The notes beneath the pieces are model-generated. The model made no database searches and was not told where the DNA came from. It saw nothing but the letters and a program-made list of their open reading frames with translations. The position numbers were made by a program, and so were the translations under genes. DNA of 63,142 nucleotides, counting the filler, from Craspedostauros australis (Eukaryota), in assembly GCA_030167865.1 (NCBI GenBank). It is 17 parts of 17 records of this genome, joined end to end, with 100 filler letters (N's around TTAATTAATTAA, not from the genome) between each part and the next. Parts side by side here need not be neighbours in the genome. Positions count along the whole stretch, not along the records: positions 56,780 to 63,142 come from JALAGF010002320.1; 16 more parts are not named here. One strand, written 5' to 3'. Positions within the stretch are counted from its first letter, which is position 1; each line of letters opens with the position of its first letter. This document shows, one piece after another, positions 1 to 63,142 of the stretch.

Positions 1-1204
1 CGGACTACCGAAGACGATGTGGCTGGCTACGACTCCTTCGTTGAAGTTGACGAGGAGATGTGGTTACCTACCGACGAGAAGACCGACGACGTTGCCCTAG
101 CCATGATCGAGGAGCCCTTCTGGTTGCCCGAAGACGACAAGTCCATGGATAGCACNGAGATGATGTGNTTCCTCACCAACGAGTTCGAAATCGATTCGAC
201 AGAGGTCAAAAATGTGACCAACCCAAGACTCGTAACAACCCAAGAAATTACGAACATCAAGAAAAACATGAGCATCGACCACGCCATGATGCCTCCCGAA
301 GAGGAGACCACCGAAGACCTCGCCCTCACGTCCACCGACGGAGAGATGGGCGACCAAGGCAACGAAGAGCCAAACCAAGGCTCCGAGTGGACGGCGGAAG
401 AGCGGGCGGCCCACCACCCAGGGGTGTATGGTCACTACGGACCACCAGCGGTCGCNNNNNNNNNNNNNNNNNNNNNNNNNNNNNNNNNNNNNNNNNNNNN
501 NNNNNAAGACGACGAGTTCTTCGACGAGGTCATCTACGATGAAGACCTCGTCAGCACCGAAGAAGAGTCTACCAACGAAGTGGCCATGGTGATCGGAGCA
601 GAAGACATCTGCAGAGAACCTGTCTTCTCGCTCTCCACCAACAAGTCTCCCATCGAGAAGACGATCGAAGCAGCAGGGCGCGCTCTATACCAAGGTTGGG
701 CATCGTGCCCACTGTGCTTCAAACAAGGGTACATCTACTCGTACTGCGTCGATTGTCTAAACCAGCCCTTCCTCATCGATCTACCGGAAGGAACGGACGT
801 GGTGAAACCGACAACCCACGAAGAACGGGATGAACGCCGCGCAATGCTCGCAAAGGAGGAGTCCCTCGCACTCGCAGTGCGATACTCATTGAGCAACGCC
901 ATGCCGGCTGACAGTGTGCGCTCCGAGCTTGTCTTGCTGTGCCTCGACACAGTGGAGGAGTACAACTCGAGAGACAGACGCAATTGCGCGGATGCTCGCA
1001 CCCTCTACTTCCTCCTACGCGAAATCGGGATGATGACTCCTTTCAACGTCATGAAGAACATGCCGTATATCAACGAAAGGCTGGAGAAGGAGCAGTTGCC
1101 AGCCATCCACCATGGACTCGTCGGGAGCCTGGCCTCGCGTGGAGCACTCCAAGTCATGTGGAAATACCACCCAGGCCACTACGGAGTCCGCAGCCCAAAT
1201 GCGT
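1..1204 (+). CDS. Partial ORF, acidic with a CxxC...CxxC motif; possibly an LTR-retrotransposon polyprotein fragment
   Basis: The frame is open across the whole contig (one internal gap) and contains WASCPLCFKQGYIYSYCVDC. No catalytic motif is seen, so the retroelement assignment is weak. Confidence 0.35.
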
Positions 1205-1304
1205 NNNNNNNNNNNNNNNNNNNNNNNNNNNNNNNNNNNNNNNNNNNNTTAATTAATTAANNNNNNNNNNNNNNNNNNNNNNNNNNNNNNNNNNNNNNNN
1301 NNNN
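1205..1304. other. Artificial contig-joining linker (N44-TTAATTAATTAA-N44), first of 16
   Basis: The same 100-nt spacer, with stops in all six frames, starts at 1205, 3082, 7285, 10045, 11341, 17969, 19764, 21432, 41152, 42840, 44285, 45730, 48321, 49493, 55185 and 56680. Confidence 0.98.
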
Positions 1305-4300
1305 GTGTTCTCTGCCATGATCGATGACTGTAGGCTTATTGTGGATGTCATGATAGCAATGCATGTCGCACATCTGGACAGGCTATAATTGCTGCTTGAC
1401 CACGATTTCGCAAGGGCCTCTAGTTGAAAGACTTCCCATATGGTATATCCATGACCAACGATATGGTATCGCATATCTGACGAAGTACATGCCGAACATG
1501 TGTTGGATATTTTGTAGAACCTTCATTTCGCAAGAAGTGCCATCAGCTGCGGATCTGAGAGGAGGCGATCAGACCTCCACAGACACTCTGCTGGGGTGAT
1601 CTTGCCAATTTTCGTTGTGCTCCCTTGGCGGAACTGCTTTTCAGATTGCGCCATGGCTGCCGCTCTTGTCATCGTGAGTGGAAACAATGGCATCGTCCAA
1701 CCGCGCAGAAAGCTTCTCTCAGACACTGTCGTGCTGTGTGCGGTCGAGGGGGAAGAGTCCTCACAGAAGCGGTTGTCTACGCTCATCGAGCAGGTGCTGG
1801 AGCCTTCGAATTCTGTGGCCGCCTTGTCCTTGGCTTTTGGCGTTGTCGGTGCCTGTGTGTGTTTGGATCTTTGTGAATGCACAAAACCAACATGTACATT
1901 TCAGAGAGCGCTTTCGTTGTTCTTGTTTCACGACATTCCAACCACGACCCAGTCAAGTGAGCGTGGCACACAACGAAAGAAATACGATTTCATGTTTACA
2001 ACCAATTGACAAACTCATGGAAAAGAGTAATTTTCGTGGCGCGATCATGACATTGAAGTACGAACACTCTTTGAGTGTTCCACCATCCCCTCACGCTTCC
2101 AACAAGGCTCCACACAACAATGCGAAACTGGAGAAATTTGATTGCGCGTGTGCCGCAACACAAACAAGACATGGCCGAGCACAAGTGCGCCCATGTGGAC
2201 TGGACAAGACCTCAACCTGTTGTTGGTCCTTGGCAGCCCGAAAGCTGCGAATCGAGTTCGACACCTGACGTGAGGAAAGGAGAAACGAGCCCTCGCCGGC
2301 TGCACATCCCAAGCGGTAGAAGTGGCCTGGACGGTCCGCACCATCGTCGGTGTCGACAGCCTCTGTGACATCTTGTTGTTCCTCACATGAGAGCGCCGCG
2401 AACACACCCACCCACAGCGCAGATCAAGACAAAGAGAGAGAGAGTGAAGGGCCGAAAGCACTGCTCCACAGCCGACTGACAGATCGTCATCCATGCCACA
2501 GTCACGCTTGCCAGATGCGTGGTCGTCCACTCTCGTGCCCAGAGGACGAATTTCGGAAACACACGAACGAGATGTTCTCAGTCTTCACTGGAACTTGTGC
2601 GCAGGGAGGAACACAACAGGGCGCTCTTGGGTACATAAATCGTGGTGGCAGCACAACCACGAGCTAGATCGTTCTATACTCGTAAGAACTGCCTCCTCCG
2701 TGGTTGTGAATTGGACCCGGCATTAAGTCAGGAAGGCGGTCGAGCACCTCGCTCTTGTTTGACACAACGATCACGAACATAAGAGGCTAATCCAATAGAC
2801 ACATAGCTTGTCTGCGTTGGGTGGTAGGGTTACTAGCACCTCCAAGCTTGTCTTGGATCATCCGGCTCGATCCCTCCTGGCCAAGTTCGTCTCTGGTCTC
2901 TGCCTCGGCTGTTTGCGTTGGTGTTGACTGATTCGATCATGGTTGGAGGGAGAGCGCTGGAATCCCCAAAGGGCGGGAAGGTGGGTTAAAAAATTTGAAG
3001 CGTTGCGGGAAGCGTTATCCGAAGCGAGGAGTGTGACAATTCTGTCGTCTTTTCCAAATTGTGCGCGTTTCGGTTGTTGCTNNNNNNNNNNNNNNNNNNN
3101 NNNNNNNNNNNNNNNNNNNNNNNNNTTAATTAATTAANNNNNNNNNNNNNNNNNNNNNNNNNNNNNNNNNNNNNNNNNNNNGACAACGGCATCGTCCGAT
3201 CTACCTGTCTCTCGTGCCACTTGCTGGCCTCTTCTGCTTCTTCTTTTACGCTCTTTGATTTGATCAAGATCACTAAACTTCCATCACATCACATCACATC
3301 ACATCACACCCTCTGCTCTACCAACTTCGCCTGGATGTTGAGCTTCGCCATCAAAAGCACCTGCTGTACAAAATCGTCGATGTGTTGTGGATGTATCTTC
3401 TGAATCCATGCAGTTCACGTAGAGTATGGTGAGATGATCTATTCTTCTCTTCACTTCACTCTCTCTCTCTCTCTCTTTCTGTCCACAACCATCACCTTCA
3501 TCGCAATGTTGGCCATGGTATGACTATCGTCGCCTCTCTCGATGTCCTTGTTCATGATCATGTTCATGGTTGTGTTGATCGTGTGTGATTCTGTGTGTGT
3601 TTTGTGTTTGTTTGATCCGAAATCCAAACTTCATTCCGTGTTGTCACGAATCACTTTCTAGTCAAACGAGTCGTATCACATCACGATTCAGTCGTGAAAA
3701 TGATCAAAACCAACAACATCCAAGTCCATTCCCGTTTCAGCTCCACTCCCGATTCATGGCGCACCGTGTCATTTCATCATCGGCTGGCGTTGCGCCTTCC
3801 GACGTGGCGCGCACGTCGACCTGCAATCGTGGAACTTCAATCAAGAACCAAATGGCGTTGCAACACGTCAAATCGGAAGCCGCTTCAACAGCCCACTTTA
3901 TCAACGCGATATGATTGGTCCATTCAAGTTTGGCGCATTCGTGCTTCCGCCAAAATAACCGCAATGAAACGTCAATTGTACATTTCGTGGGATCGATCAT
4001 CGGTTCGTGGGGAATGCGAGCTCGCGGACGTGCCGATTCTTGTCCGTGCTTCTTGTCTCAGCGACAAATGTGCTTGTCCTCTTCCCTTCGCCTTGTTGTG
4101 TTTGGGCTTTTGGAGGTTGAAGTCCATCACATTTCCAGCAAACCACAACAGCACCGCCAAAAATACGCGGAACTGACGCGTGCACAAATAGCGTATGAGC
4201 AAGGAAGGAAATGAAAGGAAGCCCAGACACGAAGCGATCTCCTCTCCGTTTTCGCCCCTCCTTCCTTCTCTCTTTGTTCCTCTCTCTCTCTCTCTCTCTG

Positions 4301-4729
4301 TGACGGATGTCTGTGTTCTCGTTCGTGGTTGTGCGTCGTTACTCGTCGTGGTTGTTGGTGTTGGTGGTGTTGGTGTTGGGCGCAGATTAGCTTGATTACT
4401 GGTTGGACTTCCATCGATCGCTGTCTCCATCCAAACAGAGAAACGACCAAACAGGCATCGCAAATACATACAAACACACGCCTGCAAATCATTGATTCAT
4501 TCACGTTGGCTGGTATGCTCGGCACCTCATCCTTCACGTCTCGCTTCCAACCAACCCTTCATAATCCAACTTCCGTACACACATCCCATCTACGATCCAG
4601 AAGCCAAACAGAGCCAAACATAATCGGCATCCATCTCCCACAAACATCAACAGGCACACAATCTCCACATCCCACCTTCCCACAAATCACAAACCAAGCC
4701 AACCGAGTAACCAAGCAACAACCATCACC

Positions 4730-5641
4730 ATGATCAACGATACCAACAACATGATGTCTGCCATGTCAGCATCCATGCCATCCACACCCATCGCACCAAC
4801 CAGAAAGCGATCAGTGCAAACCCTCGACAGAGAACGACGATGCAGACGTGAAGAATCCATCTTCCGACTTGCCAAGCGCTGCCGCACAGACAGCATTCAT
4901 CATGACCATCATCATCACGATGGTGACAGCCGCGAAGATGACACCATCATCCCACTCCACCCAATGTCTCCTCTCGCCATGACCTCAATGGTAGCAAGCA
5001 TCCCATCGCTGCCGTCGTCGTCATCGTACACACTGCCAATCATCGATGATGATGACGAAGATGACAACAACAACGACACTGACAAAGATGGCAGTGCCCG
5101 TGCCTCCAGCAGCCAGAGATTCAACACGCAGACTTTGCACTTCCTCCCACAAATGAGACCACGCCTTCTCAGCTTCGATTCCGAGGAACAGTATCCACGA
5201 TCACCATCGTCCAGCATGGACGACAGCCCGATGACGCCAGCACATTTGCAGCGAGTGGCAGAGCAGCGCGACGATGTCAACAGCACTGAGAACAACAACG
5301 AATACAATGCATGCAAGTACGACTCCCCAATCGTGTCAATGTCGATGGCATCAGTCATGCAGTTGCGCCCACAACGTTGGACATCCCTCTCGATGGAGGA
5401 GTCAGCGGCATCACCTCTGTCAGCCAGTGGTCCGCTTCCGGTTCTTCCATCATTGGACCAACTCGATGCCACCAGCGCCTCCAACGATGCCGAAGAGGAC
5501 AGCACCAGCGGATTCTCTTGCATGCTCACCACTCTTCGACCACGTTTCGGGCAGAGCAGTGGTGTCGAGTCCGCAGGACTGTTCATCCCCAACAGCATTT
5601 CCTTCGACGAAGAGGACAGCAACAGCGTCTATCAACAATAA
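4730..5641 (+). CDS. Hypothetical low-complexity Ser/Asp-rich protein (303 aa)
   Basis: ATG in a CACCATG context after a CA-rich leader. Uninterrupted ORF with a basic NLS-like segment (RRCRR...KRCR). Confidence 0.6.
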   Translation: MINDTNNMMSAMSASMPSTPIAPTRKRSVQTLDRERRCRREESIFRLAKRCRTDSIHHDHHHHDGDSREDDTIIPLHPMSPLAMTSMVASIPSLPSSSSYTLPIIDDDDEDDNNNDTDKDGSARASSSQRFNTQTLHFLPQMRPRLLSFDSEEQYPRSPSSSMDDSPMTPAHLQRVAEQRDDVNSTENNNEYNACKYDSPIVSMSMASVMQLRPQRWTSLSMEESAASPLSASGPLPVLPSLDQLDATSASNDAEEDSTSGFSCMLTTLRPRFGQSSGVESAGLFIPNSISFDEEDSNSVYQQ

Positions 5642-7397
5642 CATGCTGAAACAACAGCAACAGCAGACAACCTTCCATACTAGTATGGCACATAGCATGG
5701 TGCGTGCCATTCTAAATCGCGCATACATACCACACCACACCATACAGATGCACACAGACACAGATAGAGGCAATACAGATACACAGCAATGCCATGCATG
5801 GCAGTACACTGCACAACGTCAAAGTCAATTTTCAACATTGTATTAAACAGCAACACAGTTATCATTTACGTACTTTCACATGTACCTCATTTGTTTCTGG
5901 TTGGAGTTGAGCAGAGTAGATACCTGATCACCATAGTCCAGATCATGATCGCATCCGTTTTCGTCAGACCGCAACCGTTGTCGTCAACGGAAGCGCCGTC
6001 CAATTCTCATGGCGGAAGCGCCAACGAGCACCACCAACAACGTCATCAGCGGCAGGAGCAGGCATTCCGATTGGTGCATCTGCGGTCCTCTCAATTCATG
6101 CATCCACAAAGACTAATATCATACGCATCATACTCACACTCACATACCAATTACAACATGCCTCAGTTTTGACACGATCTCATCTTTGCCGGTTATCAAG
6201 TTATCAAGTACGGTGAGCGATCAGGCATTCAAGTGCAACATCTGCTTTTTCTGGACTGTTCGGAACAGAAACGAATGATATTTGGATGGAGAAAGAAATG
6301 AGATGGTTATGAAAGCAGGAAGGAAAGCAAGAAGGGATGGCATGGTATGCGCCATTCAGCCGTCTTCCATCATTCATTCGCGGACATGAGCCTGCATCCA
6401 GGGCTGCATCCTGTTCACTTTGAGGGTGGTGACGATTGGAATGCACGTGTCTAGGTGCGCCATGGTGAGTCTGCGTCGTGCAGCCGTTCCGACGTCAGGA
6501 TCTGGGTTCCCTTTTGCAATTCGGAATGATGATTGCTCTGTTCGCGATGCCAATCATTGCTGGCCCTTCGGCCAGATGGTGATCTCGGAGGCAATGATCC
6601 ACCCACTTTGGCCTTCCGATCGCACCCAAAAGGATGCTTCGAACGCCTCCCACGATGCCTCGCGGTTTGGGGTTCTCCATTGTCGGCCTCCGCACGTCGA
6701 TGTGTGCCGAAGAGCTGAGACGGACAATGCGAATCTTTCAGACTCTCACCGCCTCGGCTTCGATGTAGCAGGCGCTTTCATCACAAGCCACATCAGGCGG
6801 ATGTGCGCTTCGGGTTGCTTCTGATCATCGTCGCGCTTAGCTGGTGAAAACGCAAACATCATCACACCATCTCAGATAAGTTGGCGCAATGTATCCACGA
6901 TGATCCCGGCGTACGATTGGGCGTTCCGTCACAAAGAGCTGCGCATCAAGGCATGCTGCCGAAGCTCCAGAGACTTCGCTGATGGTGCAGACAACATTGA
7001 CGATGCATAGGTCGAAGATTATCTCAGACCATGACGGGGCGGCATTCCACACCTTCATCCATCGATTATTCTTCACCAACAAAGAAAGGAACCCAAGCAG
7101 AAAAGCGAGCAGCGCTTCGGTCTTCTCTCATTCCGCAGGCAAATGGGAGTCGGCGGAGGGTGCATGGGTGGTTTCCGGACATAGCACTGTACGAGACAGC
7201 ACATATGACCCACGTCAGCCAATGACCGTACGACCACGGCAGGATTTTGAAAAAATGGGCTCCTATGGAGACTAAAATTTAACCNNNNNNNNNNNNNNNN
7301 NNNNNNNNNNNNNNNNNNNNNNNNNNNNTTAATTAATTAANNNNNNNNNNNNNNNNNNNNNNNNNNNNNNNNNNNNNNNNNNNNGCGCCATGTACTA

Positions 7398-7928
7398 GTG
7401 TTGTTTTCCGGCTCCACCGTGCGAGAGAACATCGACCCATTCAATCAATTTGACGACGATGCCATCAAATCTGCCCTTACCGATGCGCAGATGCGGGACG
7501 CAGTGGCGAACCTCCCCGGTGGACTCCAGGCCACCGTCGCGGAGAACGGTTCGAATTTCTCTGTCGGCCAACGGCAGCTTCTCTGTCTCGCGAGAACCAT
7601 TCTGAGGAAAACGAAAATACTCGTGCTTGATGAGCCATCGGCCAACGTCGACAATGAAACAGACCTCCTGCTTCAAGAAGCCGTGTCAGCGAACTTCAAG
7701 GATTCCACAATCATCGCCATTGCTCATCGTCTGGATACCGTAATCGAGTACGACAAGATCATCGTGCTCAGCAGCGGGCACATCGTCGAGTTCGACACAC
7801 CAATCAACCTCATCGAGAAAGGGGGAGACTTCTCGCAGATGGTGAAAGACACTGGCCACAGGAGTTCCGAGACCCTGACCAAACGAGCGAGCATGCAAAG
7901 TGCAGACTTCAAAACGGAGGAAGAATAA
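7398..7928 (+). CDS. ABC transporter subfamily C (MRP-like), C-terminal nucleotide-binding domain, 5'-truncated
   Basis: LFSGSTVRENIDP, signature NFSVGQRQLLCLAR, Walker B ILVLDE, H-loop IAHRL. Confidence 0.93.
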   Translation: MLFSGSTVRENIDPFNQFDDDAIKSALTDAQMRDAVANLPGGLQATVAENGSNFSVGQRQLLCLARTILRKTKILVLDEPSANVDNETDLLLQEAVSANFKDSTIIAIAHRLDTVIEYDKIIVLSSGHIVEFDTPINLIEKGGDFSQMVKDTGHRSSETLTKRASMQSADFKTEEE

Positions 7929-8909
7929 AATACCAGATAAAACACGCGCAAGCGAATAGAGTGGAGTACAGACGTGTCGAAGCACAACCACGAGCACTGT
8001 GCACTGTCCTTGAGCGGAAGCATGTTGCGGTTCGGTACCAATACATGCACGTACATGCTTCAAATGGCATCAGATTTGCGTCGTTGCCACTCGCCGGAAC
8101 AAAATGTGACCAAGTGCAGAATTGATGGTCTGTGGGTTACGGTACGTCACTACTGTGCGCGGAATTATGACGCAGGGCGGCCGCGATTGATTTTTGTTCT
8201 CGTCTTTCGCTTTATTCGCACAATGCTCCTGACTGACATGCCAAGATCACGGTGCTTCGCAATTTGTTTTCGCACACACAAGCTATGAAGGTCTCACCAA
8301 CGCCCACAATTGCATCTCTCCAAATCATGGCACAGCTATACTACCATAAATACACCACCGAAATGGATTTCGCTCTTGTCCTCCCAAGCAGTTTGTGTCC
8401 ACCAGCCGGTGTGGATTGAATCTGATGGCACGAAAGCAGCCCAGGGCAGGTTGGTATCGCGAAGTCTCTTCGGGCTGGGAGAGATGAAGAGCGTACGGGA
8501 ATTTTGATTCGAGACAAGCAGCGCAATGCAATCAGCTCCAAGAAGAATTGCGAGGGCGACGACGATCGTTCAAAAATGCAACTATCAACTAATTCTAGGA
8601 TCCTCAGCTTTCGCGATACACCTCGCCCATCTTTATTCTGTCTCGCTCATCGCGGAGTAGTCGTCGCAAAGGCGATTATGGGCATGGCGTATGCGCGCAC
8701 ACCACGTCTCCTGCGGAAGAGAGCACAGAGTATGCGAAATCAACTTCCGTTGCAATCCGCCGTCATGCGAGATCATGAATTCCAGCACTGGGTACGAGCA
8801 TGTTGCCTTGGCTTTGTTTGTGACTGGTACTACTATAATGTGAATGCTGTAGATTCTCTTGCACCAATCTGCGATGGCTTTCTCTCATCAATCCAATTGG
8901 GGGAGTGCA

Positions 8910-10044
8910 CTAATAAATGCCCGTCGACTGTCCCCACTCTGTTGATGCAATGTAGTTCTCCAATTCACCGCCCAAGTACACCGACGCGGCACTCACCAAG
9001 AGCACAGCCCACAGCGGTGCCGACTTCGTTGTCTTGTTCACACTCAAAGCGAATGGAACCGTGTACGAAAAGAAACCGAAGCATGAGGTCATCAGATGCA
9101 AGGCCTGGATGCCGGTGGACTGGATGCGGGATGCATTTCTCACGATGTTGAATGACTGCACGAAGTACAGCCATGGCCAGTGGCTGCCGAAGGTGCTTCC
9201 CACAGCATACGCACCAAGGCCGGATGCCAATCCTTGGCATGAGAACACGATCGGCTTGATCGATTGGCTCCATCCCAAGGTGACCGGTACCAACGCCACC
9301 AGCACCGTCGGGAGGAAGGCCAGTGCGACTTTCTTGGTGTTTGTTGGCGTGACGGCGGCAGCCAGGCCACTCATGCCGCCGCACAGTCCCAGGCAGAAAA
9401 CGAAGTTCGTCCATCCCGACGATGACTCTGACTTGGGAAGGTACACCCATCCGTCGAATTCGTGACCGACGATCTCGGAGAAGTTGCCGATGATGGTGAT
9501 GGTTGCACCCAGACCCCAGAAGATGTCGGACAGCATCTGATCCCGGCTCGTCCAGCTTTCTGACTTTTCCGTCTGCTTCGTATCAGCCTTGCTGCTGCTG
9601 CTGTCCTTGGTGACGGTGGCGTCGGCAGCGTCTCCCTTCTTGAGGGCCATCAAGGCTGGGCGCAGGATGGAGACCATGGAGAGCGGCGTCAGGCTGTTGA
9701 AGAGATGGACTGCGCACAATATCGGCCACAACGGCTTGTTCAGACGTTCGTCGAGTCTGGATTCCATGAGTGGCTCCAGTTGAAAAGAGACGGCGAGTGA
9801 TGCTAGGAAGCACAAGTCGATGGACTGGACCCATTCCATGGTGAGAGCGGAGCTTCTGAGGGTCTGCACGGCACCGTAGATGTAGGCGATGGCCATGATG
9901 GGCATGGTGACCTTCCAGGAGCGCAGACCCTCCAGGTCATTAGGCAGTTCGGCATCGTCGAGGTTGTCGTTCCTCTTTTTGATGGTCCCGATGGCAGCTG
10001 CCACCACGACGAGGATGACCGTGTTGAATGTTGCAGTCGTCGAC
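8910..10044 (-). CDS. Multi-pass membrane protein of unknown function, 5'-truncated at contig end
   Basis: At least 365 aa open to the contig edge, with many hydrophobic segments and coding-like codon usage. Confidence 0.7.
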
Positions 10045-10144
10045 NNNNNNNNNNNNNNNNNNNNNNNNNNNNNNNNNNNNNNNNNNNNTTAATTAATTAA
10101 NNNNNNNNNNNNNNNNNNNNNNNNNNNNNNNNNNNNNNNNNNNN

Positions 10145-11340
10145 CGATTCCCTCTTGCATGCACTCGAACTGCTTGTTGTGTTCCTCAAATGGGAATTCA
10201 CCGCCTCCCACATGCAGCTTCAGTGTGATGATCCCATGCATTCGGCTGCGTTCGCACTCACCACCAACAAGGAGAAGAAGAAGGCAACAACCACATCAAC
10301 CAATCAACGCAAACCACGCACCAACAAGCACAAGCGCAAGAAGACCACCTCTGTCACCAACGACACTCCAAACGTCACAAATAACAATTCTCCCACCACT
10401 ACAAATGACCAACCCTGTAAAGTATGCAACCGTTGTGGATCAGCAATGCGATTTGTGAATGATCCTTTTGTCCCTTTTGTCAAAATGCTTAAGGACAACG
10501 AACTCGCAGAACACAAGGACGAATTGCAATCCATGCTTGCGGCGGCGCCAGGATTCGCCAACGAAATTGTTAACTACATGGCTCACAAAGTGCGCGCAAA
10601 AGTTCAATTCGGACAAATCGCCTTTTATCAATCCGAACTCAATGATAAGCCTGAAAGAGCCTATGTGGTACTTGACCATAAGCAAAAAATTCTACCGACA
10701 GGCCAANNNNNNNNNNNNNNNNNNNNNNNNNNNNNNNNNNNNNNNNNNNNNNNNNNNNNNNNNNNNNNNNNNNNNNNNNNNNNNNNNNNNACTTATCGGT
10801 TCATCGACATTGTGGTCGATGGAAGACCGACACAAGACACTCTTCAAGTTGGTGGACTGCTTGACATCGTGCAACAAAAGGTCAAAGACATTCTCCCATC
10901 CGTGACTGAAATCATCCTACAGAGCGATAACACGTGTTGTTTCACCAGTCACGAGCACATCGCGCTCATCACGTCCAAACTCAACAAGAACCTTGTGACA
11001 CGAAATGCGGCCAAAATCATTGCGTGGATCTACACGGAGGCCCAAACCGGTAAGAGCATGCTGGACACCCACTTCGCGTACATCACCCGTGTGCTGCGAA
11101 AATACGTGCAAAGTGGCAAGGACATCAAGACCCCTTTCCAACTCTTCCTTGCACTGAAAGCCGGTGACATCGCGGGTACCACCACGGTACTGGTCAACGC
11201 GTCGTCCCTCCAAGGCAACATCACGACGCTTCCTGGCGCACCAAAAAGACGATTCCGCGCGAATGGGCAACAGGTACGTCAAACTCACGAGGTGAAGTAT
11301 GATGATGACCAGGCGCGGTTGGTGGCTGCATCTGGTATCA
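10145..11340 (+). mobile_element. DNA transposase fragment, Sola3-like (DDD)
   Basis: Motif order YMAHKVR...VVLDHKQKILP...QD..QV...ILQSDN...TEAQTGKSMLDTH...YVQSGKDI matches what I recall for Sola3 transposases. Both ends are truncated and there is an internal gap. Confidence 0.65.
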
Positions 11341-11440
11341 NNNNNNNNNNNNNNNNNNNNNNNNNNNNNNNNNNNNNNNNNNNNTTAATTAATTAANNNN
11401 NNNNNNNNNNNNNNNNNNNNNNNNNNNNNNNNNNNNNNNN

Positions 11441-12034
11441 CACAAGGCATTCTTGCTCGAGGCTGAAAAGCGCTCGATCACTATCAAGAACAAGCGCCAT
11501 TCCAGAATCCAGAACGCGTACAACCTGGCGATCGTCACCGCCGCGCAATCTATGTGCGTCCATGATGTAGCTCTCGCCTGTGAGCTGGCAGGCGAGCACT
11601 ATGCTCAGAACGATGCCCCAGACCTGGTCAGCGACTACTTCGACAACGCTGTTGATCACTACACAGCATGGGGATGCAAGACCAAGGTGGATGACATCAA
11701 GGAACGACGTGGCCAATTCGTCACCACACGGTACCGACATGGAAACCTCAACCCGAAGCTGGCGGAATGGACCCGCCGCAACCGCAAGCTCGATGAGCTG
11801 TATGGAATTGCATCGCCTGCGAATCTCTCTGGATTCGAGATCATACCNNNNNNNNNNNNNNNNNNNNNNNNNNNNNNNNNNNNNNNNNNNNNNNNNATCG
11901 ATGGCTGCACTCACGCCACAGGCTCCAAGACGTACAAGACAGACGCATTGTCCGAGGATGGCGAGGCAGAGTACGACTATGATGATATGGACGAGCACGA
12001 TGACGATGTCTCGGTGCTAACGTACGGTTCTTGA
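11441..12034 (+). CDS. C-terminal TPR-like region of an AAA-ATPase / multi-sensor kinase-related protein, 5'-truncated
   Basis: AYNLAIVTAAQ...ALACELAGEHY...YFDNAVDHYTAWGCKTKV matches the Y..AI..A...ALA.E.AG...Y..WG...KV motif of AAA_16-containing Ser/Thr-His kinase-like proteins. Confidence 0.7.
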   Translation, partial: HKAFLLEAEKRSITIKNKRHSRIQNAYNLAIVTAAQSMCVHDVALACELAGEHYAQNDAPDLVSDYFDNAVDHYTAWGCKTKVDDIKERRGQFVTTRYRHGNLNPKLAEWTRRNRKLDELYGIASPANLSGFEIIXXXXXXXXXXXXXXXXXIDGCTHATGSKTYKTDALSEDGEAEYDYDDMDEHDDDVSVLTYGS

Positions 12035-12618
12035 GAGCGATGTCAAGACAGCCCGAGCAACCGAAGTGCTCGTATGAGTATGCTGCTAGCAACAACGAGC
12101 ACGTTGTGACATCGTGACATACCACACCATGACATACATGGCATACATGGCATACATGACATACATTGAATTGATGAATACGCGTACAGTAAAGTGTAGA
12201 GTATTGCACATTGCGCACCATTGCACAACCGCAGAGGACGCCATTCCACGATTCTGGTATTACTCTGGAGTAGACACACATAAAGATTGTATGGTACTAT
12301 TGTAATGTGCTGTGTTAGGATCGTCTCTCTTCAGAGCTTTGGCGAGGACAGCTACAGGCAAGGCCGACCTGGTGCGCAAGTGCATAGTAGTCCGAAGGAT
12401 TGGGCACCTTTTCCGTGAGGGTCTGCGAAGAAACACCGTCACGTTTTTTCTGGTGTTCGAACTCGTACGCGGACAAAGAATGTTCGATTCATGGCATAGG
12501 TGGAGACTGTGGTCTGACGAACAGCGGAATTGGTCTTCCGTGTCTTTTGCACGTTGTCAGGAGTATGATCTGTCCTTCAACCGGTTTTTGGCGCCGTTTG
12601 ATGTTGAGAACAAAGCTG

Positions 12619-13419
12619 TGTCGGCAAGTTCCGTGATTGGAAGCCTACGATCGTGGAAGACGGTGTTGTTGATAGTCGTTCTGTTTGCTATTTCATTACG
12701 TTGAGACTCCGATCCTCTCGGTGTCCTCTCTCTTGCCCGATGCTCTCGGCGCTTCAATCTGTTTCGTAGATTGGGTCTCCGACTATGAGTCGGTACACGA
12801 GATGATCTCTCGCTGCTATCGTATTCTCTCTCTCTCAATTTTCCATGTTCATGTTACACGACACTCCGTGTTCGATGCGTGCTCCACATTCGACACTCCG
12901 TTCATTCGCTACTGGTTCCTACTCCATGAATACTTACCACTTGAACTCCTCTTCGTGTATCCATGATCTCGATGCTCTTTGATCATCGAATCTTCACCTT
13001 CTACTTCTGACATGGAGACAGATGTCGACATGGTGACATGATGGCATCCTGTCAACGTCAGTAGGCATTCTTCTGCTTTCCAGATGTCACATTCCGTCAA
13101 TGATGCGATGGTCTCTCAGATGATATTGTCATCTGGGGTGTAGTTGGGAGGTACCTCGAGCTTCGCTCGATACCATACGTGTCCATTGATGGATGGACGG
13201 ACGATGTTCCTGATTCTCTCAGAAATCGCTGATTACAAATTTCCTCCAGAAATTCTGCTCATTTTCATGTGTTCCATTTCCACTGTGACTTTGACAAATC
13301 ACATTATACTAACCACACGAGTGTAGTTTTACCGTAGAAAACACGTATGAGAGAATAATGGGTGACCGATGCACATGTACACATACATCTTGACATATAC
13401 ACGCATGTACATCTCGACA
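12619..13419 (+). repeat. LTR-like dispersed repeat family 1 (TGT(C/T)GG...ACA), copy 1
   Basis: Begins TGTCGGCAAGTTCCG and ends ...CTCGACA. Closely similar to 40760-41151 and more distantly to 39249-40007 and 34349-34575. No TSD or PBS found. Confidence 0.7.
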
Positions 13420-14705
13420 TACGTCATGTCAGGGTCTGAATTCGGCGCGCTTGAAGGAAAGCCGATGATCATCCACAAAGGCTTGTACAGGTTGCGAACA
13501 TCCAGTGCAAGATTCCACGAGCACCTGGCATCATCATTCTGCAAACTTGGCTTCCAACCAACACAGTATGACAATAATCTGTGGATCAGATAACATGAAG
13601 ACCACTATGAGATGATTGCTTCATATATTGATGACATCCTCATATTCAGCAGATCACCCATGGACATCATGAAGGTGCTGCAGGAGAAATACATCATGAA
13701 AGGAGTCGGGGTACCCATGTACTACCTCGGAGGCAACATCTCACAACTGGATGACATCTGGCAGAAAGAAGGTGTGTTCACAGCGCTGTCTGCAAAGACA
13801 TACACCGGAAGCGCATGTGAGAAGATTGAGACGCTACTGGGGAAATCCCTACCAAAGGTGGCAACCCCGATGGCGGAATCATACCATCCGGAAACCGACG
13901 ACAAAGATCTCCTGAACCCAGCAGAAAAGAGCAAATTCAGGAAACTCATTGACAGTGCAAATTGGATCATCACTCTGGGCCGCTATGATGTGCAGTTCGC
14001 GACGATGGCACTGTCACGTTTCTCGATGATGCCACGCATTATCCACCTGAAAGCCATGACTCGAGTCTTCGGCTACCCCTCAAGACCCACCGGAACGGGA
14101 TGCTGCTGTGTGATCCAACCCTACCGCAACACCCACAAGCAGATTCCGATGAACACAACAAGTGGCTTGAGTTCTATCCACAAGCAACTGAGGAGATGCC
14201 ACACAACCAACCAAGGCCAAAGGGAAAACCAGCCAGAATCACAGTGTACGTGGATGCCGATCATGCACACGACATCTTGACACGCAGATCCGTCACAGGC
14301 ATTGTAGCAAAGATCAACGGGATGGTGGTGCGCACGTTCTGCAAGCGACAGAAGACAGTGGAGTCGTCCACGTATGGTTCCGAGTTGGTGGCCGTGCGCA
14401 TTGCCATGGATATGATCGTTGAGCTGAGGACAGCGCTCTGTGTCATTGGCGTTCCCATCGACGGACCTGCACTGCTCTTGGGTGACAACAAATCCGTGGT
14501 CATCAACATGACAATACCCACCAGCGTGCTCAAGAAGAAGCATTTTGGCATCGCCTACCACCGCATCCGCGAAGCAATCGCTGCTAAAGCGGTGCAGTTC
14601 GTGCACATCTCATCGGAAGACAACGAAGCTGATTTGCTGACAAAACCCGTGGCAAAACACACGTTCTACCGCCTCATCCGCATGTCCCTATTCCGTCTAC
14701 CAAAG
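13420..14705 (+). pseudogene. Ty1/Copia (CoDi-like) pol remnant: reverse transcriptase plus RNase H
   Basis: GSEFG...KGLYRLRTSSARFHE, YIDD, and RNase H YVDADHAHD..TRRSVTG...ESSTYGSEL...GDNKSV...EDNEADLLTK. In-frame TAA at 13591-13593 and a frameshift near 14075-14100. Confidence 0.93.
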
Positions 14706-15075
14706 CAACTTTCCAAAGCAAAGCGCGACACGAAGAAACCAGATCAGGCTGGACATGGCAACCGCAAGCAGACCAAGACACTCGTGAAGGTGGTTAGGAC
14801 CTCGCAGGTCTTCATCCTTGACACGTCCAAAAGGTGCGTATTGGAGCGAAACCAGTCACGAGGACTCGGGTGAGTCACGAGCCGCAGAAACAGAACACTG
14901 GCGACACAAATCCGAGATCTGCTTCCTCGGGCCACACAGAAGTCTGCGACATGGAAGCCACACAGAACACCAGCACCAACCAGAACATCAACACAACACA
15001 ACACAACACAACACCCAAACTCACTCAACTCCTCAACCACCAACGCACAGAACAAAGTCCCCATCATCATCCACC

Positions 15076-17876
15076 ATGGCGAGTTTCGTCGAGGCAAACA
15101 GCAACTTCGTTCTCAAGCTGAAGATCGAGATCGAGAATGGTGAGTTCGCAGGCTGTTGTCCATGCTCTGATGTTGATGTTGGTGTCCACGTTGCTGATGG
15201 CGTCTGAAGAATCTGTCCCGAATTTGTTCTGTGGCGTTGGTGTCAACAGCCTCCGCGTAGAATTCAGTACTCGTTGTACGCAAACATGGGGATCCTGGGT
15301 CTGGTTAACTCGTATCCCATCCTGCGGCATCACACACCAGCTTCTCACCATCACCACCATCGCCACCACGATCGCTTGCCACTCCACCGACAACGACAAT
15401 GCAAATGGCAATCGCAATGGCAATCGCGAATGATACGCTCTGAAACGCTCTGAAACGTTGCACAGGAGAAGCCCAATTCCGACGCGTGAAGCTTCCTCGC
15501 ATCGCAGATGGCAACGGCGATGTGTCGTACAATGAGCTCTGCGGTCTCGCCGTGACCTTTGTCTTTCCAGATGCATCCTGCCCAAGCAACTACCATGTCA
15601 TGTTGACGTACAAAGATGTCGATCAAGATGACGTGATCATCGCCTCTAACGAGGAGCTCCTCGATGCAGTGGAGCAGTTCGCTGACAAGGGCATCCTGCA
15701 CATCACAGGCGAAGTGCGTCCCAAGAACCCCAATCACATCAACCACGCCAAGCCGCTGTCTCAATCGACCATTGCGCAGACACCCACCAAACCGGATGAG
15801 ACCAATGAGCCTGCCTCCGACATTGCGGCTGCAGTACAAGCAGTAGCAACCGCAGCGGCAGCATTCGGCGGAGCAGATCAGAACGTCCTCGAGTCCTTCG
15901 TCGGCGAAATGGCAAACGCCGTCATCAACCTCGAAAAGGGACTTGCGCAACCAGCCAAGGCAGCGTCAAAGGATGTCGCCAAGACAGCCAAGCAAGTCTC
16001 CCGTTCCGTGACCAGCAGCGTCGATGCTCTGTCCGCGCCGCTCACGAAGAAACAGCCAACCAAAAAGCCCGCACCAAAGCCAGCGCCCAAGGCGAAAGAG
16101 GAGGCAGAGGAGCAGAAGGAGGAGGCCCGTCCCTTCATCCACGGCCGTCATACGTGCGACGGCTGCCTGTGCACACCTGTGGTGGGTCCCCGCTATCATG
16201 CGACCAACATCGACGGCTACGATCTTTGCCAGAAGTGCTACAACAACTACCACGGCTCCGAACTCACATTGGAGCCTGTAGAAAGCCACCGTGATGCCAA
16301 ATACCAGCAGCGCTGGTGGAACAAACACGAAGCTCGTCAACAGAGACTCAGCCGCGCCCGACGTCCAAGTTCGGGATCGGACAGCGGGAAGAAGAACGCC
16401 AAGTCCAAGAACGGCAACGCCAACCGCGGAGACACCACCCCACCATCAGCCACAAACCCAGCCACACAAGCAAAATCTCCCACCGCACCTCCTAATGTCC
16501 ACACGAAGGATCCAGCCCCAACGACAGAGGCCACAAATGCGAGCGTGAGCCTGAGCACAGAGATCCCCAATGTGCCCACCGACATCGAGACAGGCACTCC
16601 GGACAGTCTTCAACGCGCTGACGAAGTGCAAGCTGCAGAGCCACCGCCAGCACCGGAGGCTCCAAAGGCCCCCGCTGAACTAGAGATGGAACCACAGAAG
16701 ATTGTCTCGCAAGAGCCAGAGCCAGACATTGTTGTCGAATCACCAGCAGCACCAGTCACCAAGGTCGCACCAACTGCGACGCTCATCGTCGACACCACCA
16801 CTGCCGCCAGCGCACCTACCGTTGTCGTTGTCGAGACCGTCGACGAGGCCGCCTCGGAAGCGAACACCACCGAAGCCGCAGCAGCCGACACATCAGCAGC
16901 AGATGAAAAGACCAAGGTGGATGTGCACGGAGAAGTTGCCGAAGACGAGGGCGTCCCAGAAGTTCAGGCTGAGCCAGAGCCAGAACCATCCACCAATGAA
17001 CAAGACGTAGAGACCGCTTCGTCTGCTTCAGCGAGCATCGCATTCATCGAGAAGAGCGACGCAACCACCGACAGCAATACGGATCAGCTTACCAATCCTG
17101 CTTCCTCATCCTCCGAAGCAAATGTCTCATTCAAGGAAGATGCCGTCGGCAGCGGCGAGCTCGCCGAAGCCATGGGGGATACCTTCGACACCGTGGCAAC
17201 CGTCATCGACGAGATGCTAAGCGATACCTTGGGAAGCTGTGCCGATAACGTTGAGCCAGCAGCGGATGACGTTAGCCTCGCTCTTTCCGATGAAGAACCA
17301 ACGTTGTACACTGGCGCCACAATCGTGGATGGCGCCGCAAGCACTGTGCGATCGTCCGAGATGTTCGGCAGTGTTGGGTGTGAGTGGGAAGTCGTGACCA
17401 CTGATGACTGTAACTCTGACGTCGCGGGGGGTAGCGGTGAGGCTGCCGATGCCTCCGCCGCCACTCGCAACGATGTGGGAGCCGCAGCCATTATGATGGG
17501 ATCCGGATCCCTGGAGAACGACGACAGCACCAATTCTGACGAGGACGACGAAGACAGCCAGAGCAGCCAAAGCGAGGGTGACGACAGCACAACTTCTCCG
17601 ACAACGTCCTCGGACGAGGATGGCTCCGAGTTCTCCATGCCGTCATCCGTGCCATCTGAGATGTCTTCCTTCGCCTCCTGCACGACTTCAAAAGTGACCA
17701 CGGACCAGCGCACCGCATGGCAGTCGGAGCTGAGCAAGCCTGACGAGAATGGACCCATGGATGAGGATGCCTCCGCCAAAGCCCTCGAACGCGTCCAGGC
17801 CGCGAACATTGGAGCCGACAGTGATGAGCGACCCAGCCTCAACGGTGCCACCACCTGGCTCTTTGGCAATTCCTAA
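15076..17876 (+). CDS. NBR1/p62-like selective autophagy receptor (PB1, ZZ zinc finger, LIR-like, degenerate UBA-like); exons 15076-15139 and 15466-17876
   Basis: A GTGAG...CACAG intron joins in frame. PB1 OPCA motif YKDVDQDDVIIASNEEL; ZZ motif HTCDGC...GPRYH...YDLCQKC; WEVV in an acidic region. Confidence 0.8.
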
Positions 17877-18138
17877 GCTGAAGCAGACTAGGTGCAACCA
17901 CCAACGGCCGGCCCCGTTGCAACCCAAAAGAGAGGGCGATCAACGCTCGAAACTGAAATCACGCCAGTNNNNNNNNNNNNNNNNNNNNNNNNNNNNNNNN
18001 NNNNNNNNNNNNTTAATTAATTAANNNNNNNNNNNNNNNNNNNNNNNNNNNNNNNNNNNNNNNNNNNNTGCACATTGCTCTCATGTTGCTCGTTGATGTT
18101 GACTTGATTGTCAACATTGTCGTCTCTCTGGTTTTGTT

Positions 18139-18230
18139 GAATCCGATGATTGGTCGAATCTGATGATTGATCGAATCTGATGATTGATCGAATCCGATGA
18201 TTGATCGAATCTGATGATTGATCGAATCTG
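18139..18230. repeat. 17-bp tandem repeat GAATCYGATGATTGATC x5.4
   Basis: Directly visible; units start at 18139, 18156, 18173, 18190, 18207 and 18224. Confidence 0.95.
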
Positions 18231-18449
18231 GTGGAATGTTCAAAACATATTTCATTCCTGTAGACCTGGTAGGTAAGGTCTTGATGTGATGTCACGTGTG
18301 GTGGATACTGTGGTATCCGCTGGTATCGCGGTATCCTGGCGCCGTAGTATCGCAGTGTTCTCATGGTACAGCGATGGTATCGCTGTGACGTCATAGTTTT
18401 GTGTCGTGATTCCGCCACCAAATAGTCTAGATGATGGCAAGCAAGTGTG

Positions 18450-19578
18450 ACTGATGCATACACATCCGAGTACACACATTCCGACAGTGGAGGCGAGGAA
18501 AGGATTGTGGCACAATATCACAAGGAAGAGGAAGGGCGTCAACATTTTGTCCACAGTCATTGTGAGGCTAGCAAAGCAATCCAATAAAGACAGGAGAGTC
18601 AAGGAGTTGATGAGAGTGAGCGCCAATGAATTGGAGGACGAACAGAAGGAAGCATTTGTGGCGTTGAAGCAATTTTGAACAATGGCGACAAAAGTGAGAG
18701 AAAAATGGTTGGAAAAGTTGGTGGCAACGAGAGGAGCAGGGGAGGCACGGTGGAGAGCGGAAAGAAAAGGGCAGAAAGCGAGCAGCGAAGCACAAGGGAC
18801 ACGGAAGGAGGCGACAGAACAACAACTATGGCAGCTGAGGAAGAAAGAGAGAAAGTGAGAGCAACGTATAGAAGGATCCGAACAGCGACGGGGGGGGGGG
18901 CAGGCAACAGCAGGAATATCAATGGTGGTGGCTCCAGACGGGAATGGAAACTGGGTGGAGCGGACAAGCAAGGAAGAAATAGAGAAGGGATGCATGGCAG
19001 AGAACAAGAGAAGGTTCAGACAGACAGAGGAGACACCGTTCATGCATGGCCAGTTGGCGAGGCAGTTCGGGTACCTGGGAGTGACAGAGGCAGCAGAACT
19101 AATGCTGCAGGGAGAGTATCAGCCAACAGAGTGGGTGGATGACAGAGCGAAGAGGTTGCTGCGAGGGATGAAGTCGGTAGCACAGGCAGCAATACCAGCG
19201 GGCATGATCACGGAAGAATTCCAGCAAGGCTGGAAAAGAGCAAAAGAGGACACGTCGGCAGGGCCATCCAGCCTACATTTCGGACATTTCAAAGCCATTG
19301 CGTACCATCAAGCAAACTCGGAGTTTGAGGCGAGCATGACATCGATAGCTATTAAAATCGGCTATTTGTACCAGCGTTGGAGAAGGGGTACAGATGTGGA
19401 GTTAATGAAGAAGGCCAACAACTTCTGTGCCAACAAAATCAGGACGATAGTGCTGTTCGAAGCGGATTTAAACTTCGCGAACAAAGCCATTGGAAGGAAG
19501 GCGGCAAAATATGCAGAACAGCAGAACAGGTTTGCAGAGGAGCAATACGGTAGCAGAAAAAGGTACAGAGCTAGTTGA
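18450..19578 (+). pseudogene. Ambal-like non-LTR retrotransposon remnant (pre-RT region and RT N-terminus)
   Basis: WKRAKEDTSAGPSSLHFGHFKA...RWRRGTDVELMKK...KIRTIVLFEADLNFANK...EEQYGSRK. Stops occur upstream and the ORF breaks off before the YxDD motif. Confidence 0.85.
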
Positions 19579-20903
19579 GATTCAATGAGGGACAGACTAG
19601 TACCGAACACGGTATCAACCCGATGGGAGAAATTCCTGTTTTGGCGCGAAATCTTCCGACTTGATTGACCACCAAACCTTTTTCTCCTCCTTTCTCTCCT
19701 CCATTCACGAATCCATCATGACTCAAACCTGACCGACCTGACTCACACCCCACCTGGGAACTANNNNNNNNNNNNNNNNNNNNNNNNNNNNNNNNNNNNN
19801 NNNNNNNTTAATTAATTAANNNNNNNNNNNNNNNNNNNNNNNNNNNNNNNNNNNNNNNNNNNNTGTCTCAACGCAGTGTATTAAGTCCCGGTAAATTAGG
19901 TCACGATCTAGAAAAGTGAAAATCGGACAAAATGTTGGGTGTTCCAGGGTTATACTCGCAGAGAACATCAAACCGCGCACACCGCGACTGACACCTCAGA
20001 ACGGATTCGCGGACTTGTGACCCTTGTGGTTTGTAATCGAACGTTCGTTGCTGCGGCACGTGCATAACGAATCAAAGAGAACGACTCAGTTCGGATGGCG
20101 AAGCCGGTGATGAACTATTATTGTTCGATGATGCGTAGGCGACACGCTTCACTTTGCGCATTGTACTTGGACATGAATACTCTCACTTTATTCGCAGGTA
20201 TGGTCCCGAAACTGTTCGCAACCGCAAGCTGAGGAAATGCGAACCAACGAGTCGATTGAACGTTCCGACATCCTGGTCAGTCCCACAACTACGTGGGCTC
20301 TGGGCAACTCCCGCCGCACCCTGGGTTCTTCATCTCGGGCGGTGTGCTATCACCATGTTGGTGGAGGCGCAGCGGAAGGAAACACCGCAGCCCCTTGAGT
20401 CTCAACTACAACGCCATGCCATTGTGTAGTACTCGGTGCAGTTCTGCCACCCCATCCACATCGCTTGACATTTGTTTGATGTTACTTTTGAGCTTTCCAT
20501 TGAATGCGTGCAAGTATCGCCACCCTGCGCATTGGGGTGCTGCCACACGGAGCAGAGAGGGCTGTGTGGTATCAGAATTGTTGCACATCCGCCGGGCTCC
20601 GCCATAATCGCGCTCTCGCCAATGGAGCAGGACGAGGTACCTTACCTGCAAAATACTCGCACAGTGGTCAGACAGAATGGTTGGCGAGATGCGACTCATC
20701 TGCCACCATCATTGATGCGAACCGAACCACAAAGAATAGGTGTGTCTGAGACACGCATCGGTACCCCGCACATGTTGCGTCCTTCCTTGGCACCTCCATC
20801 TTGTCGTGTTCGTGCATGTCTCATCGCCAAGGTCTGATCATCACAGATTACAGCAGAAGCGTAAGAGGAGCTCGTAAGCAGCAGCAAGGACACTCGAAGG
20901 TAT

Positions 20904-21431
20904 TAATAGAGCCCAAACGTAATGGCTGTTGTCTTGTTGGCTGTTCTTTAGCTGTAGGCAGAGGCTTGACTGGCAAGCGATCCGGACNNGAGTCTTCTGT
21001 TCCACAAGTAGTCAATTTAGAATACTGGTAGATGGTGAAGAAACGTGCGGATTATGAGATTAGTGCTATGGTTCTTCCCTTCGATGGGGATCTCCTGTGG
21101 TGTCCTGAATGACAATGCGTGTGGGTTGTGTAGCCCAAGTACCGTGGGTCGAGATCCGTTGTCTGAGTTCTGTGAGAGACAATGGGCGATGGCGCGTGTT
21201 GTTGTGGCCTTGGTTCCGTGTGTCGGCGTTTTGGCGATGGTGGGTGTCAGAAACTTGGTTATCGGAACCCTATTGGTTCCCTGACATGAATTCCGAAGAT
21301 CTGCTTCAAGGTTCTGGATCTGTCTCCAAACGTGGGGTCCGGCGAAGTGTTCGTTCGATCTACTGGAATGCTGACGAGTCGGATGATTCGTAGTCTCTCT
21401 CACTAAGGTGGTTACTAGTTTAGCTCTATTA
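20904..21431 (+). mobile_element. 528-bp element with TAATAGAGC...GCTCTATTA ends (solo-LTR-like or MITE), copy A
   Basis: Colinear with 33381-33908 and the same length. 9-bp terminal inverted repeat. The contig ends exactly at the element end. Confidence 0.85.
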
Positions 21432-24400
21432 NNNNNNNNNNNNNNNNNNNNNNNNNNNNNNNNNNNNNNNNNNNNTTAATTAATTAANNNNNNNNNNNNN
21501 NNNNNNNNNNNNNNNNNNNNNNNNNNNNNNNAATGACAATCATCTTGCTATTGCAACACACAAGTGCAAAAGTGTCTCAATGAAACACTACATCAATGAC
21601 AACTGGTTTGTGAACTGAATAGAGTGCGAGCAGAGCAAGGTGGAGTAGAGTATTGTAGGAGTAGAGCAGTAGCTATCAGTGCAACAATGCATGAATGCGC
21701 CAACAACAACGGTTCACTTCCATTTTGTGACGACAGCGGCAGCATGTTTGTGTGGTGCTGCTCTCGTGACACGTTGTGTGTTGTGTTCTTTGGCGCACAT
21801 TGAGATGGACAAACTCGCACCACGGAGAACACATGCTTTGTCGCCCTCTTCGAAATCGAAGAACACTTTTCGTGACCAAAGGGTTTGCGTGAGAGGAGTA
21901 TTAGTTGCAGTTCGCCGGACATTGTTGTCACCGCAAAATGGACTGCAACCTGGCATGGCAAATGACACAGAAACGAGACAGCAAGCGTGCGTTCGCGAGT
22001 TCACAGAAGGATGACCAGGAACCACGAGCAGTCGATTCCTCTATTTGTGTTGGCGATTTACGTGGATGGTACAGAGACACCGAGTGTGTGACTGTGGGTG
22101 TCGCGCCCGTCGAATGACAACGAAAGCGGGTCCAACGCCGAGAAACACTCGGTGCTGTGTGAAGGACATGAACGACGCAGAAACCAACGCAGAACCAAAC
22201 GACCACACCAGNCACCACCAAAACCAAGGAGCACAAACGCCAACAACAACNCCCATTGGAGTACTATCGATACCACTTGCGTTTGTTTTGCATTGTCCTG
22301 ACAGCATTGGTCGTATCAGTCTGATGCGGGGAAAATTCCCGTGAACAAGTGCATAAAAACATCCTTTTTTTTGAGCGACGACTATTTCCCCTGCTCCCAG
22401 CAAACCGTCACGAGCGAACGAATGTGACACAATCACCTCTGTGCCTGTGCTTACCCGTAACGTCTGCTCAACAGCAGCAATCACAACAACCAACCACAAT
22501 GAAGCCTCAAACCCAAACTGCTTCTCACATTTTTGGAACTTGGCAACACTTTGCGGACAATGCGACACTTTCCCGTTTCTCCAAGGTTTTAACCTCGTGC
22601 TCCAGAAACGCCGATAGCCCTAACTACCCGCCAACACGCGCAGATTCCAGATGGAGAAAGCCACACGCACTCACCCTTTCCTTGTCCCAAACGTCACAAC
22701 CTCACCAATCAGCGATTCTGCACGCCACACGCCACACCTGCGTGCAAAGATACCCCAACGACACGGACAAGGACAACTTCTCAAGCCAAAGTCAGCACCG
22801 ATGGCTTTCTGCGTTTCTTCTTTTCACAACCAATTACTCACATTCATCATCATCACCGTCATCATCTTCGTCATCCTCATCTCCTTGTTTCACTTTTTGG
22901 ACACCACATGAATGTTGAGCATCGTATTGGGAGCTCGTTTAGTGGCCTTCAATTCTCCACGCTCACAGCTCGTTGTCGTTTCAATTGTTGGTGGCAATCT
23001 CAGATCACAACATCTCATGAGCATGCGATGGAGTGAGTGCTCATTTTCCTTGCCTACGACAGCAGTGTTCATTAAAACGTCTGGTTCCGTGGATCGATCG
23101 CCACAATTCGCCAAAGAAATCGAGCATTGGCAGGGTGCACCAATACGCTGTCTCAGTTGCTCTCTCCGTCTCTTTCGCAAGATACATCGACAAGGGACAT
23201 CACTTCCCTGTTGTCGCATCAACTTGCTCCTCCCTTCGATCGAAATTTGATGATCTCCACGGTCTGAGAACGGAATAGTACTCTCCTCCGATCGCATGCC
23301 AACCACTTCCATCATCCAATGCCCTGATCAACGTTGATCCACGCTCACCAGCACACAACAGAACATGCAACACAAACAACATGAAACTTCGTTGTCCATC
23401 ATTTGTGACAACATCTCAATCGCCACATCTCCAACGAGCGCCCGCGCGCAATCATTCGTGTTAGTTTCTCGCCACCGGTCCCACGAATCTTCGCGCATCA
23501 CGTTTCGTCTCCTGTGTAGACAACGTCATTCAATCATGAGGCCCTTATCTACAGTACGTAATTCGTGACCATATCCACCAATAGTATCTCTGTATTCATT
23601 CGATGAGAATTATCAACGGTCACACGTCTTTTCGCACTCGACACACATTTTCTCGATCTTGACCGAAACGTTGGATCCAGCATTCTCGTTTTTGACGGGA
23701 ACAAAAACATCATTCAAAACATCTTTCGCACGCGTGGCCGCAACAAGTTATCACTGCTGCGTGGCTTGTTCATGTGTTTGATGCACTGTCGTTCACGCTT
23801 TGGGTGAGTGTGTGGTTGAGAGAGAGAGCAGGCATCATCACCACAACCACCACCACCAACGACAACAGCAGCAACAGAAGCAGTGTCTGCCATTCTCTTT
23901 CGCGCGCACTTTCGGGTTTGGGCATCGCTTCATACCAGACCAACAGCAGGAGCAGGCACAACAGGCCTCCTTCTGTCATTTGTCAATTGCCGACCACAGA
24001 GCCATCGTCACCTTTGCGTGCATGGTATCATCAACATCATCAACAACCACCACAATCAACAACCACATCAAGAACACAACAACAACGGTGACATCCACCC
24101 ACAAACAAGATTGGCAGCGAGCACACAAATCAACAACCTCAAGATCTCTGAGACCGAAGACAGAGAACGGAACATAGCGAAGCACAGAAAGGGCGATCTC
24201 CACACCCACCAACATCCACCAACTGTCATCACCAACAGCAGCTCTGAAGTGCGCGGTCATCCGAACACAGAACAACAGCGGCGTCGGCAATTGCAGAACT
24301 TTGCGCATCTTGTGGGCGTGCCTGCTCATTCCTTTGCATCACGGCACATCCCAACCACAGCGCAAAGCCGCGCAGCTCGGTATTGCCGGTTCCCGAAGTC

Positions 24401-24495
24401 CGCACACTCTCCGACAAAGACAAAAGAAAAACCCACACTCAAGACACGTAACGAGACACACAGAAGCGTGCATCTCTGCCATTCAGACCTTCACC

Positions 24496-26056
24496 ATGAC
24501 GCACCATCCGCATCTGCCCGAATACGCAACCGCGCACAGACAGTTAGAAGACGATGACTCCCCCATGTTCGGCAGTCGAGTACGCATCCTCCTCTTTGCG
24601 CTGGTGCTAGCGATCGCCACGATCGCCATTCTCTTCACTCTCATGCGGCGCTACCACCGCTATCGCAATGCCTGCTGCCGTCCGCATCCCCTGCGCGTCA
24701 ACCAGCAAAATCGAACCGCCTTGGAGGAGGATTACGAACTCGCGCAGCGCCTGCAGCATGAGCTCAATGCCGAAATGCGAGAACAAGAGAAGCAGGCCAA
24801 GCGCAAAGAACGGCAGGTCTGGTATGAATCCTATTTGAAACCGTACACGACGGTAAGTACCTATTGCTCGCAGCATGTGTATTATATTATGCTGTGTGAG
24901 CATCTGCCTATTCTCACTGTGCGTGGATGCGGAATTTGACATGCAATGTGGTACCATGCAATTGCATTGCATTGGACGAGAATCGTGTTGTGATGTTCCG
25001 CAATCAATTGCGATGGCTCTCATGCACTCTCTCACTCTTTGCTTCTTTTTCCTCTATCTCACACCCGACCATCTCCAGGTTGTGAAATTGACCGACATCT
25101 TTTATTCCGATGAGGTGGAAGAGCTTGCGGTAATGAAAGATGGCGATGATGAAGGCGTCACCACGAGCAACCGAAAAGCCATCTTCCTCAAGATGGCAAG
25201 CGTACTCACATCGGAATCATCCATGGGCGATGACGAAGACGAAGACGATGATCGCGAAGAAAATGAAGCAACGTCAGATGTTGAAATGGGACAGCAACCG
25301 CAGCAAAAGCCGAGAAAGCAGCAGAAAGGCAAGCACTTCGGTGGTGACGAAAATTGCGGCCGTCAAGATGACAGCGAATTGGTCGCGTTGGACAACACCA
25401 TCAACACGGAGCATGATGAGAATGAGAATGACAATGGCAATGAGAACGAGAATGATATCGAAATGGGCGAAACCACTGATACCGTCGATGTCACCGCCAC
25501 CACCCACAACGACAACTACAACGACATCGACAACAGCCAGTGCCACAGCATTTCGAATCAAGATCATGATCAGCATTCGATATCGACCCATCTCTGCGTC
25601 CGCATACCATGTGCAAATGGAACACGCAGCGTCGACGCCCATTGCGCCATCTGCTTGGGCGAGTACATGACGGGCGATAAAGTTTCATTCTCCAACCTGG
25701 AATGCCGCCACGCGTTCCACTACGACTGCATCCTGCCGTGGCTGAGCAAAGGCAAGAAGCGATGTCCAATCTGCCGCCATTGGTTCGTTCCGGGCACGAA
25801 GATTGACGATCAGAAGAAAGCGGCTGCGGCTGCAGCAGAGGCCGCGGCGCTCGCAGCCCAGCCATCCTCCAGCAGCGACGACGAAGAAGAGATTGAAATT
25901 GTCGACTCCACCGACCGTGTTGCCGCGGCGCCGACAATAATTGGCGGCAGAACGGATGAATCATCGCAGGCATCGTTGGATCAGGAAGAGTTTGACGCGG
26001 ATCAACAGCAAGAACAAGAAGAACAACGCGTCGATGCCTCACCGCATGACGTGTAA
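24496..26056 (+). CDS. Transmembrane RING-H2 E3 ubiquitin ligase; exons 24496-24852 and 25079-26056
   Basis: TM helix ILLFALVLAIATIAILFTL; phase-0 GTAAGT...CCAG intron; RING-H2 CAIC...CRHAFHYDC..PW....RCPICR. Confidence 0.9.
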
Positions 26057-26287
26057 CAACCGTTTGGCGACCGCAGCCTCACTCGAACAAAGAGACGGAG
26101 ATTCACATGTTATTTGACACCAGCACTTAGCATTTCATTCTACACTGTACCTTATACCAATATATAATTAATAGCGACTCATAATCGAGGTAGAGTAACT
26201 CAAAGCGCATGCATGGACTGCGATTGGAGTGTTTTGCATGTTGATTTGCGTTGCGGATGCGAGAGTACCGATACGAAAGCAGCCTTT

Positions 26288-27706
26288 TCATGGTTTGCCA
26301 TTCAACAGCCAACCAAATTGCGTGCCCTCAAACCTCGTCAGATCCTCTACAACCACATCTGCGGTATCTTCAAACACCCGCAACTCATCCGCGGTGAATC
26401 GAGTATCCGGCACCGCAAGCACGGCACATCCCGCCGATTTGCCGGAGCGAACGCCCGACAAGGCGTCCTCCAGAACCAAGCATTTCGATGGATCCACGTT
26501 CAATCGCTTCGCGGCCTCCAGGTATATATCCGGTGCTGGTTTGCCATTCTTGACGGCTGGGTCATCTCCCGTCACGATGACTTGCATGTGTTGAAAGATC
26601 GTCGTCTCGTGACTGCAATGATCCGTTCACAATGTCACAAAGTGAGCGATGGATTGTGCTATCGAATTGCTTTCGGACATCTCACATGCTGCTGTCAGAT
26701 CTTCGCATCACACACACACGCATGCACGCATGAACTGTTCTGTCACCCCCATATATTCAAGGAACGCAATATACCACACGATTGAACGCACCGTTTTCGT
26801 TTCTTCATGACACCCGAATGACGCGACGATGTCGCAATGGCCATGGGGATTCCTGTTTTGGCCAAAGCTGCCACAAGTTCTACCGCGCCCTTGCACGCAT
26901 CGATTTCTTCGCACATGTTGTTGAGGTGATGTTCCCATGCGGCAATGAACTCGGGTCTGTTGCCACATGTGTGGGTGTGCAAATATGGAACAGATCGAGA
27001 AGAGGCGTGAGCGTGTTTGTGATGTCGCATCCGAGCAATGGGATTATTGAGGCAACGCAAAGCGTGTCGTAGAAGATCATGGGGCATGACATGCCAAGGC
27101 CGATGCCAACGCAGATAGATGAGTGAGTGCAGATCTTCATCAACAGCACCGATGGCTTTTACGTCGTGCTCTCTCATTCTCCAACCCTGCTGACATGCTC
27201 TCAATAGCAGGAATAAAAGAACAGATGGAAGGCAATGCCACCATGCCATCACATGATCTCCCCACAGCAGTTGTGCCATATGGTCGTCACGCATCAAGGA
27301 CTCACACTTCTGGCGGTGCTGGAAGATCCGAGTTAGTTGCGGATTGCACACCCCAATGTTTCTTCGCATATTCCAGCATGATCGGTGCCCATTCCGTGCC
27401 TCTCAGTCCCAGCAGTTGCTTCTTGAGCTCCCACGGTATCCGGAAGTTCGACATTGGTGCTCGCGCGAGAATATCCTTCGGCAGCGCATCTCCAAATGCC
27501 AGCAGCAACGCCTTGTCGCTGAGCGCTTCCGTATCCAACAGCGTCCCGTCCATGTCGAACAGGATGGCCTCGATGGATTGCTCGGATGCTGAGACCGCCA
27601 TGGTGTCACTGCTGCTGTTTATGCGGGCGATACCTCGGTCGTTGCCTTCCTTGTGCAAGCTGAACAGAACGAAAACCACTCGTGTGACGGCACCAACCAG
27701 GATCAT
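26288..27706 (-). CDS. HAD-superfamily phosphatase (HDHD1/pseudouridine-5'-phosphatase-like), multi-exon
   Basis: Motif I ILFDMDGTLLDTE, motif II AIATSS and GKPAPDIY...LVLEDALSG are spread over three ORF pieces. The start may be 27706 or 27601, and exon borders are approximate. Confidence 0.88.
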
Positions 27707-30092
27707 TCCCGTGCGTTTGGGCGAGTGGCAAAGCAGAAATGAGATGATCAGCTGAATGGAGTGTTGCGCCTGAGCCGTTGCAATGCCATTGGAGCATTGG
27801 TGTGGCGCTCTCTGTGGTGCAAGGCGACACATGAAATCAAAGATTGGTGATGACGAACACCGCTGTGTGTCGGAAGTTGTTGGTTTGAGTCATGTTTACA
27901 TCCGACTCACAGGAAAAAGATTCGGCATCACATTTGTGGAATGAATCGATGGAGATAAAGTCTAAACGGATAGAGATAGACACAATGGATACGAGCGAGA
28001 AAGAGGGTGGACAAGCCAAGACGTGTGGGGAGCGCACTCCTTGAGATCCCAGCTTTCTCTCTCTCTATCCGTAGACAGGCAGAGAGAGAGAGAGACAAGA
28101 GAAAGTACACCTGTGTTTGTGGCAGCCATTCGACCTCAACCAACATGGAGTTTACCATGAGAGCATGACCAGGATACGGTGTGATCAGCAGACCGATGGT
28201 TAGCACACGAGAGTGACAGAGTGGAGACGGAGTCGTCGACATCTGGGAGGATAACATTCCTCTACTCCTCCACACCAAGCCATCTGACGTGGAATCCTCC
28301 ACAACTCCGGTACTCACGCATCCAAGAACAACCTGTTGCAGGCAGCAGGTTTGTTCCCAACCTGACTTCTGTTCTCGCAGATGTTGTCACGCTCTTGCCT
28401 TGTTGATGTCCTCGTTTTGGACTTCGTCATTCTGCGTTGTTGTTGGCGAACCCACGACTTGACCGATGTTCCACGTCAACACGTGACTCGTTTGATCAAC
28501 GGTTGCTTCGCCGTGCGACGGTCTAAGATGATAAAGATAGAAGTGGGAGAAGCATGATGATGAAATTGGACAACAGCTCTCTGCGAATCGAAGAAGCGCA
28601 ACCCTCTGATGCGAGAATGCACAAAGTCGGTACTAGTCGTAGTGTCGAGGGTGTTTCTTCTTTGCATTCGCAAGTGTGAGTTCCTTTCCTCTTGGGCTGA
28701 TCCTTTCGCTTTCGCTTCATCTCCGTGCGACTCGAACACTGAAACTGCACGAACCGAAGCCGTGGATGAAGAGGAAAACGAGCGCAGTTTCGAGCATTGG
28801 TTGGACCTGCACGGGCACTGGTCGCATTCTGGTTTCCAAGCAGCGACGTCCGTTGCAGAACGATGCACACAAGTGCTTCCACCAATGCTCTAACGCACTG
28901 TGCGGATGTTAGAGGCATGGGCGATCGCGTGGTGCTGGTTTCTCCTCTGGTCGCGATCAGAAGTGTGAAAGTCCGCACTCTTCCGAAAGGAACTCACACA
29001 ATAGACAAACTTCGAACTATCCGACGGATGTTTCTCTTCTCGGATGCGATGGCACCGCGGTCTTTCTTTCCCTTCGCTCTCTTTTTGGGTCTGATGGGCG
29101 GAATCTTGGATGGCGTCGGCTGAAGGTTTGGGTTTGGCCTCTCCTTTGGTGTTGGCGTCCTTGGTCGTGTTGATAGCTCGTATCCCCTTGAACCATGTTA
29201 CGAGCCATCATGGCTACCATTAGACCAGTGTAGAAGCATGGTAGCTGCAGGTTGGAGCGCCTTTCTTGCGTGGTGATGTGGTCGATGATGAGGTCGATGA
29301 TGGGGTTGGTGATGAGGTTGATGACGGGAAGAGAAGACCTCGTTGGCGTGATTCGTGGATGAGAAGCGGAAAGAGGACTCAAAATGGATCCGTTTGCCGA
29401 ACAGTTTGTCGTTCAACATGGATGCGTCACACTTCGGGAAGATTGGCGGGAATACCATCTGATTCGCCAGACTAATTGTTCGGCGCAGAGTTTATCGAGA
29501 CCTCGCAGCGTTTCTATTGGCCAACCAATCACGGGGGAATCTGCGTTGTGCAACCACCCATCAAAACGAACGGCAGATCTGGCGTGTGACGCGGTGCACG
29601 GAATCAAAGGGTTGGAAGAACTTCCACCCAAACAAAAAAACGCCTTCTGCGAGAGGAAGCAGACGAGCAAGAGAACAGAACTTGCGCTCACCACATTTCT
29701 CTTCATGAACGCATGCGAGAACGCAGTGGTTGGTTGAGGGAGACCATTCGGCTTCCACACACACAAAGAAGAGCGTGAAGGAGAGAACACGTAAAATGGA
29801 ACCCTGTCACAAAGACTGCCATCCCAACCGCACAAATCACCGAAACTACAGAAACAGACGCGTCACAAAACCGAGCCCGACAAACACAAACTGATCCGAT
29901 GACACCAACATCATCATCACAATTGCCATCGCTACCGCCATCACCGTCGCCATCGCCATCGCCATCAAACTCCCAGAGACATCAGTGACAGCAGTGACAA
30001 CAGCAATCAACGCTACGAATCCGACCCCACGTTTCATAGCTCGTAATCGCACGACCCTTCATCATCACCGTCACATCATCGCCATCGCCATC

Positions 30093-31325
30093 ATGTTAGT
30101 CCAGACGCACAGCAGCGGAACTGCGGCATCCAACGCAGCCGTAACATCAACAACAACATTATCACATTCGCACACGCAAATACGCTCACAACACGAACCC
30201 ACCATGCAGAGCTGTTCAGCGGATTCCGTCATGAACAGCGCCGTGGCTGGGTACGTTGCCGGCGTGACCGGTGTGGTGCTTGGCCATCCCCTCGATTCGG
30301 CCAAGGTTTGGCTGCAAACCAACTCGCAAGGCAAGAACAAGCATCTCCAAGCAGCGACAACTTGTGGCACAAAAATGACCCAAGCCCACTCCATGGCCAC
30401 AACCGCCAGCGCTCACCACAGCCCCACATCGAACCTGACGAATTGGCCGTTACGCTCCGCACCACGCAGCCAGGTCGCCAACATGAGCACGCTGGCACGG
30501 GGCCCGCAGCCCGCGCTGCCGCTGCCAACACCCACAACCTCCATCCACAACTCGCTGCGGACGATCCGCGCGCTCTACTCCGGCATCGGAGGGCCCCTCA
30601 TCACCGTGGGCATCGTGCAGAGCATCAACTTCATCTCCTACGACTCCACCAGGAGGATACTGCATCGTCTCGACAATCCCAACGCAGCGCAGACAGACTA
30701 CCTCCACAACGACTCGATCAAGAACGTGGCCACAGCTGGATTCGTTACGGGCGGCGCATTGGCATTCGTCACGGCGCCGCTGGTCAAGATCAAGACGAAG
30801 CAGCAGATCACCGGCAACAGCTTCCGCGAGGTGCTGCGCGAGGCTCTGCGTCCCGCCGGTCCACGCACGACATCCAGGATATCGTACTTCTTCTCCGGCT
30901 TCGCTCCTCACTTCGTCTCCGAATCCTTCGGACGAGCAGCCTACTACGCCACCTACGAGCAACTCAAACGATCGTGGGTCCAGCACAAGCGTCAGCAACA
31001 CTACGGCACCAGCACAGCCGGCGACTGCGACACCACAACCCTGCGAATCCAGGAACGCATGCTGTGCGCCGCGGTGTCCGGCATCACTTGCTGGGCGATG
31101 ATCTTTCCATTCGACTCCATCCGCAGCCGCATGATGAACCAGAGCAACATCTCCTCGGAGCAGCGCACGACCTTGCAGATGGTGCGCAGCGTGTACAACG
31201 AGAACGGACGCTCCATTCGAATATTCTATCGCGGATTCGGGCTGACGGTGTTGCGCGCCGGCCCTGTGGCGGCCACCGTCCTGCCGATCTACGACTACGT
31301 TCTCGAGACCTTGCAGTCACGATGA
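30093..31325 (+). CDS. Mitochondrial carrier (SLC25) family protein
   Basis: Three carrier repeats with PLDSAK, PLVKIK and PFDSIR signatures, plus the terminal FYRGFGLTVLRAGP. Start codon uncertain. Confidence 0.92.
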   Translation: MLVQTHSSGTAASNAAVTSTTTLSHSHTQIRSQHEPTMQSCSADSVMNSAVAGYVAGVTGVVLGHPLDSAKVWLQTNSQGKNKHLQAATTCGTKMTQAHSMATTASAHHSPTSNLTNWPLRSAPRSQVANMSTLARGPQPALPLPTPTTSIHNSLRTIRALYSGIGGPLITVGIVQSINFISYDSTRRILHRLDNPNAAQTDYLHNDSIKNVATAGFVTGGALAFVTAPLVKIKTKQQITGNSFREVLREALRPAGPRTTSRISYFFSGFAPHFVSESFGRAAYYATYEQLKRSWVQHKRQQHYGTSTAGDCDTTTLRIQERMLCAAVSGITCWAMIFPFDSIRSRMMNQSNISSEQRTTLQMVRSVYNENGRSIRIFYRGFGLTVLRAGPVAATVLPIYDYVLETLQSR

Positions 31326-31841
31326 AGGGTGTCCGTCCCAGTCCATGTCTCTTTTCGAGCTCCGATTTACGTTTAAATCACTTACATACTTTCAGCAATT
31401 TTGGTATTGGCCTTATCCATAACGGCGTGTGATGCTCTACCACTCCAAACAACAACGAGAGGATCTCGCTGAACCCTCTGTCGGGCAATGGTGTTCGAGT
31501 GTGGATCCTGCAGGTATGGACACTTAAATCGCTCATGTGCACAGTGTTACGATAAAACAAGAAGCGTGGCATGTCGAATATAGTAGAGCAGGAAAGTGTG
31601 GCGAAAGACTCGGCATGTACCTTTTACTTGATGGGTGGCGCACCCACGTAGAGAGTACAAGCATTGCTGCTGTTCCATGAGTTCGAACGAAGCAAACGAT
31701 TCTTTGTGATGAAGCGGTGGGTTTGCAATCACCATCCTGGTGATGCTTGGATGGTCTCTAGATCGTAGTCTAGCCATTTTCGTGTACCAGTATCCACGCC
31801 CACATCCCTATTCGAGGAGAGCGTGGGTCACAACTGCGAGT

Positions 31842-32455
31842 TCAGCAGCCGACTGCCTTGATGGTGAAGATATCAGTGGCGAACCGTCCCTCGGTGCCTT
31901 GTGCCCAGATGGACATAAACTGGACGTTTCGCAACACGCCTGGGTGTGCGCACTTGTCTTCGTCGGCAGAGCATGGGGTGGTGGTCTCACCGGTAGCAAC
32001 GTCCCAGCTGCTGCTGAACTCCCTGATTGGGATGGTGTATGTGTTTTTGCCAGATCCAGACGTGGGAATGGCGGCGCGCCACTCCATTAGCGTACTCTCA
32101 GACGGAGGGGTATTTCCGGAGCCGAGATAGTATCTATCGTGGCTGGTCATAGTCTCCAGAGTAACTTCGATGGCGGCACAGCCGCCAAAGGATGGGAAGG
32201 ACTTGGCGCCCGTGATCTTGACAAAGCCTGGTTCTCCATAGAACTTTTGGAACGCGATGGACCCGTGAAGATGGAAGCATAACTTGCCGTCAACAAGATG
32301 CCTCCGGAGTATCCAAATGGGAAGATTTTGTCAGTCTTCAAATCCGAGCCGCTACCGCTGCCGGTAAAGTCCTGCAAGAGGATATCGCCGGCGTTGGCGG
32401 TGGAGAGCATGCCCATGAGGGCGGCAGCGATGGTGGAGGAAACGGAGAGCTTCAT
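31842..32455 (-). CDS. Secreted CIA30-like domain protein split by an apparent frameshift
   Basis: Signal peptide MKLSVSSTIAAAL...ANA in one frame. EPGFVKI...FPSFGGC...IPIREFSSSWDVATG...SIWAQG...IKAVGC in another frame, switching at about 32290-32330. Confidence 0.6.
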
Positions 32456-33380
32456 GATGCTGCTGTTTGTTGGGTGTTGTCTGTTGCTTGACTATTGGCT
32501 GTTGGCGTTTGGCGTTGGGTGGGCGAATCAGTGCAGGTTTTCTTGTTTTTTATGAGAGTATTGGTATGAAGACATGCGCTTCAATTGATGTTTTGAAACA
32601 TGGGTGATGTGAGCGCACGACCCCTGCCACAGGCAATCGATCCAGGGAGGTTGGAATAGTTTGGGGTGCGATTGCACAACTATCGCATTATTAGGTATCC
32701 TCCTGAGAAACATCACATCCAACTCCAACAACCCCAACTGCATCATCGAAAGCGAACAAGACACGGAAAGATCCCAAGCGACGGACCTGGATGTGTTTTG
32801 GAGGTATCGGTGACCGTGCCAGCGCTCGCAAAGATCCGGTAGGTGCCGCCCTTGTCGAAAGAGCTCAAGTACGAGCCTCTCTAGACACGACCAATGGCGG
32901 ACATAAACCCCAAAGCCGACAATGGCAGAGGGACACAAATGGGAGCCGCGGATCTCAGGGGGTGTTTCCCATTTTTGCGACATTCATGGGAAGCTGTATG
33001 CCGTCTTTGCCTGGCAGAGCTCTCGAAAGAATATTCAAGATTTATTGCTCTGGAATCCGCTCGGAGGATGCGGATCTCGAGTGGATGCCAAGAGAAACTA
33101 CACATGAGACACTGGAGCAACGGGAAGAGGCGCAGAAACTGCAACAAGGAATTCGTGGAGGAATGCATTCCGCCCAGTACCGCAGGCCTCCACGACAAAG
33201 ACATCGATCCCCGAAGTCTGACTGAATGACTCTGAAAGACAGGCGCCCAACCAAGGGCGTTGAAAATCTCAACCCCAAGAGGAATCGGAGATGGTTGAGA
33301 AATCTGATGGATCTATGAGCCCGATCAGCGAGCCAACCAACTGTTTGAAATGGACATTCTAACTTTTTGTCTCCTACATC

Positions 33381-33908
33381 TAATAGAGCCCAAACGTAAT
33401 GGCTGTTGTCTTGTTGGCTGTTGTTAGCTGTAGGGCAGAGGCTTGATTGGCAAGCGGTCCAAACGTGAGTCTTCTGTTCCACAAGTAGTCAATTGAGAAT
33501 ACTGGTAGATGGTGAAGAAACGTGCAGATTATGAGAATAGTGCTATGATTCTTCCCTGCAGGGAGGGTCTCTTGTGGTGTCCTGAGTGACAGTGTGTATG
33601 GGTTGTGTAGCCCAAGTACTGTGGGTCGAGATCCCTTGGCTGAGTTCTGTGAGAGACAAGGGGCAATGATGTGTGTTGCTGAGGCACCGTATCCATGTGT
33701 CAGCGTTTTGCCAAGGATGGGTTTCAGTGACCTGGTTATCGGAACCCTTCTGGTTCCTTGACACGGGTTCCAAAGATCTGCTTCAATGTTCTGGATCGGT
33801 CCCCAAATGTGGGGGCCAGCGAGGTGGGTATTCAATCTACTGGACAGCTGACGGGTCAGATGGTTCATAGTCTCTCTCTCTAAGGTAGGTACTAGTTTAG
33901 CTCTATTA
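33381..33908 (+). mobile_element. 528-bp element with TAATAGAGC...GCTCTATTA ends and a 5-bp TSD (ACATC), copy B
   Basis: ACATC at 33376-33380 and again at 33909-33913. Terminal inverted repeat. Homologous to 20904-21431. Confidence 0.9.
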
Positions 33909-34234
33909 ACATCCAAACCAATCACATATTCATAATTCTTGTAGGTCTAATACGAATAATTAACCATTGAATTTTTGAGTTACATCCTATTTTTAGTTTT
34001 ATGGACTGATGGATGTGCACATTTTTCGATCTCTTTCACGTTTCAGCCTCTTGCTTCCGACTACATCGATCCAAATTAACCCTGTGCTGTTCTTTGTTTC
34101 AGCAAGTTTGTTCCCATTTTGAATTGTTTAGTCTGTTTTTCGTAGCAGCACAAATACGTATAGTGAAGAATTACGCTATTACCGTAGCCCCCACTATCTG
34201 TCAACTTCACTTGTGTTCGGTTCAGCAATTGCAA

Positions 34235-34303
34235 TGCCTGTAGCTCAATGGCAGAGCACCAGTAATTCTCACTGAGGTTCCGGGTTTGAATCCCAGCATG
34301 GTA
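34235..34303 (+). ncRNA. tRNA-like sequence (pseudo-tRNA or SINE head)
   Basis: A-box TAGCTCAATGG with D-stem GCTC/GAGC, CAGT/ACTG stem, B-box GGTTTGAATCC, followed by TTTTCTTTT. The acceptor stem has an indel and the anticodon loop lacks U33. Confidence 0.75.
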
Positions 34304-34348
34304 CTTTTCTTTTGCTCTCCCCTCATGATTTTTCGATAGTGCTCTTTC

Positions 34349-34575
34349 AATTACTACGAGAGAGAGAGAGACTCGTAGAGACAGAAACGCAAGAGAGCAT
34401 CTTGCGTCAACTCATAGTCGAGAGAGATCGAGTAATCAAGAGAGATTGAGCATACGATTGAATGAGAGCTATCCGCAGAGATACTCAACCACCCACGTAA
34501 TGAAATGGCAAACAGAAACAGCAATTACATCACCTTCTATCAGTCGGGAATTACCGTGCGCGGAATTCGCCAACA
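34349..34575 (-). repeat. LTR-like repeat family 1, partial copy
   Basis: The reverse complement begins TGTTGGCGAATTCCGCGCACGG and aligns with 39249-39480. Confidence 0.8.
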
Positions 34576-35436
34576 TGAGACGTGGTTCAGATTTGCTCAT
34601 GGGAATTTGGATCCTGGGTGCCAGGAAAGTCTCCCCCATACTACTACCGATGCTAGTTTAGCTCTATTAAAACACAATGAATGAGAATACTAGTTTGAGG
34701 TGATGCTAGAGTATGAACATGATAGTAGTACAAATGGAGTGGTCCAGTCACATCAAGACATCAACCAATCGAGCTCGGGCTCGGTGCTTCAGGCAAACTC
34801 CGCACACTCCACATTGTGATTCTCGTTCTCTGGCCCTCGCTCAGTCACATTCGTTGCTGCCTTGCCTTCCTTCTCTCTTGGCATGATTCTCTCAATTTCG
34901 GAATAAGTTGGGACGGAAGGATCCACTTCAAGAGTAGCTCGTGCGCATCCACGAGTCTTCACGCTTCGCCCTCTACTTCGCATTCCAATAGACACACACA
35001 AACACTCTATCGCACACACTCTATCGCAAAAATAGTTGGAGGTCAACAGCGAAAGGGTACATGTAGAAAAATTGTCATATTCTCTGGTATAGTCAAGTAA
35101 TTAGTGTTGTAATGTTGTTTATGTATGTGTTGTACCCTGTAAGGTGCTTGCTATGTTCTGGTCGAAGAATAGAGACCTTCCGAGGCAGGTGGTGGTGATG
35201 GAGATAGACGCGCAAGTGGCACCTCCATGTACCATCTGTACCATCCACTCGTATCGGTTATCAATCCATTCATCAATAGCGAGTGTGGAATGAGAATGAT
35301 TGGGGAGACCATCAAGCTCAAGCAGGGTGATCAAGTATCAGATCACGATCCTCTCGACGACTGAGAATTCGAGATGGTGTTTCATTTGAACCGTTGCTGG
35401 ACGTCTCTCCCTGCCCACGCCTTAACCGTGAACACC

Positions 35437-36663
35437 TCAAGAGCAGGCATCTGGGTTTGGCGTTGGGCAGTCCTCGATTGGCTTTTTGATGGTATAGGTA
35501 GCATAGGTAGAGTTGACGAATCCAGGACACATATCCGTGTTGACACAGTCTTGGCAGTGGTTCGCCAAACGGCAGGTATCTGGAGCAATGACAAGGTCAT
35601 CAACGGCAGCGTCACTGTTAGCGACACCATCGCAGCTACTTGCCGACGCACACGCACCGTCCCCAATAAAAACGCTTCCACGAATCTTGGAACCACCTCT
35701 GTGGGCATTCCTGCACGCATTTTGTCCTTGGCATGCGTTTTCTCCGATGATGATGTCAGCGATGACGGGCAAGGCGATCTGTCCCTGGTTTTGACGATGT
35801 CCAAGATCCATGCAGCTGTTCAACTCCCTGCATGCTCCACGCTGAACATGGATTGAACCACAGATGTTCTTTCCGAGATTCTGGCAGCTAAAAGGAGCGG
35901 TGCATGCATCTGGTCCAATAATCTTGTTACCGATGACAGCGCTGCTTTTTGGGTGAGATGGGACGAACCGTCCAAAGTTGCTGCAGGAGTTCTCCCCAAT
36001 GCAGCTATTGAAGATCATGGCTTTGGGAGCGACGTTGGTGCAAGAGCCAACTGATGTGCAGGAATCTGGAGTGATGGTAAATGTCCCACCGCCGAATGAG
36101 CAACCTCCGGATGGACAGCAACGGTATCCTCTGGCACTGCATGCTGTGGTGAGTGCGCCACCTCGTCCGGTCATGATGATCCTGTTGCCTTCGACAGCAT
36201 TCAAGATGGCGGCGATAGCGTTGCCATCATTCTTCACACGGTCAAAGAGTTTTTGGGAGTTGGCTGGCGTGCTTGCCTTGTTTTTCGCGTTGCATGCGAA
36301 GATGCTCTTGACGAGCCTGTCCTTATTGCCTGGGAGGTCCTCGATGTCCGCCAAAAAGCCAGCACATAGACCACCAGCCTCGTCGCAAAAAACTTCGGAC
36401 GCAGGGCTTCTCATGTTGAAGTCGCTGGTGACATCTCCCGGCGTTCGGAGGCAGCCGACGACCATGGAAGGTGGAACAGGAGTCTCAGTCGGCTCCTCAG
36501 TCGGCTCCTCTGATGGCATCAACGACGGCATCGACGTCGGCGTAGCCCCTTCCAACGATCTTCGCGGAGCGAACGCCGAATCTTCAGCTGGATCCAAAGC
36601 CAGCGTCATTGCCATGTTGGCAAAGACGAGAGCGCCGATAATAGATGCCTTGATCTTGAACAT
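35437..36663 (-). CDS. Secreted cysteine-rich repeat protein (cell-surface-like), 408 aa
   Basis: Signal peptide, a P/T/S/E linker (PSLMPSEEPTEEPTETP) and repeated (S/A)C....(S/A)C units. Confidence 0.85.
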   Translation of the reverse strand: MFKIKASIIGALVFANMAMTLALDPAEDSAFAPRRSLEGATPTSMPSLMPSEEPTEEPTETPVPPSMVVGCLRTPGDVTSDFNMRSPASEVFCDEAGGLCAGFLADIEDLPGNKDRLVKSIFACNAKNKASTPANSQKLFDRVKNDGNAIAAILNAVEGNRIIMTGRGGALTTACSARGYRCCPSGGCSFGGGTFTITPDSCTSVGSCTNVAPKAMIFNSCIGENSCSNFGRFVPSHPKSSAVIGNKIIGPDACTAPFSCQNLGKNICGSIHVQRGACRELNSCMDLGHRQNQGQIALPVIADIIIGENACQGQNACRNAHRGGSKIRGSVFIGDGACASASSCDGVANSDAAVDDLVIAPDTCRLANHCQDCVNTDMCPGFVNSTYATYTIKKPIEDCPTPNPDACS

Positions 36664-37351
36664 GGTTGCTATCGGTTGGTTGTTTTGTTGTTTTATTGTT
36701 TTGTTGTTTTGTCAGTGTGCCTCGTTATCTGCATGGAACGAAACAGTGCGTACGCAGATGCAGATGGGTCGCAGACGTGTTGTACCATGCGAAGAATAGG
36801 TGGAAACGAATCACATCATTGACCGCAACCAGATCAGATAGGAGTCAACATGCGATCCGTCCAGCGATTTGTTTGTTGAGAGAAGCGTCGTGATTTTGGA
36901 TGGACGAACAAGTGGACAATGTGATGAGTGTGTGATGAGCGAGTGATGAGCGGGTATCTGAGAATAAGGGAGAACGAGAACGAAGTCTGCTGTTGCCGAA
37001 CGTGGTGGTAAAGTGGAGTGGCATTGCATTGCATTGCATGAACACATTCTGACATCGGTGGACCACCATGAGAACAGCTCGCAGGTAGAGCAGAGGACGA
37101 TTCCGAGAGTGTGTAGGTGGTTGGCAAGCTGGATCCGGAAACGACTCTTCACGCCAGTCACAATGCCGCGTTGGCATCTGCTGCCTTGTGCCATGGTGTT
37201 GACAATGGCCGCTGCCATGATGAACACAAATGAACGTACCGTTGACTTCGTTCTGTTTCGGTTTTCGATCAGTTGGTGGTGTGCTTCGAGATGGCTGTGG
37301 TTGTGTTTTGCTTGCACTTAGGCGTTGTGCGACTACTACTATATAGTTATC

Positions 37352-37391
<40 letters not shown>

Positions 37392-39248
37392 TGAGATTGT
37401 TGCTTTTATGAGATACGAAAAGGGATCCAAGATCATTCGAAGTGAGTATGGGTACTTTCATGCGGAGAAGTATGGTATGGTGCATAGGAAGAGGACGATG
37501 GCTCTGCACAACACGTCCTTGATAGGTGACATGCCTCCCGTCCATGTTGGTTGTTGAGAGGTAGCAATCTTCGTTGGTCCTTGAGGGTTCTACAAGGTGG
37601 AAGTGTGTTCAATTATTTGGCGCACAACAGCCAAGAAGGCGACCACATGTTGTCAATAATTCCGATTGTTTCTTCCCGATGAGAAACACGGAAAAATGCA
37701 TGCGATCTTCGGGGCGACCCGACATAACACGTTTTTGGCGTTCCACTCCATACACAGTTCGACCATCGGTGCTGCACATAGCACGCAAGGGAGGAGCGGA
37801 GACTTATGCGGCTTGATACCACCACAGAGTCCGAAGTATAATAGAACGAAAAGGATCTCTCCCACGAAACACTTCTGCAAATCGTGGTGTATCACACTCA
37901 TTCTCGTAGTCAAGGTATACAACCACGAATGGTGGACCATGACAGCTTTCACTCTCATTCGCAATGCCTTTGTTCACAGTCGTATCTCACGAGCAAGAAC
38001 AAGAACAAGAACGATACGAGAGGCAAAGAGTGGAAGGCGATGTCAGGTGTTTCTTTGTGAAAGGAGTACGACTGTTCCCTCAAAGTGGGATCCTTGTCTC
38101 ATACTCGTGTAATAGACACTCTGAGACTGCTCGTTCTTCTTGATTCGATTGGGGTGATTATTCATCGTGCCCACTTCACGAATGACGACGAAGAAACACA
38201 GCCAATCATCGTCACCACACACTCGCATACACGTGCGAATACCCGAGGCGTGTTCGTACTTGAAGCATCGTGACAACAAACCACTGGTTACTTCGGTCTC
38301 AGACATTTCTTGGCAAGACAGGGGGAAGTGTGTCTCTGCTCTCGCAGGCGAAATGATAGAACATATAATACCTACTGTGTATCATTCCTCAATGCACATG
38401 GCTCCCCTTTGGCTGCCTTCTCTGTTTGGATGTGACCAGTGAAAATAGTTGGATCCATCTGGGGAGAAGAATCTGTAGAGAATGATCCACGAGGATTCTT
38501 TGCTGAATGATCGCATGGTGCATTGTATGTACACAGTCCAGATTCGTCATGATGTGTACTAACGCATCGAACGCTCCAACTACACTCGTCATTGGTACCA
38601 TGCGAATGAGTCGTGTGGTATTCGTGTACCACAGGACGAATACCGATACAGTCACGAGACTCTTCGTGTGTGATGAATCATAATATTTTTATGTTCACAG
38701 TTGCCGCAACTCCCAAGCGTGGGATCGCTTTCTCATGTCGCAGACTGGTTCGAAATTCAGATATCTTGATTCCTCAATTCCACATCATCTCATTGACACC
38801 TTGCAATTCAGATATATTGGTTCATCCAATAGATCTGAATAAGAAGTCCTCAATTGCACAGCTTCAGAATTATGGCAGTACTGGTCACCGTGGACCGGAA
38901 CATGCCATCTGATCTTGCTTTCACCTCTGCACTTGAAACATGCATTCCTGACACATGTGGATCCACACACAGTGCAGGACATCAATCACAACACCATTGT
39001 TGTGGGCAACTTGTGCAATCTCATTCCTTCCATCATCATCTTGAATTGCACTTGTCATACTCACAATTCTGACTTCAACAGATCAGAATTGGGCCAGCTT
39101 TCGATAACATAATCACATCTACTTTGAGCACACACACAATACACAACATTCTACATACTTCATTGTCAGATCTGATCAGTCTCTATTTGAAGTAAGTACC
39201 CTGTATTGTATTCTGTTCTATCAATATTTTCCTATTCGCAGTGTCGTG

Positions 39249-39435
39249 CGTTGGCGAATTCCGAGCACAGTGATTCCCTACTGGTAGACGGTGATGTTAT
39301 TGCTGCTTCTGTTTGCTGTTTAATTACATGTGTGGTTGAGTATCTCTGTGGATAGCTCCTGTTCGATTGATTGCTCGCTCAATCTCTCTTGACTATGAAT
39401 TCACACAAGATGCTCTCTTGCGTTTCCATCTCTAC

Positions 39436-39476
<41 letters not shown>

Positions 39477-40007
39477 TAATCATACGCATGCTCTACACGT
39501 CAATCGTCCGCCTCTCATGTTGGTCTCTTGCTTTACATGTAGTCATAGATCCTTCACATGGTTCTCATGTTGCACTTTGAAGATCTCATTTGCTCTTGGT
39601 CATAGCATCTTCGCAATCTTGTTCCAATGTGGAGATGGCCCATGATGTGGCAATGACATCTCCTGTGTTGGCGTCACTCGTCACCATTCCATGGCTCTGT
39701 CGATTCCATGTTCTATTGATGATGCTTGAGGTCATTGAGGGTGGTGTCACTTCAGGTTTAGTTGGGAAGTAGATCAATTTACACTTGACATCACATGGTT
39801 GCCGGGTTGCGGCTGTACCGAATCTCTGATGCTCTCAGAGTTGAGTTGTGACATGTTTCCAACGGAACTTTGGATGCACAGACGTACCAAGCTTGTGATA
39901 CGGTTCATTCAATTACTGCTTACAGACCAAGTATACATCGACAGCACTTGTAAAATGGGTAGAAGGACAATGGGTGAGCAATGCACATACACATATACAT
40001 CCCAACA
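39249..40007 (+). repeat. LTR-like repeat family 1, full-length diverged copy
   Basis: CGTTGGCGAATTCCG...CATCCCAACA. Shares TAGTTGGGA.GTA and AATGGGTGA..ATGCACAT landmarks with 12619-13419. Contains an expanded (CT)n tract. Confidence 0.75.
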
Positions 40008-40759
40008 CGCTCATAGGAGGAAGCTACATGTGTGGTGACCCTTGCCATGGCAAGAGGAGCAGAATGCAACCTTGTTGGGCTGATAAAACTCAGACTGCTT
40101 GCGCTCGCCGCGTTTGCACATGATGTCCAACATGGAACTGCGGAGTGGTGGGATCCCCTTGATGGTGAGGGCAAGGGCCAACACATGCAATTGAGGAGGC
40201 ATGCACTTGTTGCCTGGGGCCAGGGACAGAGAGGTGATATGGTGCTCCACTGGCATGTGATGAGAGAGAAGACCTTCAAGGAATCGGCGGGAGAGCTCAA
40301 CAGCAGTGATCGTGCGCCGTTTAACAACACTCTCAGTCTGCTGGAACTTCAACAGCACCATGACAAACTTGATGACGTTGTGCGAATCACTGTACTTGGG
40401 CGCCTGGCTCACGGTGTTGGCAACGCACATGTATGCATCAGAGAGCACCTGGCGCAGGAAAATTAAAGAGAAATGGCGTGGAGACATGCCAAAAGTCCCA
40501 GAGTAGAATAGGGAGATTGCAGGGTCATCCAAATCCAGGATGCCATTTTGCTGCAGCTTCTTGTTCAGCCACTCGCCAGCACGGATGACATGCTCTTGTG
40601 GAGCATTGCGTGGAATGATGGAGCACTGTGGGCTGAAAGCGGAAAGCAGGCAGGTGTGGATGTCAACTCCAGCAGCCTCAGTCTGGAGCTGGGTGTGCCA
40701 CTTGAGCACACTGGTGGGCATGTCACCAGCAAGCTTCAGCTCCTTCCACTGCCAATGCC

Positions 40760-41151
40760 TGTTGGCAAGTTCCGCGCACGGTAACCTACGATCGTGGAAG
40801 ATGGTGTTGGTTGATAGTCGTCTGTTTGCTATTTCATTACTTGGCTACTCNNNNNNNNNNNNNNNNNNNNNNNNNNNNNNNNNNNNNNNNNNNNNGCTTC
40901 AATCTGTTTCGTAGATTCGGTCTCCGACTATGAGTCGGTACGCGAGATCCTCTCTCGCTCCTCTCTGTATTCTCTCTCTCTCTCTCAATATCGTGTGCTC
41001 GTGCTACACGATCCTCCGTGTTTGATGCGTGCTCCGCATTCGACACTCCGTTCATTCAGTACTGGCTTCTACTCCATGAGTACTTACCATTTGAAGTTCA
41101 CCTTCAGTATCCATGATCTTCATGAGTCATCGTATCTTCGCCTCCTGCTCT
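40760..41151 (+). repeat. LTR-like repeat family 1, copy truncated by contig end
   Basis: Starts TGTTGGCAAGTTCCGCGCACGG, then is highly similar to 12644-12970. Confidence 0.85.
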
Positions 41152-41295
41152 NNNNNNNNNNNNNNNNNNNNNNNNNNNNNNNNNNNNNNNNNNNNTTAAT
41201 TAATTAANNNNNNNNNNNNNNNNNNNNNNNNNNNNNNNNNNNNNNNNNNNNGGGTTCCGAAAATTATTTTGTACCAGGGCCCAGTAGAATTGTAC

Positions 41296-41350
41296 GTGTA
41301 GCCCCTGTGTAGCCCCTGTGTAGCCCCTGTGTAGCCCCTGTGTAGCCCCT
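41296..41350. repeat. 11-bp tandem repeat GTGTAGCCCCT x5
   Basis: Perfect units 44 bp from the contig start. Two further TTGTAGCCCC copies at 41556 and 41576. Confidence 0.95.
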
Positions 41351-41871
41351 GCGTTTCCCACCGTTTTTTTTTCGCAGTCGGTTTGGGGAAAACCTCCAAA
41401 ATGGGGTCAACACAAGCAATAAAATGGAATCCAAGCGATCAACACACAGCAAGTTTGACAACATCATCAGATAGATCTCACTCTTGNCTTTCNATTGATA
41501 CCATTATTACACATTGNTGTTGGTGATAAGGGTTGGTTGTTTTTATCCGGGAAACTTGTAGCCCCATGTGGCCAATTGTAGCCCCTTTGCGCCCCTTTTT
41601 GGCAAAAAAGCGGATAGGCACTAGGCATCGTACCATAGATGGTACGAGCAGAGAGTTGATGCACAGTTTCTCCGAACAATCCATGACCTCGTTCGACTAG
41701 AGAGAGAAAGAGAGAGCAACTCAAGCAAAGAAAGAGAGAGATGCCACAGTGTAGCGTATGGCACTATACTCGGACGAATGAGTGCGTTGTGAATGTCTTA
41801 TTTTTCACTGGAACAACAAACCTGGATCTCTCTTTTGACCATGCTTCGCTGTCGTCGGTGGCCCAATGTCA

Positions 41872-42839
41872 CTACCATGGTGCCTTCATCCTTTCCAACA
41901 GTCCATCCCACGTCGTCACGCCCTCAAACAGCCGATCCATGTTGATGTCGCAGAACAGGCGCTTCTCATACGCCATACGATGGAAGGATGCTCGATGGGC
42001 TTCTTCCACTCCTGGCGATGCCGCCCATTCGGGCATGGCCAGTCGTTCATTGGAGAGTGACATCGCCAGGATGTCTTCAAGTTCAGCATCGGGAGGACAG
42101 GCCAAGGGAAGATCCACAATACTCTTGCCCAAAGTGTCGCGATGGTACGTCACCAATACATTGGTCATATTGCCTCTTGTATTCGTGACTTGCGTTGCTG
42201 CATCGATGATGTTGCGCTCGGCGGCTGCAAAGACGATGTTGTTGTACAGAAAGTAAGGGAGATTCCGGGAGTTCTCTGAACGCTCTGTTTTCTCTTGTAG
42301 TCGCTGGCATGACATCGGAGCATCCTGGATGAAATCACACAGAAGCTGCTTCGTGACGTGATGTTTGTCGTGAAAGTTCAAGACGTGGATGCGGAATCCG
42401 TTGTTGCGGTGTCCCTGGGTGGCGCCTATGAAGTCGCGAAAGAGTTTGGCAGCAATGAATCCTCCGTTCTTGGAATTCCATCGCGCACGTGAATGACGCA
42501 TCCATGCTCGGAAGGATGGCATGGTTCCGAAAAATGCCGCACCGCCATCTACTGGCCATTTATTGTGCGGCACGTTGCCTCCCATCATGTGACTAGCATG
42601 GTTCTGCTTCAAGCTGCTCAGCATCCAATCGGCGGTGCGACGGTAGGTTGCCACCATGGTGATGTTCCAACCTTGCAACACATCCCTGAAACTCTCGAGG
42701 AATGCTGGAGTTTGAAGCAGGTCTGTTGGGATTAGATGTGCATACTCTTCATCGCTAAGGATCACCGACTTGCCATCGTCCCTGAGTTGATCGAGCATCA
42801 TCTTGGCTGGAAGGGCGCATTCTGGAGCCAACGGATACG
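41872..42839 (-). CDS. Hypothetical protein, 5'-truncated
   Basis: At least 319 aa open to the contig edge. VILSDEE...VATYRRTADWMLS resembles a sulfotransferase-like fold family common in diatoms (weak). Confidence 0.7.
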
Positions 42840-42939
42840 NNNNNNNNNNNNNNNNNNNNNNNNNNNNNNNNNNNNNNNNNNNNTTAATTAATTAANNNNN
42901 NNNNNNNNNNNNNNNNNNNNNNNNNNNNNNNNNNNNNNN

Positions 42940-43655
42940 TCTGGAGCCTGGTGGTTGATTGCAACAGTGTATGGGTTTGTTGCTGTTCCATCTTCCTTCC
43001 GCGCGAACAAGGAATGGAAGGTGTCATCACTTGGACGAGCGCTGGAGGAGTTGTTGTCCTCGTCGCTCATGGATGACTCAGTGGATGCGCTCGATGCAGA
43101 CCCAACACGATCTGGGAGTTCGATCTCTGCCTTTGGAGGCTTGGTTTGTGGACTCCCGAAGATACCAAGTGGTTTGGCGAGGCCATCAGAGCTGAGCTTC
43201 ATGTTTGTTGTTGGTGTTGTTGGTGCTGTTGGCTGCGAATAGGCAGGGTGGACATGCAGTGTGTGAGGTGATGACACACGAGTCGGTGCAAAACGAACGA
43301 AGGGTGGCTGTAGTGAGAGATCACTCGCGCGGCCACACAAATCGTCAACACACGGATGGGTGCCCTGATGATGTGCCAATTCAACCAGAGATCCTGGGCC
43401 TGGTGCAATGCCGTTTTGTCGGAGAAATTTGAAGTAGCTTTTGATGCTGCGCTTCTTCAGATTTCCAAATGCCCGCCTGCTGAAGGCACGAAGCTCATCA
43501 CCGCGTTTACCAAACATAGCTGGCTGATTGTCGCAGATGTCTGTCGCGAACCTGATCTGGCTTCGTGCCTTGCCTGAACGCTCGACAGCAGAGGCAATCT
43601 GCAGAGATAGAGACTTACTCGTGCTTGGGAGATTGTCGACGGTGTGCATTTGCAT
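42940..43655 (-). CDS. N-terminal part of an ORF-B-like putative transposon accessory protein (copy/allele 1)
   Basis: Overlaps 45830-46533 as the reverse complement and supplies the start MQMHTVDNL. Confidence 0.7.
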
Positions 43656-44384
43656 TGTTCGTAGATTGTGAGCCGATGGTGGTTGTTCGAAGAGTGTGAA
43701 CACAAGTGTTGCGATGGCGTTGTATTTGCCTGATGCGACGCCGTAGAAGCACTACTCTATATTGGTACGCACAACACAGCATTGTCTTACTCCATTGAGC
43801 AGCTCGGTCTGTTTCTCTTTCAGATGTTTGGCGGCGTACGAATGATCAGCGCGGTCTCAAGCATGGATGCGCGCCAACATACAAATTGTCTGCAGCCGCA
43901 AAGTCTGGAGAGAGCAATGATGCTACAATCAGATGCATAGTATGTAGATAGATGCCTTGCTTTGTTGCACACATTGCGGTTGATTCTGTGCCGATGCTTG
44001 CGAAGAGCTCTTGCATTTTCGAACGTTGTGCGCACTACGTTGCACCATGTGAGCCTCTAGTTTGTAGCCTGTCCGGCACGAAATTCAAACACGACTCGGT
44101 AAAAACGGTCACAACATCGCCAGCCGGCCGTTCTATGCTGATTTGTGTAGCAGAAGAGGCCTGTGGGAACTATTTCAACGAACAACAACTGCAGCAACCA
44201 GCCCAGCGTGCGAAAGCAATGACAGTACTAGTAGATATAAGGCGGGGTGTATGAGTGTGTTCATTTCTCGTGCCGTTCTTGATGNNNNNNNNNNNNNNNN
44301 NNNNNNNNNNNNNNNNNNNNNNNNNNNNTTAATTAATTAANNNNNNNNNNNNNNNNNNNNNNNNNNNNNNNNNNNNNNNNNNNN

Positions 44385-45100
44385 TCTGGAGCCTGGTGGT
44401 TGATTGCAACAGTGTATGGGTTTGTTGCTGTTCCATCTTCCTTCCGCGCGAACAAGGAATGGAAGGTGTCATCACTTGGACGAGCGCTGGAGGAGTTGTT
44501 GTCCTCGTCGCTCATGGATGACTCAGTGGATGCGCTCGATGCAGACCCAACACGATCTGGGAGTTCGATCTCTGCCTTTGGAGGCTTGGTTTGTGGACTC
44601 CCGAAGATACCAAGTGGTTTGGCGAGGCCATCAGAGCTGAGCTTCATGTTTGTTGTTGGTGTTGTTGGTGCTGTTGGCTGCGAATAGGCAGGGTGGACAT
44701 GCAGTGTGTGAGGTGATGACACACGAGTCGGTGCAAAACGAACGAAGGGTGGCTGTAGTGAGAGATCACTCGCGCGGCCACACAAATCGTCAACACACGG
44801 ATGGGTGCCCTGATGATGTGCCAATTCAACCAGAGATCCTGGGCCTGGTGCAATGCCGTTTTGTCGGAGAAATTTGAAGTAGCTTTTGATGCTGCGCTTC
44901 TTCAGATTTCCAAATGCCCGCCTGCTGAAGGCACGAAGCTCATCACCGCGTTTACCAAACATAGCTGGCTGATTGTCGCAGATGTCTGTCGCGAACCTGA
45001 TCTGGCTTCGTGCCTTGCCTGAACGCTCGACAGCAGAGGCAATCTGCAGAGATAGAGACTTACTCGTGCTTGGGAGATTGTCGACGGTCTGCATTTGCAT
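44385..45100 (-). CDS. N-terminal part of an ORF-B-like putative transposon accessory protein (copy/allele 2)
   Basis: Contig 44385-45729 equals 42940-44284 apart from about 5 substitutions. Confidence 0.7.
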
Positions 45101-45829
45101 TGTTCGTAGATTGTGAGCCGATGGTGGTTGTTCGAAGAGTCTGAACACAAGTGTTGCGATGGCGTTGTATTTGCCTGATGCGACGCCATAGAAGCACTAC
45201 TCTATATTGATACGCACAACACAACATTGTCTTACTCCATTGAGCAGCTCGGTCTGTTTCTCTTTCAGATGTTTGGCGGCGTACGAATGATCAGCGCGGT
45301 CTCAAGCATGGATGCGCGCCAACATACAAATTGTCTGCAGCCGCAAAGTCTGGAGAGAGCAATGATGCTACAATCAGATGCATAGTATGTAGATAGATGC
45401 CTTGCTTTGTTGCACACATTGCGGTTGATTCTGTGCCGATGCTTGCGAAGAGCTCTTGCATTTTCGAACGTTGTGCGCACTACGTTGCACCATGTGAGCC
45501 TCTAGTTTGTAGCCTGTCCGGCACGAAATTCAAACACGACTCGGTAAAAACGGTCACAACATCGCCAGCCGGCCGTTCTATGCTGATTTGTGTAGCAGAA
45601 GAGGCCTGTGGGAACTATTTCAACGAACAACAACTGCAGCAACCAGCCCAGCGTGCGAAAGCAATGACAGTACTAGTAGATATAAGGCGGGGTGTATGAG
45701 TGTGTTCATTTCTCGTGCCGTTCTTGATGNNNNNNNNNNNNNNNNNNNNNNNNNNNNNNNNNNNNNNNNNNNNTTAATTAATTAANNNNNNNNNNNNNNN
45801 NNNNNNNNNNNNNNNNNNNNNNNNNNNNN

Positions 45830-47092
45830 ACCGTCGACAATCTCCCAAGCACGAGTAAGTCTCTATCTCTGCAGATTGCCTCTGCTGTCGAGCGTTCAGG
45901 CAAGGCACGAAGCCAGATCAGGTTCGCGACAGACATCTGCGACAATCAGCCAGCTATGTTTGGTAAACGCGGTGATGAGCTTCGTGCCTTCAGCAGGCGG
46001 GCATTTGGAAATCTGAAGAAGCGCAGCATCAAAAGCTACTTCAAATTTCTCCGACAAAACGGCATTGCACCAGGCCCAGGATCTCTGGTTGAATTGGCAC
46101 ATCATCAGGGCACCCATCCGTGTGTTGACGATTTGTGTGGCCGCGCGAGTGATCTCTCACTACAGCCACCCTTCGTTCGTTTTGCACCGACTCGTGTGTC
46201 ATCACCTCACACACTGCATGTCCACCCTGCCTATTCGCAGCCAACAGCACCAACAACACCAACAACAAACATGAAGCTCAGCTCTGATGGCCTCGCCAAA
46301 CCACTTGGTATCTTCGGGAGTCCACAAACCAAGCCTCCAAAGGCAGAGATCGAACTCCCAGATCGTGTTGGGTCTGCATCGAGCGCATCCACTGAGTCAT
46401 CCATGAGCGACGAGGACAACAACTCCTCCAGCGCTCGTCCAAGTGATGACACCTTCCATTCCTTGTTCGCGCGGAAGGAAGATGGAACAGCAACAAACCC
46501 ATACACTGTTGCAATCAACCACCAGGCTCCAGAGCGCAATCGCGAATTCCTTGTTGATTTCATCAACGACATCGGTGTCACAAATGGCAACTTTGCAGGC
46601 TTTCATGTCCGTGTTCCTTGCGCCCTGCAGGATGTCAACTTGTGGAGTGCCGAGATCCCCACTCACATTCCTGGCATTGAGCATCGTTCTCTGATGATCC
46701 GCGGCCCAAGCGTGAACGCCTGGATGTGTCGTGACGAGGCATTTTACTGCCACGACGAAGCCGCAGGAACAGCACAGACCGCCCTCTCTGCCACTGTCGC
46801 GAAAGTCCAAGCCTCTCCGGTTCGCAAGTTCTCTTTCTGGTTGTTGATCTTTCCGTCTGACATCAGCCTCGATCTCGCTTTGACCACCAAACACGGTGAC
46901 AACGCGGTTGAGACCAACTGTTCTGTGCGTGACATGGTGGTCACCGAAGGTGATCAAGCGTTCACGATCCATGGTGCGGTTGCGTACTGGAAGCTCGTGT
47001 TGGCAGGTGGTCGTGTGACGCACCAACCAGAGAAGAAGAACGTTGGCTTCTACTTGAGCAGATTGACCGCGAAAGGTGATGAAGCGGCTTAA
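45830..47092 (+). CDS. ORF-B-like protein, homologous by motifs to 58655-59756; 5' end on neighbouring contigs
   Basis: Long open frame with colinear motifs CD......GK.G...R...R.....L.K, F....(I/V)R, D....A.I, P....L and W(K/R)(L/V).(L/I)AG. Confidence 0.75.
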   Translation, partial: TVDNLPSTSKSLSLQIASAVERSGKARSQIRFATDICDNQPAMFGKRGDELRAFSRRAFGNLKKRSIKSYFKFLRQNGIAPGPGSLVELAHHQGTHPCVDDLCGRASDLSLQPPFVRFAPTRVSSPHTLHVHPAYSQPTAPTTPTTNMKLSSDGLAKPLGIFGSPQTKPPKAEIELPDRVGSASSASTESSMSDEDNNSSSARPSDDTFHSLFARKEDGTATNPYTVAINHQAPERNREFLVDFINDIGVTNGNFAGFHVRVPCALQDVNLWSAEIPTHIPGIEHRSLMIRGPSVNAWMCRDEAFYCHDEAAGTAQTALSATVAKVQASPVRKFSFWLLIFPSDISLDLALTTKHGDNAVETNCSVRDMVVTEGDQAFTIHGAVAYWKLVLAGGRVTHQPEKKNVGFYLSRLTAKGDEAA

Positions 47093-47450
47093 CCTGGCGA
47101 AGTCACGACACGGACAGAACAATCACGGCAACTCGCAGCATAACACAAAAACTATTTAGGTACCTTGTACAACGCACACCAACAAGTCTTGCGCCTTCTC
47201 GTTTCCCTCTTCGTTATTGTCACAGTCGCGCAATGATAAAACCTGTCGACCTCCACGAAAACGAACAAACGGTATTGGGCTCTACTTAACATGTACATGA
47301 TTGAGACGTGTGGTGCTTTGCAGGATAAGTAACTTGACTAGAGCATGTGGCTTGTGAATGCCTTATGTTGGGCTACAGTCGTGTTTCGTTGCAGACACTG
47401 TGACACTAAATTGATGGGTCTGCATGTGTGTCTGTTGGTGCGATTGGAGA

Positions 47451-47870
47451 CTACTTCATCGCCCCGTCATGCTTGATCGGCAAATCACTCTTGTCAACGG
47501 TGCGATACTCCGCGTCATCAAGAGCATGGAGTTTTTCGCCTTCTGTCGTCAACTTTTGGAGGAACAAGCTGTTGATGTGGGGAATGTCATGATCAGAAAA
47601 CACGTTGCACTCGCAAAGCGCACGAGCTAGTTTGTCCATCATTTTATCAATGTCTGGATGCTGTTGCAACACAGCTTCGGCAAGATTGGCGGGTGCCTTG
47701 CGGCGCTTCACGTTGTCCTTGTTCAGCTTGGTCTCCTTCAGTGATCCATCATCCATCTTGACGATCACAGGACGCTGACACTTTGTCGGCTTCTTGTCCA
47801 CATTCACCCAGCCAATGTGACCCTTGTACTTTCCTCCAGTGATGGCGATGAGCTTTCCCTTCGTGCCCAT
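47451..47870 (-). CDS. Small KOW-motif protein (139 aa)
   Basis: ACCATGG start. KGKLIAITGGKYKGHIGWV fits the KOW pattern and is followed by a helical region (AEAVLQQHPDIDKMMDKLARAL). Confidence 0.7.
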   Translation of the reverse strand: MGTKGKLIAITGGKYKGHIGWVNVDKKPTKCQRPVIVKMDDGSLKETKLNKDNVKRRKAPANLAEAVLQQHPDIDKMMDKLARALCECNVFSDHDIPHINSLFLQKLTTEGEKLHALDDAEYRTVDKSDLPIKHDGAMK

Positions 47871-50842
47871 GGTGATGCTGCAATTGATGCTGCTGTTGTT
47901 GTTGTGGTGTTGGTGTTGGTGTTGTGATCTGATGAGTGATGTTGTGGGCTTGTCGTTGGATGTGTTGGTTGATCAATCAGCGAACATCGGAAACGCCAGT
48001 ACCAGCGCTCGCTGTGTTCTCCTTTCTGCCGTGGTGCTTCACGACAACGCAACACGAAACTGTTTCGTCATTTTCGCGTGTCTGGGTCCAGTCGCCAAAT
48101 CACGACCATCATTCACATCGACAAACAAAGCACTCTCATTTTGCGTGAAAATACTTCTTGGTTCTGAGCACATGCCATCACTATTCGCTAACTGGGCCTC
48201 GATCCATGACTGTTGTGTCGCCAAGTCGTTGTGCCGTGTTTGGTGAAGTGCTTGTTGCTGCAGGATTGGTCTCTTCGCGGACGAGATCGTCCCTTCTTGT
48301 GACAGACACGTTGCATGAAGNNNNNNNNNNNNNNNNNNNNNNNNNNNNNNNNNNNNNNNNNNNNTTAATTAATTAANNNNNNNNNNNNNNNNNNNNNNNN
48401 NNNNNNNNNNNNNNNNNNNNGGGTGTGCAGAAGTAAGCGCTTTGCGCTGAACGCCATCATCGACATCATCATCATCTGCAGTGCATCAGGCAGGTCGTCT
48501 ACCACGACAGCCAAACAGCCACACGGCAGATCGATCGCCCCTCTTCCCCTATCTCCCACGATGGAGACACTTTTGGGGGACCAGATTTTATGTAACAGCA
48601 ACGTGACAACGAATTGTACGCAAAGTAAAGCTAAATTAGCAAATGAATACTCCGCAACAACACAGGACGAGAAGCCGTCTCACCATTAGCATGGACCAAC
48701 ATACTCCAACGTGTAATAGTTGCGGCACCAGCAAACGGATCGCTCGGAGAATGTCTGCAATAGTGTGTCCGAGATGTATGCATCCGAAACCTTGTGTTGC
48801 TTTTCACAATTCGCCATGTGGGATTCGCCAACCCTGCCGTCCCAGTTGTACTAGAATGTAACAACCCATCTCTGCTGCATGCGCGTCCATGCCATGAGCA
48901 TCTTCCAGTCTTTGTCACTTCCAGTTTCTGCAACTTCCAACTTTTTCCCAAATCGACAGACGATGCTGCCCGGTTCAGATCAGCTATGATATCTGCCACC
49001 AGGGCTCTTCCCTTCATCATCAATCTGCAACTTCCAAGAATAGGACGATGGCATCAATAGACAGCAACACACCAAAATGTATTCTCTCACTTAGTTACTT
49101 CTGCAAGCGGAGTTGCCTGGAAGGCTAGCAGTCTAAGTACACGGCAAGAACGGCTGCGATTCACGCCGGTAACTGGATACCTACTATATGACGCTAAAGC
49201 CACATGTTGGCATTCATCTGGTGATACGAAGATACTCTCTCCGATGCCATACGACTAGAGCAGAGCGGTACTGAAGCTCGTATCATACCATGCAGAATAC
49301 CATACCATTGAAGCGCGGTCTCCATACTCCTCCAGAGAGAAGAGCATTCTTGCTGATGGCCACAAGTACGAGCAGATACGAGTTCGGATCTGGAATGATG
49401 CATCCTATGAGTACTATTAATAATGTATAACAAAATACATATTGGTCCAAGAGCATTCTACAACTCCACGATGCAGGAAGGTACCGAGCTAANNNNNNNN
49501 NNNNNNNNNNNNNNNNNNNNNNNNNNNNNNNNNNNNTTAATTAATTAANNNNNNNNNNNNNNNNNNNNNNNNNNNNNNNNNNNNNNNNNNNNTCTCTGGG
49601 TAATGAAGGGATAGAGTGTGCATGTGGAGGGAAGGCAGTGTGTGCTGATTGAGACATGGACGAAGCTCAACGTCCCAGGGCATGAACGGCAGCAGAACCG
49701 AGAACAAGGCAGTGTGAAAGTCAAGGCGGGGGTGAAGATCTGGATTACCCACCAACCCACAACTCTGGATTTCGACCACTGATCCACAGCCCAGATGAAG
49801 CATAATCATCACCATGCCTACTGCTACCGCGCAATCCTCAACATCTCTTCGCACCCAACCGCCTTCCCCACGTGAAATGTGAGTCTGTCGATCAAGGACA
49901 CGACTGGACAGCAAGCTGAAGCACGACTGGTGATTCCCAACACAATTTGCCCTTCTGCGTCCGCATGCCTTTCGTTTGTAGTCGTAGATTGATGCGAAAA
50001 ATATAAACTGTTTAACTATAAGGTCCAGGCATCTAATATTTCACACATATACCCTCCACAACATAATAGGATGAAATCTGTCTTCGAATTAAAAATCGGC
50101 ACGAATGTACTATCGTATCCTGAATGGGGTCATAACTGCGGAGAGAAAAAAGAGTCTGTTGATGACGTGGTTGCGAGCGTGCATCACTCGGGAAGGAGCA
50201 TTGGGAATAACAGGAACAGGGTTTACCGCAGCTTTCAACTTAACCCTTTACCGTTAATGACAGTCCCAACTCATGTCCCACAGCACACTCGTCCGAGCGG
50301 AGTAGTACTCTTAACGTCTATAACGTCTAATTAACGTCGTGACACACGGGCTCGGTCTCCCCGTCCGACTCATTGGGGTTTTTGACGTGGTTGTGAACGG
50401 GACGGGACGGGACTGATTGGAGTCTTGCGCTTGTGGTCTCCGTGAACTTTCGGCGAAATTCCCGTGTCTTGCAGACGCATTAGTCGCTGTGAAGATCATG
50501 ACGCATGTATTCGGGTATTTGGTACTAGTGACTTTCTTTATGTGTAATATTGGTACGACTGTGACGCAGCCTTTCTTCCGAAGGGCCTTGCATTGGTACC
50601 GACATGAGAGTAATTGCGCAACTCATCAGAACCACCAGATGTTCTGAAGGATGCATGTACGCAGGGATGGATGTATGTATGCGTGGATTGGAAACATCGA
50701 ACCCCTTTTCGGTGCGCTCCTTTGGCTGGCGTCGGTGATGAACGACGCCTTCGTGAGGCATGCGGCATTTGCTGCGTTGGTCCGGCTGCCTGGTTGTTGC
50801 TTCATGGCATGATGCCAGCAGCCCCCCCGACGTTGTCGTGGT

Positions 50843-53800
50843 TCACCCGTTTTTCTTTTGTCTCTTCTTGCGATTCCTGGTTTGCGTTTGGCGTCGAGGA
50901 GGTTGTTTTTTTGCTTTGCTTTTTACCTTGTTTCGTTGGAGGCTTTCGTAGTTGTCCTTCATCATGTCGTGCACGGTTAGCGTGTATGATATCGCTTGTT
51001 TTGATGGGCCGGTCAGATGTGCGGCGTACTCACCTTGTTTTGCAGTTTGTTGACGACCCTGACTCAATGATACCATCTGATTCTTCAGGATGGTGGAATT
51101 TTCCACCACGAAAGGAACGTATGGAAATTCTCCGCCTGTGTAGCCCCAAGCAACTGTGCTTTTCGCACCTGCAACGGTGAAGATCCGGTCTTCGCCAAAG
51201 AGAGGGTCCAGTTCCGGACTCGTCACTGCGATGCCATTCTTCAGGTACTTTAGCATGTCTGGACTTGTGTCCTTTGCGTAATCTTTGGCTTGGATACACA
51301 TCGTTCGCAAGCTGGGGCGCTCGCCGCTTGAGTCGGTTCCCGGCGGCTTCACAAGGAAAGTGACATAGGCGTCTGCGAATTTGCTGTTGCCGTCTGCAAT
51401 GGTGGTGAATGGCAGGACATAAGTATCTTTCACGTCGTCTGTAGTTGTGTCGTTGCTGTCGCCCGTGTCCATCGTGCTTGCGCTGTGAGTGGCAGTGGCC
51501 ATGGTGGAGCCAGAGAGTAGTTTTCCGACCCCTTGGAGCTTGCCGCAAATGCGGAGTAGCTCCTCATCGGCCAATATTGAATGGTTGGATGACAGTGTCG
51601 CTTGCATCTCGTCTGAAGGAACTCGCGCCAACGGAGTTACTTGTAAGGTTCCACCCTCACCAAACTGAGCCTTGTTCATTTTGTTAAATGCAGCACCCTT
51701 CTTTTGTACGACAGCATCCGTGATACGGTTTTGGTCTGCGACTGTCGTGACGGAAGTCATCATGGACTTGTTGAAGTAAACTCCAGGAATGCGCGGCCCT
51801 TCCAAGAGAAAGACAGCATGGGCGCCCTTGAGAGACCAAAATTGATCGCCAACGATTTCTGCCACAGGCTTCGGACCTCCCGTCGTTCCGCATGTGTAGG
51901 AGGAGGAAGGTGACGCAGCGGCTGCAGCAGCCACGGGATTTCCCGCGTTAGTCTTCTTGACGGTCATTCCAACCTTGCGGAGGGCAGAAAAGATATCTGC
52001 TTCCTGTTGGACAGTTGTGCCATGATTGTAGCCAAGAGCGGGAGCAGCAAGGACCCGCCCGTGCTTGTCCTTCTTGACGACCGAGGACGCGCCAATGGCA
52101 GCACTGACCAGCAGCCCGGTGAGAGTCTCGAAGCTGGTCGAGGTTGTCCCCAGGAACGACTTGTCCGTCGGAGCTTGTGTGCCGCCTTGAATGAGCCAAA
52201 GGCAAAGGAGCTGCATGGCACCACTGAGTTCGAATGGTTTTGCAACCGGCTTGTTTTCGGATTTGGCTCGAAATGGTTTGGCAGTCACCAAGCCATATTC
52301 AGCGACCAGCTTCTGCATGATGGTTTTGTTCTTGTCATCCTCGTTGACACGTTCGAAGCTGATCCCGTAATCCATTTCGCTCACGTGAATATCTTTGAGA
52401 CCGTGTGGGAAGGATGTAGTCTGCTGGAAAAGGAGGACTGCGATCGCTCGATGTGCTGTGAGCCGTGCAAAGGACGCTTCGTTCGACAAACTGAACATGC
52501 CGTTGCTTGCCATGAATTTGGCGAAGGTATGGGCAAGAATGGCACCCTGCTCCTGTGCATGAGTATTGGCCTTCTTGTTGGTATTCTCGTTGTTCTTTTG
52601 GAGCGTTTTTGCGCAATTCATGTAGACGGAGATCATCCGCGCGTTGGAATCGACTAGGGCCTTGAGCAGAGGGAACTGCTTGAGCTCGCCATACTGTGGT
52701 ATGATGGGGTCTGTTATGCCTTTTGTGTATGCTTGGCGAAGAATATCGTAGACTTCCTCAGGCTTGGCCTTCGCGGAGGGTTTCAAGTGGATGAAGTTGC
52801 TAGCTACAGATCCCACTGTTCCTTGCGAAGCACCGGTGCCCGCGATCGAGAAGAGGACGTTGACGGTGAGAGTTTTCAAAGGGTCTTCCAAACCTTCCAC
52901 CTTGAGCTTTGCTGGAGTTGCGCCTTCGTCAACCGACCCGACTTGGTGAAGACTTCCGTCAAAGTCGCATCCACACATGATGTATCTCCCCAACGTTGTC
53001 CCAAAATCTTCGTAGTCTCTGATGACGGCCTTAACGAGGTTTGGTTGACTACCTGCTTCGTCGATCGCAACGACAATATGGAGGGTCGCCATGCCATATC
53101 CACCTTGGTCCTTGCGCTTCCCGTCCAGTTCTTTGATGAAGCTGATGAGATCTTTCAATCCAAGAAAGTCGTCTGGTTTGAGTCCTTTGTCCCAAGTGGC
53201 TTTGACGGCATTCGTGAGGGCGCGTAAAGCATCTCTGCGTCGATAGGCTTTCCTGGTATTAGTCCGTTCCGTCTCGTCGTCGACGCCATGGAGGCCTACG
53301 TGGCCATCAGTGATCAACTTCACGTCCGCATTGAGGGTTATCATGATGGTGAAAAGAGCGTCTCTGGTGTATGCGCTCGCTGCGAGCTCCACGGTCTTCC
53401 CGCTACCACTCTCCTGGTGGTACACGCGAACTACGTTTTTCACAAGAGGCTGTTCAGTTTCTGTTACGGGGTGTTCAGAGATGAAGACGGTTGAAGGAGC
53501 CGCGCCGGGATCTCCTCCATGTCGAAACTTGGGCTTGCCGATGTAGTGTGCGTGCCCAGTCCCATTTGGGCCGTTGGTTGTTGAAGTGTACTCCAGACCA
53601 CGAAAGCCATCGGCGTCTTTACTGCGGATCTCCTGCAATCTCTTGAGAATTGCCTGGTGTGGGTTGTTGAGCTCGAGGCCGCTATCGTCGGTGGATGTCC
53701 GCGCAGCGTCGAGGATGCACTCGGGGATTAATCTGTTGACACGAAGGAAGGCCTTGAGCCAGGCCGCCAACGTAAAGTCCCCCACGGTCGTATGGTTGAG

Positions 53801-53998
53801 CCCGCGAAGAGAGTCGAACAGTTGTAGAGCGTCGCCGTCATTGCTTACCTGCGCCAAAATGTATCGGCGAAAAGCAAGTTCGGGTTCGTTTTGGAGATCA
53901 TCCCTCGCTTGGTTCCAGCGCTCTGCACGAAGATACGTCCCATTAAATTCTCTCAGCACACCAACATCTGCTTCTTCCGGCTGTGGAATGTCGTTCAT
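50843..53998 (-). CDS. P-loop NTPase plus C-terminal PD-(D/E)xK-like nuclease, Crinkler/RHS-type architecture (1051 aa)
   Basis: Intronless ORF. Walker A-like ESGSGKT, Walker B VVAIDEAG, AGTG motif, FADAYVTF...CIQAKDY, and a basic NLS-like tail. Confidence 0.75.
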   Translation of the reverse strand: MNDIPQPEEADVGVLREFNGTYLRAERWNQARDDLQNEPELAFRRYILAQVSNDGDALQLFDSLRGLNHTTVGDFTLAAWLKAFLRVNRLIPECILDAARTSTDDSGLELNNPHQAILKRLQEIRSKDADGFRGLEYTSTTNGPNGTGHAHYIGKPKFRHGGDPGAAPSTVFISEHPVTETEQPLVKNVVRVYHQESGSGKTVELAASAYTRDALFTIMITLNADVKLITDGHVGLHGVDDETERTNTRKAYRRRDALRALTNAVKATWDKGLKPDDFLGLKDLISFIKELDGKRKDQGGYGMATLHIVVAIDEAGSQPNLVKAVIRDYEDFGTTLGRYIMCGCDFDGSLHQVGSVDEGATPAKLKVEGLEDPLKTLTVNVLFSIAGTGASQGTVGSVASNFIHLKPSAKAKPEEVYDILRQAYTKGITDPIIPQYGELKQFPLLKALVDSNARMISVYMNCAKTLQKNNENTNKKANTHAQEQGAILAHTFAKFMASNGMFSLSNEASFARLTAHRAIAVLLFQQTTSFPHGLKDIHVSEMDYGISFERVNEDDKNKTIMQKLVAEYGLVTAKPFRAKSENKPVAKPFELSGAMQLLCLWLIQGGTQAPTDKSFLGTTSTSFETLTGLLVSAAIGASSVVKKDKHGRVLAAPALGYNHGTTVQQEADIFSALRKVGMTVKKTNAGNPVAAAAAASPSSSYTCGTTGGPKPVAEIVGDQFWSLKGAHAVFLLEGPRIPGVYFNKSMMTSVTTVADQNRITDAVVQKKGAAFNKMNKAQFGEGGTLQVTPLARVPSDEMQATLSSNHSILADEELLRICGKLQGVGKLLSGSTMATATHSASTMDTGDSNDTTTDDVKDTYVLPFTTIADGNSKFADAYVTFLVKPPGTDSSGERPSLRTMCIQAKDYAKDTSPDMLKYLKNGIAVTSPELDPLFGEDRIFTVAGAKSTVAWGYTGGEFPYVPFVVENSTILKNQMVSLSQGRQQTAKQGEYAAHLTGPSKQAISYTLTVHDMMKDNYESLQRNKVKSKAKKQPPRRQTQTRNRKKRQKKNG

Positions 53999-56429
53999 CT
54001 TGCTGTTGACAGCCGTTCGGCAGAAGTGATTGGAGGCGAAAGGGCGACAGCAACAAGAAACCGTGGAGTTGTGGTGTTGGTGTGAGTGTTGTTATGAGTG
54101 TTGGTGTCATCAATAGCAACAACAATGTTTGATTCTGCTCACCTTGTCTTGTCTTGTTCTGCCTTCGTGAGGACTCCAGTCAGGCTCCGTTCAGCGTTGA
54201 TTCCTTCGGTTGCCTCCGAACAGTGTTGGATCGTGTGCTGTTGTATGCTATCGAGTTGTGCGGTGGCAACAGCCCTGTTCGCTGCCTGCGATGAATCCGT
54301 CTGTGTACGAGTCTGTGTATGTGTCTGTGTGTGCGTGTTTTGTCTCAACGGCTCCGCTAGTGCTCCTCGACCAACCAACACCGCTACGGGGACTGTGTGG
54401 TCTGGAGAAGGCGTGGGTGGTTCTGAAGGTTGAGTGCTGTGGGTAGGGGATGTCGTTGTTGATGCGGATGATAGTGATGATGATGATGACGATGGCTGCG
54501 CTCTCTTGGATGCGTTTGCGAGTGCAGAACAAGGAAGGTCCCAAAAGAGTGATTTACGGGTACGTTCACAGCAGCGCCTTGTTGTTCTTGGTCTCCTCGG
54601 CTTCGTGTCTGTTTGAATCCGTGTGTACGTCTTTGTGCTGTTGCAACTACACGAAGAAGTCTCGCACAACACTCGGGTTTTGCTGCGCTGTCTCTCTTTC
54701 AGTGGTGTCTTCCCCCTTGTTGTTGTGGTGGTGGCAATTCTTACCCATTTTCGGCGGCGCGGGTTTCGGGTTTCGAAGTCCTTCGATGCGAACAGAAGCC
54801 CACGTACAACGATCGTCATTCTGTGTGCTGTCAGAACAAGTTTTGAGGCTGTCTGTGTCACAGTCTGGCCTTTGTCCGTCTGCGTGCACAGACACTCGCG
54901 TCACACTGTGACAACCACCACATTCGAGCACCGACTACCATGACTAACAAATTCGAACCACTGAATGTGCAGATTTAGTGCCAATTCACGAATCTGGCAG
55001 AATCCGAACGATGAGGGTCGATGGACAGACGATGCCGCACAAACCACGAGTAGAGCAACGGCGATGTCCGACTCAATCGACTGTAGCTTTCTTTGTTGAA
55101 TTGTTGAAATGTCCGGGTGCTGTAGACTTGTTGGTAAAAGTAGACTGTTTCTGTTGAGGGTTGGTAACCTTTTCTCTGTCAGTTNNNNNNNNNNNNNNNN
55201 NNNNNNNNNNNNNNNNNNNNNNNNNNNNTTAATTAATTAANNNNNNNNNNNNNNNNNNNNNNNNNNNNNNNNNNNNNNNNNNNNCCAATCCGATTCTGGT
55301 ATTGTCTTTCAAGTCGTAGCGCTTTGATTGATTGTTCCGCAAGTGCGCCATGTCACAGCCAAAAGCAGTAGAGTGTGGCGTTGTGTGGCAGACAACAAAG
55401 GGTTCGTGTGAGGTTGTGTTTCAGGTCGCTGCGCTTTGTCTCGGTCCGTCAAGCTCTGCGCACCACGTCATGTCACCACACAAACAAACACCCATCACAA
55501 AACTCACCATGATGCTTGTTGCAAGTGATATTGCTTTTCGTTCGATCAGTTGGTCTGCAGCTCGTTGCTGCAACTGCACTGCTGTTGCCTCCTCCTTTTA
55601 CTGTTGTTGTTGTTTATACTGATGCTACTGATGGAGTTGATGTCACTGTGGATGGTACTGTGATGTTGATGCTATCCAACTGTTGTGGTAATGATGCAAT
55701 GAGCACGGTCAACACCAACACTGCTGTTGGAGTGTGCTCGTGATTGATGTTGTTGCAAGCTTGCCTGGTGACCCACTGTGCTTGTACGTATCGTGGATCT
55801 AGCTGCTGCTGACGTGATACAGTTGCAGACGATGGTTGCCGCGTTGTCATCTCTTTCGCTCTGTTGGCTCTGATCGGTTGATTGGCCGAGTAGCTCACGA
55901 TCATCACATGTGACTACGAGTACTCGCTGTATTCGACTCTGATCTGCGATACCGTATTGGCGAGCCAACATCGCTGGGCTAGAGCACAGCATACATTCAG
56001 GGATAACTACCATGTCGCCACATGCAGCAGCAACACAACAACGAACAGCTGCATCTGTACCGAACAAGCACTCTCCTCTTGCCATGCCTGTCCACACGAA
56101 TTCGCAGCCTCCCACGGACAGTTGCAACTAATAGAGTATTCAAATTGAAACATAATACAACTATACATACATGCAGAAGAGCATTCGTACAAGGTCTGTT
56201 GTTGCAAGCATGCTTGTGTGCCAGGTCTCGCAGTGTGTGGGATGTCCTGCATGGTGCTGTATTGATGGTTCAGCTGGATTGTGCTTTGCACAGCATCGGG
56301 TGTTGCGAGCGGTGGGTTTTTGGGTGGGCCACATCAAAATGTGGCGTGGATTTGTTGTTGTTCGTGATTTGATGGATTTGTCTCACATGGACAACTGAGA
56401 GGAGGCATGCGAAGGAATCGAGTCATCCA

Positions 56430-56545
56430 CATGGGAAAACGAGCCAGCCGCGTGGGAAAACGAGCCAGCCGCATGGGAAAACGGGCTTGCTCCATGGGAA
56501 AACGAATCGATTCCATGGGAAATCGAGGCTGTCGCATGGGAATTT
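56430..56545. repeat. 21-bp-period array of CATGGGAAA x6
   Basis: Cores start at 56430, 56451, 56472, 56493, 56514 and 56535. Further copies in both orientations run up to the contig end. Confidence 0.92.
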
Positions 56546-56779
56546 TGATGCATTGTTTCCCACGGAGTCCAAGACAATCGATCGTATAAACTGTGCTGCC
56601 AGCTACGTACGTCTCAAACACATGGGAAAACGGAACGCTGCGCTCCCATGGGAACACAGAAATATCCCATGCATGAAGANNNNNNNNNNNNNNNNNNNNN
56701 NNNNNNNNNNNNNNNNNNNNNNNTTAATTAATTAANNNNNNNNNNNNNNNNNNNNNNNNNNNNNNNNNNNNNNNNNNNN

Positions 56780-56805
56780 GCAAGGCACGGGAAATTCGTT
56801 GAAAC
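56780..56805 (+). repeat. Left TIR GCAAGGCACGGGAAATTCGTTGAAAC
   Basis: The reverse complement of 63117-63142 is GCAAGGCACGGGAAAAACGTTGAAAC. Confidence 0.95.
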
Positions 56806-56948
56806 CGTGCCTGGAGAATGGACGTCTGTCCTCCACCCCACCCATGCCGTGTTCGACAGTGTCTCCGATGCGGACAAGTCAAAACCAATTGCAAGATCTT
56901 CATCCATGGAACGTTAAGTAGACGTTATATACGTACTACGAGGTATCT

Positions 56949-57102
56949 CTACTTTCATTGAAAGTAGACTAGTTTCATTGAAAGCGGATTAGTTTCATTG
57001 AACCGAGGTTAGTTTCATTGAACCGAGGTTAGTTTCATTGAACCGAGGTTAGATTCATTGAAACTAGGTTAGTTTCATTGAAAGCGGATTAGTTTCATTG
57101 AA
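56949..57102 (+). repeat. Left subterminal array: 8 units, 20-bp period, core TTAGTTTCATTGAA
   Basis: AGTTTCATTG or a variant at 56951, 56971 ... 57091, separated by variable 6-bp linkers. Confidence 0.97.
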
Positions 57103-57325
57103 TGTTCGCTGAGGTCCAATGATTCGTGTCTTGGCACATGGACCGATTCTGCCACGTTTGGACCTCCATTCTCGCAACGACGAAATCAGGCGCAAAATGA
57201 GCCAAACGTGCTCACAACAACAAATGCTTGCCCATGCTATGTGACACAATCAATATACGTGCCACAATCAGTAGAAGCAGGATTCGAGATACATCCACCA
57301 CAGGACGACTGTTGCTATTGTTATA

Positions 57326-57802
57326 TTAGCGCTTTGCGTTCTGATTGTCCTTTCTGCGTTGCTGCCAATACAAAGACTCGTATTTCGATCGTTTTGCTGC
57401 ATGAAAGTGTTTCCGAAATTGCTCCATAGGGAATTCCTGATAGCATGGCCGCTTTTGGTATAGTTGCTTGGGTGTAAGAGACTTCAAGAGTTCATCTTTG
57501 AAGTCTCTTCTCATCGCGTTCTGAGCTTTGGAACCATCCCATTTCAGCTTGCCTGTTGGCATTGACGTAATTGCCATTTTGCGGAAAGCAATGAGTGCAC
57601 TCTCTGCCTCCATTGCATCCTCCTCGTGCTTCTTCCACTTTTTTCGGAGGCGATTCAAGTTGTTGCGGAAGTTGGTGTACTTCACATTGGAGAAGTCAGC
57701 ATGCCTTTCATAGATTTCCTTGGGCTTCATCTCTTTCGTGATGGCCCCTGCCTTGAGCTCCTCCTCCAATATCTTCTTGGCATCAGACCATGTGAATGGC
57801 AT
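57326..57802 (-). CDS. Transposon accessory ORF-A: 158-aa basic protein made of two tandem helical repeats
   Basis: WSDAKKILEEELKAG..TKEMKPKEIYERHADFSNVKYTNFR is repeated as WDGSKAQNAMRRDFKDELLKSLTPKQLYQKRPCYQEFPMEQFR. The start may lie further upstream. Confidence 0.75.
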   Translation of the reverse strand: MPFTWSDAKKILEEELKAGAITKEMKPKEIYERHADFSNVKYTNFRNNLNRLRKKWKKHEEDAMEAESALIAFRKMAITSMPTGKLKWDGSKAQNAMRRDFKDELLKSLTPKQLYQKRPCYQEFPMEQFRKHFHAAKRSKYESLYWQQRRKDNQNAKR

Positions 57803-58654
57803 CTTGCTTTCTGCGTGACAATGATGCTGCTGATGATGCTGACGATGCTGATGCTGATGCCGATGATGATGCTGGTATCGAACTGTTGCCTTTGCCAATG
57901 CAGTTGCAGGTGTTGCTGCACAGACTGCTGTGAATGCTGGCGTGCAAAGGCTTGCGCACCAATGCCATTGGTGATCGCGATGCTGGAGCTGCTGTTACCT
58001 GGCTGTTGTTGTGTGGCCGTTGCTGCGATTGCGAATGGTGTTCCAGGTGTTGCAGTATGAGCTGACGCAAATTTTTGTGTGCAAATTGATGCTGTTATGA
58101 GTGCAGCTGTGGATGATGTTTCTGATGCTGCTCCAAGTCCGCAGTGCCACAGTGTCGATGTTATAGCTGGCGGACGAGTCACTCCCCTCCCCAGCTTGTG
58201 GCCATCCTCTTCAACTGGGCCAGCAGTGTTGCCACCAGTCTCACTGCCATGGTGTTCTTTGCCGTTGCCTTGGTTGATTCTGTTGCTGGCCGTTCGCGAA
58301 TGATGTGTATTGGTTGATCAATTGATCAATTGTTGGTTACCGTTGCCAGTATTGTTCCCAGTATCGTGTGTGTTAGCCATTGCTGTTGCAGTGATCGTCT
58401 GTTGTTCTGAATTGGTTGTGTTGCGGCTTTGCTTGTCATCGACTGTCGGTGATTGTGTGAGAATTTTGGAGTTCCACGTGTGTCATTGTCCGCGCTCGCA
58501 CGCAAAGTATCGTCCACGATTCGAATTCACGACACCATCCCACAAAGATGTTGACAGTGGCGCAGAAATTTTCGGTCGGTCTTGTGAGTTCGCCCAAATC
58601 ACGAGATGTGGGTTCGCCTTTATTTTGTCGTCACAAAAAGAAGCACAAGCAACC

Positions 58655-60576
58655 ATGAACAAACCAACCACCACCAACACCGCGCCCAGCACTCCGGCTC
58701 AGCGTGCCATCCGCAAACCGCCTTCCTCCCGCTCAAATTTGAAATCGATGGGACCGGAAGTCGACATCGCCATCTTGGACTTCCTCCTTGGTGCAAAACG
58801 CTTCGATAAATTCAAGCTGCACTGCGATCGATTCGAACATCTCCTCGGCAAGCCCGGTTCTGCACAGCGAGACGCTTGCAGACAACGCAAGTACTATCTT
58901 CAGAAGTATCTCGACAAGGCAGGGCTGCAGGCATTGCGCAAGGTGCAGCAGCAGGCAGTGGGTGAGAACGATCCCAATGCACCATGGGCATCAACGCCCA
59001 CTGCCAAATCAAAAACGAAGAGTCTCACAACACCATTAACATCAACATCGGCATCAACCCTCTCACCACAGCGACGACGCAAGATTCTCTTTTCCACCGA
59101 AGCCAAGATGACGACCAACGACGAAACCAGCACCACAATCTCCAACAACGAAGAAGGCGAGCACTACAACATTGATCTCGACCATCCTTTCCATCATGTG
59201 GAGAATACGATGATCTACCAGATGGATGATGTCATCCAGGAGGGCAGATCGTTCGACTGCCTCATCATCCGCAAGCTGTTCGTCGACAAGGATGACATTG
59301 ATCAGATCAAGGCATCCATCTGTGACGAGGGTACCTGCATCAAGATCCAAGAGCCAGCCATCCCATCGTTGATGCTGGAAACCAGCACAGATGCAATGTT
59401 CATGCAGCGAAAGGGAGCTCCTGATGGCAATCTCGCACGTGAGAAGCTCCTTTTCCATAAGCTGGTTAACCGTGAAACCACTAAGGGAGTCGGCTCCAAG
59501 TACACCTACTTCCATTGCCCAGATGGAATGATCCTGAGCGCCAACTTCTTCCAGAATGAAGTCGAGTGCCTCACCAAGACGTACTGTCCAACGCCAAAGG
59601 TGTTGGTCCACAAGGCAACGAATGCCCAGCTCAAGATCCCAACAAATGTGGTGTGCTGGAGAGTTGCAATCGCTGGATTTCATGGCAAGGTCGGGCTGTG
59701 CAACCCCAACACCGAGAACGTCGACGATGCATTCTTTGGGATGCTCTCAAGCACTGGTGAGTAACCATGGAAGTCCCCCAATTCAATTGACTTGTTCGGT
59801 CATGCATTATGATGCAATCACATCTAATCCGCACTACTCTAGAGTACTCACTATCATTTCACCTATCATCTTCTCTCCTTTCGCCATTCTGTGTCCGAGC
59901 AATTGATGATGTAGCAAACCTGACTATCAAAACAGGCGGCGCGGACAAGATGGACGTCGACAGCTCTCCCACCCCGTCCACAGTCCCTTCGAGCAGCAAC
60001 AGCAGCAGCACGCCCCTGCCAGGAACCGGAGTGGCATCCGTGATCGTCCCTCCAAAGATCGACAGAATCTCCGAAGTGGTGAACGCTCCAACCGCTCCAA
60101 AGGCCAACAGCAAGTTTGGAGTGGTGAACACTCCAAGCCCACCACACACTAACCCGACGATCCATGGTGCGAATGCGGGTGAGATGACCTTCCCAGACGC
60201 TCCGGGGTCCGCATTACAAGTCCCTCTCCCTGGTCAAGACGGCTTCGATGGGCTCAACTTTCCGGATGTTCCAGCATCCACGTTGGATACTCCTGCTCCA
60301 AACCAACTTGCCTTGGCCATGGCTGCACCAACACTCGTCCGCGAACCTATTGTTTGTTCTGTTCCTCCCGCTCCTCATACCCTTGTGGTTCGCGGCAACG
60401 ATACCATCATGGGTGATGAAGGGCATCACCTCAAGCGTGCGATTTCGGACATCGGCGTATGCTCACCGAAGAAGTTGAAGCATGCAGAGGATGCCGCTCT
60501 CAATCAATCTACCAAGGAGCAGTCACCCACTGATGACATTGATGAAGATGATCCTCTCAATGCTTACTTCTCTTAG
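58655..60576 (+). CDS. Transposon accessory ORF-B (about 587 aa if spliced 58655-59756 and 59915-60576)
   Basis: ACCATG start. A GTGAGT donor at 59757 and a TAG acceptor at 59912-59914 join in frame to a Pro/Ser-rich second ORF. The unspliced form stops at 59764. Confidence 0.75.
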
Positions 60577-60670
60577 ATATCACAATACCGATACACAGGA
60601 GTCATAAGTTTCATGAAACTACCAACACACACGAGTGCTCTAATAAGTTGAAGAGTATGTCAGTATTTAC

Positions 60671-62561
60671 TTAAATTTCGAATATAGGATGACCACTATC
60701 TAATTCATACTGTATCAACACACAGCAGGCTTCGAAGACACACTGATGTTTGCCAAGATCGTTTCTATAATCGTGGACAAGAGCCTTGAAGTTCTTGATC
60801 CTCCCATTGAAGCTCTCGTGTCGAGCTCTTGCCCTGTTCTTGAATTTCTTCACCGCAGCAGAGTCCATCGGGTTTGGTGCACTGATGGTCGGCTCGTTTT
60901 GATAGCCACCATCAGCAATGACCATTCCTCCTGGTGGAAGTTTGCTCTTGAGGCCATCAGGTTTGCGATACATCACCAAGTCTGATGTAGAAGCAGGGAA
61001 GGGACCATTGATCCAGACAAGCTTGCTGTCTGCTAGTGAGATTCCAAGCTCATAGGTGAGCCCTGCCGAGTGGGACTTGTGGCTATACCACTTCGTCCCG
61101 GGGTCTGTTCTGGGTTCATGAATCTTGATATGGACGCCGTCAACGCTGATGAGGAAGTGCTTGTCGTCCGCGGTGAGTTTCATATTGTGTGGAGGCCAAA
61201 TGACCTGAGAGAAGGAAATAAAAAGAAACGAAGTGCAACAGAAGATTGTGTCAGGATAGAATATGAAGCAAAGTGGCATCGCAGTGTGCACAGTGGCTTA
61301 CCTTTCTTGGAAGCAAGGCTTGGATTGCTGGTAAATATGACCAGATGAGAGACCGAATTGTCTTCTCATCCAAGCCCCAACGCCCTGCCATGGCATGCTC
61401 CGTACTGTAGGCTTTGAGCCAGTTCAGAACAACGAATGTATCATATGGGCGAGGGTGATTGACTTTGTGTGCTGTCTCAATATTGAATAGATCAATAAAG
61501 AGACAGCCAAAGCTCTCTGGACTCAAACCGTACATCGCTGAAAATCGATTCTGTCTGGTCCGTTCTGCCATTCTGGTTTGTCGGAAGCCAGCATATTGCA
61601 ACCCAAGCTCCAGAATATCATCGCTTGACAAGAAGTCAATTTCAGTTGTGTTGTTGGATGCTTCGTTGTGGGGTGGCTGATTGATGAATCGATCATTTTG
61701 TTGATTGCCTTGGCTGATACCTTGGTTGGTTGGTTGCCTTGCAGGCCTTCCCCTTCGTTGCATATTTGGTTGATTGGCTGCATCGGTTGGTTGATTGGGT
61801 TGGCTGGTTGCTCGGTTGGTTGGTCGCTTCGCTGGCCTGCTCCTCGGCTGCGTGCTTTTCTGGTTGCCTGTATCGGTTGGTTGATTGGGTTGGCTGGTTG
61901 CTCGGTTGGTCGTTCGCTTCACTGGCCTGCTCCTTGGCTGCGCGCTTTTCTGGTTGCCTGTATCGGTTGGTTGATTGGGTTGGCTGGTTGCTCGGTTGGT
62001 TGGTTGCCTCACAGGCCTCCCCCTTCGTTTCATATTTGGTTGATTGCCTGTATCGGTTGGTTGGTTGGCTGCCTTGCTGGTCAGTTGGTTGGTTGGTTGC
62101 CTTGCAGTCCTTCCCCTTCGTTGCATATTTGGTTGATTGCTTGTATCGGTTGGTTGATTGGGTTGGCTGGTTGCTCGGTTGGTTGGCTGCTTCACTGGCC
62201 TGCTCCTCGGCTGCGTGCTTTTCTGGTTGCCTGTATTGGTTGGTTGATTGGGTTGGCTGGTTGCTCGGTTGGATGGCTGCTTCACTGGCCTGCTCCTCGG
62301 CCGTGCGCCTTTCTGGTTGCCTGTATCGGTTGGTTGATTGGTTGCCTTGCTGGTTGCTCGGCTGGTTGGCTGCTTCACTGGCCTGCTCCTCGGCTGCGCG
62401 CTTTTCTGGTTGCCTGTATCGGTTGGTTGATTGGTTGCCTTGCTGGTTGCTCGGTTGGACAGTCGCCTCACAGGCTTGCTCTTCTGCTCCATTCTTGACT
62501 GATTGCCTTCACTGGTAGTTTGGTTGATCAGTTGCTTTGCTGGTCTGCCTCTGCATTGCAT
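60671..62561 (-). CDS. DDE_Tnp_4-type transposase (about 597 aa); exons 62561-61302 and 61204-60671
   Basis: HTH-like LNWLKAYSTEHAMAGRWGLDEKTIR; a 97-bp phase-0 GTAAGC...TCAG intron; catalytic SVDGVH, IADGGY and RARHESFNGRIKNF. No stops. Confidence 0.92.
61705..62480 (-). repeat. Coding tandem repeat, 8 full units of 90/93 bp in the transposase N-terminus
   Basis: Units read QPTDTGNQ(KSAQPRSRP/PNMQRRGRP)...RATSQPN and all are in frame. Confidence 0.92.
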
Positions 62562-62810
62562 GCTTGGCTGATCGTTGTCGTTGTTTGGTTGAATGCGTGG
62601 GCTGGTTCTTGTTCTCCGTCTCCTGTTCGAGTAGTCGGCTGCGAAGCGGAGTGATGTGACGGGGATGGCGAGTGCTTGGCTGCGTGTTGATGTTCATCAT
62701 GTTGTCATTGTTTTGGAACAGTGATTCATTGCGTTCCGTTGCAGTGGATGACGTTGAGTCTTGACACGATTTTCTGAGTCTTGTTTTCCTCATTCAGTCT
62801 TGGTCCAGCA

Positions 62811-62964
62811 TTAGTTTCATTGAGACGTCATTAGTTTCATTGAGACATCATTAGTTTCATTGAAACATCATTAGTTTCATTGAAACGTCATTAGTTTCAT
62901 TGAATCGTTATTAGTTTCATTGAATCGCTGTTAGTTTCATTGAATCGCTGTTAGTTTCATTGAA
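62811..62964 (+). repeat. Right subterminal array: 8 units, 20-bp period, core TTAGTTTCATTGA(A/G)
   Basis: TTAGTTTCAT at 62811, 62831 ... 62951. Confidence 0.97.
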
Positions 62965-63116
62965 TCAGTTGACTGTAGTTGGAGTTCGCTTTTTAAAATA
63001 TTGGCGTTAAAGGCGTTATCCTCAAACCAATGAAAACAATCGATTGAGTCGAGCAGCAATATCGATTCAGCTGTTCGCGACAAATGGTCGTAGTAGTCGA
63101 AGACGCTCGAAGTTGT

Positions 63117-63142
63117 GTTTCAACGTTTTTCCCGTGCCTTGC
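63117..63142 (-). repeat. Right TIR
   Basis: Inverted match to 56780-56805. Confidence 0.95.

Follow-up and report, generated by a model that had tools for sequence, protein, structure and literature searches.

The protein encoded at positions 45830-47092 (P0001) in the genome of Craspedostauros australis raises two questions: whether it is a distant homologue of ORF-B, a protein carried by a PIF/Harbinger transposon, and whether such a homology would place P0001 in a transposon as well. Both genes lie in the window, by which we mean the whole stretch of DNA analysed, 63,142 nt from assembly GCA_030167865.1, with positions 45,830-48,320 coming from JALAGF010002315.1 (Table 1). A preliminary description of this DNA had paired six peptide blocks of P0001 with six of ORF-B by eye. 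All 12 quoted peptides are present, colinear and where they had been placed, within 45938-47008 (+) for P0001 and within 58823-59677 (+) for ORF-B, and the first two recur on 42940-44284 and 44385-45729 (-). The remote homology recognised by eye proved largely right; the transposon setting deduced from that homology did not hold.

Table 1. Positions in the window of the P0001 gene, of ORF-B and of the transposon that carries it.
Feature	Position	Strand	Evidence
P0001 gene 5' part, allele/copy 1	42940..43655	-	blastn, ORF listing, SNP positions
P0001 gene 5' part, allele/copy 2	44385..45100	-	99.6% identity to 42940-44284, 5 SNPs
P0001, last 420 codons and TAA stop	45830..47092	+	stop-free translation, family profile, hhalign
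P0001 N-domain, helical, about residues 12-95	45863..46114	+	HMM, hhalign, BLASTP, model, conserved columns
P0001 S/T/P-rich linker, residues 94-219, predicted disordered	46109..46486	+	composition, pLDDT
P0001 C-domain, residues 223-420; beta-rich, helical insert, C-terminal helix	46496..47089	+	MAFFT, hhalign, HMMER, model
Left TIR (GCAAGGCACGGG-type)	56780..56805	+	26-nt arms, 92% complementary; contig starts exactly here
Left subterminal array, 7.5 copies of 20-bp unit, core TTTCATTGAAA	56953..57102	+	TRF, motif count
ORF-B, 369 codons from ATG; clear family member, reference for comparison	58655..59764	+	phmmer, profile, AF2 model
PIF/Harbinger transposase gene, two overlapping frames	60671..62561	-	Pfam PF13359, ORFs
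Right subterminal array, 7.8 copies of 20-bp unit	62809..62964	+	TRF, motif count
Right TIR	63117..63142	-	26-nt arms, 92% complementary; contig ends exactly here

Taken as a pair, the two proteins do not resemble each other above chance. BLASTP of P0001 against ORF-B gave E values of 0.24 for the N block and 0.71 for the C-terminal block, neither of them significant, the Smith-Waterman score of the whole proteins (z 2.5) was reached by 12 of 500 shuffles, and tblastn missed the match entirely. The resemblance becomes significant only via the family of ORF-B, in profile and HMM-HMM comparison (hhalign of the family against P0001, P 2.1e-5). That family was collected with phmmer, which found 17 relatives of ORF-B at E<=1e-3 among 1.84 billion proteins, with 22-38% identity and alignments across both domains; a word-indexed protein search with ORF-B returned nothing at E<=1e-3. 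Against a family profile built without it, ORF-B scored 137.6 bits. These data demonstrate that the ORF-B family exists, as the preliminary description had supposed in postulating an uncharacterised two-domain family. The family is small and unnamed, and its members are predicted to combine a helical N-domain, an S/T/P-rich linker and a C-terminal region that probably folds as a beta-sandwich.

P0001 scored 16.7 bits against a family profile lacking both window proteins, where the best of 2000 shuffles reached 9.7, and 17.7 bits against a profile that included ORF-B (best of 2000 shuffles, 9.3). Among the 1274 six-frame ORFs of at least 30 aa in the window it was the top non-self match (E 9.7e-5), the runner-up scoring 9.3 bits. 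Relaxed alignment in hhalign joined profile columns 19-355 to P0001 residues 8-415, and the block pairs picked by eye are those made by MAFFT and hhalign. P0001 has the consensus residue at 15 of 49 conserved columns, and its branch measures 4.09 changes per site in a tree of 13 rows, from which P0003, P0007, P0008, P0015, P0016, P0018 and P0020-22 were left out as repeat protein, fragments or near-duplicates. In this tree P0001, ORF-B and P0011 sit on long unresolved branches. As judged from sequence, P0001 most likely belongs to the ORF-B family, as a member of extreme divergence. The whole-protein profile and the N-domain bear out its homology with ORF-B, whereas the C-domain alone is only suggestive.

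Most of the family signal of P0001 is carried by its N-terminal helical domain. In the family this is a basic, four-helix domain of about 65 aa with the motif F-x4-C-x6-FG-x-PGS-x-LR-x5-RR-x-YL; the domain profiles took in 15 of the 17 relatives for the N-domain and 14 for the C-domain. With an N-domain HMM built without ORF-B, P0001 scored 15.6 bits, a value reached by none of 5000 shuffles, and hhalign gave P 1.1e-4 for this domain. P0001 agrees with the family at six of 13 conserved N-domain columns (F32, C37, F44, G45, R52 and R56), the RR-x-YL portion of the motif is degraded, and BLASTP aligned the domain in register with the N-domains of P0007, P0009, P0021, P0017, P0003 and P0010. Helices are predicted in the P0001 model, and the ORF-B N-domain was modelled by AF2 with pLDDT 83-95. 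At the level of sequence, these comparisons establish the homology of the P0001 N-domain with that of the ORF-B family. Structural matches of the N-domain (wHTH, Reb1 and others; Z 5-6) stay under the noise that helical models give. A further N-domain match of 10.2 bits, at 57082-57426 (+), comes from a basic motif of 24 residues whose frame looks non-coding, and was treated as noise.

Could P0001 be an unrelated orphan gene that resembles ORF-B by chance? The 10.2-bit match does show that a score can arise from a short basic motif, the pairwise comparisons gave no significance, and P0001 itself found no relatives at E<=1e-3 in the word-indexed protein search, whether queried whole or with residues 222-420; the ESM Atlas gave no usable match for P0001 or ORF-B. 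Coincidence is nevertheless hard to square with scores that no whole-protein shuffle (0 of 2000) and no N-domain shuffle (0 of 5000) attained, with the E value among all window ORFs and the hhalign P value given above, or with in-register N-domain matches to many independent members. We regard it as very improbable.

Beyond the N-domain, both proteins have the S/T/P linker that the preliminary description had noticed: S, T and P make up 0.37 of this segment in P0001 and 0.48 in ORF-B, versus 0.18 and 0.16 outside the linker. In the P0001 model, residues 94-219 have pLDDT <50 nearly throughout.

Five of the six blocks compared by eye fall in the C-domain. In the family this region is about 180 aa long, with a predicted helical insert of about 35-45 residues, extra strands and a short terminal helix, and its motifs are P-x2-N-P-x-G, K-P-x2-D-x2-D, D-G-x-G-I-x3-E-P-x-I-P, F-P-x-G-x-T-C and W-x3-I. 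P0001 keeps seven of about 33 conserved C-domain columns (P234, N237, D268, P293, F341, P342 and W387) and has lost, at the G348, D379, G393 and P405 columns, four residues that never vary among the outside members. These losses would suit the alternative that only the N-domain is shared, the C-terminal region of P0001 being unrelated and its colinear blocks due to chance, and the scores point the same way: the pairwise C-domain score was reached by 63 of 500 shuffles, and the C-domain HMM without ORF-B gave 2.5-4.5 bits, a level that some unrelated window ORFs also attain. With the profile lacking ORF-B, P0001 at 2.5 bits came third among 254 ORFs and seventh among 1274, and hhalign gave P 0.098 without ORF-B and 0.025 for the C-domain alone. 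Yet the register is identical by eye, in MAFFT and in hhalign with and without ORF-B (residues 226-394), and BLASTP pairs P0001 227-393 with P0004 163-332. The C-domain score of 4.5 bits in HMMER, although not separated from natural ORFs, was reached by just 4 of 5000 shuffles, and the hhalign score by 2 of 233. Domain order, linker, length and terminal helix also agree. We consider sharing of the N-domain alone rather unlikely, and the sequence comparisons make homology of the P0001 C-domain probable; the colinear beta-rich region described earlier keeps its register in every method, while its score alone is weak.

The first half of the ORF-B C-domain and its blocks were modelled by AF2 with pLDDT 79-90. 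In a structural search with ORF-B, among the 50 matches listed, the first 21 rows were small heat-shock or CS-domain chains, and so were all 38 of the 38 rows aligned to the C-domain (Z 5.1-7.4). The best core matches had an rmsd of 2.3-3.0 A over 80-87 residues, including 4rzk_B (Z 7.2, rmsd 2.4 A, 80 of 87 residues) and 3eud_A (Z 6.8, rmsd 2.3 A, 81 of 99). All structural Z scores are <8, a range that the search tool calls common. For P0001, a model of low quality (mean pLDDT 54.6) matched the same HSP20/CS chains at Z 4.5-5.5, a result that is not independent because the model was made with the family alignment. Of the AlphaFold and Foldseek comparison suggested at the outset, the modelling led to an HSP20/CS-like match in the structural search, whereas Foldseek against PDB and BFVD gave no match at E<=0.001. 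The family profile found 0 matches among PDB sequences. These models suggest that the C-domain is probably an HSP20/CS-like beta-sandwich.

We then considered the DNA around P0001. The contig at 45830-48320 begins within the gene. Once reverse-complemented, its initial 704 nt agree without mismatch with the initial 704 nt of the other two contigs; 42940-43643 is the reverse complement of 45830-46533 with 100% identity over 704 nt in blastn. The contigs at 42940-44284 and 44385-45729 differ by 5 SNPs, the first of them exactly at the end of the 704-nt overlap. They also hold the initial codons of P0001, with a probable ATG at 43655-43653 (-) in one and at 45100-45098 (-) in the other; the intact gene has about 437 codons. 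The contigs at 42940-48320 are therefore one 3.1-kb locus present as two alleles or copies, and what had been presented as occurrences on separate contigs collapses into this single locus. A 139-aa ORF adjoins P0001.

This arrangement bears on the proposal that a second Harbinger-type element has its interior at 42940-48320 and that the family is an ancient core constituent of this transposon group. The single locus with 5 SNPs fits alleles rather than dispersed copies. Within its 3.1 kb there is no ORF matching DDE_Tnp_4 in Pfam, no inverted repeat between the flanks, no TIR-like end and no match to the terminal 300 nt of the Harbinger element. None of the 22 window matches of the element's 20-bp subterminal motif lies in 42940-48320, no similarity to the Harbinger contig extends outside the ORF, and nothing in the element corresponds to the neighbouring 139-aa ORF. 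ORF-B, for its part, is transposon-borne, and the locus measures only 3.1 kb, so that TIRs and transposase could lie past the contig ends. A 15-mer near 44264 and 45709, toward the outer end of the allelic contigs, weakly resembles the TIR (3 mismatches); it does not extend into a TIR and was rejected. We judge this proposal, a second element together with an ancient core constituent, quite improbable. The P0001 gene shows no sign of a transposon setting within 3.1 kb, and of the two family members in the window only ORF-B is transposon-borne.

ORF-B itself lies inside a complete, TIR-bounded PIF/Harbinger element of 6363 bp. The motif of the 20-bp unit has 22 matches in the window against 2.0 expected, 21 of them in the Harbinger contig, and the two subterminal arrays are candidate protein-binding sites. 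The DDE_Tnp_4 part of the transposase, 60671-61291, matches Pfam PF13359 with E 2.4e-15 (57 bits, cut-off 24.8), and the gene passes from one frame to the other by an intron or frameshift near 61251-61291; the other ORFs of the element have no Pfam match at E<=0.1. A complex prediction of ORF-B with two transposase pieces, run without a family alignment, scored 0.00, which is evidence neither way. As stated in an excerpt of PMC2836001, PIF/Harbinger elements require two proteins, and an excerpt of PMC9710019 describes binding of the Harbinger3_DR helper to a 9-bp subterminal motif. Titles and abstract openings of the papers found on Harbinger, diatom and transposase describe no ORF of this kind.

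A possible mechanism can be outlined for the family. Its proteins would be adaptors that attach to nucleic acid through the N-domain and to other proteins, or to one another, through the beta-sandwich, the latter by analogy with CS and alpha-crystallin domains. ORF-B may be the second, helper protein of the Harbinger element; it would then bind the 20-bp subterminal arrays and cooperate with the transposase. In a bolder version, a Harbinger lineage in microbial eukaryotes would have swapped its Myb-like helper for this two-domain protein, with the DUF7083-type domain reading the 20-bp arrays, the CS/alpha-crystallin-like sandwich oligomerising or recruiting transposase or a chaperone, and P0001 and the metagenomic relatives being domesticated descendants. 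We think such a helper replacement unlikely.

Alternatively, the family may consist of ordinary cellular genes, with ORF-B a captured passenger, P0001 its diverged host paralogue and no role in transposition for either. The 10 outside relatives that were looked up belong to clusters with 1-2 members each, present on 1-3 contigs, sizes that would suit single-copy genes better than a transposon in many copies, and the surroundings of P0001 are free of transposon features. Pattern matches in the DNA context of outside relatives, among metagenome, viral and prokaryote genomes, were in no case confirmed by tblastn; the source label of P0013, 'RNA-binding protein with TRAM domain', has no Pfam support and was rejected. 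Pfam detects no Myb/SANT domain in ORF-B, and two further unexplained ORFs of the element could be the true helper. On the other hand, ORF-B is intact, and the element whose TIRs enclose it is complete, has a transposase that appears functional and contains no other ORF recognisable as the obligatory helper. We hold a family of host genes alone to be somewhat less likely than not. If it is correct, the gain in annotation is modest, a new DUF7083-like plus CS/ACD-like architecture shared by some 20 hypothetical proteins from poorly sampled eukaryotes.

On balance, and with moderate confidence, we favour the reading in which P0001 is an intact, stand-alone cellular gene that encodes a very diverged paralogue of ORF-B, in an unnamed family with N-domain, linker and beta-sandwich whose members may work as adaptors, ORF-B perhaps as helper of its element.

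Several known systems offer points of comparison with this family. The predicted C-domain of ORF-B matches, among the 50 matches listed, only chains of the HSP20/alpha-crystallin and CS type (p23, Sgt1, Shq1, NudC). It differs from them in its Z scores (<8), its helical insert of about 35-45 residues and its extra strands, and neither Pfam model matches P0001 or ORF-B or is listed for any of 16 family members at E<=10. An HSP20/CS-like fold, as predicted here, would not imply chaperone or co-chaperone activity for the ORF-B family.

For the N-domain, the nearest named entry is Pfam PF23309 (DUF7083), an entry without known function and with no mention found in the literature searched. P0003, which has at least five tandem N-domain copies, exceeds its curated cut-off on one copy (41.1 bits, cut-off 27) and also has a sub-threshold match to RNase H1 N-terminal (Cauli_VI; 20.0 against 21). 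P0011 has a weak match to that stretch of the profile (E 0.14), whereas P0001, ORF-B and 13 other scanned members have no match at E<=10. As far as sequence goes, the link of the ORF-B family to DUF7083 is only transitive, through P0003. If ORF-B is a helper, this would be the first functional context for DUF7083, with the TTTCATTGAAA arrays as candidate DNA target.

The closest functional parallel is with the PIF/Harbinger helpers, such as those of Harbinger3_DR and Ping ORF1. Like them, ORF-B is a second, non-transposase ORF between the TIRs of an element with a DDE_Tnp_4 transposase, and has a small, basic, helical N-domain; its element bears short subterminal motif arrays of the kind that helpers bind, as excerpts of two papers describe them (PMC9710019; PMC2836001). 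Unlike the Myb-like helpers, it has no Myb/SANT/MADF match in Pfam and ends in a predicted HSP20/CS-like beta-sandwich, and the P0001 gene, within its 3.1-kb locus, is not found between TIRs with a DDE_Tnp_4 gene. We know of no C-terminal sandwich of this type in PIF/Harbinger helpers. If this Harbinger lineage does draw its helper from the family, a Myb-like protein would not be obligatory for that role in the superfamily.

The window was built from 17 short contigs, with N runs and a TTAATTAATTAA spacer between them. The contig at 45830-48320 opens with 704 nt that are matched exactly, in reverse complement, by the opening 704 nt of both 42940-44284 and 44385-45729. The latter two contigs are 99.6% identical, and the first of their five differences sits at the base ending the 704-nt overlap. 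Because of the exact overlap and this identity, with its first difference at the overlap end, we conclude that the three contigs are a single ~3.1 kb locus, present as two alleles or near-identical copies; the "separate contigs" of the preliminary description were thus not independent sightings. The gene under study there encodes P0001 in a stop-free ORF of ~437 codons. An adjoining 139-aa ORF has no relatives in the window and no counterpart in the Harbinger element described below. Mitochondrial-carrier, RING and ZZ domains found in other contigs mark the window as eukaryotic.

P0001 had been proposed by eye to be homologous to ORF-B, which lies within that element. All 12 peptides quoted for this likeness were located and are colinear. 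Pairwise alignment with shuffling gave no significant match: the Smith-Waterman score was reached by 12/500 shuffles for the whole proteins, 21/500 for the helical N-domains and 63/500 for the beta-rich C-domains. BLASTP between the two was not significant, either at the N block (E 0.24) or at the last C block (E 0.71), and tblastn returned no match. Neither protein matched Pfam, and a word-indexed protein search and the ESM Atlas yielded nothing for either.

A phmmer search with ORF-B against 1.84 billion representatives retrieved 17 proteins at E<=1e-3 (3 at E<=1e-10, 0 at E<=1e-30) with 22-38% identity, most of them 280-420 aa long and aligning across both domains. One relative, P0003 (800 aa), lacks the C-domain and carries the N-domain in at least five tandem copies, preceded by an RNase H1 N-terminal (Cauli_VI) domain that scores just under threshold; this layout demonstrates that the N-domain can exist as a module in its own right. 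One of these copies passed Pfam DUF7083 (41.1 against a cut-off of 27 bits), which another relative, P0011, matched weakly; among the papers searched, none mentions DUF7083 or PF23309. The ten relatives looked up are labelled hypothetical, come from metagenome and genome collections, and fall in clusters that hold 1-2 members from 1-3 contigs. A TRAM label on one relative was unsupported. We conclude that the two-domain family of ORF-B is real and previously undescribed.

Membership of P0001 was assessed with HMMs built without it. The family HMM scored P0001 at 17.7 bits (best of 2000 shuffles, 9.3 bits), and a variant that also lacked ORF-B scored it at 16.7 bits (best of 2000 shuffles, 9.7 bits). 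P0001 was the top non-self match among 254 six-frame ORFs of at least 90 aa in the window (E 3.2e-5 to 4.5e-5) and among 1274 of at least 30 aa (E 9.7e-5; runner-up 9.3 bits). With hhalign, the family alignment matched P0001 at P 2.1e-5, a score that sums both domains, and a relaxed display threshold aligned profile columns 19-355 to P0001 residues 8-415. The profile comparisons are therefore significant, and the homology seen by eye is probably right. P0001 matches the consensus at 15/49 conserved columns (ORF-B, 30/49) and has lost four columns invariant in other members; a 13-row tree puts it, without clear placement, on a branch of 4.09 changes per site.

Taken separately, the domains differ in strength. 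The P0001 N-domain scored 15.6 bits, reached by 0/5000 shuffles, with an hhalign P of 1.1e-4; BLASTP aligned it in register with the N-domains of the relatives P0007 (36.5% over 52 aa), P0009, P0021, P0017, P0003 and P0010. Its homology to the family N-domain is very likely. The C-domain alone scored 4.5 bits, reached by 4/5000 shuffles, and among natural ORFs of the window 2.5 bits, behind unrelated frames; hhalign gave P 0.098 with a profile lacking ORF-B and P 0.025 with ORF-B included (2/233 shuffles). Every method returned the same register, P0001 226-394, as had been read by eye. The proposed homology thus holds for the N-domain and is weak for the C-domain alone, and we consider it reasonably likely that both domains belong to the family.

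An AlphaFold2 model of ORF-B, made with a 17-row alignment, has four helices between residues 35 and 103 (pLDDT 83-95) and is disordered at 105-165. Its beta-rich domain, residues 170-341, includes a helical insert at ~245-280 that is poorly modelled, and the chain ends in a helix. In an alignment-independent structural scan, the C-domain retrieved chains of just two kinds, small heat-shock (alpha-crystallin) and CS-domain; among the best 50 listed they occupy rows 1-21 and every one of the 38 rows that match the C-domain, at Z 5.1-7.4, a range (below 8) in which the tool warns of common arrangements. The best core fits had an rmsd of 2.3-3.0 A over 80-87 residues. We take an HSP20/CS-like fold to be probable on the strength of the homogeneous match list rather than of the Z scores. 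Matches to the N-domain (PadR-type winged helix, BrxA, Reb1; Z 5-6) did not rise above the noise that helical models produce. Foldseek gave no matches at E<=0.001, and the family profile had zero matches among PDB sequences. The model of P0001 is of low quality (mean pLDDT 54.6); it retrieved the HSP20/CS list again, at Z 4.5-5.5, which is not an independent test since the model shares the family alignment.

The preliminary description had also put the family forward as a component of this transposon group, which it may be, and had taken 42940-48320 as probably the interior of a second transposon. The available sequence does not support this second reading: the ~3.1 kb locus contains no transposase, no inverted repeats or match to the Harbinger ends, no similarity to that element outside the ORF, and 0 copies of the TTTCATTGAAA motif.

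Positions of the P0001 gene, the Harbinger element features and other features of the window
Feature	Position	Strand	Remarks
P0001 ORF, 5' part	probable ATG 43655 (or 45100)	-	allelic contigs
P0001 ORF, remainder	45830-47089, then TAA at 47090-47092	+	contig 45830-48320
139-aa ORF	47451-47870	-	convergent with P0001 gene; N-terminal G-x-KYKG-x-G-W-V motif; faint KOW-like match, E 0.0053, below cut-off
530-bp repeat	20904-21431 and 33381-33908		two contigs; 85.7% identity
ORF pair	21020-21430 and 33383-33946	-	70.8% identical over 137 aa
1082-aa open frame	50846-54091	-	no Pfam match at E<=0.001
Match to element's subterminal region	~50314-50337		24 nt; same distance from TIR-like sequence as in element
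TIR-like sequence	50458-50472	-	2 mismatches over 15 nt, extending to ~30 nt
Inverted repeats (TIRs), 26 nt	both ends of contig 56780-63142, exactly		
Subterminal arrays	56953-57102; 62809-62964		20-bp unit, core TTTCATTGAAA; 7.5 and 7.8 copies
190-aa ORF	57326-57898	-	two internal ~60 aa motif copies starting with W; no Pfam match
ORF-B	58655-59764	+	369 codons
255-aa ORF	59809-60576	+	S/T/P-rich; directly 3' of ORF-B; no Pfam match
Coding tandem repeat	61700-62508		N-terminal part of transposase ORF; period 90, 8.9 copies (also period 273); N-, Q-, P-, T-rich product

The contig at 56780-63142 is a complete PIF/Harbinger element of 6363 bp, and the coincidence of its ends with the TIRs suggests a collapsed repeat. 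The TTTCATTGAAA motif has 22 matches in the window against 2.0 expected, 21 of them within this contig. Its DDE_Tnp_4 transposase gene spans two frames, and the element has three further ORFs, including ORF-B. The 255-aa ORF was rejected as a continuation of ORF-B because the family alignment stops at ORF-B's own stop. Elsewhere, the sequence at ~50314-50472 resembles the end of a related element that would extend beyond the start of contig 49593-55184.

We favour a mechanism in which a protein of the ORF-B family would serve as an adaptor, binding nucleic acid and carrying a CS/ACD-like domain for interactions; the Harbinger copy would act as a helper. PIF/Harbinger elements need a second protein, according to PMC2836001, and by Pfam 0/3 of the extra ORFs are Myb-like; ORF-B is therefore a candidate helper, the other two extra ORFs are candidates too, the 190-aa ORF being one such alternative, and a helper role for ORF-B is doubtful though possible. 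In Harbinger3_DR, according to PMC9710019, the second protein binds a 9-bp subterminal motif.

Follow-up and report, generated by a model that had tools for sequence, protein, structure and literature searches.

Harbinger-type elements are textbook examples of DNA transposons that require a second protein in addition to the transposase. The PHIS superfamily comprises PIF/Harbinger, ISL2EU, Spy, Pangu and Nuwa (Han et al. 2015, PMC4482050). In the part of that paper drawn on here, the PIF/Harbinger group is defined by a 3-bp TWA target-site duplication, and in classical Harbingers the gene for the DNA-binding partner occupies the position directly beside the transposase (PMC4482050). According to the same part, NuwaI is reported from animals only and has a CWG duplication, a Myb/SANT partner and terminal inverted repeats (TIRs) usually starting with GGG; Pangu has two ORFs, the second without a known motif, an ANT duplication and one listed heterokont host (PMC4482050). 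In the literature searched, no account of a diatom Harbinger with three genes was encountered.

The contig described here is probably one intact autonomous copy of such an element, representing a diatom three-gene PIF/Harbinger (PHIS) lineage, with ORF-A standing in for the Myb/SANT partner and ORF-B as an additional, third component that is conserved. The window, i.e., the whole 63-kb stretch of DNA that was analysed, consists of 21 pieces joined via N...TTAATTAATTAA...N linkers, and the element is the last of them (56780-63142). The contig is 6,363 bp long, and its first and last bases fall on an inverted repeat of 26 nt, 24/26 (92%) complementary, located at the exact contig ends. Along the window the following features can be distinguished:

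56780..56805, plus strand: left TIR, GCAAGGCACGGGAAATTCGTTGAAAC, starting with GCAAGG
56950..57102, plus strand: left subterminal array, 8 units at exact 20-bp spacing, core TAGTTTCATTGAA
57326..57898, minus strand: ORF-A, likely ATG at 57802, giving 158 aa
57803..58654, no strand: spacer between the divergent genes ORF-A and ORF-B
58655..59756, plus strand: ORF-B exon 1, 367 aa
59757..59899, plus strand: predicted ORF-B intron, GT..AG, 143 nt, phase 1, as read from the sequence
59900..60576, plus strand: predicted ORF-B exon 2, with the short conserved motif TIMGDEGHHLKRA and an acidic tail
60671..61204, minus strand: transposase exon 2, DDE_Tnp_4 catalytic domain, with D22, D98 and E130 of the exon
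61205..61301, minus strand: predicted transposase intron, 97 nt, GT..AG
61302..62561, minus strand: transposase exon 1, 420 aa
62812..62964, plus strand: right subterminal array, likewise 8 units at 20-bp spacing, polarity as in the left array
63117..63142, minus strand: right TIR, inverted-repeat match to the left end

The element resembles PIF/Harbinger, as far as that group is characterized in the cited part of the paper, in that the transposase is of the DDE_Tnp_4 type, the TIRs are short and begin with G, sites are repeated subterminally, and a small helical partner, which presumably binds DNA, is encoded by a gene of its own (PMC4482050). It departs from the same description in that the partner has no Myb/SANT profile match, a third, conserved gene (ORF-B) is present, the transposase carries nine AT-hook-like repeats, and related families show C-W rather than T-W-A before their ends (PMC4482050). 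C-W before G in these relatives would fit the CWG given for NuwaI, a post hoc likeness drawn from two verified ends, whereas the diatom-like host, the lack of a Myb/SANT match and a TIR start of GCAAGG or CAAGG are unlike NuwaI as described there (PMC4482050). With Pangu, compared at the level of its group description, our element shares a second ORF without a known motif, and one heterokont host is listed for that group, but our element has three genes, and the flanks of its relatives (TCT, CCA, TCA) do not fit ANT (PMC4482050). A related DDE core is shared with both ISL2EU and Spy. However, by Pfam the element has neither the YqaJ exonuclease ORF nor the transposase THAP domain of ISL2EU, and Spy consists of a single transposase ORF, as opposed to three conserved genes.

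The flanks of related families were read at two verified ends (L003 and L004) and four ends picked by motif, with TCT, CCA or TCA as the preceding bases. C-W precedes the terminal G in 6/6 candidate ends, and TAA or TTA in 0/6. In L066, CAG stands ahead of GGCGAACC at both ends. Its flanks are ambiguous, with left/right readings of CAG/CTG or, should CAG be part of the TIR, of ATG/ATT. The search for a copy that has both flanks and a clean duplication brought up none, nor did it reveal a left end for L006 or right ends for L002, L004, L016 and L071.

The original prediction of a contig running from TIR to TIR and holding a spliced DDE transposase, ORF-A, ORF-B and 8-unit arrays is confirmed by the 26-nt TIR, Pfam and the array counts. 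The element can likewise be regarded as complete and Harbinger-related, with three intact genes, being bounded by TIRs, matching DDE_Tnp_4 and having open frames. On the other hand, the arrays do not mirror each other as had been proposed: all 8 + 8 units lie on the plus strand in direct orientation, and only the motif core (TTTCA-T-TGAAA) has palindromic arms. What is symmetric is their placement, 170 and 178 bp from the element ends. Allowing at most one mismatch, the 13-nt motif TAGTTTCATTGAA has 17 matches in the window, all within the element, against 0.14 expected, the 17th being a minus-strand match at 57054 that overlaps an array copy. Taken together, TIR and arrays are far above chance. 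Arrays of 15-20 bp are also present upstream of the transposase in the nearest relatives, L001 (TTTTGCTGAAAC), L002 and L006, and in a related family with two copies (L003/L004, 98.8% identical) the agreement begins exactly at the TIR-homologous GCAACGCCCGGGAGA. Elsewhere in the window, in the remaining 20 pieces, neither the element nor its transposase nor ORF-A recurs. For youth and possible activity there are just two hints, both read from sequence: intact reading frames, and contig ends that coincide exactly with those of the element. The inner part of the left TIR, TTCGTTGAAAC, resembles an array unit.

The assignment of the transposase is based on exon 2, which matches Pfam DDE_Tnp_4 (PF13359) with E = 2.4e-15 and 57 bits, the cut-off being 24.8. 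D22, D98 and E130 occupy invariant columns in an alignment of 28 sequences, so that the catalytic triad is intact. The predicted splice junction, ...IQALLPRK|VIW..., agrees with the unbroken IQxLKxxK-IxW of intron-less relatives; in four gene models (P0001, P0002, P0003 and P0007) an insertion at the intron position is read through. Residues 1-290 of exon 1 form nine 30-aa repeats, each with an AT-hook-like R[GS]R[PT], seen at the DNA level as a 90-nt period across 61700-62508, and residues ~297-420 make up a conserved helical region common to the relatives. There are 87 such relatives, the top identity being 57%, and all the named ones come from diatoms (Nitzschia inconspicua, Nitzschia sp. 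Nitz4 and Pseudo-nitzschia pungens), the last being represented by a complete transcript. A PDB sequence/profile search with the transposase returned nothing meaningful. Some other relatives have an RG-rich tail on the transposase.

At E <= 1, ORF-A and ORF-B are both without Pfam matches, and the search for Myb/SANT, YqaJ and THAP domains was negative, in line with the earlier claim that Myb/SANT and YqaJ motifs are absent from them. The description of both as unassigned accessory proteins stands insofar as no known profile matches, but neither is an orphan: ORF-A is part of a family of 3,314 clusters and has a predicted homeodomain/SANT-like fold, and ORF-B recurs beside ORF-A. The AF2 model of ORF-A (pLDDT 88.7) shows a tandem of two three-helix units (W..S.AK..L..D...), and the internal duplication is recovered by hhalign with a probability of 97.8. 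Ahead of the ATG at 57802 the frame is His/Gln-rich and opens on TTG. The family size refers to representative clusters found by a profile search at E <= 1e-3, 656 of them at E <= 1e-30. The family has no Pfam model: none of the 30 members scanned matches Pfam, and Myb/SANT/MADF matches were obtained for 0/14 members at E <= 1 and for 0/16 longer members at E <= 0.001. At the level of predicted structure, the fold matches are homeodomain, SANT and Myb-like DNA-binding domains with Z of 5-6.3, values below 8 that can reflect a common arrangement. Judging by the model, ORF-A may thus correspond to the Myb/SANT partner in highly diverged form instead of being an unrelated protein. In N. inconspicua gene models an ORF-A homologue is fused ahead of the transposase (hhalign probability 99.3). 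ORF-A gave no match in the word-index protein search, no usable match in the ESM Atlas and nothing meaningful in the PDB sequence/profile search; Foldseek against the PDB with the ORF-A and ORF-B models yielded no match at E <= 0.001. In some relatives ORF-A bears RGG-rich tails or CCHC zinc knuckles, and in the closest relative, L001, it has one stop and a frameshift.

ORF-B is built differently. The N-module of exon 1 (residues ~34-102) is helical and winged-helix-like and is followed by a disordered linker; the C-module (residues ~169-340) is a beta-sandwich with a helical insertion at residues 238-274, and both modules are modeled with confidence. Among the best 50 rows of the VIA-align comparison, 33 are alpha-crystallin/HSP20 or CS domains on the C-module (Z 5.2-7.0), and on the N-module some 13 rows are Reb1 or winged-helix proteins of the PadR/MarR type; all these Z values are below 8, the tool's caution line, so that they possibly reflect a common arrangement and do not imply homology. 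The best alignment of the C-module has a Z of 7.0 and an rmsd of 2.4 A over 80 residues of 87. Its predicted fold aligns with HSP20/CS proteins (p23, Sgt1, Shq1, NudC), whose beta-sandwich has seven to eight strands, over nearly whole domains, but unlike them it has no profile match and contains the helical insertion; HSP20 or CS profiles matched 0/23 ORF-B members at E <= 1. For ORF-B, a profile search of the PDB yielded nothing related, the word-index search with exon 1 was empty, and the ESM Atlas gave no usable match. L001, L047 and L079 have the motif TIMGDEGHHLKRA of predicted exon 2 downstream of their ORF-B-like genes, and it is present in L007 too. The N-module was also considered as a copy of an ORF-A unit, which was rejected (hhalign probability <1%).

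The three genes also occur jointly elsewhere. Within a set of 80 metagenomic loci retrieved with the transposase, in which ORF-A homologues were found by tblastn and HMM, ORF-A-like genes are present in 24/80, ORF-B-like genes in 22/80 and both in 13/80. The ORF-A and ORF-B HMMs were trained on the same loci, and the hits new to the models number 11 (A) and 4 (B). Neither gene was detected in 47/80 loci, most of which are contigs shorter than 3 kb. When at least 3 kb is available downstream, ORF-A is present in 13 of 18 loci, and among loci of at least 6 kb (n = 13) nine have both genes and none has neither. ORF-A and ORF-B are arranged head to head in 11 of the 13 loci with both, L059 and L066 being the exceptions, and for this reason the ORF-A/ORF-B spacer is presumed to be a shared promoter region. 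Such pairs span transposases just 40-55% identical to that of the window. In L066, TIRs of 47 nt surround all three genes. The order T> <B A> of the window is that of L061, L062 and L079; across loci, the A/B pair is not always placed in the same order with respect to the transposase, which would also fit a cassette moving between elements. Overall, ORF-A and ORF-B homologues accompany the transposase clade in independent metagenomic loci, bearing out the proposed distinct multi-gene lineage.

If the contig is indeed an intact three-gene element, ORF-A, with its two three-helix units, would play the Myb/SANT-like role of classical Harbingers, binding the repeated subterminal sites and bringing the transposase to the ends. 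The nine AT-hook-like repeats of the transposase might hold the A/T-rich TTTCATTGAAA sites. ORF-B would most likely be an architectural or assembly factor that oligomerises on the ends, bridges them or serves as a chaperone adaptor, and excision and integration would proceed via ordinary DDE cut-and-paste. A different allocation of roles is conceivable, namely that the winged-helix-like head of ORF-B binds the ends, and ORF-A serves in nuclear import, chromatin targeting or counter-silencing. Both proteins do have helix-turn-helix-like modules, the RGG-rich tails or CCHC zinc knuckles of some ORF-A relatives would suit RNA or chromatin contacts, and the RG-rich transposase tails point in the same direction. 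We nevertheless consider this allocation unlikely, as it is ORF-A that is found as the partner in compact two-gene loci (L030, L032, L014, L036 and L053), placed right behind the transposase in tail-to-tail orientation, and that N. inconspicua gene models show as a fusion with the transposase. Its position is also that of the DNA-binding partner in classical Harbingers, as given in the cited part of the source (PMC4482050).

It is quite unlikely that the element is an ordinary two-gene Harbinger (transposase and ORF-A) in which ORF-B is a passenger without a role in transposition, for example a gene captured from the host or a piece of a nested element. ORF-B has no profile match, its order with respect to the transposase varies, other contigs of the window carry a separate ORF-B-like gene next to which neither a transposase nor ORF-A was detected, and 11 loci have ORF-A but not ORF-B. 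Yet most of these 11 end at a contig edge, the head-to-head pairing persists across divergent transposases, and ORF-B lies inside the TIRs both in the window and in L066. Moreover, when L065 is compared with L067, amino-acid identity is retained at 53% in ORF-B and 55% in ORF-A even though synonymous sites have reached saturation. Finally, a dead relic or an assembly product, i.e., a collapsed or chimeric contig that is seemingly intact but immobile, is very improbable: despite a very fragmented assembly and the damaged ORF-A of L001, the element has three open genes, canonical splice sites, an intact DDE triad, matched TIRs and equal arrays at both ends, and a chimera would not reproduce the gene order of L061, L062 and L079.

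Beyond the single copy, it is tempting, though doubtful as a joint claim, to envisage in diatoms a widespread Harbinger branch with a three-protein machine, which would combine the transposase with a tandem three-helix binder and a winged-helix plus small-heat-shock/CS assembly factor and would insert at CWG, not TWA. The ORF-A binder would then have replaced the Myb/SANT partner or diverged past recognition, and ORF-B would be end-bridging or chaperone-recruiting. To our knowledge, no other eukaryotic DNA transposon has been reported with a crystallin/CS-fold protein. A conserved third gene, along with a partner outside the Myb/SANT profiles, would broaden the two-protein picture of Harbingers and provide a testable three-component system in an ecologically dominant algal group. 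The likely origin of the large unnamed ORF-A family would be transposon cargo; were the three-protein machine real, all 3,314 clusters would belong to a transposon-borne family. An intact copy with defined ends and putative binding-site arrays is also a candidate basis for a gene-transfer tool in diatoms. In annotations from diatoms and marine metagenomes, members of the ORF-A family are labelled 'hypothetical' or 'predicted transcriptional regulator'.

The element coincides exactly with the last of the 21 short assembly pieces that make up the 63-kb window, and it runs from one terminal inverted repeat (TIR) to the other, as the original prediction held. The contig begins with GCAAGGCACGGGAAATTCGTTGAAAC, its far end is the reverse complement of GCAAGGCACGGGAAAAACGTTGAAAC, and the two agree at 24 of 26 positions; all three genes, including the spliced transposase, are open. 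The pieces are joined by runs of N around the TTAATTAATTAA linker and, therefore, adjacency within the window does not mean physical linkage. Other pieces contain ordinary eukaryotic genes, indicating that the source is a fragmented nuclear assembly and not a repeat library.

Features of the element and of other pieces of the window
56780-63142: the element, 6,363 bp
56950-57102, plus strand: left subterminal array, eight copies of TAGTTTCATTGAA at an exact 20 bp spacing
57326-57898, minus strand: ORF-A, first ATG at 57802 (MPFTWSDAKK...)
From 58655, plus strand: ORF-B, exon 1
59757-59899, plus strand: predicted ORF-B intron, 143 nt, GT..AG, joining the exons in frame
To 60576, plus strand: predicted second exon of ORF-B
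61204-60671, minus strand: transposase exon 2, with the Pfam DDE_Tnp_4 domain
61205-61301, minus strand: predicted transposase intron, 97 nt, GT..AG
62561-61302, minus strand: transposase exon 1
62812-62964, plus strand: right subterminal array, eight copies of TAGTTTCATTGAA at an exact 20 bp spacing
15444-17873: ZZ finger gene (host, other piece)
24857-26053: RING finger gene (host, other piece)
29895-31322: mitochondrial carrier gene (host, other piece)
42940-44284, 44385-45729 and 45830-48320: second ORF-B-like gene, on three overlapping pieces

The match of transposase exon 2 to DDE_Tnp_4 is strong (E = 2.4e-15), and residues D22, D98 and E130 of this exon are invariant in an alignment of 28 sequences. 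With the search limited to proteins longer than 310 residues, 87 relatives passed E <= 0.001, and the top match is 57% identical. Those with a named organism are all from diatoms (Nitzschia inconspicua, Nitzschia sp. Nitz4 and Pseudo-nitzschia pungens), and since the P. pungens relative is a complete MMETSP transcript, at least one of them is transcribed. The predicted splice joins ...IQALLPRK at the end of exon 1 to VIW... at the start of exon 2. It is supported by intron-less relatives, in which the motif IQxLKxxK-IxW is unbroken across the junction, and by the four closest gene models, which read through an insertion at the same point. Residues 1-290 are made up of nine repeats of 30 residues, and R-G/S-R-P/T recurs in every one of them (RGRP or RGRT in four, RSRP in five); no Pfam model matched them, and from the RGRP core we take them to be AT-hook-like. 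The following region (residues ~297-420) also matched no Pfam model and is conserved in more than 60 related loci. The PDB search returned no solved structure of any relative.

Neither accessory ORF proved to be an orphan. ORF-A found no relatives in a direct word-index protein search or in the ESM Atlas. We then searched with the element's proteins 80 metagenomic loci (labelled L001, L002 and so on), fetched through transposase relatives 40-55% identical, and obtained tblastn matches to ORF-A with E-values down to 3e-23. The homologues begin at the position of MPFTWSDAKK. We built an HMM from alignment A2, which has 14 members, and it matched 24 of the 80 loci, 13 of which had supplied model sequences and 11 of which were new. 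Eighteen loci extend 3 kb or more beyond the transposase on its downstream side, and 13 of them have a match. In the window itself, the HMM had no match in the 57 kb outside the element. In a profile search of 1.84 billion representative proteins, the family comprised 3,314 clusters at an E-value limit of 1e-3; tightening the limit to 1e-10 left 2,270, and to 1e-30 left 656. Of ten clusters that were checked, four were nameless, and the other six had no label beyond 'hypothetical protein' or 'predicted transcriptional regulator'.

ORF-A usually follows the transposase immediately, tail to tail; L065 and L067 have it immediately before the transposase, with both genes on one strand. The N. inconspicua gene models P0057, P0058, P0061 and P0065 carry an ORF-A-type unit in their N-terminal part, annotated as belonging to the transposase protein (hhalign probability 99.3). 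They may represent a genuine fusion, or adjacent same-strand genes such as those of L065 and L067 that were merged into one model. In L001, the closest relative of the element and possessing the same three genes, ORF-A (2865-3700) is disrupted by a stop codon and a frameshift; thus, decayed copies of this lineage exist. Extra N-terminal parts occur in several homologues, with two CCHC zinc knuckles in L054 (2095-2880) and long RGG/GRG-rich tails in L032 (1016-1840), L036 (1091-1891) and L027 (2846-3691). In other families, a similar RG-rich tail is on the transposase and not on ORF-A.

Myb/SANT, MADF and other DNA-binding Pfam models matched none of the 14 ORF-A members (E <= 1) and none of 16 longer members (E <= 0.001); CCHC zinc knuckles were detected in one scanned member. 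The AlphaFold model derived from A2 (mean pLDDT 88.7) consists of two three-helix units, and a comparison of the two halves of the protein shows them to be homologous (hhalign probability 97.8, E = 1e-12). Foldseek returned only homeodomain and POU structures, all with E > 6. A Foldseek-independent fold search matched the second unit to homeodomain, Chd1 SANT-SLIDE, DNAJC2 SANT, ARR1 and LUX Myb-like structures, and the first unit to FF domains. All these matches have Z of 5-6.3, a range in which, as the tool warns, the likeness can be a common arrangement, so the modeled resemblance to homeodomain, SANT, Myb-like and FF folds is suggestive only. Each unit features an aromatic ladder (W5...Y32...F45 and W88...Y114...F127) extending over ~40 residues, which in our own reading is comparable to that of a Myb repeat.

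ORF-B at first matched L001 only, where its homologue adjoins ORF-A and diverges from it; further homologues were reached using pieces of L001 as stepping stones. The resulting alignment (A3, 23 rows) revealed two conserved modules, and their HMMs matched 22 of the 80 loci, 18 of which had contributed to the models. ORF-B is a conserved companion of ORF-A. No row of A3 matched Pfam, and ORF-B matched no PDB sequence. Its predicted second exon contains a short motif, TIMGDEGHHLKRA, kept in five loci, with close variants in L001, L047, L079 and L007. In L001, L047 and L079 the motif variant lies just downstream of the ORF-B-like gene. The stretch bearing the motif could be either a spliced exon of ORF-B or a small separate gene.

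In the structural model of ORF-B (mean pLDDT 71.5), residues 34-102 and 169-340 are confident and the linker between them is disordered. Foldseek found nothing for this model. In the independent search, 33 of the best 50 rows were, by our count, alpha-crystallin/HSP20 or CS domains (the latter from Sgt1, Shq1, PIH1D1, NudC and USP19) that aligned with the C-module, nearly end to end, for example 80/87 residues at 2.4 A (Z 7.0) and 83/92 residues at 2.9 A (Z 6.7). About 13 of the same 50 rows were PadR/MarR-type winged-helix proteins or Reb1 Myb-like repeats, which aligned with the N-module (Z 5.1-6.9). The agreement across rows is striking; however, every Z is below 8. Modeling therefore points to a likely winged-helix-like N-module and a likely crystallin/CS-like C-module, and we do not claim homology with the matched domains. 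Profile comparison rejected the N-module as a copy of the ORF-A unit. The second, divergent ORF-B-like gene of the window has both modules (C-module HMM, E = 2e-9). Two of its pieces are 99.6% identical variants, each sharing 704 identical bases with the third, which indicates that this genome has another ORF-B-bearing repeat, in two copies or more. Neither a transposase nor ORF-A was detected beside it on these pieces.

Both accessory genes co-occur with this transposase clade, a point on which a check had been suggested: they are found together in 13 of the 80 loci, and among the 13 loci of at least 6 kb, 11 have ORF-A, 11 have ORF-B, nine have both and none has neither. The pair is head to head in 11 of the 13 loci with both, as in the window, with 340-610 bp between the matched parts. 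With T denoting the transposase and arrowheads gene direction, the arrangements are T> <A B>, <B A> T> and T> <B A>, the last found in the window, L061, L062 and L079. In L066, TIRs of 47 nt, 87% complementary, surround all three genes. In a comparison of L065 with L067, the core of the transposase shows 79% identity (dN/dS 0.05). In ORF-A and ORF-B, synonymous sites are saturated, but 55% and 53% of residues are retained. Both accessory genes are therefore under constraint, although they diverge more quickly than the transposase.

Of the parts of this element, the transposase and its cut-and-paste logic are familiar. The unfamiliar features are the accessory pair, the extent of the ORF-A family and a possible component of crystallin/CS fold. 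Harbinger-like elements have been noted in Thalassiosira (PMC2806351 and PMC3145265), whereas the diatom Phaeodactylum is reported to have none (PMC3145265), and Pangu hosts, where PMC4482050 enumerates them, include one heterokont. Full-text literature searches found no description of ORF-A- or ORF-B-type proteins or of an architecture with these three genes, although the element may already be catalogued, for instance in Repbase, in Dfam or in the tables that accompany PMC4482050.

Two copies of a related family, L003 and L004 (98.8% identical over 2.1 kb), have unrelated flanks, and their agreement begins exactly at GCAACGCCCGGGAGA, which matches the first 15 bases of the element at 12 positions. 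Consequently, the first base of the contig is the true element terminus. L002, L006, L016 and L071 have similar end sequences about as far from the transposase as would be expected. In all six related-family ends, the terminal G is preceded by C and then A/T, a pattern that was spotted after the fact and in which the latter four ends had been chosen by motif. These bases would fit a CWG target and not the classical Harbinger TWA, in which case the assembler would have kept the shared G and C at the contig ends. According to the account of the NuwaI group in Han et al. 2015 (PMC4482050), CWG duplication is its defining feature and the group was found only in animals. Given the post hoc pattern, the motif-picked ends and the fact that none of the related loci examined yielded a copy having two flanks together with a clean target duplication, we assign the element only to the PHIS superfamily.

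The motif TAGTTTCATTGAA, allowing one mismatch, has 17 matches in the whole window (0.14 expected), all within the element. Sixteen form the two arrays, which are symmetrical in position, one lying 170 bp and the other 178 bp from its end of the element. The arrays had been described as mirrored, but all 16 copies are on the plus strand and hence are direct repeats; the 17th match (57054, minus strand) overlaps an array copy. The unit core, TTTCA-T-TGAAA, has palindromic arms, so that a dimeric binder would meet much the same site in either orientation. The two arrays equally offer a palindromic-core site every two helical turns, and within each TIR the inner stretch (TTCGTTGAAAC) nearly repeats the array unit. 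The nearest related families also have arrays, with units of 15-20 bp, upstream of the transposase, and the L001 unit TTTTGCTGAAAC is similar to the window unit TTTCATTGAAAC.

The second protein of fish Harbinger3 and rice Ping/Pong attaches to the subterminal repeats and brings in the transposase. On the precedent of the second, DNA-binding protein that Harbinger elements have beside the transposase (PMC4482050), ORF-A is probably such a partner, binding the subterminal repeats and recruiting the transposase. The AT-hook-like repeats of the transposase would add affinity for the A/T-rich sites. ORF-B would act as an assembly factor that contacts DNA through its N-terminal head, its beta-sandwich either oligomerising or recruiting a chaperone.

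In L006 (4122-5736), the transposase gene lies between palindromic 20-22-bp arrays (TTGCGGCAGGCTGCCGCAAT), and a candidate end lies only ~480 bp behind it; this element is possibly a short transposase-only derivative. Within the window, a tandem array of five to seven 21-nt units (CATGGGAAAACGAGCCAGCCG-like) at 56409-56542, near the end of the neighbouring small contig (piece 55285-56679), is a candidate subterminal array of a separate element.
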